A DNA stretch of 64,000 bases from PVC group bacterium (GTDB taxonomy: Bacteria > Omnitrophota > Gorgyraeia > B26-G9), in NCBI GenBank assembly GCA_024231215.1, contig JAAEQR010000072.1:449210-513209 (forward strand), read 5' to 3'. Below, in pieces: positions 1 through 64,000 of the stretch. How positions within the stretch are numbered: the stretch's first letter is position 1; the number at the start of each line of letters is the position of its first letter. Position numbers and translations under genes: made by a program. The notes beneath the pieces were generated by a model. It did not search any database. It saw only the letters and a list, made by a program, of their open reading frames with translations, and was not told the origin of the DNA.

Positions 1-5
1 CATTA

Positions 6-857
6 TTGAAAAAACATAGAGACAAAGGGTTGGTGTTTTTCAATCAAATTCAGCCTTGGAAAAAACAAAATGACGAATACTGTGGAGAAGGCTTGGAGTC
101 ACAGCCATATTTAGTGAATCTGATTAAGGATGGACTTGCCGGGGATGTGTTTTTTTACTATTTACCGCATGATCACGAACTTATGCAAGGTTTTACCGAA
201 ACAACGGGATATCCGTTACACACGGTGTTATTAGCGGCAAATAAAAAATTATTTTTTTATGAATATGATCAAAAGTATCAGGCAGATATTTCCTATGTCG
301 GAAGTTTGTTAAAAAATAAAAAGGTTTTTATTAAAGATCATCTCTTTCCTCTGATGAAAAAATATAAAGTAAAAGTATACGGCAGTGATTGGAACCTGGT
401 AAATAAATTGCAGGGATATATGCAAAAAGTCGGCCAATATTTTAATATTGAGCCATTAAAACATGTACGTAAAATAGATTTGCCGATTGAAGATGAAAGA
501 AAGGTTTATTCTTCTTCGCTGATTTCTTTAAATATTCATCTTGATGGGCAAAGAAAATTTGGCAGTGACTTTAATGAAAGAACATTTAAAATTATAGCCA
601 GCGGCGGGTTTGAGATATGTGATAATGTTGCTGTTTTGCGCAAGTATTTTAATGATCAGGAATTAGTAGTAGCAAATAATACCAAGGACTGGTTTGAAAA
701 AATAGATTTTTTTATAAAAAATCCTGATAAAAGAATTCCAATTATTGAAGCCGGGAAAAAGAAAATCTTGGCGGAGCATACTTATGAACATAGGGTGGCT
801 CAACTGATAGATATTTATAATACGATAAAACATGGAAATAAACCAACGTCAAATTGA
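6..857 (+). CDS. glycosyltransferase, CgeB-like group-1 C-terminal domain; reading frame is open to the window start, so probably 5'-truncated
   Basis: ORF has no in-frame stop back to base 3. C-terminal segment ...PIIEAGKKKILAEHTYEHRVAQLIDI matches the HTYxHR signature of CgeB/DUF3880-type glycosyltransferase C-terminal domains. Confidence 0.5.
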   Translation: MKKHRDKGLVFFNQIQPWKKQNDEYCGEGLESQPYLVNLIKDGLAGDVFFYYLPHDHELMQGFTETTGYPLHTVLLAANKKLFFYEYDQKYQADISYVGSLLKNKKVFIKDHLFPLMKKYKVKVYGSDWNLVNKLQGYMQKVGQYFNIEPLKHVRKIDLPIEDERKVYSSSLISLNIHLDGQRKFGSDFNERTFKIIASGGFEICDNVAVLRKYFNDQELVVANNTKDWFEKIDFFIKNPDKRIPIIEAGKKKILAEHTYEHRVAQLIDIYNTIKHGNKPTSN

Positions 858-2398
858 TAAATAATATGAAAAACAAAATTGTTCTTTTTTCTTCAGATTT
901 GCAATATGCCGGGGTGCCGATGGCATTATTAGCGGTTACGAAGCTGCTGGATAAAAAAGAAAATGATATTAAAATTATAACAAGCGCTGAATATCCCAAG
1001 TATAAGGAGGAGATTCTAGCTCAATGTGAAGGTGCTTTGTGTTTTGGGATAAGCTGTATAAGTGGTACTCCGATAAAATCAGCGATAGAAGTTTCCAAGA
1101 TGGTTAAGGAAAAATATCCATCATTGCCGATTATCTGGGGGGGATGGCAGGCGATTACCTTGCCGGATGTTACATTACAGGAGCCCTATGTTGATTATCT
1201 CTGTACTGGGCAGGGGGAGCGTACATTTTCTGAGTTTATTCGTATGCTGCGGGAAAATGATTTTGGTTCAATTGATAAGATAGACGGATTAAGTTATAAG
1301 AATAATGGGGTTATTACACACAATAACAGAAGAGTTCCTGAGGACTTGAATTCTTTTCCCGATTTTGATTTAGATCTGATCGAATGGGATAAATATCTGG
1401 AAGTTACAGATTTTGGAAATAATGTTTTGAGAATTGTAACAAGTTATGGGTGTCCTTATCGCTGCGGTTTCTGCTGTGAGCCTAACAATTCTAAACGACA
1501 ATGGAAATCTCTAACGGCAGAACGAATAATTTCTCTTCTGAAAAAAATCAGGTCTAAAGTTGATTTTGACGGCTTGATGATCGTGGAAAATAATTTTTTT
1601 GTCAGAGAACAGAGAGTTATAGATTTTTGCAATGGATTGATCGAGAATGGGTTTAATATAAAACTTGGGCAGGTCAACGGTAGGACAAATAAACTGGTTA
1701 CCTATAAAGAAAGTACCTGGGGATTACTCAAACAGGCAGGATTACATGATATTCTAATTGGGGCTGAGTCAGCGAATGAGGAGACATTACGGCTCATTAA
1801 TAAAGATGCAACGGTTGAGCAAACATATTTATTAAGTCGGATTTGCCGAAAATACGAGATAAAATTAATTGCCTCTATTATTGTCGGGCTTCCAATCCCG
1901 GCTTATTTTAGTGAGAATTCTCAAGATGCGTTTGATGTTGAATTTAGGGAGATAACTAAATTATACAAAGACCTCTTTCTCTTGGACAGAAATAATCGTT
2001 TGATTATATTTATTTATGCTCCTTTGCCGTTTTCTCCGATGTATGAGAGAGCTATTGAATTAGGTTTTCGTCCCCCGAAAAATCTTGAAGAATGGGGAAA
2101 TTATGATTTAACAGAGACACATATAGGTTGGATTTCTAAAAAGAATATTGTTAAAGTTCAAGCCTTAGTTTATGTTTCTTCGATGTTAGCTATAGATTTT
2201 AAGTATTTAGTGCAAAAGCTACCTATTATCTTGAGAGTATTTGTTATCCCGATGTTGGGCATTGCAAATTGGGTAAGTAAATTGCGTTTGCGATACGATT
2301 GTTATTCATTTCCGTTAGACAGCTATATGTTTTATGCGGCTTTGAAATTATTTAAGAGGTTAAATAAGACATATAAATTTATCAATATAACTAACTAA
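854..2398 (+). CDS. B12-binding domain / radical SAM protein (class B radical SAM family)
   Basis: N-terminal Rossmann-like B12-binding region (KIVLFSSDLQYAGVPMALLAVTKLL). Radical SAM cysteine triad CPYRCGFC (CxxxCxxC) at YGCPYRCGFCCEP. ATGA start/stop overlap with upstream gene. Confidence 0.75.
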   Translation: MINNMKNKIVLFSSDLQYAGVPMALLAVTKLLDKKENDIKIITSAEYPKYKEEILAQCEGALCFGISCISGTPIKSAIEVSKMVKEKYPSLPIIWGGWQAITLPDVTLQEPYVDYLCTGQGERTFSEFIRMLRENDFGSIDKIDGLSYKNNGVITHNNRRVPEDLNSFPDFDLDLIEWDKYLEVTDFGNNVLRIVTSYGCPYRCGFCCEPNNSKRQWKSLTAERIISLLKKIRSKVDFDGLMIVENNFFVREQRVIDFCNGLIENGFNIKLGQVNGRTNKLVTYKESTWGLLKQAGLHDILIGAESANEETLRLINKDATVEQTYLLSRICRKYEIKLIASIIVGLPIPAYFSENSQDAFDVEFREITKLYKDLFLLDRNNRLIIFIYAPLPFSPMYERAIELGFRPPKNLEEWGNYDLTETHIGWISKKNIVKVQALVYVSSMLAIDFKYLVQKLPIILRVFVIPMLGIANWVSKLRLRYDCYSFPLDSYMFYAALKLFKRLNKTYKFINITN

Positions 2399-2435
2399 TA
2401 TCTTTAGAAGCTAGAGTTATTTTAACAGTTATGCT

Positions 2436-5003
2436 GTGCGAAAAAAGGAGGGAATATTGTTTGCATTACAGAAAATTAAAAAAATAGATTTTATCCTGAT
2501 TGTTATTATTGTTTCAATGATCGTTATTGCTTATGGCAAAGTCATGGAAGCATCATTTCAGCAGGATGAATGGTATAGTCTGGCTAACTATCAGGTTACA
2601 AAAGATTTTTCTATAATGGAGACTATTCGGTACTTTACGCAAGGAGGGAATGTGTTCCCGCGGCCGCTAAGTTCATCTTTAAGCTTGATAAACTTTCGTT
2701 TATTTGGAATAAATTATGCTTTGTACTATGTTTGTTCTATTTTGACTCATATAGCTGTGAGCTTGTCTTTATATTATATTATTTTTGCTATGACCAAAAA
2801 GCGGGAACTTGCTTTCTTGACTGGGGTATTTTTTGCTATAAGTAGTACCGGTGCCCAGGCGATTACCTGGATAAGTGCCTATTTTGGGTCTGCTCAGTCT
2901 ACGTTTTTTGCTCTTTGGAGCCTGTTTTTTTACTTTAAATATCTTATTGGGGGGCAGGATAATAAGAAGCTGCAATATGCGGCAGTGGGATTGTTTTTAA
3001 TCGCAATATTATTTAAAGAGACTGTGGCTAATTTAATATTAATTTTCCCTTTCATGCACTTAATTCTTGCTAAGAAACGTGGATTGTTTGTTTTTTTAAA
3101 AGAACAGATTCCTTTATTAGTAACAATAGTTGGGTTTTTTCTGATTTTCTTTTCTCCTAGTTTTTTTAAAACTGCGGATAGTTCTATGGTGAGCCAAGCA
3201 GCTTCGGGGAGTAGTAATATAGCGGTATTATTATATCGTTCTGTTACTATTCCTTTTTCTGTTCTTGTTGATGTATATTTCCCTCCAGTATTCTTGTATA
3301 AGTGGAGTGCAATAATTACCCAGCTGGATCACCCATTTTTTTATTCTCAAAAAGGCACAAGTGTATATGATATTTTTATTGGATCAGCGGGGGCTAATCT
3401 AGTAACTTGCTATTTGCTATTAGGAATTTTATCATGTGTAGCGGGAGTATTGTCATATCTTAAAAAACACGATCAAAAGCTTTTTAATATTTTTTTAATT
3501 TTCTTTGGTTTTGTATTGACTGGCGGATTACCGCTTATTTTTGCGTATAGTGCTTCCTTTGCGGTTTTGGAATCAAGATATCTTTATTTGCCAGCAATTG
3601 GAGGAATGTTTATGCTGGCAGTAGCTGTAGATATTATGGGAAAGATGATTGGGAATTTATTTTCTGAAGATTGGAAGGAAACAGTCTATTATTGTTTGAT
3701 TGGTTTGCTTGCAATTGGTTTTTGTATTTTTAATATTCCAAAGATACGAGAGCCGATAAAAGAACTTGTGAGGATTTCTAAGGTGCGTAACTCTATTGTC
3801 GAAGGAATCGGTTCTAACTTGTCTCCTAAATCAAAAAGATTTTTTATTTATACTAAAAGCAATAGATCTTATTATGGGAAGGCTGAAACAATATTGCCAT
3901 TTCAGTGCGGAGCAGGGTATCTTTTGATGACAAGACATAGTATGAATAATGAAATGTTTATTCCGTTGTTGAAAGATAATCATTTATGGGATCTTACTAG
4001 TCAGGGAGTAGCTGAAGCTGACGGGATAGTTTTCGGATACTTCAGAGAATATCCTCTTTTTAAAAAAGCTATTTCAGAATATGAGGTAAAGGCTGAGGAA
4101 TTATATGCTTTTACTTGGGATGGGTATGCTGGGGAATTCGAAGATATTACTATCAGTGAGAGGCAACAGTTACAGGAAATCAAATACTATATAAATAAAG
4201 ATTTTGATAAAGATAGTTTGAAAATTGGTGTTCCAGATGGGAAGACTCGTCGTTTTTATTATGAAGGATTCATGTCTTCCCCGGTTGCAAAAATTGTTAA
4301 TCTTAAAAATGATAAAGAGTGGTTTTTTTGTGATTTTGCTAAAGGTGATGCTCGCAGACCTGAACCGAATACACAGGATTACTATTTAACCTATAAATAT
4401 GGGCTGGAAGATACTTATGGCGGAGCTTTAGTGGTCTATCATCTCTCAGGCAATGGGACAAATATTTATAGTATTCCCGGGGTAGTCTATGGTAAGCAGG
4501 TAGCTGGGTTGCATTATGCTCGAGCTTCGACTGGGGCTGTCCCGAAAAAGATTAGAAGAAAAAATGATGGAAGTATAGATATTGAGTTTGAAGCAACTTA
4601 TAATTCGGGGCAAGGGGTGCAGTTTGGAGCTTTACTTAATGAACCCGTTTTGTATTATATTCCCGGCAAAGGGGTCGAGGATATAGTTAAGGGGATGTAT
4701 GCAAAAGTTGAAGCTGACGGGAAGAAGAAGGCTTACGAGATAAGTTTGCCTGGGCAGCTGAAAACCTTGCGGTCATATTGGGAAAGTGATATATTAAGGT
4801 ATCAACCAAAGGCATTTATAGCCGGGAAAATGATACAAATTGTTAAATGGAGCGGATTAGAGACAAATACTTTGCGAATTGAATTTGCCCAGCCACCGGC
4901 AAAGGGAGCAGAAATTTTGGTTCCTTTGCTGGTTACTTATGCTCCTAAGCAAGAAGATGATAATATACTTATAATGAATTTTGCTGCTTGTGTTGCAAAA
5001 TAA
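2436..5003 (+). CDS. large polytopic membrane protein, putative GT-C-fold glycosyltransferase, with a C-terminal ~245-aa conserved soluble domain paralogous to the next gene
   Basis: About 11 predicted hydrophobic helices in the N-terminal 430 aa. D44-E45 (QQDEWYS, nt 2565-2570) immediately after TM1, as in the catalytic first loop of GT-C enzymes (ArnT/PMT-like). C-terminal domain (aa 598-845) is ~70% identical to aa 626-870 of the following ORF. Confidence 0.55.
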   Translation: MRKKEGILFALQKIKKIDFILIVIIVSMIVIAYGKVMEASFQQDEWYSLANYQVTKDFSIMETIRYFTQGGNVFPRPLSSSLSLINFRLFGINYALYYVCSILTHIAVSLSLYYIIFAMTKKRELAFLTGVFFAISSTGAQAITWISAYFGSAQSTFFALWSLFFYFKYLIGGQDNKKLQYAAVGLFLIAILFKETVANLILIFPFMHLILAKKRGLFVFLKEQIPLLVTIVGFFLIFFSPSFFKTADSSMVSQAASGSSNIAVLLYRSVTIPFSVLVDVYFPPVFLYKWSAIITQLDHPFFYSQKGTSVYDIFIGSAGANLVTCYLLLGILSCVAGVLSYLKKHDQKLFNIFLIFFGFVLTGGLPLIFAYSASFAVLESRYLYLPAIGGMFMLAVAVDIMGKMIGNLFSEDWKETVYYCLIGLLAIGFCIFNIPKIREPIKELVRISKVRNSIVEGIGSNLSPKSKRFFIYTKSNRSYYGKAETILPFQCGAGYLLMTRHSMNNEMFIPLLKDNHLWDLTSQGVAEADGIVFGYFREYPLFKKAISEYEVKAEELYAFTWDGYAGEFEDITISERQQLQEIKYYINKDFDKDSLKIGVPDGKTRRFYYEGFMSSPVAKIVNLKNDKEWFFCDFAKGDARRPEPNTQDYYLTYKYGLEDTYGGALVVYHLSGNGTNIYSIPGVVYGKQVAGLHYARASTGAVPKKIRRKNDGSIDIEFEATYNSGQGVQFGALLNEPVLYYIPGKGVEDIVKGMYAKVEADGKKKAYEISLPGQLKTLRSYWESDILRYQPKAFIAGKMIQIVKWSGLETNTLRIEFAQPPAKGAEILVPLLVTYAPKQEDDNILIMNFAACVAK
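4227..4965. repeat. copy A of a ~740-bp intergenic-distance duplication encoding a conserved soluble domain (paralogous to 6893-7628)
   Basis: Translated segments align colinearly: GVPDGKTRRFYYEGFMSSPVAK...QDYYLTYKYGLEDTYGG...HLSGNGTNIYS...LLNEPVLYYIPGKGV...LRSYW..DILRYQPKAFI...VTYAPKQED versus GIPDGESREFIKQGIMSCPVAK...QDYYLIYKYGFEDTYGG...VTYAPRQED. Confidence 0.8.
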
Positions 5004-5017
5004 AATACAAGGCTTAA

Positions 5018-8000
5018 ATGCGCAACGTAAAAAACTTTTTATATAGTACAATTATAATTTTAGTAGGAATTATTGCATGGCATAGGGTTCTGGATTTTGT
5101 TTTTTTTAAAGCTTATGAACCTGGCTGGCTGATGGCTCGTTACAATCCAAATTTGAGCTTTGACCAATTGCTGCTTAGCCTAATGCGGGCACATGCTTTT
5201 ATCTATTTTTTGTGTTATAAGGTTTTTGGATGGAATCCCATGGGGTGGTATGGGGTAAGTTTAGTTCTACATTTGTTAGCAGCATTGTTGATAGCGTATC
5301 TTACAGGATTTATTACTAAAAGTGAAAAGACCGGGTTTATTGCCGGTCTTTTTTTTGTTGCTAATGTTGCTTATAATGATGTGCTTACCTGGGGCAGTTT
5401 CAATGCATATTATGCTTTTATCATGTGTGCTTTTATTGCTGCTATTTTATTTTTTGGTTATTATCGTAAAACCAGCAATAGAGATTATTATTTGCTTTCT
5501 GTGGTGATGTTTTTTTTAGCCTTGGTTACCCGTGAAACAGCTTTACTTATTCCTATTTTTATTTTTCTTTTTGATATAATTATAATCCACCATTTGAAAG
5601 TGAAAGAGTTCTTTTTTCAGAATAAACGAAAACTGCTTGTATATATTCCATATTTTGTTTTGGCAGTTGCCTATCTTATATTTAGGGCCAAATTTATTTG
5701 CGGACTAAGTGGCGATAGTATGGATGGGCAGGTAAAGCTGGGGATGAAGCTAGTAGCGGAAAAGCAGTATATTTTATTCTTTAGCAGAGTTATGCTGGCT
5801 TTTGGACGTAATTTTGCGGCGCATATTGTGCCGTATGTGTTATTAAATAAATTACCCGCAATATTATATTCTTTGCTGGGTTGGGTGTTTTGGGGAAGTA
5901 TTGGACTTGTTGTCATTGCTGTTCGGAAAAATAAACAGCTTTTTACAGTTTTGTTCTTTGCTTTATTATGGATGAGCATTCAGACTCTTTTTATTTCACT
6001 GGCTATGCCGGCAACAGAGGAAATACTGGCGAGAAAGTATCTTTGGAATACCAGAAGATACAGTTATTATCCATTTTTTGGAGTGGTTTTATTTGGCAGT
6101 GTAATTATTGATCACATTGTTAATGTTATAGCAACAAAAAAGAAAATGTTTCACGGGCGATCGAATGTTCTTTTATGGACTATTGTCTGGGTGATTGTAG
6201 CGGGAAATATTTTAATGATCTGGAACGTTGAAGCTTTTGTGGCTAAGACTGTTTATGATCCGTCTAAAAAGTTTTTTAATGACCTTAAATCTTTTTATCC
6301 TATGCTTCCTGAAGGACTTGCTATTTACCAATATCCTAATGCTTCCGGGTTGTCAGATTTATTCTATGAATGGAATTGGACCAAGGAATTAAAGCATCCT
6401 AATCTTAAGGGGCAGCCTTTTCGCAGTGAAACGCAAATGGCCAGAATGTTTGAAAAAATAGAAAAAAAACAATTTTCTTTTGATGAAATATACTTTTTTG
6501 ATTATAACGATAAGGATGGATTAAGGGATTTTACAAAAGAAGCAAAACATTGGATTGAAAACTATCAAGAAGTAGAGATTTCTCTAAGTCGGGAGATTGA
6601 TTCCTATTTTGTGCTGCCAAAGAAGCGAGGAGCGATTAATATTATTCCGGAAGTAATAATTTCATTAAAAGATGAAAAGATAGCTCCTGTTGAATTTCCG
6701 TATTTTCTAGAAATAAAAATGAAAGCGACAATGATAAATGATCTAAAATTTCCTTTTTGCGTATCAGGAGACCGATTGTTACTGGAATCTGATATTTTGA
6801 AAAATGTTAATATATCTCGTGAAAATCGAGGCGCTATTAAACAATTACCATTGCATATAGGTCAGAGTGTACTGCCGAGTAGCTTACGGCTTGGCATTCC
6901 GGATGGGGAGTCCAGAGAGTTTATAAAACAGGGGATTATGAGTTGTCCGGTAGCAAAAGTAATGAATCAAAAGGATAACAGAGAATGGTTTTTTTGTGAT
7001 TTTGTTAAAGGGCAAGAGCGGATAGCTGAGCCCGGAACACAAGATTACTATTTAATATATAAATATGGGTTTGAAGATACTTATGGAGGGGCAGGGTTAG
7101 TATATCATTTATCCGGAAATGGCACTAATATATATAGTGTGCCCGGGACTATTTATGGTCACGAGGTAGCTGGTTTACAATATGCCAGAGCAGCAAACGG
7201 TGATTTGCCGAGGAAGATTACCCGTAAAGATGATGGGCAGATAGATATTGAATTTGCTTCTGTGTATAATGCGGGGCAGGGATTACAGTTTGGAGTTTTG
7301 TTGAATGAGCCGGTATTGTATTATATCCCTGGCAAAGGGGTGCAGGATATTGCCAAGGGCAAGTATGCAGAAATTAAAGCAGACGGTATAAGAAAAAGAT
7401 ATGAAATTGGTTTAAGCGGAGAGCTAAAAGCCTTGCGGTCATATTGGGGAAATGATATATTGAGGTATCAACCTAAGGCTTTTATCGATGGTAAGATGAC
7501 ACAAATTGTTAAATGGTGCGGATTAGGTACTAATACTCTTACAGTTGAATTTGCGCAACCGCCGCGCAGGGGAGCTAATATATTGATCCCTATGCTTGTA
7601 ACATATGCTCCGAGGCAAGAAGATAATATAATTATTACTTCTGAAGACAAACTGAAAAATAAATTGCATAAGAGTGAGATTGTAAATCCTGAAGTATTAC
7701 GTTCACTTACTATCTATGCTAAAGATAGAAAGGAATTTCTCGATAAAGCTGTTGTTTCTGTGAGCGGGACTCATGAACAATGGCCGGGTGAGCCGTTTTT
7801 GCATTTTTTACCGGACAATCTCATGGATGGGGATTTTGGAGATCGTTCTCAATGGATTTCAGAATCTAAGCCTTCCTGGATTGTTATAGATCAGGGGGAA
7901 TCAAAAAACGTCGGAGCTCTAATCTGGAAGGCAAAAGCTGGTTCGGGGAGAGTGCCCAGTACATATTCGTATTACAGTTCCAATGATGGTAAAGAATGGC

Positions 8001-8554
8001 GCTTTATTAAGAAGGAGAAAGGGAATAATCAAACAGAAAAGATTGATATTTTTCATCCTGCGATAAATGGGCGATATTTTAAAATGGAGATTGAAACAAC
8101 GTCAATGGGTGATTATGCAATGTTGCAGGAGCTTGAGCTTGTAGGAGAAGAAGCGAGTAAAATTTTCACCTACTACCAAATCAGGCAGGAACTTATACAT
8201 GATAGTAAACATTTCACTTCATATATAGGATCAAAAGATGAAATGGGAAACATGCTTTCTCTTGGACTCGATGGGGGATGGGCAAAGCTTTCCTGGCGGA
8301 CAAGAAGTGGTTGGGAAGAAGATTGTTTTATTGAGTTTCCTTATTATGTTGATGGCAAGTACCATGTTTATAGGTTAGATATTAAAGAAGGAGATGTCTA
8401 TGGTCGTCAGGGCGAGTTTTTGAAAAGAAAATTACATGAGCTGCGTCTTGATCTAGGGGAATTTCCGGCAAAATATGAGATAGAGTCGATTAAATTAATT
8501 CCAAAATATAATTTAAGGAGTAATAATGAAAATTCGAATTCCACAGTACGATAA
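5018..8554 (+). CDS. very large membrane protein (1178 aa): N-terminal polytopic domain (GT-C-like), central paralogous domain, C-terminal F5/8 type C (discoidin / CBM32-like) domain
   Basis: Multiple TM helices in the first ~400 aa. Central domain paralogous to the previous ORF. C-terminal region ...FLPDNLMDGDFGDRSQWISESKPSWIVIDQG...INGRYFKMEIETTS resembles the discoidin/F5-8 type C pattern (D-G-[DN]..T.W ... GRY.K). Confidence 0.55.
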   Translation: MRNVKNFLYSTIIILVGIIAWHRVLDFVFFKAYEPGWLMARYNPNLSFDQLLLSLMRAHAFIYFLCYKVFGWNPMGWYGVSLVLHLLAALLIAYLTGFITKSEKTGFIAGLFFVANVAYNDVLTWGSFNAYYAFIMCAFIAAILFFGYYRKTSNRDYYLLSVVMFFLALVTRETALLIPIFIFLFDIIIIHHLKVKEFFFQNKRKLLVYIPYFVLAVAYLIFRAKFICGLSGDSMDGQVKLGMKLVAEKQYILFFSRVMLAFGRNFAAHIVPYVLLNKLPAILYSLLGWVFWGSIGLVVIAVRKNKQLFTVLFFALLWMSIQTLFISLAMPATEEILARKYLWNTRRYSYYPFFGVVLFGSVIIDHIVNVIATKKKMFHGRSNVLLWTIVWVIVAGNILMIWNVEAFVAKTVYDPSKKFFNDLKSFYPMLPEGLAIYQYPNASGLSDLFYEWNWTKELKHPNLKGQPFRSETQMARMFEKIEKKQFSFDEIYFFDYNDKDGLRDFTKEAKHWIENYQEVEISLSREIDSYFVLPKKRGAINIIPEVIISLKDEKIAPVEFPYFLEIKMKATMINDLKFPFCVSGDRLLLESDILKNVNISRENRGAIKQLPLHIGQSVLPSSLRLGIPDGESREFIKQGIMSCPVAKVMNQKDNREWFFCDFVKGQERIAEPGTQDYYLIYKYGFEDTYGGAGLVYHLSGNGTNIYSVPGTIYGHEVAGLQYARAANGDLPRKITRKDDGQIDIEFASVYNAGQGLQFGVLLNEPVLYYIPGKGVQDIAKGKYAEIKADGIRKRYEIGLSGELKALRSYWGNDILRYQPKAFIDGKMTQIVKWCGLGTNTLTVEFAQPPRRGANILIPMLVTYAPRQEDNIIITSEDKLKNKLHKSEIVNPEVLRSLTIYAKDRKEFLDKAVVSVSGTHEQWPGEPFLHFLPDNLMDGDFGDRSQWISESKPSWIVIDQGESKNVGALIWKAKAGSGRVPSTYSYYSSNDGKEWRFIKKEKGNNQTEKIDIFHPAINGRYFKMEIETTSMGDYAMLQELELVGEEASKIFTYYQIRQELIHDSKHFTSYIGSKDEMGNMLSLGLDGGWAKLSWRTRSGWEEDCFIEFPYYVDGKYHVYRLDIKEGDVYGRQGEFLKRKLHELRLDLGEFPAKYEIESIKLIPKYNLRSNNENSNSTVR
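6893..7628. repeat. copy B of the duplicated ~740-bp domain-coding segment (paralogous to 4227-4965)
   Basis: See copy A; about 70% amino-acid identity over ~245 residues, same order and spacing of conserved blocks. Confidence 0.8.
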
Positions 8555-9185
8555 TATTAGAAAACTTAATTATAAATATCTCGATAGCACAGTAAAGCAA
8601 TATTATAAGCCGCTTGTGAGAGGGCCGATGATTAAGCGGTTGCAACTGGCACTTATGCTTATAGGTGATGAAAAAAAGAAACGGTTACTTGATGTGGGGT
8701 TTGGGGGCGGTACATTTTTCCCGGAATTGAGTACTCGTTGTGAAGAACTTTTTGGTATAGATGTTCATCCTGAGATTGAAACAGTTAAAAAGATGTTGGA
8801 AAAAGAAGATATAAAGGCGGATATTTCTAATGGAAGTATTTTGAATATAGCTCACCCCGATGGTTTTTTTGATTGTGTTGTTTGTATGAGTGTTTTAGAG
8901 CATTTAGAAGGAGAAACATTAAAAAATGCTGTTCGGGAGATGTCGAGGGTTCTAGCTGTGAATGGAAAATGTATAATTGGAGTTCCGGTTAAAAATAAGA
9001 TTTCAGATGCTATAATAGACAAAATACTTAAATTTAAGCCGGATGAAATTCATCCTACAAGCCATTCGATGGCTTTAGATGCTTTAACTGAGTGTTTTGA
9101 TCTAAAGGAAGAGGTTCATTATCCTTTTTTTATGCCTCTTGATTGGTCGCTGTATACGGTTTTTTCATTTATTAAAAAACGCTAA
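8526..9185 (+). CDS. class I SAM-dependent methyltransferase
   Basis: Motif I LLDVGFGGGTFFPEL (hh[DE]hGxGxG). Post-I acidic residue FGIDV. Motif II/III region DCVVCMSVLEHL. Start overlaps the end of the upstream giant ORF, so the true start may be further downstream. Confidence 0.65.
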   Translation: MKIRIPQYDNIRKLNYKYLDSTVKQYYKPLVRGPMIKRLQLALMLIGDEKKKRLLDVGFGGGTFFPELSTRCEELFGIDVHPEIETVKKMLEKEDIKADISNGSILNIAHPDGFFDCVVCMSVLEHLEGETLKNAVREMSRVLAVNGKCIIGVPVKNKISDAIIDKILKFKPDEIHPTSHSMALDALTECFDLKEEVHYPFFMPLDWSLYTVFSFIKKR

Positions 9186-9238
9186 ATTAAGATCAAAGTA
9201 TTATAAGGAAATACTAGATTGTAAAAGAGGAGATAGTT

Positions 9239-9910
9239 ATGGGTGTAAGTATTATTATTCCAGCTAAAAATGAAGGTGAAGGAATTACTAGAATTTTAGA
9301 ATCTATAAAAGGTTATGCGAATGAAATTATAGTAGTTGATGGACATTCTCAGGATGGGACAAAAGAGAAAGTTGAAAAGTTTGGGGCAAAGTTTATTCTG
9401 GATAACAAAAAAGGCCGGGGTGATGCTGTTCGGGTAGCAATTAAAGCTGCCTCAGAGGATATAATTTTATTTTTCGATGCAGATGGATCTCACGATGATA
9501 AGGATGTTCTTAGTGTGTTAAAGCCATTGCAAGAAGGTAAAGCTGATATGGTAACCTGTTCTCGCCGTAAGGGTGGAAGTTTGGATATTAAAATGGATTT
9601 TCCCGGATTTATTCGGATGGTGGGTTGCGATATGCTTGCGATGCTTATTAATCTTCGTTGGAAATCAGATCTTTCGGATGTTCTGTATAGTTTTCGGGCT
9701 ATAAAGCGAGAGGTTATTCTAGATTTGAATTTAAAAGCTGACAAATTCTATATTGAGCAGGAAATGATTGTTAAAGCCCTCAAAAAGAAATATAAAATTA
9801 TTGAAATACCTAGCCGTGAGTTTGCTCGGGGGTGGGGGAACTCGAAATTATCTACATTTGAAGGGATTGAATTTTTCTTGCATTTTATTCGGGAAGCTTT
9901 ATTACCGTAA
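9239..9910 (+). CDS. family-2 glycosyltransferase, polyprenyl-phosphate sugar synthase type (DPM1/ArnC/GtrB-like)
   Basis: VSIIIPAKNEGEGI ... IIVVDGHSQDGT ... ILFFDADGSHD (DxD) is the classic small GT2 architecture of dolichyl/undecaprenyl-phosphate sugar transferases. AGGAG-type RBS upstream. Confidence 0.75.
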   Translation: MGVSIIIPAKNEGEGITRILESIKGYANEIIVVDGHSQDGTKEKVEKFGAKFILDNKKGRGDAVRVAIKAASEDIILFFDADGSHDDKDVLSVLKPLQEGKADMVTCSRRKGGSLDIKMDFPGFIRMVGCDMLAMLINLRWKSDLSDVLYSFRAIKREVILDLNLKADKFYIEQEMIVKALKKKYKIIEIPSREFARGWGNSKLSTFEGIEFFLHFIREALLP

Positions 9911-9971
9911 AAACAAGGTGGACTTTTTAAGATAAATAACTCATTCTTTGAATTTAATATAGGAGATTGTA

Positions 9972-12449
9972 TTGTTACCTTTGAGCACAAGAGAGTTGCC
10001 GGATAAGAGAAAAAAAATATCTTTTCTTCTTCTTATTGTTGTGATTTTATTCTGCATTCCTTTTTTTTGGAGTAGTCCTAATCACTATAACCTGGGCGGG
10101 GATGATTCGCGTTTGTATTTATATTCTCCGTATGAGTGGCTGCATAATGTAGCATTGTATTCATGGTTTGATATTTCCGGGATATCTTCGTATAACCCCC
10201 AGCAATTTTCCTTTCCTTTTGTCATATTGCTTGCTTTGTTGCAGAAGATATTTTTCTTTCTTAATATCCAAAAATTAGCTTGGGGGCTAACTCTTTCTTT
10301 TGGATTTTTTTCTATATATTTGTTTATCGAAGAATTATTGCAGGATAAAAATAATCTGAATTCTACTATTTCAGCTGCAATCGGAGGGTTGCTCTATGTT
10401 TTCTTCCCGTTAATATTTTATATAGATTGGCCTCAGCCGCTGTACAATCTATATGCTATTGCGGTGTTTCCATCATTTCTCTGGTTTTTTCTAAAGGCAG
10501 TGAATAATGCAGATGTGAGGTATTTGTTAGGTGGTGCAGTAGTAAGCGCGTTATTTAGTCTGGTGATTGTGAATTTCCCGTGGTTTTTACCTTTTGCAAT
10601 TGGAGCTTTTATTTTTCTTGTGTTGTATTGTTTTTTAATTGAAGAAAATAAAGGTAGGCTAGGCTTTTATTTGCTTTTATATGTTTTGTTTTCGATATTA
10701 TTCAATCTTTTTTGGATAATCCCATTGTTGCATTCTATTCTTTTTGGGGGATTTGCCAGCGAAGCTACTGTAGGCGGTGGAGTTAAAGAAGCTGCATTAA
10801 ATGTTATTCATAGTGTGGCACCGTCGATGAATATTTTTGATACGCTTTGCGGATTATTGAGCAGAGAATTGATTTTTGGTTGGAACTGGCCACAGAAAGT
10901 AATTGCGAAGTACACATTCAACTTTTCCGCTTTTAGCGCGTTGCTTCCAGGGGTTATCTTTTTGTCACTGCTAATCAGGCAAGGGAAGGTAAGAACTAAA
11001 AAATTACTGGTAATTTTTAGTTTAATAACAGTAATCCTGGCTTATTTGCAGACTGTTAATATCGGGGGATGGGGAGTTAAATTATTTGATTGGTTAATAT
11101 ATACTGTTCCTTGGTGGACAATGTTGAGGAATTTCTTTAGTAAAGTACCTATTGCCTATGGCATCTTTTTCTCAATTACAATAGGTATAGCTGTTTTTCA
11201 CGTATTAGAACGGATTAATAAGCAAAAAATAAAGAGAATATTTGTTGCCGGACTTATAGTTGTTATTTTAGTTCAGGCTTTGCCCTTTATTTTTGGAAGG
11301 GTTAATGCTCTGCCTGTCTATAATGCGGATATTCCTTTGAACCGAAATATTATTGTGCCGGACTATTATCGAGAGACTACAGAGTATATCAAAAAATTAA
11401 GGGTAGGGCGAGTGTTGACCCTTCCGATGACGTTTGCGACATGGTCAATTTTTAAAAGCTCTTGTGGGAAAGGCTTATATGTGGGGAGTTCTCCGATAAA
11501 AGTTTTTACGGGTAAGGACGATTTTAATGGGAAGATGGGTTTTGAAAGAATCTCGGGTCTGCCGGAGCTGATTATTGATGCTTATCAGAAAGATGCTAAT
11601 GTATTAGGTTATGTTTTTGGAAAATTAGGTGTTCGCTATATGCTTTATAATACGCAGATGGAGAAATTACCGGAGGTTTTAAAGACAGGATGGTTGTGGG
11701 AATACGAAACACTTTCAAATAATAAAAGCATAAAGTCAATTTTAAGTAGTGTGGCAAATGAAAGGTTGGCTGTTTTTGGGCCTTTAGAAATATATAAGAT
11801 CAATGATGAGTTTTTTCTACCGCATATTTATCCTGCTAAAAAGGCAAGTGTAGTAAAAGGAGATATAAGTGCTTTAATGTCTTTATCTGAGGGTATTGAC
11901 TTGGATAAATCAGATGTTTTATTTTTTGAGAAAAACGAAACGACTAAGGGCAAAGGGATATTCTCGGATGAGGGGAGAATAGAAGGAGGTAATAATCCTG
12001 AAATAGTTTTTAAGAAAATAAACCCCACAAAATTTAGCGTAGAAATCAAAAATGCCAAACATCCTTTCTGGCTGGTATTTAATGAAAGGTTTCATGAAGA
12101 CTGGAATATTTATAAAACACAAATATCCGATGCAAATACTCTTAGAAATGATGAGTTATCCAGTTATTCTCAATTTGGGGTAAAAGAATCAGAATACCGG
12201 CTGCAATTTGCCCCGCAGGATTTTAAATTCCTTTTTTTAAAACCAATGGATTTGCAGCATAAGGTTGCTAATGCTTATGCGAACGCATGGTATATAGAGC
12301 CTGAAAACTTTGAGAAAAGTAATAATTTTTCTTTTGTCATATACTTTTTGCCGCAAAGCTTTTTTTATTTAGGATTACTAATTTCTGTTTTTTCGATGCT
12401 TTTGTCGGTGATTTTCATGATTGTTTATAGTATTAAAAGGAGAAGCTAG
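9972..12449 (+). CDS. large polytopic membrane protein, putative GT-C-fold glycosyltransferase (825 aa), TTG start
   Basis: RBS AGGAG at 9961-9965, TTG at 9972. About 12 hydrophobic helices. D44-D45 (GGDDSRLY, nt 10101-10106) directly after TM1, as in Emb/Aft-type GT-C enzymes. Large C-terminal soluble region with a final C-terminal TM helix. Confidence 0.5.
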   Translation: MLPLSTRELPDKRKKISFLLLIVVILFCIPFFWSSPNHYNLGGDDSRLYLYSPYEWLHNVALYSWFDISGISSYNPQQFSFPFVILLALLQKIFFFLNIQKLAWGLTLSFGFFSIYLFIEELLQDKNNLNSTISAAIGGLLYVFFPLIFYIDWPQPLYNLYAIAVFPSFLWFFLKAVNNADVRYLLGGAVVSALFSLVIVNFPWFLPFAIGAFIFLVLYCFLIEENKGRLGFYLLLYVLFSILFNLFWIIPLLHSILFGGFASEATVGGGVKEAALNVIHSVAPSMNIFDTLCGLLSRELIFGWNWPQKVIAKYTFNFSAFSALLPGVIFLSLLIRQGKVRTKKLLVIFSLITVILAYLQTVNIGGWGVKLFDWLIYTVPWWTMLRNFFSKVPIAYGIFFSITIGIAVFHVLERINKQKIKRIFVAGLIVVILVQALPFIFGRVNALPVYNADIPLNRNIIVPDYYRETTEYIKKLRVGRVLTLPMTFATWSIFKSSCGKGLYVGSSPIKVFTGKDDFNGKMGFERISGLPELIIDAYQKDANVLGYVFGKLGVRYMLYNTQMEKLPEVLKTGWLWEYETLSNNKSIKSILSSVANERLAVFGPLEIYKINDEFFLPHIYPAKKASVVKGDISALMSLSEGIDLDKSDVLFFEKNETTKGKGIFSDEGRIEGGNNPEIVFKKINPTKFSVEIKNAKHPFWLVFNERFHEDWNIYKTQISDANTLRNDELSSYSQFGVKESEYRLQFAPQDFKFLFLKPMDLQHKVANAYANAWYIEPENFEKSNNFSFVIYFLPQSFFYLGLLISVFSMLLSVIFMIVYSIKRRS

Positions 12450-13474
12450 TGATAAACTTTAAAAAGATAAGAGATAAACAGTTAGCGTTTTTAATTTCAC
12501 TGATTATTGTTCTTTCTTGTTTTTTGATTGCAGATACTAATTTAGCGAAAAAAGTTGTTAGTGTGGAACGGGAATATCCGGTTAATTCCGAATCGCTGTT
12601 GAAGAAAATACCGTTGCCGATTAAAAGTGATTATGTGGTGAAAATCAAGTATCAGTCTAGAAAGATGATGGGGGCGATGGTTTGGTTAAATCAATATCCA
12701 TTAGAAATGAGGGCGTCTAACGTATCAAATAAATTGAATGTTACATGTTATTATTATGCACCGAAAGACAAAGTAATGCTTGGGGATAATGTTTTCGAAA
12801 TTAAGTTCCACGGAGAACATCCATCAACAGTAACGGTGCGTATGAATAACTACGTTGCAGCAGTAGCAGATAATAATATTATTATTTCACTAGCAAACTC
12901 TGTTTTTAAAAATAAGGCTTGGGTTAAACTTTTCTTTTTTGGGATTATTTTGTTTGGTTGTGTTTTTTGGGTATGGCGGTTTCTGGTTTTTATGGGTATG
13001 GTTCTTTTTCATGAATCATTTCAGAGAAGTACTTTTAACACAGCACTTTCTTTTTCCCCCTGCACGTTATTATTTTTTATTCTTTCGATTAAGTCTTATC
13101 AAGGTCCATATTTGATTGCGATAAGTCCGGGGTATCTTTTATTATTATTTGTTCTTTTAACAGGGTTTACTAACGCTGTTTTAAATCTTATCCATGTATT
13201 AATCTTGAGGAAAGTATTTCCGTCGATTAAGCGTGAGTATATTCTGCCGACAGCTCGGGTGGAGATTCCCCCCTGGCTTATAGGGGGCGGAAAGTGGTTT
13301 AAGAAAAGGAGTTTAGCTGATAAATGCATAATATTCTGTTTATTTGTTTTTAGTTGTTCTGTTTTTCTTTTTATGCTGGGGGTGTCGAAATGGGGAGAGC
13401 CCCTTGCTAACGTAGCATATACCAGCGTACTTATAGGTATTTCCATGAAATTATTTAGCTTAACTAAGAAATAA
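12449..13474 (+). CDS. membrane protein of unknown function
   Basis: ATGA-type coupling to the upstream gene. N-terminal TM helix, ~130-aa soluble segment, then several TM helices. Confidence 0.5.
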   Translation: MINFKKIRDKQLAFLISLIIVLSCFLIADTNLAKKVVSVEREYPVNSESLLKKIPLPIKSDYVVKIKYQSRKMMGAMVWLNQYPLEMRASNVSNKLNVTCYYYAPKDKVMLGDNVFEIKFHGEHPSTVTVRMNNYVAAVADNNIIISLANSVFKNKAWVKLFFFGIILFGCVFWVWRFLVFMGMVLFHESFQRSTFNTALSFSPCTLLFFILSIKSYQGPYLIAISPGYLLLLFVLLTGFTNAVLNLIHVLILRKVFPSIKREYILPTARVEIPPWLIGGGKWFKKRSLADKCIIFCLFVFSCSVFLFMLGVSKWGEPLANVAYTSVLIGISMKLFSLTKK

Positions 13475-13481
13475 TAATCTT

Positions 13482-15941
13482 GTGAAAAGCAAAATTTTAA
13501 TTTTAGCATTTTTTGTGCTATTGAGTATAATAGCCACATATCCTCTGATTATCCATTTTGATGAACAGCTTTTTGGTAATCCTACAGATAATTTAGCTGC
13601 AGTCTGGAATTTCTGGTGGGTTAAGACTGCTGTGCAGCAAAACATTTCAGATTTGTACATACCTATGTTAGCGGCTCCTTATGGGGTCGATGTTAGTGCA
13701 ACGCCTTATTATCCAGTTTGGAATTACATGAATGCAAGATTAGCTCTTTTGATGGGGGAGATTGCTACCTATAATATCCAGATTCTATTAGGATTTATTT
13801 TTTCCGGTTTTTGTATGGCGTATATGATTTATCGGTTTACAAAAAAGCGGACAATTGCTTTAATCGTAGGAACAATCTTTACTCTTTCTCCATACCACTT
13901 TGCGCAAGCCTTTGAGTATCTAGCATTAAGTAATATGCAGTGGATGATTATATATGTAATAAGTCTTTTTAATCTAAAGCGGAAAACTAATTACTTAAAT
14001 GGAATAATTTGTGCGGTGGCTTTGGCTATGATTGGTTTTTTTGATTATTACTATCTGTATTTTATGATTATCTTTACCGGAGTATTTTTGGTTTATTGTG
14101 CATGGTATTACAGGAAGCAATTAAATAAAAATATATTTCTTAAAAAAATTAAAGTTATCTTGTTTTCTGCGATGGTACATTTGATTGTTTTGGTTCCGGG
14201 GATTACCCATATTATTTTTCCGAATAAATCTGCACAAGTTATAGCACAGCCTTCAGGTGTTGATTTTGTCCGTCCGCTGAATCATTTATTTGCGGATTCT
14301 GCAAGGGTGCTCAATTATTTTTTACCAGCTCCTTTTCATCCTGTTCTAGGTAAAATAACTGAGCCGTTGATAGGCACTTTTCTCTACGGTGATAACTTTT
14401 TTGGTAATGCGTTATATCTGGGGTATGTGGGTATTTTCTTGGCATTTGTTTGTATTTCCCGCTGGAGGAAAGAATCTGCCTTAGAAAAAAAAGACAGGAT
14501 AGGGGAGGAAGATAATTTCACAATAAGCTTCTTTTTTGCAGCGTTTTTTATTTTTATGATTTTCTCGTTCCCTCCGTATTGGCAAATAGGCAAAGTTATG
14601 ATTCCATTCCCTTCATTTTTTTTATATAAGATAGTTCCGATGTTTCGCAATTATGCCCGGATGGGGGTATTAGTATTGATATCTGTATGTGTGCTTTCCG
14701 GATTTGGTTTGAAGTATATATTTAAATCAATCCGGGAATCAAAAAAGAGGTTGGCATTGAGTGGTGTGTTTTTCATGCTTATATTTTTGGAGTTTTTACC
14801 CTTTCCTCCGGCTAGAATTGTCGATTGTATGAATATACCGGCGGCTTATCAATGGCTGAAGGAGGATTCCACGGATTTTATTATTGCGGAATATCCATTA
14901 GAAGCGGATGAACGTCTCTATTTATTTTATCAGAGGATTCATGCTAAGAAGATGATTAACGGTGCTATGCCCGGGACATATGCCTATGAAGTAAGGAGTA
15001 AAATCCTAGATATCGAAAATGAACAAACATCGATGATGCTTAGTTTTCTTGGGGCGAAATATGTGTTGATTCATCGGGATAGTTATCTTAACTATGAGGG
15101 AGGTCAGGTGCTAGGTCAGATCCCAAACTTAAATGGAGTGTCGGGACTTAAATTACTGAAAAAATTTGAAGATATCGATATTTATGAAGTAATTGCCTCA
15201 CCGTTGGATCCTAGAAAAGTTGTTGTTAGAAAAAAGAGTATGGAAAAAAAATCTTTTGTTGCAGAAGAAATTATTCCCGCAAATGGAGTTTTTAAATTTA
15301 AGCCGGGAGATTCGTTGAAATATACAGTGAAATATTTCAATTTAATACCAGCCCTTAATGTTCAAATAGATATGTGCCGGGAAGCGAATAATTTGGAAAA
15401 TGAAATTATTTTGAAGGCGAAGATCCATAGTACTAAAATGTTTTCTTATTTAGTGAATTTTCAAGCGGTATTTAATTCATTTTTTGATCGGAAATATTTA
15501 AGCCCTTTCCGATATGAAGAATCTTATGGTATTGTAGGACAGAAGCCGCGGAGTAAATATGCGGTTTTTGACCGTGGCAGCCAGGTTATGAGAACAAGTG
15601 ATAAAGAAGTTAAAATTCCGCCACATACGCAGGATCCTATTTCTATAATTTTTTTCCTTTCAAGTCAGAAATTTGAGCTTGGGAAAAAAATAGAAATAAA
15701 TTTAAACCCCGGTAAATCTAACTATAAGGTAGAAGCTGAGGTCTTAGGCAAAGATAAGATTAGTGTATTAGGTCGAAAAAAATATGCATGGAAAGTAGGT
15801 GTAACTCTTTTTAGAGGGAAAAAAGAACAAAAGAAGAATGCTGAGGCGATTTTATGGTTTTCAGTCACAGATAAACAAGAATTATTGGCATTGAGAGCAT
15901 CAACTAAAATTGGTGTTTTTAATATGGACTTAAGGAAATAA
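13482..15941 (+). CDS. large polytopic membrane protein, putative GT-C-fold glycosyltransferase (819 aa)
   Basis: D27-E28 (HFDEQLFG, nt 13560-13565) immediately after TM1. More than 10 hydrophobic helices, then a ~400-aa C-terminal soluble region. Confidence 0.55.
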   Translation: MKSKILILAFFVLLSIIATYPLIIHFDEQLFGNPTDNLAAVWNFWWVKTAVQQNISDLYIPMLAAPYGVDVSATPYYPVWNYMNARLALLMGEIATYNIQILLGFIFSGFCMAYMIYRFTKKRTIALIVGTIFTLSPYHFAQAFEYLALSNMQWMIIYVISLFNLKRKTNYLNGIICAVALAMIGFFDYYYLYFMIIFTGVFLVYCAWYYRKQLNKNIFLKKIKVILFSAMVHLIVLVPGITHIIFPNKSAQVIAQPSGVDFVRPLNHLFADSARVLNYFLPAPFHPVLGKITEPLIGTFLYGDNFFGNALYLGYVGIFLAFVCISRWRKESALEKKDRIGEEDNFTISFFFAAFFIFMIFSFPPYWQIGKVMIPFPSFFLYKIVPMFRNYARMGVLVLISVCVLSGFGLKYIFKSIRESKKRLALSGVFFMLIFLEFLPFPPARIVDCMNIPAAYQWLKEDSTDFIIAEYPLEADERLYLFYQRIHAKKMINGAMPGTYAYEVRSKILDIENEQTSMMLSFLGAKYVLIHRDSYLNYEGGQVLGQIPNLNGVSGLKLLKKFEDIDIYEVIASPLDPRKVVVRKKSMEKKSFVAEEIIPANGVFKFKPGDSLKYTVKYFNLIPALNVQIDMCREANNLENEIILKAKIHSTKMFSYLVNFQAVFNSFFDRKYLSPFRYEESYGIVGQKPRSKYAVFDRGSQVMRTSDKEVKIPPHTQDPISIIFFLSSQKFELGKKIEINLNPGKSNYKVEAEVLGKDKISVLGRKKYAWKVGVTLFRGKKEQKKNAEAILWFSVTDKQELLALRASTKIGVFNMDLRK

Positions 15942-15957
15942 AAGAGGGGAATATCAC

Positions 15958-16470
15958 ATGCTAAATGCTGAAAAATTGATTGTTTTAGATTTTGGATGTA
16001 AGACGGAAAAATGCGAGGGAGCAATTGGGGTGGATATTGACCCTACGGTTAATCCTGATGTTGTTCATGACTTCAATGTTTTTCCTTATCCATTTAAAGA
16101 TAATTATGCAGATAAAATATACGCAAAACATATAATAGAACATTTGGATAATCCTAAAAAGTTTATTGAAGAAATCTATCGTATACTCAAACCTGGTGGA
16201 ATAGTTTTTATTGAGACTCCGCATTTTTCTAATTATGTTGCATATGCAGAACCTCAGCATAAGTTATTTTATTCTTATTTTATGTTTAGGGAGATAATGT
16301 CGGGAGTACGCAAAAACATTGAGGTTTTGCAGTGGAAGCTTACTTTTTATAGGACATTCCGGTTTGTTGGGGTCCAGGCTTTAGCAAATAAGTTTCCGGT
16401 AGAATATGAGCGGTTTTGGACATATATGTTTCCGGCTGAAAATATTGTCTTGAAATTTAAAAAAATATAA
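15958..16470 (+). CDS. small SAM-dependent methyltransferase-domain protein
   Basis: IVLDFGCKTEKCEGAIGVDID (motif I-like) and PGGIVFIETP (motif IV-like). Confidence 0.5.
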   Translation: MLNAEKLIVLDFGCKTEKCEGAIGVDIDPTVNPDVVHDFNVFPYPFKDNYADKIYAKHIIEHLDNPKKFIEEIYRILKPGGIVFIETPHFSNYVAYAEPQHKLFYSYFMFREIMSGVRKNIEVLQWKLTFYRTFRFVGVQALANKFPVEYERFWTYMFPAENIVLKFKKI

Positions 16471-16584
16471 TAGGGCAGAAGCGGTTAATGGAGTTTTTCG
16501 GCTGGAAATAGCCATAGAATTAAAATTGTTTTTATGGTAAAATTAGATAATATTTGATAAGTAAGTAGAACTAGAGGAGGAAGT

Positions 16585-17631
16585 GTGAAGGTATTAGTGA
16601 CCGGGGGAGCCGGATTAGTTGGATCACATTGTGCCGAATATTATGCGAATAAAGGTGCTAAGGTTGTCGTTCTGGATAATTTGATTCGCTCTCAGATATT
16701 TAAATCCAAAAAAGAGAGTGTAGAGTATAACTGGAGACGCCTTGGTAAATTTAAAAATATAAAAAGAATAAAAGGTGATGTTCGAGAAGAAAAAGACGTG
16801 TTGTCGGCTATTGGAAAAGGAGTAGATGCGGTAATCCATGCGGCAGGACAGCCGGGTATTCCTTCGTCGATACGGATGCCTAAAGAAGATTTCAGTATTA
16901 ATGCTTTTGGAACTCTTAATGTTCTGGAGTGTTTGCGCAAAAAAAGTAAAAAAGCTGCTTTTGTCTATTGTTCGACTAATAAGGTTTATGGAGAGAATGT
17001 AGATAAAGTGGCATTAAAGCAGCTGAAAACACGATATATGTTTAAAGGGATGAAGGGCGTTGACGAGCATATGCTTACTGATTTGGCGGGACATACACCG
17101 TACGGAGTAAGTAAATTGGTTGGGGATTTATACACACAGGAATATGCGCGTATTTATGGGATGAAGACAGCAGTATTTAGAATGAGTTGTATCTATGGAG
17201 ATAGACAGTTTGGATATGAGGATCAGGGCTGGGTGGCCTGGTTTATTATTGCTTGTCTTTTAGGAAAAAAAATTACTATTTATGGAAACGGTAAGCAGGT
17301 TCGCGATTTGTTGTATGCTGGTGATCTAGCCAAAGCTTTTGATTTATTTATAACAAATCAAAAACATAGACATGTTTTAGTGAATATTGGCGGGGGGCCG
17401 GAAAATACGACTTCATTATTGGAATATTTAAAGAGGTTAGAAGGTTTGGTTGGAAAGCCTCCTAAGGTTAAGTTTGCGGATTGGCGACTTTCTGATCAGC
17501 GAGTATATATTAGTAATATTGATAAAGCAAAAAAGATATTGTCCTGGAAACCAGCGGTAAGTATTGATCAGGGATCACTAGAGCTTACCAAATGGATCAA
17601 GAATAATAAAAGTATGTTTTGGATAGATTAA
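16585..17631 (+). CDS. NAD-dependent sugar epimerase/dehydratase (SDR family; CDP-paratose 2-epimerase-like)
   Basis: GTG start after GGAGGAAG RBS. VTGGAGLVGSH (GxxGxxG). Catalytic YGVSK (YxxxK). SCIYGDRQFGYEDQGWVAWF block typical of the CDP-sugar 2-epimerase subgroup. Confidence 0.75.
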   Translation: MKVLVTGGAGLVGSHCAEYYANKGAKVVVLDNLIRSQIFKSKKESVEYNWRRLGKFKNIKRIKGDVREEKDVLSAIGKGVDAVIHAAGQPGIPSSIRMPKEDFSINAFGTLNVLECLRKKSKKAAFVYCSTNKVYGENVDKVALKQLKTRYMFKGMKGVDEHMLTDLAGHTPYGVSKLVGDLYTQEYARIYGMKTAVFRMSCIYGDRQFGYEDQGWVAWFIIACLLGKKITIYGNGKQVRDLLYAGDLAKAFDLFITNQKHRHVLVNIGGGPENTTSLLEYLKRLEGLVGKPPKVKFADWRLSDQRVYISNIDKAKKILSWKPAVSIDQGSLELTKWIKNNKSMFWID

Positions 17632-17656
17632 GTAATGTTATGGAGGAGGAAGAAGA

Positions 17657-18517
17657 ATGAAGGGTATTATTTTGGCTGGAGGCAGAGCTACAAGGCTTTA
17701 TCCGATTACAAAGGTAGTTTGTAAACAGCTGCTTCCCTTGTACGATAAACCGATGATATATTATCCTTTATCAACGCTTATGCAGGCTGGAATCAGAGAT
17801 GTATTGATTATATCTACCCCGTATGATTTGCCCCGGATTAAAGAATTGTTTTTAGATGGCAAAGAAATAGGGATTAATATTTCTTATGCAGAGCAGGCTG
17901 AGCCTAAGGGGATTGCAGATGCGTTTGTTGTGGGGAAAGAATTTATTGGCAATGAAAAAGTATGTTTGATTTTGGGGGATAATATTTTCTATGGTAATGA
18001 AATGTCGGAATATCTTAAAGAAGCTATGAGTTTTCAGCAGGGAGCAGCTATTTTTGGTTATTATGTAAAAGATCCCGAGCGGTATGGTGTTATTGAGTTT
18101 GATCAGGCGCACAATGTAGTTTCTATAGAGGAAAAACCCAAACAGCCAAAATCTCATTGGGTTGCTACCGGACTTTATGTCTATGACAATGAAGTTGTAA
18201 ATATTGCGAGTAATCTTGCTCCTTCGCAACGAGGGGAACTTGAGATTACCGATGTTAACAATGTTTATTTGAGTAAAAAACAATTAAAAGTAAAATTGCT
18301 TGGCCGGGGGTATGCTTGGCTGGATACAGGTACATATGACTCTCTTATAGATGCATCTGTTTTCATTAAGACAATTGAGGAACGACAGGGGCTAAAAATA
18401 GGTTGTGTGGAGGAAATTGCTTATCGTATGGGGTATATTGATAAAGAACAAGTGAAAAATCTAGCGAAGAAGATAAATACAGATTATGGTAATTATCTTC
18501 GTAGTATTATCACGTAG
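17657..18517 (+). CDS. rfbA: glucose-1-phosphate thymidylyltransferase
   Basis: [54 protein letters not shown] is near-consensus RmlA N-terminus. Strong GGAGGAGG RBS. Confidence 0.9.
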
Positions 18518-18571
18518 GGGTTTGATTTATCAAATCCCCTAATCAGTAGTTACAATTATGGAGTAAAATTT

Positions 18572-19993
18572 ATGAAAAAAAGTATTTATTTTATAATGGC
18601 CGGAGGCGAAGGGATGCGGCTATGGCCGATGAGTCGGTCTCATTTTCCGAAACAGTTACATTCTTTGTTGGGTAAAGAATCAATGCTACAACAGTCAATA
18701 GGCAGGCTTTTGAAAATAGCAGACCCAGAGAATATTCTTATCGGGACTCGGGAAGATTTATATTTTTCGGTTAAGGAGCAATGGGCAAATATGAATTTAA
18801 AAGCGGATCCGTGGTTGATTCTGGAGCCTTTAAGCCGGAATACAGCACCGGCAATTGCCTTGGCTATTCTTGCCTGCCGTGAAAGATTTGGAGAGGATGT
18901 AATAATTTCTACATTTGCGGCAGATCATGTAATTAAGGATAAAAAGAAATTTGAAGAGCTTTTGAAAACCGGGATACGGATTGCCCAAAAAGGACAGATT
19001 GTAACTTTTGGTATTGTGCCGGATTATCCGGAAACGGGATATGGTTATATAAAATCCGGAAAGAAAATCGAAAAAGATGTTTTTGAAGTGGCACAGTTCA
19101 AAGAAAAACCCTCTTTGCAGACAGCAGAGAAGTATGTAAAACAGGGTAATTATTTTTGGAACAGCGGCATGTTTATTTTTGATAGCGGAGTTGTTGCCGA
19201 AGCGTTAAAGAAGTTTTCGCCTGAGGTGTGGAAAACAGCTGAAAAAGTTTGGAAGGCAAAAAGAAAGAAGAACGGAGGAGTAGTTTTTCCTCAGAGTCTA
19301 TTTAGTAAATTTTCCAAAGTTTCTATAGATTATGCGGTTATGGAAAAGGCTTCCAAACTGGCTGTAATCAAGGCTGATTTTCGCTGGTGTGATGTTGGCT
19401 GCTGGCGTATGGTGCATGAGATGTCAGAGAAGGACAAAAACGGAAATGTTTTTTCCGGGAATATATTCAGCGTGGATTCAAGTCGCAGCTTTATAAAATC
19501 TGAGAAGCGTTTTGTTGCTGCGGTAGGGGTGCATGATTTGGTTGTTATTGATACACCTGATGCATTGCTTATTTCAGAGCAAGGTCGCAGTCAGGATGTG
19601 AAAAAAGTGGTAGAAAAGCTAAATGCTCAACAATCACAGTTGACAAAGTTTCATGCTACAGTATATAGGCCCTGGGGGAATTATACTGTACTTGAAGAAG
19701 GTCCGGGTTATAAAATTAAACGTATGGTTGTAAAACCAAAACAAAAACTGTCTTTACAAAAGCATAACTTTCGGAGTGAACATTGGGTAGTAATTTCAGG
19801 TAAAGCACGGATTATAAATGAACGCAATTCAATTCTGCTAAAAGCCAATGAGAGTATTTTTATTCGCAAAAAAGGAAAACATCGAATTATTAATCCGTAT
19901 AATACAGAGCTGGTAATTATCGAGGTTCAGACCGGAACAAATATAAGTGAAGATGACATCGTGAGATATGAAGATATTTACGAACGCATATAA
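18572..19993 (+). CDS. manC: mannose-1-phosphate guanylyltransferase / mannose-6-phosphate isomerase (bifunctional, C-terminal cupin)
   Basis: FIMAGGEGMRLWPMSRSHFPKQL nucleotidyltransferase motif. C-terminal cupin block GKARIINERNSILLKANESIFIRKKGKHRIINP. Confidence 0.85.
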   Translation: MKKSIYFIMAGGEGMRLWPMSRSHFPKQLHSLLGKESMLQQSIGRLLKIADPENILIGTREDLYFSVKEQWANMNLKADPWLILEPLSRNTAPAIALAILACRERFGEDVIISTFAADHVIKDKKKFEELLKTGIRIAQKGQIVTFGIVPDYPETGYGYIKSGKKIEKDVFEVAQFKEKPSLQTAEKYVKQGNYFWNSGMFIFDSGVVAEALKKFSPEVWKTAEKVWKAKRKKNGGVVFPQSLFSKFSKVSIDYAVMEKASKLAVIKADFRWCDVGCWRMVHEMSEKDKNGNVFSGNIFSVDSSRSFIKSEKRFVAAVGVHDLVVIDTPDALLISEQGRSQDVKKVVEKLNAQQSQLTKFHATVYRPWGNYTVLEEGPGYKIKRMVVKPKQKLSLQKHNFRSEHWVVISGKARIINERNSILLKANESIFIRKKGKHRIINPYNTELVIIEVQTGTNISEDDIVRYEDIYERI

Positions 19994-19999
19994 TAGAAA

Positions 20000-20029
20000 T
20001 TGGCAGGAATAAAAGAGATAAGGTATACT
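20000..20029 (+). promoter_or_regulatory. sigma-70-like promoter (TTGGCA, 18-nt spacer, TATACT) driving the structured RNA
   Basis: TTGGCA at 20000-20005, TATACT at 20024-20029, immediately after the manC stop. Confidence 0.4.
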
Positions 20030-20036
20030 TATAGTA

Positions 20037-20277
20037 AGGGTAAAAAATACATAATTTAACCTTTTTACTGAAAAGGCAAACCTCATGTGAGTGGGGGGCG
20101 TTCCGAAGAGTGGCTAGATATCGGGATCCCGAGAGCAATAAACCGTCATTATTTATAAGGTTATATCGGGGCAAAGCTGCGGGTCTAAAAGAGATATTTA
20201 GATAGCCGGGTTACCGAAAAGGAAGAGTGAGTAGCAAGCCACTAGAAGTCTGTGTAAAAGGTGGCTTGTTTTTTTTT
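20037..20277 (+). ncRNA. structured RNA (~240 nt) with c-di-GMP-I (GEMM) riboswitch-like sequence blocks, ending in an intrinsic terminator
   Basis: GGCAAACC (20074-20081), CGGGGCAAAGCUGCGGGUCUAAA (20167-20189) and GCCGGGUUACCGAAAAGG (20204-20221) resemble, from memory, the conserved blocks of the Vibrio cholerae Vc2 aptamer (GGCAAACC / CGCAAAGCC..CGG.CUAAA / GCGGGGUUACCGAUGG). The 5' half deviates: no clear GNRA-capped P2 and extra inserted hairpins. Confidence 0.4.
20236..20277 (+). terminator. rho-independent terminator (AAGCCAC ... GUGGCUU + U9)
   Basis: 7-bp GC-containing stem closing an 18-nt loop, followed by GTTTTTTTTT. Confidence 0.6.
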
Positions 20278-20403
20278 AATTCTTGCGTCTGTGACGAAAG
20301 AATTAAATCTCGCCAAGTTGTGTGGCGGATAGATGTGAAAGGAGGTGAGAAGACGGAGAGGATTAAGCTTAGCAGGAAGGGGGTGAACAAAGGGATAATT
20401 ATC

Positions 20404-20432
20404 TTGACAAACATTGAAATTTTTGATATATT
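20404..20432 (+). promoter_or_regulatory. near-consensus sigma-70 promoter for the pilin gene (TTGACA, 17-nt spacer, TATATT)
   Basis: TTGACA at 20404-20409 and TATATT at 20427-20432, ~55 nt upstream of the pilin ATG. RBS AAAGGGGGTGA precedes ATG 20486. Confidence 0.5.
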
Positions 20433-20485
20433 TTTAATAATTAGAAATCTGTATTTATTAAGTCTGTGAAAGGGGGTGAATAGTA

Positions 20486-20896
20486 ATGATTAATAAAAAA
20501 GGTTTTACATTGGTTGAGTTGTTGATGGTCGTTATCATCATTGGTATTTTAGTTACAATCGCTGTTCCTAACTATTTTAGGTCAATTGAAAGAGCAAAAG
20601 GTGGGAAGGCAAAAGCGGCAATAGATGTTATTAGAAAAGCATCTATACAATATAGAGCGTTGAATGATACTTTTCCACCTACTGATATTACTGAGTTAGA
20701 TGGTATGGAAATTCCGGGTAATATGACAGCAGCTACTCCTTTTGATGATGGAGATTGGCAGTATACAGTATCTGGAGATGCGACAACTGTATCAATTGTT
20801 GCAACGAGGAACGCGGGAGAACACAGCACAGAGACTTTAACGATGGACGTGGATGGAACGATCACGAATAGTGCTACTCCTAATGAATGGGATTGA
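20486..20896 (+). CDS. type IV pilin / prepilin with N-terminal cleavage-methylation domain
   Basis: MINKKGFTLVELLMVVIIIGILVTIAVPNYFRS: G-F-T-L-[V]-E class III signal peptide with Glu+5 and hydrophobic N-terminal helix. Confidence 0.85.
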   Translation: MINKKGFTLVELLMVVIIIGILVTIAVPNYFRSIERAKGGKAKAAIDVIRKASIQYRALNDTFPPTDITELDGMEIPGNMTAATPFDDGDWQYTVSGDATTVSIVATRNAGEHSTETLTMDVDGTITNSATPNEWD

Positions 20897-20927
20897 TGTA
20901 ACTTGACTTGGATAATTTAAGGATAAT

Positions 20928-20994
20928 AAAATGTGCTATCGATTTATTTGTAAACTACATAACAGATTAAATCGATAGCACATTTTTATTTTTT
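20928..20994 (+). terminator. intrinsic terminator: perfect 19-bp inverted repeat followed by a T-tract
   Basis: AAAATGTGCTATCGATTTA (20928-20946) / TAAATCGATAGCACATTTT (20968-20986), 21-nt loop, then TATTTTTT. Confidence 0.6.
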
Positions 20995-21042
20995 AAAGAC
21001 ATTATATAGGTTTGTAAATTAAAAACATGGGGAGGCGGTGTA

Positions 21043-22125
21043 ATGCGGATAATTGCTATTGCTAATCAAAAAGGAGGATGCGGTAAAACAACAACAGCCA
21101 TAAATTTCTCTGCGTGTTTAGCTCAGGCAAAAAAGAATGTTTTGTTGATAGATTTGGATCCCCAGGGACATGCGACTTTAGGCTTAAATATAAAACATCA
21201 GGATGTGGATAAGAGCATGTATCATGTTTTGACACCGCAATCCGGTAAAAAAGTCAGACTGGACGAAATTATTTTACCTATTTCTCAGAATTTTGATCTA
21301 GCACCGGCGGATATTCTTTTGTCTGCGATTGAACAAGAACTTTCCGGTAAACCGGAACGGGAAGCTAAGCTGTATCAGGCAATTTCACTTATGGTAACAA
21401 AAAAAACCTATGATTATATTGTTATTGATTGTCCTCCTAGTTTGGGGCTTTTAACTTTTAATGCTTTGCGTGTTTCTGGGGAAGTTATTGCGCCTGTAGA
21501 GACCGGGTTTTTCTCTGTGCATGGGGTAAGTAAACTTTTAGAAATAGTAGATGTGATTGGAAAACGTTTAAAATGTGATATTGCTGTTAAAGCATTAATC
21601 ACATTATTTGATCGTCGCACTAAATTTTCTCAGGAAATAAAAGATGATATTTACAATCATTTTTCCGGACAGGTATTTAAATCTATAATTAATACAAATG
21701 TGCGATTAAAAGAAGCGGCAAGTTATGGTATGCCGGTTATTGCCTATGATAAGCGTTGTCGGGGTTCAGAAGATTATATGGCCTTGGCTAAAGAGGTAAT
21801 ACGTAAATATGATTGGACTAAACCAGAAACAGTGACGGAAACTGTTGGCGGGCCGCAACAAAGCAAAAGTGGAATATTGTTTACATATAGTTCTACCGAA
21901 GCAGGTTCTGTACAGATTGCAGGAGATTTTAATAACTGGGCAGCAGACCAAAAAGATAAATTAGAAACTACAAAAAAGGGTGTTTGGGCTAAAGTTTATA
22001 ATTTGAGGCCGGGGCGCTATCGTTATAAGTTTATTGTTGACGGACAATGGGTTACAGATCCTAATAATCCACAGACAGAAGCTGATGAAATTGGGAACTT
22101 AAATTCTTTACTAGAAATAAAGTGA
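21043..22125 (+). CDS. ParA/MinD-family deviant Walker-A ATPase fused to a C-terminal AMPK-beta / CBM48-type glycogen-binding domain
   Basis: IIAIANQKGGCGKTTTAINFSACLA (KGGxGKT deviant Walker A with signature Lys). ParA-like DLDPQG and VIDCPPS blocks. C-terminal ~85 aa FTYSSTEAGSVQIAGDFNNW...KGVWAKVYNLRPGRYRYKFIVDGQWVTDPNNP fit the AMPK-beta GBD/CBM48 pattern. GGGGAGG RBS. Confidence 0.75.
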   Translation: MRIIAIANQKGGCGKTTTAINFSACLAQAKKNVLLIDLDPQGHATLGLNIKHQDVDKSMYHVLTPQSGKKVRLDEIILPISQNFDLAPADILLSAIEQELSGKPEREAKLYQAISLMVTKKTYDYIVIDCPPSLGLLTFNALRVSGEVIAPVETGFFSVHGVSKLLEIVDVIGKRLKCDIAVKALITLFDRRTKFSQEIKDDIYNHFSGQVFKSIINTNVRLKEAASYGMPVIAYDKRCRGSEDYMALAKEVIRKYDWTKPETVTETVGGPQQSKSGILFTYSSTEAGSVQIAGDFNNWAADQKDKLETTKKGVWAKVYNLRPGRYRYKFIVDGQWVTDPNNPQTEADEIGNLNSLLEIK

Positions 22126-22142
22126 TAAGGTGTGTGTAAAAG

Positions 22143-23072
22143 TTGTCTATGAGCGATTCTAAAAAACTAGGTAAAAGTATAGAAGATATTTCGTATTTGT
22201 TTCTTTCTCCCTCTGGAGAAGATTCTTCCGAACCGGATGATTCTGGGCAGCAGGAAGAAAAAAGCACTTCTATTTTAGAGACTCCAATTAAGAGTATCTG
22301 CATGGTTGGTGGTGAATTTTCTTTTCTTGATGCTTTTCTGGTAATAAATTTATCGTTGGCACTGGCTCGTTTGGGCATGCGTATCGCAGTTGTCGATTTA
22401 GAACCGGAACGTCCTTGTTTGAATTTCTTTTTGGGAACTGATGGTCAAAAAGAAGATTCTAATAATATGAACACAGTTATCAAAGAAGGGCCTTTAGGTG
22501 TTAAACTTATTAGTTTAAATACATCTGCGCTTACGGAACTCTCAAACACCGCAAAGAATAGCAAACTGATTTCTCAATTGAATAAGATAGAAGAAGATGT
22601 GGATTTGATCCTGGTTAATGTTATGCAGCGTAATTTAATGAATATGCATGAGTTGTTGCCTGAGCAGATAAGAGAGTTTTTAGTGCTTACTTATCCGGAT
22701 AAAAATAAGATGATTGAATCTTATCGGACGATGAAGATGATTTCTCAACGTAATCCGTTAACTAAGATTGGTGTGGTTGTCGCTGAGGTAGATCACATGT
22801 ATGAGATAGATGCTGTTTATGATAAGATGTCCGGGGCAGTCAGGAAATTTTTAGATAAAGAGCTTTATAAGGGTGGTTTCTTATTTAAGATCAAGCAGGA
22901 TCTTGATGTTAATGCGACTATTGCATCGTTTTACGATGCAGATCTTACTGCTTGTATTTCAAATATAGCTCAGATTGTTGTTCTACGATTGAATTTAGGA
23001 GAAAATATTGTTTCAAAAGAAGCTTTTTTCAAGAAAATGATTGGCGGATTTAACGCGCAAAGGAAGTTATGA
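22143..23072 (+). CDS. degenerate ParA/MinD-fold paralogue lacking the P-loop (putative pseudo-ATPase partner)
   Basis: SICMVGGEFSFLDAFLVINLSLALARLGMRIAVVDLEPE aligns to the ParA N-terminus (ViaV.SgKGGvGKTT.A.NLa.aLa..Gk+VllIDlD), but GKGGxGKT is replaced by GGEFSF. 18-nt gap after the ParA gene. Confidence 0.45.
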   Translation: MSMSDSKKLGKSIEDISYLFLSPSGEDSSEPDDSGQQEEKSTSILETPIKSICMVGGEFSFLDAFLVINLSLALARLGMRIAVVDLEPERPCLNFFLGTDGQKEDSNNMNTVIKEGPLGVKLISLNTSALTELSNTAKNSKLISQLNKIEEDVDLILVNVMQRNLMNMHELLPEQIREFLVLTYPDKNKMIESYRTMKMISQRNPLTKIGVVVAEVDHMYEIDAVYDKMSGAVRKFLDKELYKGGFLFKIKQDLDVNATIASFYDADLTACISNIAQIVVLRLNLGENIVSKEAFFKKMIGGFNAQRKL

Positions 23073-23746
23073 CCACTATTTTTCGCAAAGCACAAATAGA
23101 TAGAGATAAATTAAGAGATGTAATATTAAAAAACCCCGGAGATATTCAGTCGGAACTTGGTTTTATTGATTTTCAGTTTGGAACGGCAGAAGAAGGGGTT
23201 ATAGATTTCTTGGGTGTAGATAGTACCGGAAGACTGGTTATTATAAATTTCGATACAAAAGAAAACGATGAATTGTTAGTAACGGCATTGAGTCAGATGC
23301 GCTGGTTGAAAAAAAATGAAAACCTTGTGAAGCGGGTATTTTTTAGTGAAAATGTTGATTTCAATCAAGATCCCTTGATCCTGCTTATTTGTCCGGGGTT
23401 TTCCAGGAAATTAATTTCTGCGGCTAAAGAGCTGAGCGGGCATGATCTGAGATTTGTCCAATTTCAATATGTTATCTCGGATGCCCAGGATGCAATATTA
23501 TTTGAGGATATATTTAGCCAGCAGAAACCCGAGATAGAAGATCTTCCAATGCAAAATATTGAAAGTTTAAAGCCGCCAACAATTTTAGAAGAAGTGAAAG
23601 TAACAGATAATTCTATAGTAGATACTACTGTAGAGCTAACAGAAATATCTCCAGAGCAAGAGGAGATTATTTCTCTGACACAGCAAGAGATTGCTGAATT
23701 TATGGATTTCGATAAAATTTTAGAAGAAAAACAGACTTCGGATTAA
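23069..23746 (+). CDS. hypothetical protein, possible PD-(D/E)xK nuclease-like core with strongly acidic C-terminal tail
   Basis: ATGA overlap with the upstream gene. VIDFLGVDSTGRLVIINFDTKEND resembles the D...(D/E)xK strand pattern of restriction-endonuclease-like folds (NucS/YraN-like). C-terminal 90 aa is rich in E/D. Confidence 0.3.
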   Translation: MTTIFRKAQIDRDKLRDVILKNPGDIQSELGFIDFQFGTAEEGVIDFLGVDSTGRLVIINFDTKENDELLVTALSQMRWLKKNENLVKRVFFSENVDFNQDPLILLICPGFSRKLISAAKELSGHDLRFVQFQYVISDAQDAILFEDIFSQQKPEIEDLPMQNIESLKPPTILEEVKVTDNSIVDTTVELTEISPEQEEIISLTQQEIAEFMDFDKILEEKQTSD

Positions 23747-23754
23747 ACCTTCCT

Positions 23755-24504
23755 GTGCAAAGCCAAAACAAATTCATATCTCTGAAAAAAACAGTAAATT
23801 ATTATCAGATAGAAGATGTTAGATTTCCAAATCTTATGTGTGTATTCTCAACGCGCATATTTGATTATAGTTTACATGAAGATTTAGGTGTTCGCCAAAG
23901 CTTTTTTATTGAACTGGGTTTAAAAATAGAGGATAGTATTTTTTTAGAACAGCCCCATCAGGCGAGAGTTTTTAGAGCTAAGAAAGAAGACAGGGGGAAA
24001 GGCGCGGTTGATTTTTATACTCGAGTTCCCGGATGTGATGCGGTGATAACCGAAGAGCCTGGGACAGCTTTATGTTTGTTGACGGCTGATTGTCTGCCTT
24101 TGTTTTTTTTCGTTCCGGGTGAAAAAGTTTTAGGGATTGCTCATGCGGGATGGCGTGGGACTCAGGCGAAAATTGCAGAGACAACAGTAAATAAACTATG
24201 TCAAGAATTCGATTGTTTTGCCGAAAAAATATGTGTTTATATTGGTCCGGGAATAGGCCCCTGTTGTTATCGCGTAGGGAAAGAGTTAAGAGATGTATTT
24301 CCTGATTTTGTTAAAACTCAAAGAGATGGTTTGTATTTTGATCTTGCCGCGGCGAATACTGAGCAATTAGTTGAATTCGGGATAAATAGAGAAAACATTT
24401 ACAGTACAGGACTTTGCACTAGTTGCAAAAATGATAAATTTTTCTCTTATCGTCGGGGGGATAAAATGAAACGTATGCTAAGTGTAGCAATGTTAAAGCC
24501 ATAA
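23755..24504 (+). CDS. pgeF: PgeF/YfiH family (DUF152, laccase-domain) purine nucleoside enzyme / peptidoglycan editing factor; GTG start
   Basis: LTADCLPLFF...LGIAHAGWRGT...IGPGIGPCCYRVG are the conserved Cys/His zinc-ligand blocks of YfiH. Confidence 0.8.
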   Translation: MQSQNKFISLKKTVNYYQIEDVRFPNLMCVFSTRIFDYSLHEDLGVRQSFFIELGLKIEDSIFLEQPHQARVFRAKKEDRGKGAVDFYTRVPGCDAVITEEPGTALCLLTADCLPLFFFVPGEKVLGIAHAGWRGTQAKIAETTVNKLCQEFDCFAEKICVYIGPGIGPCCYRVGKELRDVFPDFVKTQRDGLYFDLAAANTEQLVEFGINRENIYSTGLCTSCKNDKFFSYRRGDKMKRMLSVAMLKP

Positions 24505-24524
24505 GTTGTGGCGATTATTTTGCT

Positions 24525-24553
24525 TGACTTAATGCCATTAAATAATGTAATAT
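24525..24553 (+). promoter_or_regulatory. sigma-70-like promoter (TTGACT, 17-nt spacer, TAATAT) upstream of the DUF4912 gene
   Basis: TTGACT at 24525-24530, TAATAT at 24548-24553. A GGTGTTGTGATACACC palindrome (24600-24616) lies in the 5' UTR. RBS GAGGAGG before ATG 24643. Confidence 0.45.
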
Positions 24554-24642
24554 TACAATGTAAAATCGGGATTAAAGCAATTTTTAGCTAGTATTAAGAG
24601 GTGTTGTGATACACCTTACAAAACAGAGGAGGCGGTATTGCT

Positions 24643-25689
24643 ATGAAAAAAACCGCAGTTAAAAAAAGTAAATCAACAAAAATTTCAAAGGCTAAATCAA
24701 AATCTGTTGCAAAAACAAAGAAAACAATTTCTCGACGGACGAATGTGAAAAGTGCAGCAAAATTGGTGAAAAACAAAGTGGTAAAACCAGTGCACTCTTC
24801 AGTGGAAACAGAAGTTTTTCCCGCTTTAGCTGAAGGTAAACAGCAGGTAGGAGAAAGTAAGTTTTTTCGGCGGCCAGCGGGAGTTCAGGTTCAGGAAAGA
24901 GATACTTATGAACTACCTGCCGAATATGGCGATACTCGTATTGTAATCCAGGTTCGTGATCCATATTGGATCTATTCATATTGGGAAATTAATGCTGATA
25001 AATGGGCTGGGTTACGCCAGGAATTTGGGGATGTATTAAATTCTGCTAAGCGCATGCTTCGGATCTATGATATTACCGGTGTTATTTTTAACGGGAATAA
25101 TTTTAACAGCTTTTTTGATATCGAAATTAATGATTGCGCAAGTACTTGGTACATTAATGTTGGAACCCCAGGCAGGAGTTATTGTGTAGATATCGGGTTA
25201 TTATTATCAGATGGTAAGTTTATTACTTTGGCGCGTTCAAATTGTGTGACGACTCCATTGGATGGTCCTAGCTCAATTACAGATGAGGAATGGATGGTGG
25301 TAGAGGATGATTTTAATAAACTTTATGGTCTCTCTGTTGGTTTAGGCGTGGGGTTAAGTTCAGCTGATATAAAAAGAAAGATTACGCAAAGATTACAAAG
25401 TGATATCTCTTCCGGGGCAATATCTTCATTTGGTAGTCCGGTTAAAAAGATGGATCAAAAGCGTGGGTTCTGGCTGGTGGTTAATACAGAGCTGATTGTA
25501 TATGGTGCTACAGAACCTGATGCTAAAGTAACGGTTCAGGGCCGCCCGATACAACTGAATAAAGAGGGTACATTTAGCTTGCGTTTTGCGCTTCCCGACG
25601 GAGAACAGACAATCCCGGTAAAAGCAGTTTCCTCAGACGGGGGAGAAAAACGGGTAATTACCCCGATTGTAAATAAGAAAACAATATAA
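24643..25689 (+). CDS. DUF4912-domain protein with a lysine-rich histone-H1-like N-terminal tail
   Basis: N-terminal 50 aa is K/A/S/T-rich (KKSKSTKISKAKSKSVAKTKKT...). Core block RIVIQVRDPYWIYSYWEIN matches the DUF4912 family, which is typically encoded next to GH57 enzymes. Confidence 0.6.
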   Translation: MKKTAVKKSKSTKISKAKSKSVAKTKKTISRRTNVKSAAKLVKNKVVKPVHSSVETEVFPALAEGKQQVGESKFFRRPAGVQVQERDTYELPAEYGDTRIVIQVRDPYWIYSYWEINADKWAGLRQEFGDVLNSAKRMLRIYDITGVIFNGNNFNSFFDIEINDCASTWYINVGTPGRSYCVDIGLLLSDGKFITLARSNCVTTPLDGPSSITDEEWMVVEDDFNKLYGLSVGLGVGLSSADIKRKITQRLQSDISSGAISSFGSPVKKMDQKRGFWLVVNTELIVYGATEPDAKVTVQGRPIQLNKEGTFSLRFALPDGEQTIPVKAVSSDGGEKRVITPIVNKKTI

Positions 25690-25716
25690 GTTATAATATA
25701 GATATATAGTGCCAAA

Positions 25717-25752
25717 GGGGACGGATATAAAACCGTCCTCTTTTTGATTTTT
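25717..25752 (+). terminator. rho-independent terminator
   Basis: GGGGACGG-ATATAAAA-CCGTCCTC hairpin, followed by TTTTTGATTTTT. Confidence 0.55.
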
Positions 25753-25876
25753 AAATATCTTGAATTGTAATTATTAGTATGTTAAGATAAAATTCATTAT
25801 TTATAATCTATATATAATATAAAATATTAATTTAAGCAAGGATGGGGAAGAATCGCTTAAAATTAAGGGGAAAGTT

Positions 25877-27457
25877 ATGGAAAAAGGGTATTTATGTATT
25901 GTTTTGCACGGACATTTGCCATATGTGCGGCATCCGGAACATGAGGATTTTTTAGAGGAAGACTGGCTTTACGAAGCAATTACCGAAACTTATATACCTT
26001 TGATCAATGTTTTTGAAAAGTTGATAGATGATAATATTGATTTTCGGATTACAATGGGACTTTCTCCGACGCTTATTACGATGCTTATGGATCCGTTATT
26101 GCAAAGAAGGTACTTAAAGCATTTAGAGAGTCTTATCGAATTGGCCACTAAAGAAGTTGAAAGGACACAGTGGCAGCCGGAATTTCACAAACTTGCATTG
26201 ATGTATCTGGATAAGTTTAAGCTCACGCGCCATGTTTTTGTGGATAAATATAACCGCAATATCATTCAGGCGTTTAAGAATGTTCAGGATGCTGGTAAGC
26301 TGGAGATTATGACTTGCGGTGCTACACATGGGTTTTTTCCTCTTATGCATGTGTGCCGGGAATCGGTCAGAGCCCAGGTTCGCACAGCAGTAGATCAGTA
26401 TAAAAATGTTTTTGGTCGTCCTCCCAGAGGAATTTGGCTGCCGGAATGTGGTTTTAACCCGGGTGACGATGAGGTTTTGAAAGAAAGTGGTCTGCGTTTC
26501 TTTTTCGTCGACAGTCATGGGATATTGCATGGCTCACCACGGCCTAAATACGGTGTTTTTGCTCCGGTTTATTGTAAGTCAGGGGTTGCCTGTTTTGGCC
26601 GTGATATTGAATCTTCAAAGCAGGTATGGAGTGCGGTAGAAGGGTATCCGGGAGATTATAATTATCGCGAGTTTTACCGGGATATCGGTTTTGAATTGGA
26701 TTATGAATATATAAAACCGTATATTCACAGTGATGGTATTCGGGTTAATACTGGGATGAAGTATTATAAAATTACCGGAGAGACCGATGATAAACAGGCT
26801 TATGTCCCGGAGACAGCTATGCAAAAAGCTGCGGACCAAGCTGGTAACTTTATGTTTAACCGGGAGAAACAAGTCGAAGCTCTTTACGATATGTTAAAAA
26901 AGAAACCGATCATTATTTCTCCCTATGATGCTGAATTATTCGGCCATTGGTGGTATGAAGGGCCTGATTGGCTTAACTTTTTAATGCGCAAGATTGCCTG
27001 TGACCAAAAAACAATAAAGATGATTACTCCTTCGGAATATCTGGAGAAATATCCTAGCAATCAGGTGATTACGCCTTCAATGTCTACCTGGGGATATAAG
27101 GGCTATAATGAAGTTTGGTTGGAAGGTTCAAATGACTGGATTTATCGTCATTTGCATAAAGCTTCGGATAGAATGAGTGAATTAGTAAGATCATACCCGA
27201 AGGCCGGAGGCATTACTTTAAGGGCATTAAATCAGGCTTTACGGGAACTATTGCTGGCACAGAGTTCTGATTGGGCATTTATTATGAAGACCGGAACACA
27301 TATTCCTTATGCAGTAAAGAGAACAAAAGATCATTTGCTTAGATTTAATAAGCTTTATCATAATATTAAGTCAAGAAATGTGAATGAGTCATGGCTTAAT
27401 GATCTTGAATATACGGATAACATTTTTCCGACAATTGACTATCGTTTTCATTCATAA
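25877..27457 (+). CDS. glycoside hydrolase family 57 enzyme, most likely 1,4-alpha-glucan branching enzyme
   Basis: N-terminal CIVLHGHLPYVRHPEHEDFLEEDWLYEAITETYIPL is the GH57 branching-enzyme signature (HGHLPYV...). 526 aa, consistent with GH57 GlgB. Confidence 0.8.
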   Translation: MEKGYLCIVLHGHLPYVRHPEHEDFLEEDWLYEAITETYIPLINVFEKLIDDNIDFRITMGLSPTLITMLMDPLLQRRYLKHLESLIELATKEVERTQWQPEFHKLALMYLDKFKLTRHVFVDKYNRNIIQAFKNVQDAGKLEIMTCGATHGFFPLMHVCRESVRAQVRTAVDQYKNVFGRPPRGIWLPECGFNPGDDEVLKESGLRFFFVDSHGILHGSPRPKYGVFAPVYCKSGVACFGRDIESSKQVWSAVEGYPGDYNYREFYRDIGFELDYEYIKPYIHSDGIRVNTGMKYYKITGETDDKQAYVPETAMQKAADQAGNFMFNREKQVEALYDMLKKKPIIISPYDAELFGHWWYEGPDWLNFLMRKIACDQKTIKMITPSEYLEKYPSNQVITPSMSTWGYKGYNEVWLEGSNDWIYRHLHKASDRMSELVRSYPKAGGITLRALNQALRELLLAQSSDWAFIMKTGTHIPYAVKRTKDHLLRFNKLYHNIKSRNVNESWLNDLEYTDNIFPTIDYRFHS

Positions 27458-27462
27458 AAGGT

Positions 27463-28176
27463 ATGATTATGCAGATTCCTCAGCATATAGCAATGATTAT
27501 GGACGGTAATGGCCGTTGGGCCAAGCAGAAACATTTACCACGGATTGCCGGACATAAGCAGGGTGTAGAGACTGTTAGAAATATGGTGCGAGCCTGCGAT
27601 GATCTGGGAGTGAGATTTCTTACGCTTTATACTTTTTCTACGGAAAACTGGCGTAGAACAAAAATAGAAGTAAATTTTTTAATGCAGCTTTTGAATAAAC
27701 AATTAAATAAGGCTCTTCAGGAGTTGCAGGAAAATAATGTGCGTCTTTTGACTATCGGACGACAGGATGGGTTGCCTAAGAAGGTTCTTGAGGTAATCAC
27801 AAGGGCAGTGGACCAGACAAAGAATAATACTGGTCTTACCTTAATCCTGGCTTTAAATTATGGTTCACGCACAGAAATAGTCGATGCAGCATTAGCGATG
27901 TGTCGTGATGTTCAAAATGGAAATATCTCTTCAGAGGCTGTTACAGAAGAAGTGTTTAACCGGTATCTTTATACCGCAGATATTCCCGATCCGGATCTTT
28001 TAATACGTACAGGCGGGGAAATGCGTTTAAGCAATTTTTTGCTTTGGCAGCTTTCGTATAGCGAAATATATGTAACTGAAAAATTCTGGCCTGATTTTAA
28101 TAAGCAGGACTTAAAAGAGGCTATAGCTGAATTTCAGAAAAGAGACCGTAGGTTTGGCGGAGTGAAAAAAATATGA
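27463..28176 (+). CDS. uppS: undecaprenyl diphosphate synthase (isoprenyl transferase)
   Basis: HIAMIMDGNGRWAK...GHKQG...LTLYTFSTENWRR...RTGGEMRLSNFLLWQLSYSE are the canonical cis-IPPS blocks. Confidence 0.9.
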   Translation: MIMQIPQHIAMIMDGNGRWAKQKHLPRIAGHKQGVETVRNMVRACDDLGVRFLTLYTFSTENWRRTKIEVNFLMQLLNKQLNKALQELQENNVRLLTIGRQDGLPKKVLEVITRAVDQTKNNTGLTLILALNYGSRTEIVDAALAMCRDVQNGNISSEAVTEEVFNRYLYTADIPDPDLLIRTGGEMRLSNFLLWQLSYSEIYVTEKFWPDFNKQDLKEAIAEFQKRDRRFGGVKKI

Positions 28177-28994
28177 ATACACTGTTAATGAAAAGAATTG
28201 TAACTGCAATTTCTGTGATTTTATTTGTGAGCTGGGGATTATTTTTTTTACCGGCCTGGGTTTACGCTGGAGTCGTAGTTTTTTTAATTGGCATGGGATT
28301 GTATGAGTTTTACTCTCTGATTGAAAAAAAAGGAATTTTTATTTACAAATATTTTGGAATACTTATGGGTATGCTTATTCCGCTAAGTATTTATTTTCGT
28401 TTTGAACCAACCAAAGGCTGGGAACTTTTTTTTATAGTTACCGCCACATTAATCTTTTTTGTCCTGCAATTTATACGCAAGGATAGTTCTCAAGCGATTG
28501 TTGGTATTTCTACGACTTTTTTTGGTATATTTTATGTAAGTTGGTTTTTTTCCTTTTTAATAAAGATAAGATTTTTGCCGCAGGGAATGTATTTGGCAGC
28601 ATTTTTGCTTTTAGTTACAAAAATCGGAGATGTTGGCGCTTATACCATAGGTAGTATGTTTGGAAAGCGTTTATTGATTACCAGAATTAGTCCGAAAAAG
28701 ACATTAGAAGGTGCTATCGGAGGCTTAATATTTAGCATAGCGGCGGCGTTAATAAGTAAATTATATTTGCCCTATATCTCCATTCTTCATCTTGCGGCTA
28801 TGGGTGCACTTATTGGATTGCTGGCGCAAATTGGTGATTTGTGTGAATCTTTGATTAAGCGTGATTGTGAGGTTAAAGATAGCGGAAATTATCTCCCGGG
28901 CTTGGGAGGAGTGTTGGATATTATAGACAGCATTATTTTCACTAGCCCGATTTTTTATTTTTATATAATTCATTTTAACTTAATCCCCTCGTAG
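28173..28994 (+). CDS. cdsA: phosphatidate cytidylyltransferase
   Basis: Polytopic protein; C-terminal KKTLEGAIGG...GDLCESLIKRDCEVKDSGNYLPGLGGVLD matches the CdsA signature. ATGA coupling to uppS. Confidence 0.85.
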   Translation: MNTLLMKRIVTAISVILFVSWGLFFLPAWVYAGVVVFLIGMGLYEFYSLIEKKGIFIYKYFGILMGMLIPLSIYFRFEPTKGWELFFIVTATLIFFVLQFIRKDSSQAIVGISTTFFGIFYVSWFFSFLIKIRFLPQGMYLAAFLLLVTKIGDVGAYTIGSMFGKRLLITRISPKKTLEGAIGGLIFSIAAALISKLYLPYISILHLAAMGALIGLLAQIGDLCESLIKRDCEVKDSGNYLPGLGGVLDIIDSIIFTSPIFYFYIIHFNLIPS

Positions 28995-29008
28995 GGGCAC
29001 AGCGTGCT

Positions 29009-30181
29009 GTGACCTTGGACAGCCCCATGAAGAAAATTTCTATTTTAGGTGCAACTGGTTCTATCGGCACTAATACATTAGATGTGATTAGCAAAAGACC
29101 TGTTGATTTCAGGGTCATTGGTCTTAGTGCCTATAGCAATATGAGGTTACTGGCTAAGCAAATAAAATTATTTAAGCCAAAGTTAGTTAGTGTGAAAGAC
29201 CAGGATAGTATCCGAGAACTGGAGAAATTGACGGATTTATCAGGGATTCGGGTATATACTCAAGAACAAGGACTGAGTAAGATTGCTACACACCGGGAAA
29301 CCGAGATCCTGGTGGTGGCTACTAGCGGGACGATAAGCCTGGTCCCGACATTGTTGGCAATTGAACAAGGCAAAACAATTGCTTTGGCGAATAAAGAGCC
29401 GTTAGTGATGGCTGGAAAAATTGTGATGGAACGGCTCAGGAAATCCAAGGGCAAGATTATTCCGGTGGATTCTGAGCATAGTGCTGTATTCCAGTGTTTG
29501 CAGAATTCAGATATCAATACGGTTAAAAATATATATCTGACCGGCAGCGGTGGGCCTTTTCGGGAATTTTCTAAACAAAAATTAAAAACAGTAAGTTTAG
29601 AGATGGCTTTAAAACACCCTAAATGGAAAATGGGCCGGAAAATAACTATAGATTCGGCAACGTTAATGAATAAAGGCCTTGAAATCATTGAGGCGCGCTG
29701 GCTTTTTGATATAGCGCCTGAAAAAATTAAAGTCGTAGTGCATCCGGAAGCGATTATTCATTCAATGGTTGAGTTTTATGACGGTTCTGTTTTATCTCAG
29801 ATGGGAGTAACTGATATGCGTTTACCGATACAGTATGCTTTAGATTATCCGAATCGTCGACCAAATCATTTGAAGGCTGTAGATTTTTTTGCGCTTAAAA
29901 AACTTACTTTTTTTAAGCCGGATGAAAATAAATTCCCCTGTCTTAAAATAGCTAAAAAAATTGCAGCAGAATCAGGGACAGGCGGGTGTGTAATGAACGC
30001 AGCGAACGAAGTGGCGGTAAATGCGTTCTTAACTGGAAAAATCGGATTCATGTCGATATCGAAGATAATCGAAAGCGTGCTTAAAAGGCACAAGCGGATG
30101 AAATCTCCGACATTGGACCAAATATTTGAATGTGATGATTGGGCAAGAAGGGAGGCGCGGTTACTTTGTTATCAACAATAG
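29009..30181 (+). CDS. dxr: 1-deoxy-D-xylulose 5-phosphate reductoisomerase; GTG start at 29009, with an alternative ATG at 29027
   Basis: KKISILGATGSIGTNTLDVI NADPH-binding N-terminus. Conserved LANKEPLVMAG and EHSAVFQC blocks. Confidence 0.9.
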   Translation: MTLDSPMKKISILGATGSIGTNTLDVISKRPVDFRVIGLSAYSNMRLLAKQIKLFKPKLVSVKDQDSIRELEKLTDLSGIRVYTQEQGLSKIATHRETEILVVATSGTISLVPTLLAIEQGKTIALANKEPLVMAGKIVMERLRKSKGKIIPVDSEHSAVFQCLQNSDINTVKNIYLTGSGGPFREFSKQKLKTVSLEMALKHPKWKMGRKITIDSATLMNKGLEIIEARWLFDIAPEKIKVVVHPEAIIHSMVEFYDGSVLSQMGVTDMRLPIQYALDYPNRRPNHLKAVDFFALKKLTFFKPDENKFPCLKIAKKIAAESGTGGCVMNAANEVAVNAFLTGKIGFMSISKIIESVLKRHKRMKSPTLDQIFECDDWARREARLLCYQQ

Positions 30182-31257
30182 CATTTATTTTCGTGTTAAG
30201 TATTTTAGTTGTAGTGCATGAGTTTGGACATTTTATTGTAGCCAAACTTATGAAGGTAAGAGTGGAAACTTTTTCTGTTGGTTTTGGAAAAAAACTCATT
30301 TCTTTTACTCGTGGAGATACAGAGTATTGTGTTTCGGCGATTCCCTTAGGTGGTTATGTGAAAATGTCTGGAGACAATCCGGAAGAAGAACGACAGGGCA
30401 ATTCATGGGAATTTCTATCTAAGCCTGTAGGTGAACGTGCAGCGATTGTTGCGGCCGGACCATTGTTTAATTATATATTTGCGTTTATTGTGTTTAGTAT
30501 AGTTTTTTTTATTGGATTTTCTGTTCCGACGGCTAAAATCGGAGAAATTGTAGCTGACTATCCTGCGCAAACAGCTGGGGTGCAAGAAGGGGACAGGATT
30601 GTTTCTATTGCCGGTGAAAATGTGAAAACATGGGATGAATTATCGGCTATAATACAGCAAAAGACACAGAATATTCCGGTTAGCTTTGAAATAGAACGAA
30701 AAAATATACTACAGAATGTAATGATAACTCCTAAGGTTATAGAAGAGAAAAATCTATTTGGAGAAGATATTAAAATTGGGGTGATTGGAATTAGACAATC
30801 CAGTGAAGTAACGTTAGTTCGTTTTGGAGTTGGAGAGTCTGTGATTAAAGGGGCTCAACAGGTTTGGATGGTTACACATGTGACGTATAAAATGTTATCC
30901 AAAGTATTTACCGGACAGATGTCTATGCGCAAATCAATTGCCGGACCGATTGGGATATTCAAGATTACCGGAGATGCCGCAAAGACAGGCTTTTCCTCAT
31001 TATTGCAGATTATGGCATTGTTGAGTGTAAGTTTGGCGATTATAAATCTTTTTCCGATACCTGTACTTGACGGAGGACATCTGGTTTTTATGTTTATTGA
31101 AAAGATAAAAGGGAAACCAGTAAGCATCAAAACTCAGGAAGTTGCAACCCGGATCGGATTTGCTTTACTTTTGGCTTTGATGGTTTTTACTGTCTATAAT
31201 GATTTACTGCGATATGATTTTTTTCAAAAAGTTTGTGGCTTTTTTACAAAGAAATAA
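30139..31257 (+). CDS. rseP: RIP zinc metalloprotease RseP (site-2 protease) with PDZ domain; exact start uncertain, possibly TTG at 30166
   Basis: HEFGHFIVAK (HExxH in TM1). PDZ region GVQEGDRIVSIAGENV. C-terminal LDGG motif LFPIPVLDGGHLVF. Confidence 0.85.
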   Translation: MGKKGGAVTLLSTIAFIFVLSILVVVHEFGHFIVAKLMKVRVETFSVGFGKKLISFTRGDTEYCVSAIPLGGYVKMSGDNPEEERQGNSWEFLSKPVGERAAIVAAGPLFNYIFAFIVFSIVFFIGFSVPTAKIGEIVADYPAQTAGVQEGDRIVSIAGENVKTWDELSAIIQQKTQNIPVSFEIERKNILQNVMITPKVIEEKNLFGEDIKIGVIGIRQSSEVTLVRFGVGESVIKGAQQVWMVTHVTYKMLSKVFTGQMSMRKSIAGPIGIFKITGDAAKTGFSSLLQIMALLSVSLAIINLFPIPVLDGGHLVFMFIEKIKGKPVSIKTQEVATRIGFALLLALMVFTVYNDLLRYDFFQKVCGFFTKK

Positions 31258-31263
31258 TTAGCA

Positions 31264-32328
31264 ATGAAAATAAAACGAAGAAAGACAAGAAAAATATTTA
31301 TAGGTAATGTTCCGGTTGGCGGAGGCAGTCCTGTTTCTATACAGTCGATGACTAAGACTGATACCCGGGATGTAGCAAAAACTGTAAGTCAGATCAAAAG
31401 GCTAGAGCAAGCTGGTTGTCAGATCGTCAGAGTCGCGGTTGAAGATGAGGCAGCGGCGCGAGCTATAGCTAAGATCAAAAGAAAAATTAAAATCCCGTTG
31501 GTGGCAGACATTCATTTCCATTATAAACTGGCTCTTTTAGCTATGGAAAATGGAGCGGACAAGATCAGATTGAATCCCGGTAATATCCAAAAACGAAGTC
31601 AAATTGAAGCTGTAGTAAATACAGCCAAAAAATATAAGGTGCCAATACGAATTGGTCTTAATTCCGGGTCGGTTAAGAGAACTCCAAAGAAAACATTGGT
31701 TGATGATCTAGTAGCTGCTGCAGTATCCTATCGTGACCTTTTTCGTGAATTAAAGTTTAATAAAATAATTTTTTCTTTAAAAACTCCGGATGTGTTGACT
31801 ACAATCGAAGCATATCGGCGTATGGCAAAATTGACTGATGCTCCTATGCATTTGGGGGTAACTGCTACTGGTTTGCCGCAGAATGGGATTATAAAAACAA
31901 GTATTGCCCTGGGAACATTATTACTTGAAGGAATTGGTGATACTATCCGTGTTTCATTAACTTGCGATCCTGTAGATGAGGTGATCGCAGCTCGGGAAAT
32001 GTTACAAGCACTTTCCCTTCGTAATTTTGGAGTGGAGGTAATATCCTGCCCGACATGTGGTAGATGCAAGCTGGATCTTATGAATATAGTAAAAAAGGTT
32101 GAAAAAAAATTATCTGAAATAGAATATCGCAATACTAAGAAGAAGATAACAGTTGCGGTTATGGGATGTGTGGTTAACGGTCCGGGAGAAGCTAAGGAAG
32201 CAGATATTGGTGTTGCCTGGGGCGGTAAAACAGGTATACTATTTAAAAAGGGAAAACAAATACGGTTAGTTAATGAGAAAGAATTAATTAAAACATTATT
32301 TGAGGAGGTAAGCAATGAAATGGTCTGA
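31264..32328 (+). CDS. ispG: 4-hydroxy-3-methylbut-2-enyl diphosphate synthase
   Basis: KTRKIFIGNVPVGGGSPVSIQSMTKTDTRDV N-terminus. C-terminal 4Fe-4S cysteines (CPTCGRC ... GCVVNGPGE). Confidence 0.9.
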   Translation: MKIKRRKTRKIFIGNVPVGGGSPVSIQSMTKTDTRDVAKTVSQIKRLEQAGCQIVRVAVEDEAAARAIAKIKRKIKIPLVADIHFHYKLALLAMENGADKIRLNPGNIQKRSQIEAVVNTAKKYKVPIRIGLNSGSVKRTPKKTLVDDLVAAAVSYRDLFRELKFNKIIFSLKTPDVLTTIEAYRRMAKLTDAPMHLGVTATGLPQNGIIKTSIALGTLLLEGIGDTIRVSLTCDPVDEVIAAREMLQALSLRNFGVEVISCPTCGRCKLDLMNIVKKVEKKLSEIEYRNTKKKITVAVMGCVVNGPGEAKEADIGVAWGGKTGILFKKGKQIRLVNEKELIKTLFEEVSNEMV

Positions 32329-34057
32329 ACTTTTACTTCCTACTTTGAAGGAAACCCCGGCAGAAGCAGAGGCAATAAGCCATATTCTGATGATCCGGGC
32401 GGGGTTAATCCGTAAACTTACCTCGGGAGTGTATTCTTACTTGCCCTTAGGATTTCGAGTCTTAAAGAAGGTAGAAGATATCATTCGGCAGGAAATGAAT
32501 GATAAAGGAGCGCAGGAGGTATTGCTCCCGGCAATTCAGCCGGCTGAACTCTGGATGAGAAGTGGGCGTTTTGAAGCGTTGGGTGAGGATATGATCACGT
32601 TTACGGATAGACATAAGAAACTGAATGTTTTAGGGCCAACACATGAGGAAGTTATTACATCATTGGTGAAAAATGAAGTCAGTTCATATCGTCAGCTGCC
32701 ATTAATTATCTATCAGATCCAGACCAAGTTTCGGGATGAAGCAAGGCCTAGGTTTGGGGTGATGCGTTCGCGCGAATTTATTATGAAAGATGCCTATAGT
32801 TTTGACCGTGACTGGGAAGGGTTAGATAAAAGTTATCAGAAGATGTACGATGCATATTGCCGTATATTTAACCGTTGTGGATTGAAGTTTCTTCCGGTAG
32901 AAGCAGATACCGGGATGATGGGTGGAGATACATCGCATGAATTTATGGTTTTAGCTGAAAATGGGGAAGATCGTATCGCACGATGTAAAAAATGTAATTA
33001 TGCTGCTAGTATGACTAAGGCTGAATGCGTTTTACCAGATATACCCTTGCGGGCACAGGCCAGTGGACAGATACTAGATTCCAGAGAAATAGAGAAGATG
33101 AAGACTCCGGGGGTTAGTTCTGTAAGAGATGTTGCGGAATTTTTAAAAGTAACTTCGGAGAAATTGATTAAGACTATACTCTATGAGAAAGATGGTAAAC
33201 CGGTAGCTATTCTGGTAAGGGGTGATCATGATGTTAATGAAACTAAATTGACGCATGTGTTAAAAACAAATCAGCTTGTAATGGCGGATGAAAAAATGAT
33301 CAAGAATATAACTAAAGGTCCTATGGGGTTTAGCGGTCCGGTAGGTTTAAAAGGTGTTGAAATTATTGCGGATCTGTCGCTTAAACAAGGGGAAAACTGG
33401 ATTATTGGGGCGAATGAAGCAGACACGCATTTTAAAAACGTTAATATTGGAAGAGACTTTGAGGTTTTGCATTGGGCAGATGTACGGAATATTACAGAAT
33501 CAGATACATGTCCTAAGTGTAATGAAAGTATTGAGATTAGTTCTGCGATTGAGGCAGGGCATGTTTTTAAGTTGGGAACAAAATACACCGATAGTTTAGA
33601 AGCCGATATCCTAGATGAAAAAGGAAAGAGTTCTAGGATTATCATGGGGTGTTATGGGATCGGCGTAACTAGAATAGTTGCGGCATGTATTGAGCAAAAC
33701 TACGATGATCACGGGATTATTTGGCCGATAGAGATTTGCCCTTTTCAGGCGGTTGTGATGCCTCTTAATCCGGATCATGATGCTTCGATTGCTGAGGCTC
33801 AGAAGATATACAACCAGTTGCAGGATGCCGGGATTGAGGTGCTTTTTGACGATCGGAATGTCCGGGCAGGTATAAAATTTAAAGATGCTGATTTGATTGG
33901 TTTCCCGATCCAGATTATTATTGGAGAAAAGAGCTTGGCTCAGAATCTCATAGAGATGAAAGTTCGTAATACGGATGATCGCAGTAAAATAAAGAGTGGA
34001 GAGGTATTGAACGCTGTACTTCAGAACATAAAAAATTTATATAAAAATAATAAATAA
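32315..34057 (+). CDS. proS: prolyl-tRNA synthetase (bacterial type with INS editing domain)
   Basis: Class II aaRS motifs (FRDEARPRFGVMRSREFIMKDAYSF; GCYGIGVTR). Approximately 580 aa is consistent with the bacterial-type enzyme. Confidence 0.9.
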   Translation: MKWSELLLPTLKETPAEAEAISHILMIRAGLIRKLTSGVYSYLPLGFRVLKKVEDIIRQEMNDKGAQEVLLPAIQPAELWMRSGRFEALGEDMITFTDRHKKLNVLGPTHEEVITSLVKNEVSSYRQLPLIIYQIQTKFRDEARPRFGVMRSREFIMKDAYSFDRDWEGLDKSYQKMYDAYCRIFNRCGLKFLPVEADTGMMGGDTSHEFMVLAENGEDRIARCKKCNYAASMTKAECVLPDIPLRAQASGQILDSREIEKMKTPGVSSVRDVAEFLKVTSEKLIKTILYEKDGKPVAILVRGDHDVNETKLTHVLKTNQLVMADEKMIKNITKGPMGFSGPVGLKGVEIIADLSLKQGENWIIGANEADTHFKNVNIGRDFEVLHWADVRNITESDTCPKCNESIEISSAIEAGHVFKLGTKYTDSLEADILDEKGKSSRIIMGCYGIGVTRIVAACIEQNYDDHGIIWPIEICPFQAVVMPLNPDHDASIAEAQKIYNQLQDAGIEVLFDDRNVRAGIKFKDADLIGFPIQIIIGEKSLAQNLIEMKVRNTDDRSKIKSGEVLNAVLQNIKNLYKNNK

Positions 34058-34123
34058 AGTATAATATTAATGTAAATTATTTAATATATAGATATTGATA
34101 AAGCGGTCTTAGAGAAAAAACGA

Positions 34124-34152
34124 TTGACATTTTATCCGTTTTATGTTAAAAA
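34124..34152 (+). promoter_or_regulatory. possible promoter for the pil operon (TTGACA, 17-nt spacer, TAAAAA; weak -10)
   Basis: TTGACA at 34124-34129 in the AT-rich 160-bp gap between proS and pilM. The -10 is poor. Confidence 0.25.
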
Positions 34153-34218
34153 AGTATTATATCGGAAAAGTCGAAACAATAGGGGAAAAAGGACTTTACA
34201 AAAAAACGGATTTTAAAA

Positions 34219-35880
34219 ATGCTGACTTTTTATAAAAGTTCGGTAGGGATTTATATAGGCCCTAAATCAATACAGTTGGCTCAGTTGAAGTCAGTGGCCG
34301 GCCGTATTCAATTGACTAACTTTGTTCACGTTGATATTCTCGAGGATGAAATTAGCTCTGAATCAGCTACCCAAGAGTCTCTCATTCATAATGCTCTCCG
34401 CAAAGCCGTTAATAAAGCTAAAATTGATCTAAAAAAAGTTAATACTGTACTTATGCCTGGAATGGTGTTGTTGCGCTATTTCCAAATGCCTAAGATTTCT
34501 GCCGAAGAGATGGAAGAAGCAGTTCGATTTGAAGCAAGGAAATATATTCCTTTTCGTTTAGAAGAAGCAGTAACCGGATTCTATATTCTTAAAGATGATC
34601 CGGAAAACAGAAAAGTAGGGATTCTTTCTTTAGTTACCAAAGAAGAATCTATAAAAAATCATTTATCTGTCCTGAATAAAGTAAACATCAATCCAGTAGC
34701 AGTGGAAACTGCGTCTTTTGCGCTTATCCGTCTTTTAGAATATTCTCAAGAAATAGAAAAGGAAGAGTCGAATGTAGTAATATACATTTATGCTCAGAGA
34801 GTAAATATTGTTATTTTAAAAAATGGAGTACCGTATTTTGTAAGAGATATCTCTTTGGGCAGAAGAGAAGAATGGCTAGATGATGAGACCGCAGCATTAC
34901 TTTTGGAGGATGGTGGAGAGATGTCTGATAGTCGGATGGCTATTTTAGAGAATCTCTTAAGTGAACTTCGAATTTCCCTTGAATATTATAAAAAAGAATT
35001 AGGAAAAGAGCAAATAAATAAGGTGATCTTGTGTGGTGAAATAGATGATTTTGATGATTTGGAAGTTGTTGCTCAAGCGGCACAAGAAGAACCGGACGCT
35101 GAATCACCTTTATCTGTATATTTGAAAAAGAAATTGAACTTACCGGTTGTTACCATAGATCCTCTTAAAACCATTCAAACTCCCAAAGCAAAACCTTTGC
35201 CATATACATTTCCGATGCTGGCAATAACCGTTGGTGCTGCGCTAAGAAATCTTACCAAATCCACAGTAGAAATAGACCTTTTTAAAGCGCGGAAAAAGAC
35301 AAGTATAAAAAAGAAGATTTTTATTAATAAAATGATGGTTATTGAAGGGTCAGCTTTGCTTATAAGTCTTATTGTTCTGTTTTTTCTGTTTTCCATTTTT
35401 GTTTCAAATGAAAAAAGTCTTTTGGAAAAAGAAAAACAAAATAGGCCTAAGTTTATGGAGCTAAGCCATTTTAAAAATAAACAGTTGAAAGAGGGCGAAA
35501 AGCAGATTGATAAACGCTTAAAAAAATACAAAGCAATGGTTTCAAAAAGAGTTTATCTTACCCCTAAATTAAATGTTTTAGCCAAATCTGTCCCCAAGGG
35601 TATCTGGTTCTCAGACTTAAACTATGGTGTGATAAAGATTCCTGGGAAAGGGAAGCAAAAGATAGGAAAAATTTTAAAGTTAAGTGGCAGGGTTTTTGTT
35701 GAGAAAAAAGGAACAGAGATTGAAATAATAAATAAATTAACAGAGGATTTGAAGAAGAACGAAGACTTTTTTGAGGGCTTTAAGGTTATAAAGACAGGTT
35801 CTGTAAAGAGAGAAGAATATATGGTCATCCCTGTAATGGGATTTTCCTTGCAGTGTTCTTCGGATATTTCAGGACAATAG
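34219..35880 (+). CDS. pilM: type IV pilus assembly protein PilM fused to a PilN-like TM/periplasmic module
   Basis: N-terminal ~350 aa actin-like ATPase fold, PilM pattern (IGPKSIQLAQLK...). Single TM MMVIEGSALLISLIVLFFLF at aa ~378-397, followed by a ~150-aa periplasmic region as in PilN. Confidence 0.7.
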   Translation: MLTFYKSSVGIYIGPKSIQLAQLKSVAGRIQLTNFVHVDILEDEISSESATQESLIHNALRKAVNKAKIDLKKVNTVLMPGMVLLRYFQMPKISAEEMEEAVRFEARKYIPFRLEEAVTGFYILKDDPENRKVGILSLVTKEESIKNHLSVLNKVNINPVAVETASFALIRLLEYSQEIEKEESNVVIYIYAQRVNIVILKNGVPYFVRDISLGRREEWLDDETAALLLEDGGEMSDSRMAILENLLSELRISLEYYKKELGKEQINKVILCGEIDDFDDLEVVAQAAQEEPDAESPLSVYLKKKLNLPVVTIDPLKTIQTPKAKPLPYTFPMLAITVGAALRNLTKSTVEIDLFKARKKTSIKKKIFINKMMVIEGSALLISLIVLFFLFSIFVSNEKSLLEKEKQNRPKFMELSHFKNKQLKEGEKQIDKRLKKYKAMVSKRVYLTPKLNVLAKSVPKGIWFSDLNYGVIKIPGKGKQKIGKILKLSGRVFVEKKGTEIEIINKLTEDLKKNEDFFEGFKVIKTGSVKREEYMVIPVMGFSLQCSSDISGQ

Positions 35881-35899
35881 AGTAATTTTATAATAAGGA

Positions 35900-36445
35900 T
35901 TGAGAAATATGATAGGGTCAGGGTTTTCTTTACCTAAAGAAATTAAAAACACATTAGCTATTGGTGTTACTATTTTTGTTGTTGTTCTCTTTTTTGGCGG
36001 GCGGTTTATATATAAACGGAGTTTGAAGAAATTAATCGGATACAAAAAACAACGTTCTCGTGTAGAATTGGAGAATAAGGTTGGAAAAAAACTAGCTGAA
36101 CTGCAAAAGATTCGTGAGAATATGCCTATAATTAAAGAAAGTGCTCATTTTTTATCGGAAGTTGCGAAAGTAGCGGGTGCGCTTAATATGAACATGGTTT
36201 CAATATCAGCTCAACCGGTTGAGAGAAGAAAAGATATGGTGAAATTTTCCGTGCAGATGGAACTGGATACCACATATCATCAACTCGGGGCGTTTATTAG
36301 TAAGATAGAAGGGGGCGATTTATTTGTCAACGTGGATGCATTGGATATTAGGTCTAAATCTAATCAGGAAACAACGAAGGCTGCGATTGTAGCAGAGATA
36401 ACTGTGCATACCTTTTATTTGACAGATACTGATTTGGAGAAATAA
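35900..36445 (+). CDS. pilO: PilO-like type IV pilus inner-membrane assembly protein
   Basis: N-terminal TM (LAIGVTIFVVVLFFGG), coiled-coil, ~100-aa C-terminal domain. Position between pilMN and pilP/Q. Confidence 0.5.
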   Translation: MRNMIGSGFSLPKEIKNTLAIGVTIFVVVLFFGGRFIYKRSLKKLIGYKKQRSRVELENKVGKKLAELQKIRENMPIIKESAHFLSEVAKVAGALNMNMVSISAQPVERRKDMVKFSVQMELDTTYHQLGAFISKIEGGDLFVNVDALDIRSKSNQETTKAAIVAEITVHTFYLTDTDLEK

Positions 36446-36915
36446 TGAGGAAAACATTTGCAATTTTACTTACAGTTATATTTATTTTTTCGCTAGCAGC
36501 ATCTATTGATGCTGCTCCTAAAAAGAGTAAGAAGAAAAGTAAAAAAGAAACGTCAAAAAACATCGGTAAAAAACAACATGGTGCAATAAAATACACAGGT
36601 TTTGAGGCAAAACGTGATCCATTCGGTGTGCCAGCGATAATTGAGAAGATGCTTCTAAAGCCAGATATAGCTATTGGTGCGGGGCAAGAAGAAGTAATTA
36701 AACTTCCATCGATATTTGTGCAAGGGATTATCTGGTCTAAAAGAAGGCCTCAGGCTATTGTAGATAATAATGTGCTGAAGGTGGGCGATTATATTAAAGA
36801 ATTTGAGATAAAAGAAATAAAAAGAAAAAGCATTGAATTATTTTATAAAGGAAAGACATTTTCTGTGCCTGTAGCAGGTACAAGTTCTACAAGTAAAAGT
36901 AAAAGTAAAAAATAA
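36445..36915 (+). CDS. PilP-like periplasmic protein with signal peptide and K/S-rich low-complexity segments
   Basis: Signal peptide MRKTFAILLTVIFIFSLAASIDAA. Small beta-rich C-terminal domain. Position immediately upstream of the secretin. Confidence 0.4.
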   Translation: MRKTFAILLTVIFIFSLAASIDAAPKKSKKKSKKETSKNIGKKQHGAIKYTGFEAKRDPFGVPAIIEKMLLKPDIAIGAGQEEVIKLPSIFVQGIIWSKRRPQAIVDNNVLKVGDYIKEFEIKEIKRKSIELFYKGKTFSVPVAGTSSTSKSKSKK

Positions 36916-36932
36916 AGATAAGGAGTGTAAAG

Positions 36933-38567
36933 ATGAAAAGGATTTTCAGGTTACTGGTATTTGTTTTATGCCTATGCCTTATCGGGGTTTTGACTCCATT
37001 GCCGATGCTTTTAGCGCAGGCTACGTATGAGATTGAAGACGATGCTGATATTTCAGAATCTGAACTGGAAGATGATGGATTGGTATCGTTGGATTTTAAG
37101 GATGCGAATCTAAAAGATGTCTTAAAAGTCTTTTCACAACAGTCTGGCTTAAATTTTGTGGCAACACAAAATATTCAGGATAGACCGGTAACTCTTTACA
37201 TGGAAGAGGTTAAAGTTGAGAATGCATTACAGGCGTTACTAGCCTCAAATAATCTAGGTTTGGAACAGTCTCCGGGGAGCAATATTATTATTGTTAAGGC
37301 TCAGCCTGTTCCCCCGGTACAAACAAAAACTAAAGTGTATAAAATGCGTTATTTTCACGGGAACGTTTCTCCCGGACAATATCTTATGCAAAAGGGAAGT
37401 GTTGCTCAGGGGAGCGGGATGAATTGGGAAGCGATTATACGTCCTTTATTGAGCGAAGTAGGCACTTTGGTGAATTATGCTAATTTATTGGTTATTACTG
37501 ATGTTCCCGCTAGATTTAAACTTATTGACCAGGTGATCGCGGAGATTGATCGGCCGATTCCTGAAGTAATGTTAGAAGTGGAATTGATTGAAACAACTTC
37601 GGATTTCTTAAAAGATGTGGGGGTAAAATGGGGCAAAGAATTTGCTAAATTTACCGGGCCTAGTACTATTAGCTCGATGCCTTATGCTCATTGGAAAAAA
37701 CCTGGTAATGAAGGGTATATGCTACCAAGCAGTATGGCGGATGGTACACGTTTTCAATACGGATTGATGAGTTCTGCAGGGCTTAGTTTTCTTCTGGAAA
37801 TGCTTGAATCAGATACCAGTACAAAATTTTTATCAAAACCGAGAATACTTTGTCAGGATCGGGAATGGGCAGAAATCAAAATAACAGCGAATCAGATAGT
37901 TTCAATTAAGACTACGGTAACAGAGACAACTACGGAAACAGAAGTAGAAAGAATGGAAGTAGGAACAATTTTAAGGATTGTGCCGTTAATCAATGAAGAA
38001 GAGGGATTTGTATCATTGCTCTTAGAGCCTAGTATTTCACGACCAAAAGATTCTCCATTTACAGCTCCTGCGGCAATGGGGGGAGCAAATTATGTTGATC
38101 CGCAAAAACGCAGTATGAGAACAACGGTTATGATTAGAGATGGCGATACGGTTGCGGTAGGAGGTTTTATTACTACAGAAGACCAGGAGAGTTCGACTAA
38201 AGTTCCTTGGTTAGGTGATATTCCTTTATTTGGGATGTTTTTTAGACATAAGTCAATAGACAGGATAGATAAAGAGCTTATGATTTTTATTACGCCTAAG
38301 ATTATACGGCCGACAGATAGGATGGAGATGTGGGTTGATAATGTATCTACAGGCGGGGAACAATCAATGGCGGCTAAGCCTGTTGAAAAAGAAGATAAAT
38401 CTGAAAAGCTAATAGAAAAACTTAAGATCGAATCTAAAGCTAAACAAGAACCGGTAGCAATCAAACCCCAGCCGGTTAAAGCGCTTCCCTTTAGAGAGCA
38501 GGACGATTTAAAGTTAGATCTTACAATGCAAAGCCCGGGAATGATCGGTGTAGATTTATTAAAGTAA
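36933..38567 (+). CDS. pilQ: type IV pilus secretin PilQ
   Basis: Signal peptide. Secretin C-domain RDGDTVAVGGFITTEDQESSTKVPWLGDIPLFGMFFRHKSIDRIDKELMIFITPKII. Confidence 0.85.
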   Translation: MKRIFRLLVFVLCLCLIGVLTPLPMLLAQATYEIEDDADISESELEDDGLVSLDFKDANLKDVLKVFSQQSGLNFVATQNIQDRPVTLYMEEVKVENALQALLASNNLGLEQSPGSNIIIVKAQPVPPVQTKTKVYKMRYFHGNVSPGQYLMQKGSVAQGSGMNWEAIIRPLLSEVGTLVNYANLLVITDVPARFKLIDQVIAEIDRPIPEVMLEVELIETTSDFLKDVGVKWGKEFAKFTGPSTISSMPYAHWKKPGNEGYMLPSSMADGTRFQYGLMSSAGLSFLLEMLESDTSTKFLSKPRILCQDREWAEIKITANQIVSIKTTVTETTTETEVERMEVGTILRIVPLINEEEGFVSLLLEPSISRPKDSPFTAPAAMGGANYVDPQKRSMRTTVMIRDGDTVAVGGFITTEDQESSTKVPWLGDIPLFGMFFRHKSIDRIDKELMIFITPKIIRPTDRMEMWVDNVSTGGEQSMAAKPVEKEDKSEKLIEKLKIESKAKQEPVAIKPQPVKALPFREQDDLKLDLTMQSPGMIGVDLLK

Positions 38568-38584
38568 TTATTGAAAGATAGAAA

Positions 38585-40276
38585 ATGATTAAATCAGAGT
38601 TAAAATTAGGTGATATTTTAAAAAAGCAAAATCTGCTTACTGAACTAGATCTACAACGGGCGCTTGCTGAACAAAAGCGCAAAGGTGGTAAACTCGGCGA
38701 AATTTTAGTTGAGATGGGGATTGTGACTGATAAAGATATTGCAGTTGCTTTGGCAAAACAATTGCGGGTTATGTTTGTAGATATGGAAAAGGGCTTGCTC
38801 AAGCCTAATATTCATCAGGGATTGGAAAAGCTTATTCCCGAGGAGTATGCTAAAGAGCATTATATATTACCACTTTCTAAACACGGACAAAGTCTCACCG
38901 TAGCGATGATCGACCCTTTAGACCTAATGACTATTGACGATATTATGAAAATGACTGCTTGTGATGTTAGTGTGGTTGTAACTACTTCCGGCGATATGGT
39001 AAAGGGCATTGAGGAGTTTTATGGCAGCAAAGAAATGAGGAAAAAGAATATCCAGGAGAAGTTTATTTTAATGGATTCATCTGGGGGTAAAAAAGATAGA
39101 TTTGATGTCAGAGATGTTGTTTCCGATGCCGATGCCGCGCCGATCGTTAAGTTTGTGGATATAATAATGCTTGAGGCTATTGAGAATGGGGCTTCAGATG
39201 TTCATGTTGAGCATTACGAGCAGAGAGTTAGTTTGCGTTATCGGATTGACGGGGTACTTTATGAGATGAATCCACCGGATCCTAAGATGTATTTTGCAAT
39301 TGTGTCTCGTATAAAAATATTGTCCAAAATGGATATTGCAGAACGCCGGTTACCTCAGGACGGAGCCTTTTCAATTTCCTACAAAGAGAAGGTTATCGAT
39401 GTTCGTGTTTCTTCTATCCCTGCTATTTTTGGGGAGAAAATAGTTATGAGGTTGTTAGACCAGGCCAAACTTCCTCTTGAGTTTGAATTTCTTGGGGTTT
39501 CTGATTTTGAATTAGCTAAGATTAAAGCCGAAATATATAAACCATTTGGTATGATTTTTATTAGCGGACCGACTGGTTCCGGGAAATCAACAACCTTATA
39601 CACTATATTAAATGAAATAAAAACACCTAAGAAGAATATTGTTACAGTTGAAGATCCGGTAGAATATAAACTAGATGGGATTAATCAGGTTCAAGTTAAA
39701 CCTCTTATTGGTTTGAATTTTGCGAATGCGTTACGTTCATTTTTGCGGCAGGATCCGGATATTATGATGGTGGGGGAAGTCCGGGATTTAGAAACTGCGC
39801 AAATGTGTATACGTTCAGCACTTACCGGTCACTTGGTATTTAGCACCTTGCATACTAATGATGCGCCGACTGCAGTAACTAGAATTATGGATATAGGGAT
39901 TGAACCTTTTTTGTTGGTTTCTTCATTACGTTTGATTGTTGCTCAGCGTTTAATTCGTAAGTTGTGTGACGAGTGTAAGCAGGAGATCAAGCCGGATGTT
40001 AGATTTAAGGATATGAAGCTTAACGGTCCGATATATGAAGCCAAAGGCTGTGAGAAATGTCGTTTTAGCGGGTATAGAGGTCGTGTTGGGATTTATGAGT
40101 GTTTACCTATAGGTGTGGAAATTAGAGACATGATTTATTACCGTAAGTCAAGTGATGAGATTAGAATCAGGGCTGAAGAATTAGGCATGCGATCTTTATA
40201 TGAGAGTGGGTTAGAAAAGATGAAACAAGGACTAACTTCGTATGAAGAGGTCTTGGCAGTAACTATTTCCAGTTAA
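38585..40276 (+). CDS. pilB: type IV pilus assembly ATPase PilB (GspE family) with N-terminal MshEN/T2SSE_N domain
   Basis: Walker A ISGPTGSGKSTTLY. Asp box and His box blocks. Tetracysteine CDECKQE...CEKCRFSGY. Confidence 0.9.
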   Translation: MIKSELKLGDILKKQNLLTELDLQRALAEQKRKGGKLGEILVEMGIVTDKDIAVALAKQLRVMFVDMEKGLLKPNIHQGLEKLIPEEYAKEHYILPLSKHGQSLTVAMIDPLDLMTIDDIMKMTACDVSVVVTTSGDMVKGIEEFYGSKEMRKKNIQEKFILMDSSGGKKDRFDVRDVVSDADAAPIVKFVDIIMLEAIENGASDVHVEHYEQRVSLRYRIDGVLYEMNPPDPKMYFAIVSRIKILSKMDIAERRLPQDGAFSISYKEKVIDVRVSSIPAIFGEKIVMRLLDQAKLPLEFEFLGVSDFELAKIKAEIYKPFGMIFISGPTGSGKSTTLYTILNEIKTPKKNIVTVEDPVEYKLDGINQVQVKPLIGLNFANALRSFLRQDPDIMMVGEVRDLETAQMCIRSALTGHLVFSTLHTNDAPTAVTRIMDIGIEPFLLVSSLRLIVAQRLIRKLCDECKQEIKPDVRFKDMKLNGPIYEAKGCEKCRFSGYRGRVGIYECLPIGVEIRDMIYYRKSSDEIRIRAEELGMRSLYESGLEKMKQGLTSYEEVLAVTISS

Positions 40277-40358
40277 TCTGCAATCAATATTCCTTTCCCA
40301 AATAAGTGATTATATAGTATATTAGTAATAGATATTAATAAGAAAAGAGAACTTTAAA

Positions 40359-41597
40359 ATGCCGGATTTTCTGTATAAAGCTAGAGATAAAGAAGGTAAT
40401 CTTGTTCAGGGGACAATGGTTGCTGAGTTGCAATCTGAAATTGTGGAGATTTTGCAGCGCAGAGGTTTATTAATCACTTCAATAGAAGAAATTGTTACTA
40501 AGCAAAAGACTCCAAAAACGTTTCTGTCAAGACCCAAAAAAAAAGCCGGTGGTTCTCGCAGGGTAAAGAACGATGATTTGTGTATATTTGCGCGACAGTT
40601 AGGAACATTATTAAATGCCGGGGTTCCATTATTGCGTAGTCTTAGCGTATTGGGTCAGCAAATAGGCAGTATTCCTCTGCAGCGGGCAGTTGAGAGTATA
40701 AAGGAAGATATCCAATCTGGAAGCACGTTAAGAGACGCTTTAGATAAACACCCTAAAGTCTTCTCAAAATTTTGGGTGAATTTGGTGGGAACAGGGGAGG
40801 CTTCTGGGCAGCTGCCTTCGGTTTTAGAGCAAATTGCCGAATATTTTGAAAGTTCCGGAGAATTGCATAGAAAAGTTATTTCTGCGTTGATATATCCGGC
40901 GATTCTAATGTCTGTTTGTTTCTCGGCAATTCTTGTTTTTGTTCTTAAAATAGTGCCTGTTTTTGCCGAGATGTTTGAAGGCTTTAACGCGGACCTGCCG
41001 GCGATCACTCAAAGTCTAGTTGATTTGAGTGCTATTCTTAGAAAATTCGCACTGCCGTTTATGATTTTACTGCCGGTGCTTATATATCTTATGATTCGGT
41101 TAGTTAATACGAATAAAGGGCGGTTGTATTATGATAAATTTCGTCTTCATTTGCCTATTTTTGGTAATTTATTTAGATATATCGCGATTTCCAACTTTGC
41201 GCGTGGTTTAGGGACAATGATTTCTAGTGGTGTTCCTATTCTTTATGCTCTGGAAATTGTAACTAAAACCGTAGGTAATCGTGTAGTAGAAGATTCTTTG
41301 GAAGTAGTCAAAGATAGCGTTCGCGATGGGAAGACAATAGCTGAACCACTTGAACAGACCGGTGTGTTTCCTCCGATGGTTGTGCTTATGGTAAACGTGG
41401 GAGAAGAGACGGGTGAGCTTTCTGATATGCTTAGACACGTGGCAAAATTTTATGACGAAAGAACCTCTATGATCGTGGAACGATTATCGGCATTATTAGA
41501 ACCATTTATGCTTGTTTTTATGGGAGTTGTTGTTGGATTTTTAGTTGTAGCGATGTTTCTGCCTATATTCCAGATGGCCTCAACTATAAAAATGTAA
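40359..41597 (+). CDS. pilC: type IV pilus inner-membrane platform protein PilC (GspF family)
   Basis: Duplicated GspF domain architecture. LGTLLNAGVPLLRSL and LGTMISSGVPILYAL repeats. Confidence 0.9.
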   Translation: MPDFLYKARDKEGNLVQGTMVAELQSEIVEILQRRGLLITSIEEIVTKQKTPKTFLSRPKKKAGGSRRVKNDDLCIFARQLGTLLNAGVPLLRSLSVLGQQIGSIPLQRAVESIKEDIQSGSTLRDALDKHPKVFSKFWVNLVGTGEASGQLPSVLEQIAEYFESSGELHRKVISALIYPAILMSVCFSAILVFVLKIVPVFAEMFEGFNADLPAITQSLVDLSAILRKFALPFMILLPVLIYLMIRLVNTNKGRLYYDKFRLHLPIFGNLFRYIAISNFARGLGTMISSGVPILYALEIVTKTVGNRVVEDSLEVVKDSVRDGKTIAEPLEQTGVFPPMVVLMVNVGEETGELSDMLRHVAKFYDERTSMIVERLSALLEPFMLVFMGVVVGFLVVAMFLPIFQMASTIKM

Positions 41598-41618
41598 TAA
41601 TTTAAGGAGGCGGTTATA

Positions 41619-42020
41619 ATGCGTAGTAAAGGTTTTTCATTAGTTGAGTTGGTATTGGTTGTTTTGGTAATTGCGATACTGGTTAGTATTTCAGTTCCAA
41701 CATATTTTCAAACTGTAGAAAGAGCTAGAGCGCGAGAGGCCAGGGCTACGTTGGAGTCAATGTTTGCAGCACAGCGTAGTTATTCTGCAGAACGCAGAAC
41801 ATTTATTGATTTGCCTCAGGCGAGTAATCCTGAATGGTTGGCAGTTGGTTTGGAAAATCCCAATCTCAATACTAATAGGGCGTTTGATTATTCTTTGGAT
41901 GAGACAGGAGGCAATGCTTTTGATGCAACTGCTACACGGCGCAGTGGGTATAATGCAGGAGAGATTATCGAAATTGACGAAACCGGTGCGGAGACTGCAA
42001 GTACTAATTGGACTCCGTAG
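41619..42020 (+). CDS. second type IV pilin / pseudopilin (prepilin N-terminal cleavage-methylation domain)
   Basis: MRSKGFSLVELVLVVLVIAILVSISVPTYFQ. RBS AAGGAGG. Confidence 0.8.
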   Translation: MRSKGFSLVELVLVVLVIAILVSISVPTYFQTVERARAREARATLESMFAAQRSYSAERRTFIDLPQASNPEWLAVGLENPNLNTNRAFDYSLDETGGNAFDATATRRSGYNAGEIIEIDETGAETASTNWTP

Positions 42021-43166
42021 TTATTGAATTAAAGAGGCAATAGTACGAGCTGCATTTTTGTTTGCTCCGGAAGAGCCTAATTTTAATTTTGCCGCGGTTA
42101 ATTGTAATATTAATTGATCGCGGCTTTTTCTATTCTGTTGAAAAAATCTTAAAGAGCATTCTGTAATATTTTTAGGAGTAGCCTGGAACTGAATAAATTC
42201 CTCAACTATTTTTTCTTCAGCCACAACATTTATAAGCCCAATAAACGGAAGTTTAATGAGAAATTTCGATATGCACCAGGTGAAAAGACTGGTTTTATAA
42301 ACGATAGCCATGGGGATGCCTAATATCGCGGTTTCTAGTGTTGCGGTGCCTGAACATACCCAGGCAAAAAAGCAAACACTTAAAAAATTGTAATTATTTT
42401 CTTTAATGACTTGAATGTTTTCAACTGGATATTTATGAAGCAATTCATTAATGAGTTCATCTTTTATGTTCGGAGATTTTATTAATATAAATTTCGTTTG
42501 CGGCATTTTTTGCGCAAATAATTGAGCACTTTTTAACATTACCGGTAATATTCTTTTTATTTCAACTTCTCTAGATCCCGGAAGGAGTCCAATTATCAGG
42601 TCTTTTTCTGTATAGCTTAATTTCTTTAGTAATAATGACTTAGATTGGGTGTTTTTAACTGTGTCTGTTAAGGGGTGTCCGACAAAAGTTACCGGTACGT
42701 TATTACGTTCATAGAGTTTTTTTTCAAACTCAAAAATAACAATCATATGATCGACGATATCTCGTATAAGATGAACACGTTTTTTACCCCAGGCCCAGAT
42801 TTGAGGACTAATATAATAAATTATTTTAACTTGCGGGCATTCTTTCTTGATACGTTTAGCCAGTCTAAGGTTAAAGCCGGGAAAGTCGATAAGAATAATT
42901 GCTTTGGGTTTAGTTTCCTTGACTTTTCGAATTGTCATCTCAAAAATTTGTTTATATATTTTAAGATGTTTTAGAACTTCAATAAATCCAATTACCGCAT
43001 GCTTGGTCAAATCAGCAAATATTTTCACCCCGGCTTGGGACATTTGTTTGCTGCCAATACCTGATATCTTTAGGTTTGGAGATAATGCTTTTAGTTCCTT
43101 TACCAGATGAGATCCATGCATGTCTGCAGAGGGCTCTCCGGCAATTATAAAAATTGTATCATTCAT
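42021..43166 (-). CDS. lpxB: lipid-A-disaccharide synthase
   Basis: N-terminus IFIIAGEPSADMHGSHLVKELK and the overall GT19 pattern. Confidence 0.85.
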   Translation of the reverse strand: MNDTIFIIAGEPSADMHGSHLVKELKALSPNLKISGIGSKQMSQAGVKIFADLTKHAVIGFIEVLKHLKIYKQIFEMTIRKVKETKPKAIILIDFPGFNLRLAKRIKKECPQVKIIYYISPQIWAWGKKRVHLIRDIVDHMIVIFEFEKKLYERNNVPVTFVGHPLTDTVKNTQSKSLLLKKLSYTEKDLIIGLLPGSREVEIKRILPVMLKSAQLFAQKMPQTKFILIKSPNIKDELINELLHKYPVENIQVIKENNYNFLSVCFFAWVCSGTATLETAILGIPMAIVYKTSLFTWCISKFLIKLPFIGLINVVAEEKIVEEFIQFQATPKNITECSLRFFQQNRKSRDQLILQLTAAKLKLGSSGANKNAARTIASLIQ

Positions 43167-44119
43167 TTTTTCTTCTGTATTTGTTTGTTAATGGTTAGGG
43201 CAATTTTTAACGCTTGTTTTGCGTCTTTCCCGCAGACGACAGGGTCTTTGCCTTTTTTGATGCAGTCAATGAAAGAACGCAATTCTTCGGCTAGGGGCTG
43301 TTTTTTTGAAACTTCAATCTCTTTACAGGTTATTTTTGTTCCTTTTTTCTTAAAAAGAGTTATTTTCTGAGATGCATAATCAATACTTATATACGTATCT
43401 TTCTGGAATATTCTTATCTTTCGCAATACATCGTTGCTGACTCTACTGGCTGTAATATTACAGACAGTTCCATTTTTAAATACCAGTCGTGTATTAGCAA
43501 TATCTTCAGAGCGAGAGAGTACTTTTACCCCGACGGCGTCACAGCTTTTTAAGGAAGAGCGGATGAGCGAAAGGACTATGTCTATATCATGGATCATTAG
43601 ATCCAATACTACGCTTACATCAGTTCCTCTTTGAGGATAAGGACTTAATCGGTGACATTCAATGAATTGTGCATTCTTGCATAATTTCTGTACAGCTTTT
43701 ACCGCAGGATTGAATCTTTCTACATGGCCTACTTGTAGGATTTGATTGTTTTTGCGTGCAAGACGAATCAGTTTTTCTGCATCTTCGATTGTTGTCGTTA
43801 TAGGTTTTTCCACCATTACGTGGATATTGTTTTTAAGGAAATATTTAGCGATATCAAAATGAGAGGTAGTTGTAGTGGCAATGCTTACAGCATCGACTTT
43901 ATTTAGGATGTCTTTATAGTTAATAAAGCTTTGGGTATTAAAGTGCTGAGCATTGAGCTTGGCTTTTTCTTCGTCGATGTCACAGATTCCGATCAGTTGA
44001 GTATCTTTAAACTCAGAGTAAATCCGGGCGTGAATCTTGCCGAGATGGCCGGCTCCAATTACTGCTACTTTTATTAATTTCATAATAACAACTGTAGCAG
44101 AGTGTAAAGGGGTTGTCAA
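43163..44119 (-). CDS. Gfo/Idh/MocA-family NAD(P)-dependent oxidoreductase, co-transcribed with lpxB
   Basis: KVAVIGAGHLGKIHARIY Rossmann N-terminus. EKP motif (VMVEKPITTT). ATGA-type overlap with lpxB. Confidence 0.75.
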   Translation of the reverse strand: MTTPLHSATVVIMKLIKVAVIGAGHLGKIHARIYSEFKDTQLIGICDIDEEKAKLNAQHFNTQSFINYKDILNKVDAVSIATTTTSHFDIAKYFLKNNIHVMVEKPITTTIEDAEKLIRLARKNNQILQVGHVERFNPAVKAVQKLCKNAQFIECHRLSPYPQRGTDVSVVLDLMIHDIDIVLSLIRSSLKSCDAVGVKVLSRSEDIANTRLVFKNGTVCNITASRVSNDVLRKIRIFQKDTYISIDYASQKITLFKKKGTKITCKEIEVSKKQPLAEELRSFIDCIKKGKDPVVCGKDAKQALKIALTINKQIQKKK

Positions 44120-44176
44120 CTATCTGGTTTAATTTGTTGACGTCAGAATGTATTTATAGTATCCTGTAATGCTATA

Positions 44177-45097
44177 ATGAAAAAGATTATTCGTATAATT
44201 GTATCCTGGATTGGGTATTTTGGCTTTAAGTTTTTAATATATGTGATTAAGCATCTACCTCACAAGATAGTCTATTCTTGTGGAAGTGTTTTGAGTTCGT
44301 TGTACTATGTCTGTGCCAGAAGGAACAGACAATTGGCTTTACGTAATATAAGGCTGGCTTTGGGTGATGAGCTGTCTCTGGTGAGATTAAATTCTGTGGT
44401 CAGGGAAAGTTTCAAGACCATGGGGCAGGTAGTTCTTGATACCATACGGTTTAAAGATTTGCCTAAAGAAAAAATACGAGATTTAATCGCAGTTGAAGGA
44501 TTTGAGAATTTTAAAAAGGCAGTAGAAGGCGGTAAAGGAGTAATTGTTGTAAGTGCCCATATGGGGAGTTTTTCATTGGTAGCGAAACGCTTAACCATAG
44601 AGGGACATAAAGCAAGCTTTGTTGCCAGACATATGCGGGATAAAAAGATGGAAAAGGTTCTTGTTAAATTATGTCGTGAAGCAGGACAAAAAATAATATT
44701 CAATAGTCCTATAGTTGCGTTTTACCGTCGTTGTATTCGTAGTTTGGCGAAAAATGAGAGCGTTATTATCGAGCTTGATCAAAATTTTGGCACTGAAGGG
44801 ATACCGTTAAGTTTTTTTGGCCGACAAGCTATGGTTGCACCCGGGCCGATAGTTTTATCTATAAGGACAGAAGCTCCGATTTTGCCGATGTTTATTGTTA
44901 AAAAGAAGGATAATACGCATGTGTTAAAAATAGAGCCGGCAATTGAGCTTAGTTTTACTGATGACGCCGATAAGGATATGCGTAATAATTTGCAAAAGAT
45001 AATTGATGTTATTGAGGCATATATACGTAGATATCCGGGGCAATGGGTAAACTGGATACATAAACGTTGGGATGTGGGTAAAGAGTCTAAAAGTTGA
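44177..45097 (+). CDS. lpxL: lipid A biosynthesis lauroyl/myristoyl acyltransferase family (LpxL/HtrB-like lysophospholipid acyltransferase)
   Basis: N-terminal TM anchor. Acyltransferase block VVSAHMGSF. C-terminal PGQWVNWIHKRW typical of LpxL/LpxM. Confidence 0.65.
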   Translation: MKKIIRIIVSWIGYFGFKFLIYVIKHLPHKIVYSCGSVLSSLYYVCARRNRQLALRNIRLALGDELSLVRLNSVVRESFKTMGQVVLDTIRFKDLPKEKIRDLIAVEGFENFKKAVEGGKGVIVVSAHMGSFSLVAKRLTIEGHKASFVARHMRDKKMEKVLVKLCREAGQKIIFNSPIVAFYRRCIRSLAKNESVIIELDQNFGTEGIPLSFFGRQAMVAPGPIVLSIRTEAPILPMFIVKKKDNTHVLKIEPAIELSFTDDADKDMRNNLQKIIDVIEAYIRRYPGQWVNWIHKRWDVGKESKS

Positions 45098-45202
45098 CAT
45101 TTTAGGCATAAGCAGATACAATATCTTCTTGTTACTATATATATTAAACTATTATTAATAAAGTACTAAAATATTTTTAATAAACAAAAAGGATGGATTA
45201 AA

Positions 45203-46078
45203 ATGAAAAAAGTTATTAAACTCGGCTTGCCCAAAGGCAGTTTGCAGGAATCTACATTTCGTTTGTTTAAAAAAGCGGGATTTTCTGTTAGTGTCGCTGT
45301 CCGGTCATATTTTCCCTATATCGATGATGAAGAAATAGAACCGGTTTTGATCAGAGCTCAGGAAATACCTCGATATGTAGAGAATGGTGTTTTAGATTGT
45401 GGAATTACAGGAGCTGACTGGATATCGGAAAACAGTGCCAAGGTTGTAGTTATTGCTGATTTGATGTATTCTAAGCAGAGTAAGAATCCTGTTCGTTGGG
45501 TGTTAGCTGTGCCGAATGATTCGAAATTTAAGTCAGTCAAGGGGCTTCAGGGAAAACTTATTGCTACGGAGCTTGTCAATGTTACGAAAAAATATTTGAA
45601 AAAAAATAAAGTAAAGGCAGCTGTGGAGTTTAGCTGGGGATCAACCGAGGCAAAAGTACCTCAATTAGTGGATGCTATTGTGGAATTGACAGAGACTGGT
45701 TCGAGTTTGCGTGCTAATAATTTAAAGATTATTGACACAATTTGTCAGTCTACCACACAGTTTATTGCTAATAAAAATGCCTGGAAGAATGCATGGAAAA
45801 AAGACAAAATGGAAAATATCGCGATGCTGTTTAAGGGGGCGATTGAGGCAGAAGAAAAGGTTGGGTTGAAACTGAATGTGAGTCATAATAATTTAAAAAA
45901 GATACTTTCCTTGCTGCCGGCGATGAATAATCCTACAATTTCCCACTTGAGTCGAGACCGATGGTATGCGATAGAGATAGTTACTGAGGAAAAGATAGTA
46001 AAGAAATTGATCCCAAGGTTAAAGAAAGCCGGGGCAGAAGGGATCATTGAATATAATTTAAGTAAAGTTGTTCCCTGA
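45203..46078 (+). CDS. hisG: ATP phosphoribosyltransferase, long form with C-terminal regulatory domain
   Basis: [24 protein letters not shown]-terminus. 291 aa. Confidence 0.85.
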
Positions 46079-46142
46079 ATAGTTTAAGACTTATAAGGTG
46101 AATAACGGTTCACTAGATAAAAGTTAAGGAGGAGGAAAGTCT

Positions 46143-46238
46143 ATGCCGTGCGGAAAGAAAAGAAAACGCGCAAAGATGTCTAATCACAAGCGGAAAAAAA
46201 GATTAAGAAGAGATAGACATAAGAAGAAAAACAAATAA
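46143..46238 (+). CDS. 31-aa highly basic small protein, ribosomal protein bS22-like (not in the supplied ORF track)
   Basis: Strong RBS AGGAGGAGG 6 nt upstream of ATG 46143. MPCGKKRKRAKMSNHKRKKRLRRDRHKKKNK resembles the actinobacterial/Bacteroidetes bS22 pattern (.KKRRKRM.KKKHRKLL.RTR). Confidence 0.45.
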   Translation: MPCGKKRKRAKMSNHKRKKRLRRDRHKKKNK

Positions 46239-46351
46239 GCAGTCGGGTAGTTTTTAAGTTTTCAGATCGTTTATCCTGAAGAGCAGAGTGAAGAAATATC
46301 TAAACATGAAGGCTCAAAAAGGATACTTTTAAATAAAAGGCAGCTTTTGAA

Positions 46352-47902
46352 ATGAAAAAGATAGAGAAAAAATTTTTTCAGTTGATGATCGTATTATCGA
46401 TGTTTTCTTTTATCTTTTGCGGGTGTGCTACCCGGAGTATGTCTCAGAAGCAAAAGTATAATTCTGTTCTTCCTGAGCAGGTCCGACGTAGACATGAACG
46501 GACGGATATCGTTTCCAAGGGATATAGTCATTATCTGCGTGGATTATTATATGAAAGGCAGAATAGTCAGGAAGAAGCACTGAAGGAATTTGAACAGGCC
46601 TCTCGTTATGATCGGGAATCTTCCCCCATTAACATTAAATTAGGGGCGATATATTTCAAAAAGGGAGAGTTTGATAAAGCTGTTATCCAGTTTAAAAAGG
46701 CGCTATCTATAGACCCTGATAATATACAGGTTCGGCTTTTCTTAGGGATAATACATACTACTTTAGGTGATTTTAAAAAGGCAATTAAAGAATACGAAAG
46801 AGTTATAAAAATTGCTCCGGATAATAAGCAGGCTTTTTTGAGCCTAGCGGATATTTATGTTTTGCAGAAGCAAGTAGAAAAGGCCATTCTTCTTTATGAA
46901 CAGCTTATTTCCAAACAAAGCGATAATCCGTACCTCTATTTTAATTTAGGTATGCTTTACAGTCAGATTGATAGGCATGATGATGCTATTTCTTATCTGG
47001 AACAGGCGATTGCTATAGAGCCAAATTATTTAGAAGCATATTTAGGTCTTGGCTTAGTGTATGAGATTAATAAAGAAACGGCTAAATGTCAAGAGGTCTA
47101 TGAACAGGCAATCGCAATAAATTCCAATAGTCCACTTCCTTATTTTCGCTTGGGGCAAATGTTTGTAGAGTGTGGTTTTCATGAAAAGGCAATAGAACAA
47201 TTTCAGAAAGTGTTGGAAATCAATCCTCGTATTGTCGATGCATACTTCGAAAAAGCACATGTTTTGCTGAAAGTTAATAAGGTAGATGAGGCAATAGAGA
47301 CGCTTTTAGCCGCAGAACCTCTGGTGAAGAAAAAGTCGTATGTATTTCTTTTATTGGGATTGGCTAATAGTCTCAAGGAAAACTTTACCGACGCGGAAAT
47401 GTATTATAAAAAAACAATAGAGATAGTTCCGGATGATGACTTAACATATTTTTACTTAGGAGCTCTTTATGAAAAACAAGGTAAAATAGATTTAGCTATA
47501 AAACAATTCTATAAAGCATTGGAACTTAATCCTGATAATGCTGAGGCATGTAATTATTTAGGATATATGTTTGCTGAAGCCGGGGAAAATTTGCCGGAGG
47601 CAGCTCGTTTAATTAAGAAAGCTTTAAAGATAGATCCGGATAACGGTGCTTATGTTGATTCATTGGGGTGGGTTTACTATAAGCAGGGAAAAATTGCCGA
47701 ATCTCTAAAGTATTTAGAGCGGGCGGTGAAATTGCTGAATACAGATGCGGTAATTTATGACCACCTCGGAGACGTTTATTATAAAAAGGGGAAGTTATCT
47801 AAAGCCCGCGCTCAGTGGGAAAAATCATTGCAGATTGATTCTGAACAGACTAAAATTCGGGAAAAGTTGAATAATCTGCGATTAGAAAAGGAGAAAAAAT
47901 GA
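46352..47902 (+). CDS. TPR-repeat protein with N-terminal signal peptide / probable lipoprotein
   Basis: Signal peptide ending FIFCGCATRS. At least 10 consecutive 34-aa TPR units (W-LG-Y...A...F...A-P pattern). Confidence 0.7.
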   Translation: MKKIEKKFFQLMIVLSMFSFIFCGCATRSMSQKQKYNSVLPEQVRRRHERTDIVSKGYSHYLRGLLYERQNSQEEALKEFEQASRYDRESSPINIKLGAIYFKKGEFDKAVIQFKKALSIDPDNIQVRLFLGIIHTTLGDFKKAIKEYERVIKIAPDNKQAFLSLADIYVLQKQVEKAILLYEQLISKQSDNPYLYFNLGMLYSQIDRHDDAISYLEQAIAIEPNYLEAYLGLGLVYEINKETAKCQEVYEQAIAINSNSPLPYFRLGQMFVECGFHEKAIEQFQKVLEINPRIVDAYFEKAHVLLKVNKVDEAIETLLAAEPLVKKKSYVFLLLGLANSLKENFTDAEMYYKKTIEIVPDDDLTYFYLGALYEKQGKIDLAIKQFYKALELNPDNAEACNYLGYMFAEAGENLPEAARLIKKALKIDPDNGAYVDSLGWVYYKQGKIAESLKYLERAVKLLNTDAVIYDHLGDVYYKKGKLSKARAQWEKSLQIDSEQTKIREKLNNLRLEKEKK

Positions 47903-49530
47903 AGAAACTACTAATATTCGAAAAAATCAGAATATTTTTTAGCGACTTCTGGATGATTTTAACCATAGTGGCAACATTGAGTTTATTAATTGCCGCAGCA
48001 GTAGTTTTTATCGGAAAAATGGAATATTATGGCAGGGTAACGCTATTTGCGCATATGTCTTTGTTTGCGATCGTTGTATTGATCAGCGGGGTTTTTTCAG
48101 CTTTGGTCTATATTGCTCTTTTCTCCAATTCTTTTGGCAAAAGCAATAAAGATAAGCATTTGAACGTTAAAGATTTAAAAATTCCTTTTTCAAGTGTTAT
48201 CGGGATTGATGAGGCTAAACAAGAGGCCTTGGAATTGGTGCAACTTTTAAGAGATAGAACTTTGATTAAAAAAATCGGGGGCAAGGTGTTGCGTGGGATT
48301 TTAATGGTTGGTCCTCCTGGTTGTGGTAAGACATATTTAGCGAAGGCGATAGCCACAGAGGCGGGAATTCCTTTTCTAAGCATGGCTGGGAGTGAGTTTG
48401 TGGAGATATTTGTCGGAGTTGGAGCGCAGCGTATTCGGAAGGTTTTTAATAAAGCTAAGCGTTATGCTCGTTTTGAAGGAGCATGTATTATATTTATCGA
48501 TGAAATAGATGCGGTTGGGAGATCTAGGTCATTTAGCTTTATGGGGGGACAAGAAACCAATAATACTTTAAATCAGTTGTTGGTAGAAATGGATGGATTA
48601 TCCAGTAAAGAGCAAAATGTTATCGTGGTTGCTGCAACGAATGCCGAGGAATCTGTTTTAGACGCGGCATTATTGCGCCCGGGACGGTTTGATCGCAAGA
48701 TATACATTGATAGACCAAATCTTGAGGGTAGAGAACAATTATTTGAGTTCTACCTGAGTAAGGTTCGTTGCGATGAAACAATCGATGTCGGACGTTTAGC
48801 GCGAAAGGCTGTATACAAAACTCCTGCGGATATTGAAAACATAATAAAAGAAGCGGCTTTGATTGCTACCCGGAAAAAGAAAGAGGATATTGGATATAAA
48901 GAAATCAGCGAGGCTATGGAACGGATAGAATTAGGGATTAAACACAAACGCAAAATGACTAAACATGAAAGAGAGATGACGGCTTATCATGAATCCGGGC
49001 ATTTGGTTTCATTATATATTTTGCATCCTACAGATGATGTTTTTAAAGCATCGATAATTTCACGGCGGAACACTTTGGGAGTAGTCTATCATCAGCCAAG
49101 GGAAGAAATTTTTTGTGAAGATAGGGATCATTTGCTTGCAGATATTAAAGTTGGCTTAGCTGGATATGTGGCAGAAAAATTACGTTTTGGAGTTACTTCA
49201 AATGGGGTGACATCTGATTTTCAGCAAGCAATGAGGGTAGCGCATATGATGGTCTGGCGATTTGGGATGGGGATATCCGAGACATTGGGTGATTATACGG
49301 CTATCCCAAAATCACAGCTATCTGAATCAGTTAAGCAGCGTTTAAATGAAGAAACAAACCAGATTTTACAGGAATGTTTGAAAGACGTAGAAGATTTGCT
49401 GAAAAAAGAAAGACAAATCTTGGATAGATTCGCTAAAGAATTATTAGAAAAAGACGAATTAGAATACGATGATATAGAAGCTATTTTCAAGGAGTATGGA
49501 AAAACATCCATTCGGAATGAGAATTCTTAA
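47899..49530 (+). CDS. FtsH-family AAA+ zinc metalloprotease paralogue with short N-terminal membrane anchor (no large periplasmic domain)
   Basis: Walker A GPPGCGKTYLAKAIA. Walker B IIFIDEIDAV. SRH region. HESGH zinc-binding HExxH. ATGA overlap with the TPR gene. Confidence 0.75.
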   Translation: MKKLLIFEKIRIFFSDFWMILTIVATLSLLIAAAVVFIGKMEYYGRVTLFAHMSLFAIVVLISGVFSALVYIALFSNSFGKSNKDKHLNVKDLKIPFSSVIGIDEAKQEALELVQLLRDRTLIKKIGGKVLRGILMVGPPGCGKTYLAKAIATEAGIPFLSMAGSEFVEIFVGVGAQRIRKVFNKAKRYARFEGACIIFIDEIDAVGRSRSFSFMGGQETNNTLNQLLVEMDGLSSKEQNVIVVAATNAEESVLDAALLRPGRFDRKIYIDRPNLEGREQLFEFYLSKVRCDETIDVGRLARKAVYKTPADIENIIKEAALIATRKKKEDIGYKEISEAMERIELGIKHKRKMTKHEREMTAYHESGHLVSLYILHPTDDVFKASIISRRNTLGVVYHQPREEIFCEDRDHLLADIKVGLAGYVAEKLRFGVTSNGVTSDFQQAMRVAHMMVWRFGMGISETLGDYTAIPKSQLSESVKQRLNEETNQILQECLKDVEDLLKKERQILDRFAKELLEKDELEYDDIEAIFKEYGKTSIRNENS

Positions 49531-50314
49531 ATTACTGTTTACTGGTATTCTTGTAGTGATTTTATGCAGCGGTTGCATGGCTCCGACTTATCCTAAGGAA
49601 GAGTTGATAGAATCATTAAAAAAGATTTGCAAACAAGATCATGAGATTGAAGCTCAAGCAAAGTTAATTGACAATACGCTGGTTGTTTTTCTGCCTCTGG
49701 AAAAGCTTTTTGACGAAAACTTTGAACTTCTTCCTGAAGCCATAACTAAAATAGAAAAAATTGTTATGGTAACATCAAGAATAATTTTTAGTACAGATGC
49801 GGAAATATCTTTTTTTATGGTTATCGCTGCAGATACAAAAGTGACTGCCGCAGAGCTTATTTTAATAAAGTATGTTGAGGATGTCTATAAGCTTATGCAT
49901 AGTTGGATAAGCACTGAGGAGTATCGTCGACGAGTCCTTTGGCAAATCAGTTTTGATCCGCGACTTTTAAAACATACTGATTTTGATTTTGATATTGAAC
50001 CTCTGACTTTACCTGTTTTCCTGACTAAGCAAATCGCGCAGCGTTTTAATGCTGTCGCGGGAAATTTTGGTGATGGTAAAGTAGGGATAGATGGTGAGTA
50101 TAAGGAAGATGAGAAAGTATTCTTTTTTTCTCTTGTTGCTGCAGATGATGAGGCTTTTTACGATGTTTTAGTTCCGAAAGTTTTAGAGACAACAGCTTCT
50201 GTATTAGAAAAATATAAGTTTAGCGATTTTGAAAAGGTAAATATAATAAATTTACTTACCCGGAAAACGATAATAGTTAATCGGGAAGAATTGAAGCAAT
50301 ATATTAAGAAATAA
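49517..50314 (+). CDS. secreted/lipoprotein of unknown function
   Basis: Signal peptide MRILKLLFTGILVVILCSGC. Start chosen at the internal ATG 49517 of the tracked ORF, which begins at 49496. Confidence 0.5.
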   Translation: MRILKLLFTGILVVILCSGCMAPTYPKEELIESLKKICKQDHEIEAQAKLIDNTLVVFLPLEKLFDENFELLPEAITKIEKIVMVTSRIIFSTDAEISFFMVIAADTKVTAAELILIKYVEDVYKLMHSWISTEEYRRRVLWQISFDPRLLKHTDFDFDIEPLTLPVFLTKQIAQRFNAVAGNFGDGKVGIDGEYKEDEKVFFFSLVAADDEAFYDVLVPKVLETTASVLEKYKFSDFEKVNIINLLTRKTIIVNREELKQYIKK

Positions 50315-50341
50315 AGATATAACAAGCAAAGGAGTGTAAAG

Positions 50342-51154
50342 GTGGAAATAGCAGAATTACAGAAAAAGGCTAAACAAATTCGTCGGCTTATAATTCAAAT
50401 GCTGGAAAAAGCTCGTTCGGGACATCCCGGGGGGTCGCTTTCGGCAACTGATATTATGACTTGTTTGTTTTTTAAAATAATGCGGCATAATGCCAAAGAA
50501 CCTCAGTGGCCGGACAGAGACAGATTTCATATGTCTAAAGGCCATTGTTGTCCGGTATGGTATGCGGTCTTAGCAGAATCCGGATACTTTCCAAAAGAAG
50601 AACTATGGAAATTACGCTGTGCCGGAGCGCTTTTGCAAGGGCATCCTGACGTGAAGGTTCCCGGGGTTGAGGTTGCTAGCGGTTCTTTAGGCCAAGGGCT
50701 TTCTGTTTCAGTGGGGATGTCTCTTGCCGGTAAGTTGGATAAGAAAAATTATCGTGTTTATTGTATGTTAGGTGACGGAGAGATTCAAGAAGGTAATGTG
50801 TGGGAAGCGGCGATGGCCGGAGCACATTTTAAATGCGATAATTTATGTGCGATACTTGATTACAATGGTTTTCAAATAGATGGTCCTGTGGAATATGTTA
50901 TGGGCTTAGAACCAGTTGCTGATAAATGGAAAGCTTTTGGTTGGCAGGTATTTGTAATCGATGGCCATAATATATCTGAGATTCTGGATGCCTTTGAACA
51001 AGTTAAACAGGTTAAAGGAAAGCCATCGATAATTATTGCTAATACGACAAAAGGTAAGAATGTTTCGTTTATGGAGAATGTTGTTGATTTCCATGGTCGG
51101 GCTCCGACTAAGGAAGAAGCAGAAATCGCATTAAAGGAGTTGTCTGATGATTAG
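50342..51154 (+). CDS. tkt: transketolase, N-terminal (TPP-binding PP-domain) subunit; GTG start
   Basis: GHPGGSLSATDIMTCLF ... GSLGQGLSVSVGMSLAG ... MLGDGEIQEGNVWEA. Confidence 0.9.
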   Translation: MEIAELQKKAKQIRRLIIQMLEKARSGHPGGSLSATDIMTCLFFKIMRHNAKEPQWPDRDRFHMSKGHCCPVWYAVLAESGYFPKEELWKLRCAGALLQGHPDVKVPGVEVASGSLGQGLSVSVGMSLAGKLDKKNYRVYCMLGDGEIQEGNVWEAAMAGAHFKCDNLCAILDYNGFQIDGPVEYVMGLEPVADKWKAFGWQVFVIDGHNISEILDAFEQVKQVKGKPSIIIANTTKGKNVSFMENVVDFHGRAPTKEEAEIALKELSDD

Positions 51155-52088
51155 TGATGAAAAGATGTATCAACGAGATGTTTATGGAAAGACATTAGTA
51201 GAGCTCGGTAAACAGAATGAGAATGTAGTTGTTCTGGATGCTGACTTGTCCGGGTCAACCCGTACTTCTTTTTTCTTTCGTGAATTTCCGGATCGGTTTT
51301 TTAACTTTGGTGTTGCTGAACAAAATATGATGGCAGCAGCAGCGGGACTTGCCAGCTGTGGCAAAACTGTTTTCGCCTCTACTTTTGCTATGTTTGCTAC
51401 AGGCAGAGCTTGGGATCAGGTGAGAAATTCCATTTGTTATAGCGGGATGAATGTTAAAGTTGTTGCTACGCACGCGGGAATAACGGTTGGGCCGGATGGA
51501 GCAACACATCAAGCTTTAGAAGATATTGCTTTGATGCGAATTATTCCGAACATGACAGTTATTGTTCCTTGTGACGGTCCGGAAACCAGAGATGCGGTAT
51601 TGGCAGCAGCAGTTTTAAAAGGTCCTGTATATATTCGTTTAGGACGTTCAAAATTTCCGACTATTACAAATAAAGAAAAATTTGAAATAGGCAAAGCCTA
51701 TCAATTAACGCAGGGAGAAGATATTACGATTTTTACTTGCGGATATATGGTTCATGCAGCGCTTATTGCTCAGCAAGAGTTAGTAAAAGAGGGGATTAAT
51801 TGTTCAGTTGTTAATATGCATACGATTAAGCCTCTGGATACTGGAATAATTGAGCAGACAGCCGCGAACTCAAAAGGGATTATTATCTGTGAAGAGCATT
51901 CGGTTATTGGCGGCCTAGGTTGTGCGATTGAAGGTATGCTTTCAAAAATCGCTTATAAAAATAAGGTATCAAGAATAGGTGTCCATAATAAATTCGGACA
52001 ATCGGGTGATCCAAAAGATCTACTTAAGATATACAACTTGCAACCGCAAGACATCATTGAGTCAGCAAGAGAAATTCTAAAAAAATAA
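51147..52088 (+). CDS. tkt: transketolase, C-terminal (pyrimidine-binding and C-terminal domain) subunit
   Basis: FGVAEQNMMAAAAGLA ... VATHAGITVGPDGATHQALEDIALMRIIPNMTV. 8-nt overlap with the N-terminal subunit gene. Confidence 0.9.
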   Translation: MISDEKMYQRDVYGKTLVELGKQNENVVVLDADLSGSTRTSFFFREFPDRFFNFGVAEQNMMAAAAGLASCGKTVFASTFAMFATGRAWDQVRNSICYSGMNVKVVATHAGITVGPDGATHQALEDIALMRIIPNMTVIVPCDGPETRDAVLAAAVLKGPVYIRLGRSKFPTITNKEKFEIGKAYQLTQGEDITIFTCGYMVHAALIAQQELVKEGINCSVVNMHTIKPLDTGIIEQTAANSKGIIICEEHSVIGGLGCAIEGMLSKIAYKNKVSRIGVHNKFGQSGDPKDLLKIYNLQPQDIIESAREILKK

Positions 52089-52100
52089 AGAGGCATACTC

Positions 52101-52946
52101 GTGGTAACGCTTCAGGCTCCGGCAAAGATCAATTTATTTCTTGAAGTCTTAGGTAAAAGAAAAGATGGGTATCATAATTTAAATACGCTGTTTTTGAAAT
52201 TGCAGCTTTTTGATAAGATCAGCCTTACTCCTGCTAAAAGTGGAATTACCATATCCTGTGCACATCCTCAGGTTCCGGCTAGTTCGGACAATTTGGTTTG
52301 GAAAGCTGCAAATCTTTTCAGAAAATTCAGCGGCGTTGAGCAGGGAGTACATATAAACATAAAGAAGAATATTCCCGTTGCGGCAGGGTTAGGCGGCGGG
52401 TCTAGTGATGCTGCAGCTACGCTTATTGGTTTGAATAAGCTATGGGGAATAAAGGCTCAGAAACAGGATTTATTACGCATTGGAAAAAAGATAGGCGCAG
52501 ATGTGCCGTTATTTTTGATACCGGATGTCGCAGCTGTGGGCAAAGGCAGAGGTGATCGGCTTAGCCCTGTACCGTTATTGAAAAAAATGTGGATTGTTTT
52601 GATTATTCCGGCAATTTCTGTGTCCACAAAAGAGATTTTTGGCAATCTTCCGATAGGCTTGACAAACAAAAGAAATGATGTTAAACTGCTAATTCATGCT
52701 TTGAGAGAGGCAGATCCAGCAATTATTGGTAAGTATATATATAATCGTCTCGAGACTGTAACCTTTAGGAAACACAAGGCGTTAGCAACAATAAAAAGAA
52801 AAATTTCCGCCCTTGGCGTTAGGGCGGTTTTAATGTCTGGGAGTGGTTCTGTTATTTTTGGTATTGTGAAAACTAGAGAGGAGGCGATGTGCATCAAGCG
52901 TAGACTTCAGGACTGTGGAAAGGTAATGGTTGTAAAGAGTTTATAA
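52101..52946 (+). CDS. ispE: 4-diphosphocytidyl-2-C-methyl-D-erythritol kinase; GTG start
   Basis: APAKINLFLEVLGKRKDGYHNL and GHMP kinase motif PVAAGLGGGSSDAAATL. Confidence 0.85.
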   Translation: MVTLQAPAKINLFLEVLGKRKDGYHNLNTLFLKLQLFDKISLTPAKSGITISCAHPQVPASSDNLVWKAANLFRKFSGVEQGVHINIKKNIPVAAGLGGGSSDAAATLIGLNKLWGIKAQKQDLLRIGKKIGADVPLFLIPDVAAVGKGRGDRLSPVPLLKKMWIVLIIPAISVSTKEIFGNLPIGLTNKRNDVKLLIHALREADPAIIGKYIYNRLETVTFRKHKALATIKRKISALGVRAVLMSGSGSVIFGIVKTREEAMCIKRRLQDCGKVMVVKSL

Positions 52947-52979
52947 CTATATACATCCTTGGAAAGGAGTGATTCGAAG

Positions 52980-53444
52980 ATGGAAGTTACAGAGGTTAGA
53001 GTCTTTTTACGGAATAAAGATAGCAATAAAAAATTAAAAGCATATGCTACAGTAACCATTGACAATTGTTTTGTTGTCAGAGATGTTAAAGTTATTGAGG
53101 GCAGCAAAGGACTTTTTGTTGCTATGCCATCTGCAAAGATGAAGTCCACATGTTCTAAATGCGGACATCGCAATGTGGTGCGTAGTAAATTTTGTAATCA
53201 ATGTGGCGGAGTTTTGGAACAACAGCCAATTCAGACTTCATCTAGTCCGGAAGAAAACCGTCAGACAGAACATAAAGATATTGCACATCCGATTACTCCG
53301 GATTGCAGAGAATATATACAGAAGAAGGTATTAGAAGCTTACGATGCGGAAATGGCCAATGCTCCTGTGGCGGAAACTTTCAGCCGGGATGCGGCACCGG
53401 AGGCAATAAGTGAAACAGAACCGGTAAAAGACGCTGAAGTATAA
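52980..53444 (+). CDS. spoVG: SpoVG-family protein with a C-terminal zinc-ribbon extension
   Basis: MEVTEVRVFLRNKDSNKKLKAYATVTIDNCFVVRDVKVIEGSKGLFVAMPS is the SpoVG core. Followed by CSKCGHRNVVRSKFCNQCGG (CxxC-x11-CxxC). RBS GGAAAGGAG 10 nt upstream of ATG 52980. Confidence 0.8.
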   Translation: MEVTEVRVFLRNKDSNKKLKAYATVTIDNCFVVRDVKVIEGSKGLFVAMPSAKMKSTCSKCGHRNVVRSKFCNQCGGVLEQQPIQTSSSPEENRQTEHKDIAHPITPDCREYIQKKVLEAYDAEMANAPVAETFSRDAAPEAISETEPVKDAEV

Positions 53445-53457
53445 ACGACTTCTTTAT

Positions 53458-53531
53458 TACCCGGTAGTGTAATGGCAACACATCAGCTTTTGGAGCTGAC
53501 TTTCCTGGTTCGAGCCCAGGCCGGGTAGCCA
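53458..53531 (+). tRNA. tRNA-Gln (anticodon UUG)
   Basis: Hand-folded cloverleaf. Acceptor TACCCGG/CCGGGTA with U1:A72. D-arm GTGTAATGGCAACAC. Anticodon stem TCAGC/GCTGA with loop TTTTGGA (anticodon TTG). T-arm CCTGG-TTCGAGC-CCAGG. Discriminator G then encoded CCA. Confidence 0.85.
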
Positions 53532-53632
53532 TATTTTACCGGTCGGAATGAGAAAGCAGTTTCTATCGGCTGAACTTGAAAATTATCTAGTGAAATAGTG
53601 TATTGTTATTTCAAATTAGGATGAGAAAATAA

Positions 53633-54913
53633 ATGAAGAATTTAAATGCTGTTATTCTTGCGGCTGGTGAAGGTACGCGGATGAAATCAAATTGTCCGAA
53701 AATACTGCACAAGCTTGGTAGCAAGCCTATGCTTGGGCATGTGATGGATAATGTTCAGGCCGGAGGTATTAAAAACATTTTTGTGATTACCGGATATAAA
53801 TCTTCTATGGTAGAAACATATGTGGGCAAGAAAGCTAAATGTTTGCAGCAAAAGAAGTTATTAGGTACTGCGGATGCAGTTTGGCAGCTTAAAAACGAAG
53901 CAATATTGAAGAAAAAAGATGCTAAAATTTTAGTGATTTATGGAGATACTCCACTAATCAGTGCCCAAACAATACAGGATTTGCTTAAAACGCATGAAAG
54001 CAAAAAAGCTGGTTGTACATTATTAACGGTAAAAATAAAAGATCCAACCGGTTACGGAAGGATTGTACGTAATGGTGCGGGGAAAATAATAAAGATTGTA
54101 GAAGAAAATGATGCAGATGTTTATCAAAAAGCAATTGAAGAAATAAATGTCGGTTTGTATGTTTTTAATGTGCTGGAGCTTTTTGAGGCGATAAAAAGGA
54201 TTAAGCCGAATAATAAAAAGAAAGAATATTATTTGACTGATGTTATTGAGCAAATGCGCAAGAAAAACTTAGCGATAAATTCTGTGGAAACTATAGACCA
54301 AGATGAAATCCTTGGGGTGAATTCCCGGGTTGGCTTGGTACGTGCGTATGAGATCTGGCGTTTGCGTATAGTTGAGAATATTATTAATCAGGGAGTTACA
54401 ATTGTTGACCCAAAAACAACCTACATAGACGAAAATGTAAAAATAGGTAAAGATACAGTTGTTTATCCTTTTACTGTTATTGAGAAAGACGTAGTTATCG
54501 GTGAGGATTGTACAATTGGACCTTTTTGCCGGATTCGTGCCGGCTGTAAAGTTGCTGATGATGTTTCTCTGGGTAATTTTGTTGAACTTAATCGTTCCGA
54601 GGTGGGAAGCCATACCCGAATAAAACATCAGAGTTATATTGGCGATACCAAGGTTAGCCAAAAAGTTAATGTTGGTGCAGGTACTATCGTTGCAAATTAC
54701 GATGGCAAAAATAAAAATAAAACAATAATAGATACAGGGGCATTTATAGGTACAGGAACAATATTAGTAGCTCCGGTTAAAGTTGGTAAGCAAGCGATGA
54801 CTGGTGCGGGTGCAGTTGTGACAAAAAATAAAAATGTTCCGGATAAAGCCATAGTTGTGGGTGTTCCAGCTAAGATATTGAAAAAAGTAAAGAAAGTAAA
54901 GGGAAAAAGGTAG
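53633..54913 (+). CDS. glmU: bifunctional UDP-N-acetylglucosamine pyrophosphorylase / glucosamine-1-phosphate N-acetyltransferase
   Basis: AVILAAGEGTRMKSNCPKILHKLGSKPML nucleotidyltransferase N-terminus. C-terminal left-handed beta-helix hexapeptide repeats (IGEDCTIGPFCRIRAGCKVADDVSLGNFVEL...). Confidence 0.85.
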   Translation: MKNLNAVILAAGEGTRMKSNCPKILHKLGSKPMLGHVMDNVQAGGIKNIFVITGYKSSMVETYVGKKAKCLQQKKLLGTADAVWQLKNEAILKKKDAKILVIYGDTPLISAQTIQDLLKTHESKKAGCTLLTVKIKDPTGYGRIVRNGAGKIIKIVEENDADVYQKAIEEINVGLYVFNVLELFEAIKRIKPNNKKKEYYLTDVIEQMRKKNLAINSVETIDQDEILGVNSRVGLVRAYEIWRLRIVENIINQGVTIVDPKTTYIDENVKIGKDTVVYPFTVIEKDVVIGEDCTIGPFCRIRAGCKVADDVSLGNFVELNRSEVGSHTRIKHQSYIGDTKVSQKVNVGAGTIVANYDGKNKNKTIIDTGAFIGTGTILVAPVKVGKQAMTGAGAVVTKNKNVPDKAIVVGVPAKILKKVKKVKGKR

Positions 54914-54922
54914 GGACTAAAG

Positions 54923-55861
54923 ATGCAAGAGAAGTTGATGGTATTTAGTGGCAATGCTAATATGAAACTTTCCTGTGATATCTGTGAGTGTTTAGGTATT
55001 AAAAGGGGAGAGGCATTTGTCGGGCAATTTAGTGAAGGGGAAATACGTGTTAAAATTGATCAGAATGTGCGGGGGAAAGATGTTTTTGTGATTCAGCCTA
55101 CATGTCCGCCGTCAAATGACAGTTTAATGGAATTATTAATTCTTATGGATGCATTAGCACGGGCATCTGCAGGCAGATTAACTGCGGTGGTTCCTTTTTA
55201 TGGATATGCGCGACAGGATCGTAAAGATCAACCACGAGTACCGATTACTGCTAAGTTGGTGGCAAACTTATTAACTACAGCCGGAGCAAACAGGATATTA
55301 ACGGTTGATCTACATGCCGGACAAATTCAGGGATTTTTCGATATTCCGGTAGATCATCTTTTTGCTGCGCCGGTATTGATAGATTATTTTGAAAAGTATA
55401 AAAAAGAAGATGCGGTTGTTGTTGCGCCTGATGTGGGGGCAGTAAAAATGGCCCGGGCTTTTGCTAAAAGGTTAGAGGTGCCGTTAGGGATAGTTGATAA
55501 ACGTCGTATAGATGCCTCTAGCGCGGAAGTTATGAATATCCTGGGAGAAGTAGAGGGTAAAACCGTAATTATTATCGATGATATGATTGCTACAGCAGGT
55601 TCTATAACCGAAGCGGCAAATGCAATAAAAAAGAAAGGTGCAAAGAAAGTTGTTGCAGGGGTAACTCATGGAATTTTTTCAGGGCCCGCATTAGAACGAA
55701 TTGATAAGAGTGCATTAGAAGAAGTCGTAGTAACAGATACTATTCCAATAAATAATGGTAATACCCATTATAAAATAAAAGTGTTAGGTGTAGCGAGTTT
55801 ACTTGCCGAAGCGATAAAAAGAATACATAACGAAGAGTCGGTAAGTTCTTTATTCGTGTGA
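54923..55861 (+). CDS. prs: ribose-phosphate pyrophosphokinase
   Basis: KLMVFSGNANMKLSCDICE ... PFYGYARQDRK ... IIDDMIATAGS (PRPP-binding). Confidence 0.9.
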   Translation: MQEKLMVFSGNANMKLSCDICECLGIKRGEAFVGQFSEGEIRVKIDQNVRGKDVFVIQPTCPPSNDSLMELLILMDALARASAGRLTAVVPFYGYARQDRKDQPRVPITAKLVANLLTTAGANRILTVDLHAGQIQGFFDIPVDHLFAAPVLIDYFEKYKKEDAVVVAPDVGAVKMARAFAKRLEVPLGIVDKRRIDASSAEVMNILGEVEGKTVIIIDDMIATAGSITEAANAIKKKGAKKVVAGVTHGIFSGPALERIDKSALEEVVVTDTIPINNGNTHYKIKVLGVASLLAEAIKRIHNEESVSSLFV

Positions 55862-55879
55862 AAAAAGGAGAGGTGAATT

Positions 55880-56554
55880 GTGGAACGAGCAGTATTAAAT
55901 GCAGAAATCAGAAGTGAAGCGGGAAAATCCGCTGCGAGAAAATTTAGAGGACAGGGATTAATTCCCGGAGTTGTTTACGCAAAAGATAAAGAACCGGTAC
56001 CTGTAAGTACTAATAGCCGGGAATTTGTTAAGCTGTTGCATAAATATGGTGAAAACGCAATTATTGATTTGAAGGTCAAAAAAGAAGATAAAACGCTTGA
56101 TAAAAACGTAATCATCAAAGAGATTCAATACAATACACTTAAGGGCGATGTTCTGCATATAGATTTTCAGCAGATAAAACTTACCGAAAGTATTAAGGTT
56201 AATGTTCCTTTGGTGACCAAAGGAGACGCTGATTGTCCGGGAGTCAAAGAAGGTGGTATTTTAGAGCATATCCTGCGTGAAGTAGAAGTTGAATGTTTAC
56301 CGACACAGATTCCGCATGAAATAACTATTGATGTTGCGGCTTTAAATATCAATGATTCTATACATGTTAAAGATCTTGTTGTTCCAGAAGGAGTAAAAAT
56401 TACTACTGAGGCAGAAAAAATCGCTGTTTTAGTTAAGTTTGAGGCAGAAAAAATAGAGGAAGAAGAAAAGCCAGAAGAAGAAGGCGCAGCGGCTGAACCT
56501 GAAGTCATAAATCAGAAAAAACCTGAAGAAGGCTCTGCCGAGGAGAAAAAATAG
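55880..56554 (+). CDS. rplY: ribosomal protein bL25 (Ctc form with acidic C-terminal extension); GTG start
   Basis: LNAEIRSEAGKSAARKFRGQGLIPGVVYAKDKEPVPVS. Confidence 0.85.
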   Translation: MERAVLNAEIRSEAGKSAARKFRGQGLIPGVVYAKDKEPVPVSTNSREFVKLLHKYGENAIIDLKVKKEDKTLDKNVIIKEIQYNTLKGDVLHIDFQQIKLTESIKVNVPLVTKGDADCPGVKEGGILEHILREVEVECLPTQIPHEITIDVAALNINDSIHVKDLVVPEGVKITTEAEKIAVLVKFEAEKIEEEEKPEEEGAAAEPEVINQKKPEEGSAEEKK

Positions 56555-56562
56555 TCTCTTAA

Positions 56563-57138
56563 ATGAAGCTGATTGTTGGGTTAGGAAATCCGGGGATTCG
56601 TTATAAGCGTACGAAGCATAATGCGGGGTTTTGGGTTATAGATGAACTAGCAAAACAAGAAAGTGTTAGTTTGCAAAAACGCCGGTTTAATGCGATCTGG
56701 GCTGAACATAGATTAGGAAGAGAGAAAGTTTTTTTTGTAAAACCTTTGACATATATGAATTTAAGCGGCAAGGCGGTTAGAGGCTTTGTTGATTATTTTA
56801 AAATTTCAATTGATAATATATTAGTTATCTTTGATGATGTTAGTTTAAAGTTAGGAACAATCAGATTGCGCGCTACCGGTAGTGCCGGAGGACATAACGG
56901 CGTTCGTTCGTTAATTGATAGTTTAGGTACTGATTCTTTTGCACGTTTGCGATTAGGGATACGAACTGAAGAGAATTCTTCAGAGTTGTCTGATTATGTG
57001 CTAAGTTCTTTTAAAAGCAAAGCAGATGAGGTTATTGTTCGTGATATGGTGCAAAATGCAAAAGGAGCGGTGTTTAGCTGGGTAAAAGAAGGAGTAACAT
57101 TTGCGATGAATAAATATAATAAGAAAGGGGATACTTGA
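56563..57138 (+). CDS. pth: peptidyl-tRNA hydrolase
   Basis: MKLIVGLGNPGIRYKRTKHNAGF ... GGHNGVRS. Confidence 0.9.
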   Translation: MKLIVGLGNPGIRYKRTKHNAGFWVIDELAKQESVSLQKRRFNAIWAEHRLGREKVFFVKPLTYMNLSGKAVRGFVDYFKISIDNILVIFDDVSLKLGTIRLRATGSAGGHNGVRSLIDSLGTDSFARLRLGIRTEENSSELSDYVLSSFKSKADEVIVRDMVQNAKGAVFSWVKEGVTFAMNKYNKKGDT

Positions 57139-57141
57139 GTT

Positions 57142-57426
57142 ATGAATGATTACGAGGCGATTTTTATTTTGAAGGCAACCTTGAGTAATGAAGCTCTAGA
57201 AACAGCGGTAGAAGGTATAAAAGGAGTGATTACTAAAAATAAAGGTGAGGTTACCCAATCCCAATCTTGGGGCAAAAGAAAGTTGGCGTATCTAATACAA
57301 AAACAAGCTGAAGGAGTATATTACTTATTTGATTTTAAACTGGCTGCGACTGCGGTTAAAAAAATTGAAAGTGTTTTTAAAATCAATGATTTAATTTTGA
57401 GAACATTAATTGTTAGGAAGGTATAG
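57142..57426 (+). CDS. rpsF: ribosomal protein bS6
   Basis: YEAIFILKATLSNE...SWGKRKLAY pattern of S6. Confidence 0.85.
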   Translation: MNDYEAIFILKATLSNEALETAVEGIKGVITKNKGEVTQSQSWGKRKLAYLIQKQAEGVYYLFDFKLAATAVKKIESVFKINDLILRTLIVRKV

Positions 57427-57428
57427 AT

Positions 57429-57896
57429 ATGGCGAATTTGAATAAAGTTTTATTGATGGGTAATTTGACTCGGGATCCAGAGCTTCGTTATGCACCGAAT
57501 GGTTCGGCTGTAACGACATTTTCAGTGGCTATGAGCCGTGTTTTTAATAATGCTGCCGGAGAAAAAAAAGAAGATGTTTGTTATGTTCGGGTGGTATGCT
57601 GGGCTCGTTTAGCTCAAACTTGCAGCGAATATTTATTTAAAGGACGTCCTGTATTTGTGGAAGGAAGACTTCAGAGTCGTTCTTGGCAAGCTCAAGACGG
57701 AACAAAGCGTAATACAATTGAAGTGATTGCGCAAAATGTACAATTTTTAGGTAAAGGAAAAACACAGGATTCATCTTCAGTTCCAGATGCTTCTGCAATG
57801 GGAGTAGGCATGCCGGAATCAAGCGATGCTTTAGGCGGGGTGAATTTTGATGGAATGGCAGTACAGGCGAAACAGGATGAAGAGGTCCCATTTTAA
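57429..57896 (+). CDS. ssb: single-stranded DNA-binding protein
   Basis: MANLNKVLLMGNLTRDPELRY OB-fold N-terminus. Acidic C-terminal tip DEEVPF. Confidence 0.9.
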   Translation: MANLNKVLLMGNLTRDPELRYAPNGSAVTTFSVAMSRVFNNAAGEKKEDVCYVRVVCWARLAQTCSEYLFKGRPVFVEGRLQSRSWQAQDGTKRNTIEVIAQNVQFLGKGKTQDSSSVPDASAMGVGMPESSDALGGVNFDGMAVQAKQDEEVPF

Positions 57897-57927
57897 TTTG
57901 GATTAATAATAAAGGAGCATGTGAAAA

Positions 57928-58203
57928 ATGGCATTTGGTAAGTCAGGTGGTAGGAATGTTAAGAAGGTACGGAAAGATAGGAAGAAAACTGGGTTTTTGC
58001 GAAAACGGCAGTGTCGTTTTTGTCTGGAAAAAGCGCAAAATATCGATTATAAAGATATTAATCGCTTAGCTAAATTTGTAACTGAGCGGGGTAAAATTGT
58101 TCCTTCTCGAGCGAGTGGTGTTTGTGCAAAACATCAGAGAAAATTGGCGCAGGCAGTAAAAAGGGCTAGATACGTTGCATTGTTGCCCTATGCCGCAGAA
58201 TAG
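57928..58203 (+). CDS. rpsR: ribosomal protein bS18
   Basis: [56 protein letters not shown]. Confidence 0.9.
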
Positions 58204-58234
58204 CAGATTGTAGACGAAAACGAGGTATATAAAT

Positions 58235-58675
58235 ATGAAGGTGATTTTAAAAGAAGCAATTCAAAAACTGGGCAGTGTTGGTGAGGTCGTAGATGTAAAG
58301 ACCGGGTATGCACGGAATTTTCTTATTCCACAGGGCAAGGCGTTAATAGCAAATAAACAAAACCTGAAGTTGTTTGAAGATAGCAATCGTGTAGAGACGA
58401 AAAAGTTGGAAAAAGAAAAGCAAAGCGCAGAAGAAATCGCTAAAAAGCTTGCTCACGTTTCATGTACGATAGTAATGCAGGCTAATGAAGAACAATTGTA
58501 TGGGGCGGTAACTAATGCAGATATTGCCAAGTCCTTAGAACAAGAAGGCATGCAAATAGACAAAAAGGACATTATTTTAGAGGAGCCGATTAAGGCTTTA
58601 GGGGTTTATCATGTTGTTGTAAAACTTCATCCGGAAGTAAAACAGCAGGTTAAGGTATGGGTGGTAAAAAAATAG
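58235..58675 (+). CDS. rplI: ribosomal protein bL9
   Basis: MKVILKEAIQKLGSVGEVVDVKTGYARNFLIPQGKA. Confidence 0.9.
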   Translation: MKVILKEAIQKLGSVGEVVDVKTGYARNFLIPQGKALIANKQNLKLFEDSNRVETKKLEKEKQSAEEIAKKLAHVSCTIVMQANEEQLYGAVTNADIAKSLEQEGMQIDKKDIILEEPIKALGVYHVVVKLHPEVKQQVKVWVVKK

Positions 58676-60045
58676 CGGTAAGGACAGAAAAAAAACTACA
58701 AGTTTCCGGTAATTCACTTGTTGATAAAGTCCCTCCTCAGAATACAGAAGCTGAGATGGCTGTATTAGGCTCAATGCTTCTTGAAGAAGAAGCTATTGCT
58801 AATGTGATAGAGATTCTGAATGAGGGATGTTTTTATAAAGACAATCATCAGAAAATCTACCGGGCTCTTCTTAGTTTGTTTAGTGAAAACAAACCAGTCG
58901 ATTTAATTACTCTTACTGATCAGCTTCGTAAAGAAGATAGTTTAGAAGACATTGGCGGAGCTGTCTACCTGACTGAACTTGCAAATGTTGTTCCCACTGC
59001 GGCAAACGTGATGCATCATGCAAGGATTGTAAAAGAAAAGGCTTTGCTGAGAAGTTTGATTACTACAGCAACAAGTATTATCACCGAAGGATATGAACCA
59101 GGTCAGCAAGTAGATATTCTTTTAGATAAAGCCGAACGCTTGATTTTTGAAATAAGCAGTTCCAAAATCAAAGGTGGTTTTGTTTCAGTAAAAGAGCTGG
59201 TTAAAAACAGTATTGAAACCATAGAAAAATTATATCAAAGAAAAACTCAAGTTACCGGTATTCCTACTGGATATGAGGATTTAGACAGGATAACAGCTGG
59301 ATTTCAGCCTTCAGACTTGGTTATTGTTGCAGGTAGGCCGTCAATGGGAAAGAGTGCTTTGATGTGCGGCTTTGCCGAACACGCGGCATTGATAGAGAAA
59401 GTTCCTACGGCAATTTTTAGTTTGGAAATGTCCAAGGAGCAATTGGTTCAGAGAATACTCTGTTCACATGCCCGAGTAAATATGCAGGGAGTGCGAACCG
59501 GGTTTTTAGCCCAACAGGATTGGGGTAGATTAGTTACTGCTGCAGGGAAGTTGTCTCAAACACCGCTTTTTATCGATGATACTCCGGGAATAAATGTTTT
59601 AGAACTAAGAGCTAAAGCTAGAAGGCTTAAAGCTCAGCATAATATTGGATTTATAATTTTAGATTATATGCAGCTGATGCAGTCAACCGGTGGCCAGTCT
59701 CAGAGTAGACAGCAGGAAATTTCAGATATCTCAAGAGCCTTAAAAGCATTAGCTAGAGAAATTAATGTTCCGCTGATTGCGATTAGTCAGCTTTCACGGG
59801 CAACAGAACAAAGAGAAGGATTTCGTCCTCGGCTTTCGGATTTGCGTGACTCAGGAGCTATTGAGCAGGATGCTGATTTGGTTATGCTGCTTTTCAGGGA
59901 AGAATATTATAATCCAACTGAAGAGAATAAGGGGCTTGCCGAGGTTATTATCGCTAAACAAAGGAATGGTCCGGTGGGGACAAAAAAGCTGACCTTCATT
60001 AAGGAATTTACCCGATTTGAAAACTGTACAGAAAGAGAAGAATAG
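58657..60045 (+). CDS. dnaB: replicative DNA helicase DnaB
   Basis: PPQNTEAEMAVLGSMLLEE N-terminus. Walker A GRPSMGKSALM. RecA-fold motifs. No intein insertion apparent (462 aa). Confidence 0.9.
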   Translation: MGGKKIAVRTEKKLQVSGNSLVDKVPPQNTEAEMAVLGSMLLEEEAIANVIEILNEGCFYKDNHQKIYRALLSLFSENKPVDLITLTDQLRKEDSLEDIGGAVYLTELANVVPTAANVMHHARIVKEKALLRSLITTATSIITEGYEPGQQVDILLDKAERLIFEISSSKIKGGFVSVKELVKNSIETIEKLYQRKTQVTGIPTGYEDLDRITAGFQPSDLVIVAGRPSMGKSALMCGFAEHAALIEKVPTAIFSLEMSKEQLVQRILCSHARVNMQGVRTGFLAQQDWGRLVTAAGKLSQTPLFIDDTPGINVLELRAKARRLKAQHNIGFIILDYMQLMQSTGGQSQSRQQEISDISRALKALAREINVPLIAISQLSRATEQREGFRPRLSDLRDSGAIEQDADLVMLLFREEYYNPTEENKGLAEVIIAKQRNGPVGTKKLTFIKEFTRFENCTEREE

Positions 60046-60047
60046 AT

Positions 60048-62324
60048 ATGAATAAAAGGGGAAGAATATTTATTTTTATTGTTTTATTTATTTGTTTTTG
60101 CAGCACGGTTTTTGCCCAACAGCCAGAACGCATAGTTCGTAAGATTGTTGTGGAGAATAATAAAGTTGTTAGTGAGCACACAATTGTTTCCCAGCTTAAA
60201 ACAAAAGAGGGCCTAGCTCTTTCAACTAGCACTCTGAGTGATGATATCAAAAGGCTTTATACTACAGGTTTGTTTAAAGATGTCAGTGCTGATGTTGAAG
60301 ATATGGAAAAAGGGGTAAAGGTTATTTTCCGGGTTGAGGAAAAAGCGACATTAAAAGAGATAGTTTTTGAGGGAAACCGGAGATTGAGAACTAAAAAACT
60401 GCTTGCTAAAATGCAGACAAAACTGGATGAAGTTTTCGATCAGTTTAAACTGCGTGAGGACATAGAAGAATTAAAGAAGTTTTATGCGGAAAAAGGATAT
60501 TCTTTGGCTGATATAACTTACAAAATCGAAGAAATAGAACAGAGTGTTACGGTTAAAATTACGGTTATTGAAGGGGCTAGAGTAAGGGTTAGAAAAATAT
60601 TGTTTAAAGGTAATAGCATTTTAAAAAAAGGACGTCTTTTGAAAGTTGTTAAAACTAAGCGTAAAGGATGGTTTAATTCTGGTTTTTACAAAGAAAAGGT
60701 TTTGTCTGAAGATACAGAGCGTCTGATTTCTTTTTATCGTTTGGAAGGATTTATTGATGTAAATGTAAATACGCTTATTGATTATAACGATAAAAAAAGT
60801 GCAATGTATATAACTTTTGAGATTAAAGAAGGAAAACAGTATAAAGTAGGTCAGATTTCATTGGGCGGGTATACGATCGCCGAAAAAGATGAATTGAAAG
60901 AGTCGCTGAGTATGACTGAAGACGCTATATATAATGAACTAAAATTGCGTGATGATATTTCTGCTTTGCAGAGCTTTTATTTTGATAAAGGGTATATTGC
61001 TTCAGAAGTAAAAGTTGATACAGTGCTTAATGCAGGTGAGGGAAGTGTGGATTTAAGTTATGGTATAGATGAAGGTCATGTTGCTTATGTAGATAAAGTC
61101 AATGTAAGCGGTAATACCCGGACCAAAGATGTGGTTATCCGGCGTGAAATGAGATTATTCCCCGGAGATAAATATAATGGAGATAAATTAAAAAGAAGTC
61201 GTCAGCGGTTACATAATTTAGGCTATTTTGAAGAAGTGACATTTGATACCGCAGAAAAGCCGACAACACTGCCTGACAAGCATGACCTTGATATATTTGT
61301 TAAAGAGTCGAAAACAGGGGAGTTTAGTTTTGGAGCTGGATATAGCTCGGTAGACCAGTTTATAGGGTTTGTAGATCTTACACAAAGGAATTTTGACTTA
61401 TTCAACTTATCTAGTTTTACTGGCGGCGGACAAAGATTGCGTATGCGTATGGAATTTGGTTCAGATCGAAAAGACTATGAACTTGGTTTTGTTGAACCGT
61501 GGTTTTTAGGTTATCCGCTTACTATGGGATTTAACATTTACAACCGGACCAGAGACTGGGAAAAATATGACGAAAGACGTATTGGCGGAAACTTATTTTT
61601 AGGAAAAGAATTTGGAGAGTATTGGAACGGAAAAGTTAGTTATCGTTATGAAGGAGTTAGAATTTCAAATATTCTCGAGGATGCTAGTGCAGATATCAAG
61701 CTTGAAAAAGGGAAGAATTATATTAGCAGCGTGACTTCAGAAGTGATGCATGATACCCGGGATAATGTTTTCAATCCCACGACAGGAATATATAGTATGT
61801 TGTCCTGTGAAGTTGGCGGAGGAGTCTTAGAAGGTGATAAAGATTTTGTGAAATATTATACAAAAAACTGCCGATATTTTCCTGCAACTGAAAAAGCGGT
61901 GCTTGAGTTTAAAGGTCGTGCCGGATATGTGGAATCTTATAGTAATACAGCAGTTGTCCCTATTTATGAGCGATTTTATGTTGGAGGTGCTAATACGATT
62001 AGAGGATATAAAGAGAGAAGAGTGGGGCCAGAGGGAGAATTTGGTGATCCAATTGGCGGCCGCATAATGTTTGTTTTTAATGCCGAATATACATATAATT
62101 TGGCTAAGAACCTTAAATGGGCATTTTTCTATGATAATGGTAATGTGTGGAGACGGCCTTCTGAATTTAAATGGGACACATTAAAGCTTAAGAGCAGTAT
62201 CGGAACTGGAATGAGAGTAAAGACTCCACTGGGGCCGATAAGGCTTGATTATGGTTATGCGTTAAATCCTAAGGAGGGTGATTCTCGGGGGAGATTTCAT
62301 TTTACAATGAGCCAGGAATTTTAA
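60048..62324 (+). CDS. bamA: outer-membrane protein assembly factor BamA (POTRA repeats + 16-strand barrel)
   Basis: Signal peptide. Five POTRA-like repeats (I..I.F.GN...). C-terminal barrel ending ...GRFHFTMSQEF with terminal aromatic residue. Confidence 0.9.
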   Translation: MNKRGRIFIFIVLFICFCSTVFAQQPERIVRKIVVENNKVVSEHTIVSQLKTKEGLALSTSTLSDDIKRLYTTGLFKDVSADVEDMEKGVKVIFRVEEKATLKEIVFEGNRRLRTKKLLAKMQTKLDEVFDQFKLREDIEELKKFYAEKGYSLADITYKIEEIEQSVTVKITVIEGARVRVRKILFKGNSILKKGRLLKVVKTKRKGWFNSGFYKEKVLSEDTERLISFYRLEGFIDVNVNTLIDYNDKKSAMYITFEIKEGKQYKVGQISLGGYTIAEKDELKESLSMTEDAIYNELKLRDDISALQSFYFDKGYIASEVKVDTVLNAGEGSVDLSYGIDEGHVAYVDKVNVSGNTRTKDVVIRREMRLFPGDKYNGDKLKRSRQRLHNLGYFEEVTFDTAEKPTTLPDKHDLDIFVKESKTGEFSFGAGYSSVDQFIGFVDLTQRNFDLFNLSSFTGGGQRLRMRMEFGSDRKDYELGFVEPWFLGYPLTMGFNIYNRTRDWEKYDERRIGGNLFLGKEFGEYWNGKVSYRYEGVRISNILEDASADIKLEKGKNYISSVTSEVMHDTRDNVFNPTTGIYSMLSCEVGGGVLEGDKDFVKYYTKNCRYFPATEKAVLEFKGRAGYVESYSNTAVVPIYERFYVGGANTIRGYKERRVGPEGEFGDPIGGRIMFVFNAEYTYNLAKNLKWAFFYDNGNVWRRPSEFKWDTLKLKSSIGTGMRVKTPLGPIRLDYGYALNPKEGDSRGRFHFTMSQEF

Positions 62325-62436
62325 TTGGTTTATATATAAGGAGTTAGAGTAATATTAGAAACATTTGTACTAAGTTTACGTTGACAAATTATAATAATAT
62401 GTTAAAATGAAAAAAATTGGCTGATAAGGAGGATTA

Positions 62437-62916
62437 ATGAAGAAATCATTACTTATTTTGGGGATATTGGGGTTTGTTTTATTATTTACACAATTTGGTT
62501 TTGCGGAAGAGATTAAAATTGGGTATATCAGTTTGAGCCAGGTTTTTCAAGATTATAAAAAAGTGATAGATTCTAATGAAAAACTTGAAGAACGCAAGAA
62601 GGAAGTAAAAAATATGCTTGCCGGCATGCAGGATTTACAGAAAAACTATGATTCTTTGAGTGAAAAAGGCAAGAAAGAGATGGAAGTAGAACTCAAGGCT
62701 AAACAGGAAGATATTCGTCAGCGTACGGTTGAGGTCAGGAAAGATGAAGACCGGGTTCTGAGGGAAATTTTAGAAGATATAGAAAAGACAACAGGAGAAT
62801 TGCGTAAAGAACGCAAGTTCACTTACATTTTAGATGATAGACTTATTATTGATGGTCCGGAAAATATGAACGTCACGGATGATGTTATTAAGCTTTTGAA
62901 TGAACGCTATAAATAA
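62437..62916 (+). CDS. skp: periplasmic chaperone Skp (OmpH family)
   Basis: Signal peptide followed by a long coiled-coil K/E-rich domain. Canonical position between bamA and lpxD. Confidence 0.7.
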   Translation: MKKSLLILGILGFVLLFTQFGFAEEIKIGYISLSQVFQDYKKVIDSNEKLEERKKEVKNMLAGMQDLQKNYDSLSEKGKKEMEVELKAKQEDIRQRTVEVRKDEDRVLREILEDIEKTTGELRKERKFTYILDDRLIIDGPENMNVTDDVIKLLNERYK

Positions 62917-62955
62917 AAAACACAGAAAAGCTAAATGGATAAAAGGAAGTTGAAT

Positions 62956-64000
62956 ATGAACAAGACCTTAAAAGAAATAGCGCAGCTTATAGAGGGGACA
63001 ATTGTAGGTAATGAGTCAACGGTAATTACCGGAGTTTGCGGGATAAAAGAAGCCAAGGCCGGAGATATTACCTTTGTTGCTAATCCTAAGTATATTTCTT
63101 TAATCAAACAAACTAATGCTTCGGCAATAATTACAACTCCGGATATTAAAAAAGCTTCCAAACCTTTGATCCTTACAGATAATCCTTCGATAGCTTTCGC
63201 AAAATTACTTTCTCTAATTGCTCCAAATGAAGTCAGTCATTTTAAAGGAATTCATCCTACTGCGGTTGTTGGTGAAAATGTTAAGTTAGGCAAAGATGTT
63301 GCAATTCATCCGCATGTGGTTATTGAAGATGGAGTAGTGATTGGTGAGCGTACCATATTAGGAGCTGGTGTTTTTGTGGGGAACCATACGACTATCGGGC
63401 AAGATACAATGATTCATCCGCATGTAAGCATAAGGGAAAGAGTTAGTATTGGAAGTCGTGTTATTGTTCATAATGGAACAGTAATCGGAAGTGATGGTTT
63501 TGGATTTGCTACGGTAAAGGGCATGCATCATAAAATTCCACAAATCGGTACGGTTATTATTGAGGACGATGTGGAAATCGGAGCAAATGTTACAATAGAT
63601 AGGGCTCGTTTTGATAAGACCTTAATAAAGCACGGGACTAAAATTGATAATTTGGTACAGATTGCTCATAACGTAGTAATCGGTGAAAATACAATAGTCG
63701 TAGCACAGGCCGGTATTTCCGGCAGTACCATTGTCGGTAAAAATGTTACTATAGCTGGACAATCTGGGATTATCGGGCATATTACAATTGGAGATAACGC
63801 AGTTATTGCTGCTCAGGCAGGGGTTACAAAATCAATTCCGAATGATACCTGTGTTTCTGGGTATCCGGCAAAACAGCATAAAAAAGCCAAGCGGATAAAT
63901 GCTTGTGTGCAGAAACTTCCGGATCTATATAAATTAGTAACTAAATTAGAAGATAAAATAGCAAGCTTAGAGGCCGCTTTAGATGAAAAAAAGGGAATAT
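62956..64000 (+). CDS. lpxD: UDP-3-O-acylglucosamine N-acyltransferase, 3' end cut by the window edge (not in the ORF track because no stop is reached)
   Basis: [50 protein letters not shown]-terminus. Left-handed beta-helix hexapeptide repeats ([51 protein letters not shown]). bamA-skp-lpxD synteny. Confidence 0.85.

Follow-up and report, generated by a model that had tools for sequence, protein, structure and literature searches.

The gene that follows the ParA gene in the window (the whole 64,000-nucleotide stretch of Omnitrophota DNA analysed here) encodes a protein with the fold of MinD and FlhG, lacking a P-loop and bearing a ParB-like peptide at its N-terminus; it is called pseudo-MinD here. 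Together with its neighbours, a Soj-type ParA and a protein with a dead nuclease fold, it points to a kind of ParA partner system that has not been described. We give somewhat better than an even chance to the view that pseudo-MinD is a nucleotide-independent adaptor of FlhG/MinD descent, offering a ParB-type activating peptide to the adjacent ParA within a three-gene positioning cassette. The features of the locus are collected in Table 1.

Table 1. Features of the pseudo-MinD locus, with positions in the window
Feature	Position	Strand	Basis or remark
ParA-CBM48: Soj-type ParA ATPase (residues 2-255) and AMPK-beta-type CBM48 (about residues 275-360)	21043..22125	+	Pfam
Pseudo-MinD gene (P-loop-less MinD/FlhG-fold protein)	22143..23072	+	309 aa from TTG; probably 307 aa from ATG at 22149
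N-terminal short linear motif KKLGKSIEDISYLFLS, residues 7-22	22161..22208	+	Putative ParB-type ParA-binding core, by sequence
Disordered linker, acidic, Ser/Pro-rich, residues 23-48	22209..22286	+	pLDDT, pairwise identity
Degenerate MinD/FlhG-like core, residues 49-285	22287..22997	+	HMMER to FleN 5j1j, Foldseek FlhG 4rz2, 76-member motif audit
C-terminal helix EAFFKKMIGGFNAQ, residues 295-308	23025..23066	+	AF2 helix; family-wide FFxxL motif
ds225, third cassette gene, 225 aa, inactivated NucS/EndoMS-type PD-(D/E)xK fold	23069..23746	+	AF2, Foldseek
C-terminal acidic helix of ds225, L[TS]xEEIAEFMxFD	about 23672-23716	+	Conserved in alignments
DUF4912 protein, Lys-rich N-terminal tail	24643..25689	+	Pfam DUF4912 1.5e-37; this copy without KKLGKGLEDIS
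Terminator-like hairpin, good	25714-25743		
GH57 alpha-glucan branching enzyme	25877..27457	+	Pfam Glyco_hydro_57 5e-42, BE_C 9e-40

The reading frame is as the initial annotation gave it, with both of the peptides singled out there present, MSMSDSKKLGKSIED as residues 1-15 and SICMVGGEFSFLDAFLVINLSLALARLGMRIAVVDLEPE as residues 51-89. The internal ATG is the likely start, because homologues align with K5-K6 counted from that codon, and an identical protein of 307 aa is held at NCBI under the name 'MinD/ParA family protein [PVC group bacterium]'. HMMER aligns residues 48-245 with FleN/FlhG (FleN being 5j1j; E 2e-6), so that the similarity is not confined to the ~40 N-terminal residues, and Pfam CbiA matches at 3.6e-5, slightly under its gathering score. 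In the AF2 model (pTM 0.70) the core has a pLDDT mostly of 75-90 with a dip near residue 105, and residues 1-47 fall below 50, with a short helix at 13-19. Foldseek places this model closest to FlhG 4rz2 (E 7.5e-12, TM 0.68-0.70) and then to MinD, FleN and Soj; the protein has the SIMIBI-class fold of the MinD/ParA superfamily, to which it had been assigned, and its closest relatives by both sequence and fold are FlhG, FleN and MinD. The linker between peptide and core varies in length and sequence across the family, being more than 100 residues longer in one locus (L030). The FFxxL motif of the C-terminal helix is seen across phyla, also where a relative has its Walker A intact, and the helix, a putative membrane anchor, resembles the membrane-targeting helix of MinD/FlhG.

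The nucleotide site of the core has been taken apart. The stretch GGEFSFLDA (22308-22334) falls exactly on GGKGGVGKT of FleN in the HMMER alignment, with the signature Lys replaced by E58, the P-loop Lys by D63 and the Thr by A64; the deviant Walker A of the superfamily, KGGxxGK[ST] with its signature Lys, is absent from pseudo-MinD, and the motif audit found GK[ST] at this position in none of the 76 aligned family members, which bears out the GGEFSF replacement first noticed in the single sequence. The Walker B Asp is N159 here and S, N or G in almost all Omnitrophota relatives. Switch I reads D85-x-E87 where the family consensus is DxD (VVDMDE in Omnitrophota): D85 is kept, and the second Asp is E87, still acidic; Nitrospirota members have lost these too, yet they retain the N-terminal motif and the cassette. 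With neither P-loop nor Walker B Asp left, the core most likely neither binds nor hydrolyses ATP. On this reading of the motifs, the annotation 'MinD/ParA family protein' is misleading where it suggests an ATPase, as it does in dozens of uncultivated lineages; the adaptor proposal, if true, would supply a function for the proteins so named.

Conservation in the family lies elsewhere. The N-terminal peptide, with the family consensus K[KR]LG[KR]GLEDIS[HY]LFLS, is nearly invariant in alignments A1 and A2, and no other part of the protein comes near it in conservation: between phyla the mean pairwise identity is 73% in the peptide, 24% in the core and 10% in the linker. The motif [KR][KR]xGLG[KR]GL[DE]A[LI][FLI] is present in 108 of 120 ParBs, and the two families have in common LG[KR]GL[DE]x[LI] after basic residues (KK), including the hydrophobic positions 1, 5 and 8 of the ParB motif and its central K/R; the suggestion of a Lys-bearing peptide of the kind used by ParA partners is thus upheld in the form of a ParB-type LG[KR]GL[DE] core. 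The likeness is limited to ~6-8 residues, after which pseudo-MinD continues with DISHLF (DIS[HY]LFLS in the family) and ParB with ALF, and the window's own copy reads LGKSIE, departing from LGKGLE. When an HMM of the ParB motif was run over 1,493 ORFs, the motif-bearing proteins took 28 of the top 29 places, each with an E of 1-8 that is not significant alone; as these proteins are homologous in the motif, the ranking is effectively one observation. A search of the PDB sequences with the 25-aa consensus of the peptide gave zero matches, a literature search on LGRGL/LGKGL strings gave nothing relevant, and no ParB-family Pfam or NCBIfam domain (ParB/Srx CTPase, HTH) was found in pseudo-MinD. 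The ParB peptide by itself binds and stimulates ParA and turns helical upon binding, with a Lys at its centre in about half of ParBs (PMC12462528). The motif KKLGKGLEDIS also occurs in DUF4912 proteins of the same locus (9 of 15 Omnitrophota species, residues 41-63), and its presence on an unrelated protein is what would be expected of a portable docking peptide.

The presumed partner is a Soj-type ParA fused to a CBM48. Pfam identifies AAA_31 (4e-52), AMPK1_CBM (PF16561, 4e-17) and CBM_48 (4.5e-6) in the ParA-CBM48 gene, and the Walker A of its product is intact and of the deviant type (KGGCGKT). Its best match in the PDB is the ParA 8ray (2.5e-55), which we take to be the D60A construct of M. 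xanthus ParA. On this alignment Y60, E99 and R221 correspond to Y81, E117 and R238, of which the first two are invariant residues of the ParB-peptide pocket and the third is the DNA-binding Arg of ParA; two of the four pocket residues named in the same study differ, E82 being H61 and D110 being L92 (PMC12462528). The CBM48 aligns to the AMPK beta CBM 4y0g (5e-11) and retains FNNW and YKFxVDGQW. Across loci the ParA is 46-53% identical, against the 24% of the pseudo-MinD core.

The pseudo-MinD gene stands directly after the ParA-CBM48 gene, as initially annotated, with a gap of 18-24 nt, and its stop overlaps the start of ds225 by 4 nt (ATGA), an arrangement consistent with co-translation. Operon boundaries were drawn from gene spacing and the downstream hairpin; a promoter scan of the locus gave sites no commoner than in shuffled sequence. 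The neighbours in the window are a pilin-like gene, ParA-CBM48, the NucS-like gene, PgeF, DUF4912 and GH57, the last of which links the locus to glycogen metabolism. The product of the third gene, ds225, consists of an N-domain (residues 1-152), a disordered linker and the conserved C-terminal acidic helix; the N-domain is modelled with a pLDDT mostly of 85-95 and matches EndoMS 5gke (4e-6) and NucS 2vld (6e-6) in Foldseek, with the catalytic ELK of NucS changed to NF(D/S) and no acidic triad that is invariant.

Related loci were collected with alignment A1; the broad alignment A2 had no sufficiently conserved stretch. The order ParA (with or without CBM48), pseudo-MinD, inactivated NucS-fold protein is found in Omnitrophota, Zixibacteria, Gemmatimonadota, Nitrospirota, one Pseudomonadota MAG and two metagenome contigs, in neighbourhoods that are otherwise unrelated. 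All Omnitrophota loci spanning the ParA position keep this order (L004-L019) except L020, where the pseudo-MinD gene has no adjoining ParA, and L020 is also the only exception among the long-enough loci of at least five phyla, in which ParA adjoins or is one gene off. In Zixibacteria and Gemmatimonadota a GH57 branching enzyme follows the cassette directly (L021, L023, L024), and Nitrospirota cassettes have a ParA without CBM48 and no glycogen genes. Relatives that combine an intact Walker A with the same N-terminal motif also adjoin a Soj-type ParA, apparently of the same clade (KGGCGKT in L031-L033), and ParA can be called the only constant partner because one of these loci, L031, has neither CBM48 nor a NucS-like gene.

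Several known systems share features with this one. TadZ/CpaE has a MinD/ParA-family domain with a non-canonical nucleotide site and a localisation rather than a motor role; TadZ still binds nucleotide, however, carries a receiver-like domain at its N-terminus and is encoded in Tad pilus loci, and no relationship to pseudo-MinD is seen beyond the superfamily. To our knowledge, the peptides of McdB, PomX/PomY and MinE are not of the LG[KR]GL type. These are non-ParB partners whose N-terminal region engages the ParA/MinD ATPase encoded alongside (PMC11407121; PMC7993993; PMC13170346), and pseudo-MinD is like them in being encoded beside its ParA with a candidate N-terminal engagement. ParB (Spo0J) shares with it [KR][KR]..LG[KR]GL[DE]x[LI] at the extreme N-terminus, a disordered linker next to this and a Soj-type ParA as neighbour (PMC12462528), whereas the carrier in pseudo-MinD is a MinD fold without ParB/Srx CTPase domain, HTH or dimerisation domain. 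FlhG/FleN/YlxH is built from the same three parts, its MinD-like core lying between an N-terminal helix that acts on a partner NTPase and an amphipathic helix at the C-terminus; in FlhG the first of these helices stimulates FlhF, and the C-terminus holds a membrane-targeting sequence (PMC12826062). In pseudo-MinD, by contrast, Walker A and Walker B are gone, the helix at the N-terminus is of the ParB type, the NTPase encoded alongside is a Soj-type ParA, and no flagellar genes or FlhF lie beside the gene at the locus. The DQAxxLR motif, as defined in PMC12826062, is absent from every aligned family member, the N-terminus here being KKLGKSIEDISYLFLS, and with this motif, the P-loop and the flagellar context all missing, the reading as an FlhG orthologue is rejected.

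As proposed, the adaptor would have three working parts: (i) the core, its ATP site lost, would serve as a scaffold, (ii) the N-terminal peptide (KKLGKGLEDI) would replace the DQAxxLR helix of FlhG as effector, binding the neighbouring Soj-type ParA(-CBM48) in its ATP-dimer form and, like the N-terminal peptide of ParB, stimulating both the ATPase of this ParA and the release of ParA from DNA, and (iii) the FFxxL helix at the C-terminus may hold the complex to a surface, be it the membrane or another. Pseudo-MinD would in this way be the ParB-like partner of a three-gene positioning cassette, and its core probably recruits ds225 through the C-terminal LTxEEIAEF helix of that protein. This helix seems to resemble the 'EIDAL' peptide of FliM that binds FlhG. 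The FliM peptide is necessary and sufficient for FlhG binding. It binds FlhG in the monomeric state, independently of nucleotide (PMC11407121), and pseudo-MinD may have, as FlhG does, a site where an acidic EIDAL-like peptide docks. In this organism glycogen particles, kept in place relative to the nucleoid, are the probable cargo or matrix, because a GH57 branching enzyme is encoded at the locus and its ParA bears a CBM48, a glycogen-binding module. It counts against the proposal that the cargo carries the activator in classical systems, whereas here the cargo-binding CBM48 is on ParA itself.

The initial annotation had pseudo-MinD as a paralogue of the upstream ATPase that either heterodimerises with it or regulates it. 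The paralogy is not supported: BLASTP aligns only 23 residues of the two proteins (E 0.026), whose subfamilies are Soj and FlhG/MinD respectively. This remote kinship weakens the idea that the dead core pairs with ParA-CBM48 through the sandwich-dimer face, giving a half-active dimer or capping or poisoning ParA dimers; the common fold superfamily, the adjacency and co-conservation of the genes and the acidic switch-I residues kept in Omnitrophota would suit such a pairing, but all three elements from which the ATP sandwich is made, signature Lys, P-loop and Walker B Asp, are missing, Nitrospirota members dispense with switch I as well while keeping motif and cassette, and the divergence of the core beside the much better conserved ParA is unlike a co-evolving dimer face, constraint being concentrated in the N-terminal peptide. 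We regard heterodimerisation as quite improbable, and the evidence favours the regulatory alternative, with regulation by way of the N-terminal peptide and not of the core. It is also unlikely that pseudo-MinD is a landmark, at the membrane or a pole, that merely holds ParA back and does not stimulate it, being anchored by the FFxxL helix and tethering by the peptide like the pole scaffolds that capture free ParA. Such a role would agree with the broad conservation of a C-terminal amphipathic helix similar to the membrane-targeting sequence of MinD/FlhG (PMC12826062), and in ParB the R13A substitution separates peptide binding from stimulation (PMC12462528); yet the central basic residue, which is required for stimulation by the ParB peptide, is always K or R in the pseudo-MinD family, membrane binding by MinD/FlhG normally needs an ATP-driven dimerisation (PMC12826062) that is most likely impossible for pseudo-MinD, and the hydrophobic moment of the C-terminal helix is unremarkable, not among the highest in the protein.

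A further reading, which bears on the cargo and agrees with the adaptor role, is that the cassette could be directed at DNA, either in a ParABS-like segregation with a 'split ParB' or in a nuclease-based defence; pseudo-MinD would then connect ParA with a NucS-fold protein that binds DNA, and glycogen would be of secondary importance. The NucS/EndoMS fold of the third gene product, its replacement by a helix-hairpin-helix protein in the variant cassettes L032 and L036, and the Nitrospirota cassettes that have neither CBM48 nor glycogen genes all speak for DNA, as do weak PADLOC matches of the NucS-like protein to PDC-S18/S11 (5.6e-7). The loss of the catalytic E-x-K and the lack of an invariant acidic triad make a nuclease-based defence unlikely, and the locus lies in housekeeping DNA of conserved synteny rather than in a defence island; taken as a whole, the DNA-directed reading is of low probability. 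A defence system as such was rejected, PADLOC returning nothing for pseudo-MinD and only those weak candidate-singleton matches for its neighbour, and PHROGs nothing useful, in a setting of housekeeping synteny. That pseudo-MinD is a decaying, functionless remnant of a MinD/FlhG gene might be supposed from the lost Walker A and Walker B motifs, but the chance of this is negligible: the homologues form 42 clusters at 90% identity and 37 at 50%, with intact ORFs of ~300 aa in at least five bacterial phyla, invariant motifs, synteny and translational coupling, and a pseudogene is effectively refuted by this conservation.

The adaptor reading can be extended, more tentatively and with appreciably less than an even chance, to a new class of ParA positioning system where two proteins divide the work of ParB between them, the FlhG-derived adaptor supplying the activating peptide and the inactivated NucS-fold (or, in variant cassettes, HhH) protein the anchoring to DNA or cargo, and where the CBM48 acquired by ParA in Omnitrophota, Zixibacteria and Gemmatimonadota lets glycogen particles be distributed or tethered on the nucleoid. 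ParA/MinD ATPases are known to position chromosomes, plasmids, carboxysomes, flagella and chemoreceptor arrays, and glycogen is absent from the cargos in a 2024 review of these ATPases; our literature search turned up neither a ParA joined to a glycogen-binding module nor a P-loop-less partner from the MinD/ParA family. If the proposal is true, a polysaccharide storage granule would for the first time have a ParA/MinD system of its own, and there would be a testable candidate for how bacteria might organise their glycogen particles. It would mean that a ParA/MinD-family ATPase can be recycled as a nucleotide-free adaptor for a fellow family member, and that the ParB peptide works as a module able to move between unrelated proteins, of the MinD fold in one case and DUF4912 in the other.

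The open reading frame of pseudo-MinD, the P-loop-less protein encoded after ParA-CBM48 (a ParA fused to a glycogen-binding module), is real, and both peptides that the initial annotation quoted from it occur in the translation. A 307-aa NCBI protein, encoded on a contig of 708 kb and recorded as 'MAG: MinD/ParA family protein [PVC group bacterium]', matches it with 100% identity over 99% of its length. Because homologues begin M-x-x-x-K-K-L-G, a register that fits an ATG start at 22149, this annotated form is the likelier product, over the 309-aa TTG form from which residues are numbered here.

The fold is that of the MinD/FlhG proteins. In HMMER, residues 48-245 match structures of FleN/FlhG (E 2e-6 to 7e-6) as well as an archaeal MinD, so that the ParA-type similarity noted earlier extends well beyond the ∼40 N-terminal residues. 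As had been claimed, the Walker A is replaced, with GGEFSFLDA lying exactly over GGKGGVGKT: E58 replaces the signature Lys, D63 and A64 the P-loop Lys and Thr, and N159 the Walker B Asp; in switch I the first Asp is retained as D85, with E87 in place of the second. A match to Pfam CbiA spans residues 66-231 (3.6e-5), slightly below the gathering score. The AlphaFold2 model, built with 23 homologues, has a pTM of 0.70 and a pLDDT of 75-90 across most of residues 50-215, lower near 105, with residues 1-47 disordered. Foldseek against the PDB returns FlhG 4rz2 first (E 7.5e-12, TM 0.68-0.70), followed by MinD, FleN, BchL/NifH and Soj, which bears out the suggested ParA/MinD-like fold.

The relatives of pseudo-MinD form 42 clusters at 90% identity, ∼305 aa each, and all named ones are from Omnitrophota. 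A profile run against 1.84 billion representatives gave 2,024 matches; the best 148 of these comprise 31 proteins with the conserved N-terminal peptide (N-motif) and no Walker A, six with the N-motif and an intact KGGTGKS, and 99 ordinary MinD/FlhG proteins without the N-motif. Aligned alongside FleN and three intact relatives, none of 76 degenerate members has GK[ST] at the P-loop position. The Omnitrophota members retain the switch-I D-x-D (VVDMDE), almost all having S, N or G at the Walker B Asp position; in Nitrospirota switch I is lost too. These losses across the aligned family argue for a conserved pseudo-ATPase, as predicted from its motifs. A pseudogene was considered and rejected, the degeneracy being conserved family-wide.

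Pseudo-MinD had been described as a paralogue of ParA-CBM48, a view that does not survive comparison of the two proteins: BLASTP aligns 23 residues (E 0.026). The best PDB match of ParA-CBM48 is 8ray (2.5e-55), presumably the M. xanthus ParA D60A construct, then T. thermophilus and H. pylori Soj. By these matches ParA-CBM48 is a Soj-type ParA; pseudo-MinD is a member of the FlhG/MinD branch. This difference of subfamily bears on the idea that pseudo-MinD pairs with the active ParA-CBM48 as a heterodimer. The elements that form the ATP sandwich are also absent from pseudo-MinD, and its core evolves fast; for these reasons such a heterodimer appears improbable. Among the cassette loci whose ParA sequences were inspected, an unusual active-site signature, KGGCGKT (Cys in place of the Val of Soj), is common to the ParAs of the window, L023, L025-L028 and L030-L035 (L numbers denote related loci in other genomes and metagenome contigs), as is DPQ[GA]H, with His at the position of the M. 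xanthus ParA catalytic Asn64; the exception is L037, with KGGSGKT.

The conserved part of pseudo-MinD, judged by sequence identity, is its N-terminal peptide. Between members from different phyla, mean pairwise identity is 73% in residues 6-22; in the linker it is 10%, in the MinD-like core 24% and in the C-terminal tail 25%. The consensus, K-[KR]-L-G-[KR]-G-L-E-D-I-S-[HY]-L-F-L-S, recalls the motif with which ParB binds ParA: of 120 ParB proteins retrieved, 108 carry [KR][KR]xG-L-G-[KR]-G-L-[DE]-A-[LI]-[FLI] near the N-terminus, the central residue being K in 62 and R in 46. The two overlap in a core LG[KR]GL[DE]x[LI] with basic residues ahead of it, and agree at hydrophobic positions 1, 5 and 8 and at the central basic residue. 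The likeness is short: a ParB-motif HMM run on 1,493 ORFs places N-motif proteins in 28 of the top 29 ranks, each with an E of 1-8 and six residues aligned. The ParB peptide, which has Lys at its centre in about half of ParBs, becomes helical on ParA, where its basic residue touches pocket residues Y81, E82, D110 and E117 (PMC12462528). ParA-CBM48 retains the two invariant residues, Y81 and E117, as Y60 and E99, and the DNA-binding Arg R238 as R221; the E82 and D110 positions are changed to H61 and L92.

The gene order in three homologous loci (45-62% identity) is pilin-like, ParA-CBM48, pseudo-MinD, a 221-231-aa protein, PgeF, DUF4912, GH57 branching enzyme and UppS. Scanning one genome per GTDB species yielded 27 loci, whose ORFs were then called and matched to the window proteins. 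The cassette of ParA, pseudo-MinD and ds225 (the third gene) is found in all Omnitrophota loci spanning the ParA position (L004-L019), save L020, in which the last two genes come straight after the pilin-like gene with no ParA-CBM48 between. The triplet also occurs in Zixibacteria (L022, L024), Gemmatimonadota (L023), four Nitrospirota (L025-L028), two unclassified MAGs (in L029 the sequence stops short of ds225), a Pseudomonadota MAG (L030, whose pseudo-MinD has a linker >100 residues longer and an unaltered N-motif) and, amid unrelated neighbourhoods, metagenome contigs L034 and L035. Cross-phylum identity is 46-53% for the cassette ParA, whereas it is 26-30% for pseudo-MinD. Further arrangements hold a MinD-like protein with both an intact Walker A and the N-motif: it follows ParA in L031, with no further cassette gene, follows ParA and a helix-hairpin-helix protein in L032, L033 and L036, and lies between a ds225-like gene and ParA in L037. 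Since these intact relatives adjoin ParA too, ParA is the constant partner of the N-motif, and the pairing is older than the loss of the P-loop.

Coordinates of features in the window and in related loci
Feature	Sequence	Position	Strand	Remark
ORF	window	2436-5003		855 aa
ORF	window	5018-8554		1178 aa, F5/8 type C domain
ORF	window	9972-12449		825 aa
Type IV pilin-like gene	window	20486-20896		136 aa, N_methyl motif
ParA-CBM48	window	21043-22125	+	
Pseudo-MinD	window	22143-23072	+	309 aa counted from TTG
ds225	window	23069-23746	+	start overlaps pseudo-MinD stop (ATGA)
DUF4912	window	24643-25689		348 aa
Terminator-like hairpin	window	25714-25743		11-bp stem, T-rich tail
Type IV pilus assembly cluster	window	34219-38567		PilM ... 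secretin
Pseudo-MinD + ds225	L020 (QNCH01000202.1)	436-2549		
ParAs without CBM48	L025-L028	∼6000-7000		Nitrospirota
Helix-hairpin-helix protein	L032	5027-5944		
Helix-hairpin-helix protein	L033	5174-5944		
Helix-hairpin-helix protein	L036	3354-3830		
N-motif DUF4912	L002	8598-10481		
N-motif DUF4912	L007	5806-7350		
N-motif DUF4912	L008	9592-11130		
N-motif DUF4912	L010	9523-10965		
N-motif DUF4912	L011	7758-9230		
N-motif DUF4912	L012	4209-5891		
N-motif DUF4912	L014	4637-6487		
N-motif DUF4912	L015	5384-6919		
N-motif DUF4912	L018	9580-11451		

The helix-hairpin-helix protein, which has acidic repeats, stands between ParA and the MinD-like gene in place of the NucS-like ds225. The pilin-like gene is directly 5' of ParA-CBM48 in nearly all Omnitrophota loci, and the pilus assembly cluster of the window is separate. 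Just 3' of DUF4912 stands the region's best terminator-like hairpin, for which reason the genes from ParA to DUF4912 could form one transcription unit, apart from GH57. Along its entire length the window has a strongly positive GC skew (0.06-0.34 per 2 kb). Of its 51 ORFs of at least 150 aa, 48 lie on the + strand, and both features fit one replichore with strong gene co-orientation. For the 855-aa and 825-aa ORFs, Pfam gives no match at E <= 1e-5.

DUF4912 is a second carrier of the N-motif: K[KR]LGKGL[EK]DIS[HT]LF occurs at residues 41-63, behind a Lys/Arg-rich tail, in nine of 15 Omnitrophota orthologues, comprising all the long forms (at least 476 aa) except that of L005. The window DUF4912 has the basic tail and no N-motif. 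Because two unrelated proteins beside one ParA bear it, the N-motif behaves like a portable docking peptide.

In the AlphaFold2 model of ds225, an N-domain (1-152, pLDDT mostly 85-95) is joined by a disordered stretch (156-200) to a C-terminal helix (205-222). Foldseek matches the model to the EndoMS/NucS nuclease domain (4e-6); in a profile alignment the catalytic E-L-K of NucS becomes N-F-(D/S), and the ds225 family has no invariant acidic triad, so an inactivated NucS/EndoMS fold is predicted. The C-terminal peptide L-[TS]-x-E-E-I-A-E-F-M-x-F-D is kept across phyla (SDEELSALLE in L030), and this acidic helix presumably resembles the 'EIDAL' peptide of FliM/FliY. For FlhG binding the 'EIDAL' peptide is both required and enough. 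It binds the FlhG monomer independently of nucleotide (PMC11407121).

The C-terminus of ParA-CBM48 matches AMPK1_CBM (4e-17); in its alignment with carbohydrate-binding modules of AMPK beta (5e-11), FNNW and YKFxVDGQW are conserved. The GH57 gene comes directly after the cassette in three loci of other phyla, and after the cassette, PgeF and DUF4912 in Omnitrophota. The Nitrospirota cassettes have neither CBM48 nor a GH57 gene; at the end of their ParA is a short conserved tail (...EAEKYLGPILIEEIL...), and the gene directly upstream is MerR-like. Glycogen is therefore not intrinsic to the cassette, and we infer that it is a cargo or matrix in some lineages only.

FlhG joins a MinD-like core and a membrane-targeting C-terminal helix to an N-terminal 'enhancer helix' (DQAxxLR) that stimulates the partner GTPase FlhF (PMC12826062). 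Pseudo-MinD has the same layout, with a putative counterpart of the membrane-targeting helix, but its N-terminal helix is of ParB type and the NTPase encoded beside it belongs to the Soj-type ParAs; a ParB-like partner is therefore proposed. We lean slightly towards pseudo-MinD being an activator that would act on the cassette ParA as ParB does, its core serving as a nucleotide-free scaffold, perhaps for the tail of ds225, and its FFxxL helix as a surface anchor. What the analysis shows is the fold, the loss of motifs, the pattern of conservation and the synteny; all interactions of the cassette proteins and their cargo are ones that we infer.

Among known systems, FlhG/FleN is nearest in fold and layout and the ParB N-terminal peptide is nearest to the N-motif; McdB and PomX/PomY, as non-ParB activators, are a near comparison, and TadZ/CpaE, with its atypical MinD-family domain, is one that we take to be close. 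Pseudo-MinD lacks the Walker A that defines the ParA/MinD ATPase family, and both the DQAxxLR motif and the gene context of FlhG. It should be named a MinD-fold pseudo-ATPase, neither ParA nor FlhG. No description of ParA-CBM48, of a glycogen-directed ParA system or of a MinD/ParA pseudo-ATPase partner was found in open-access papers and bioRxiv. The cassette is proposed to be a ParA-partner positioning system, of a known kind with new features.
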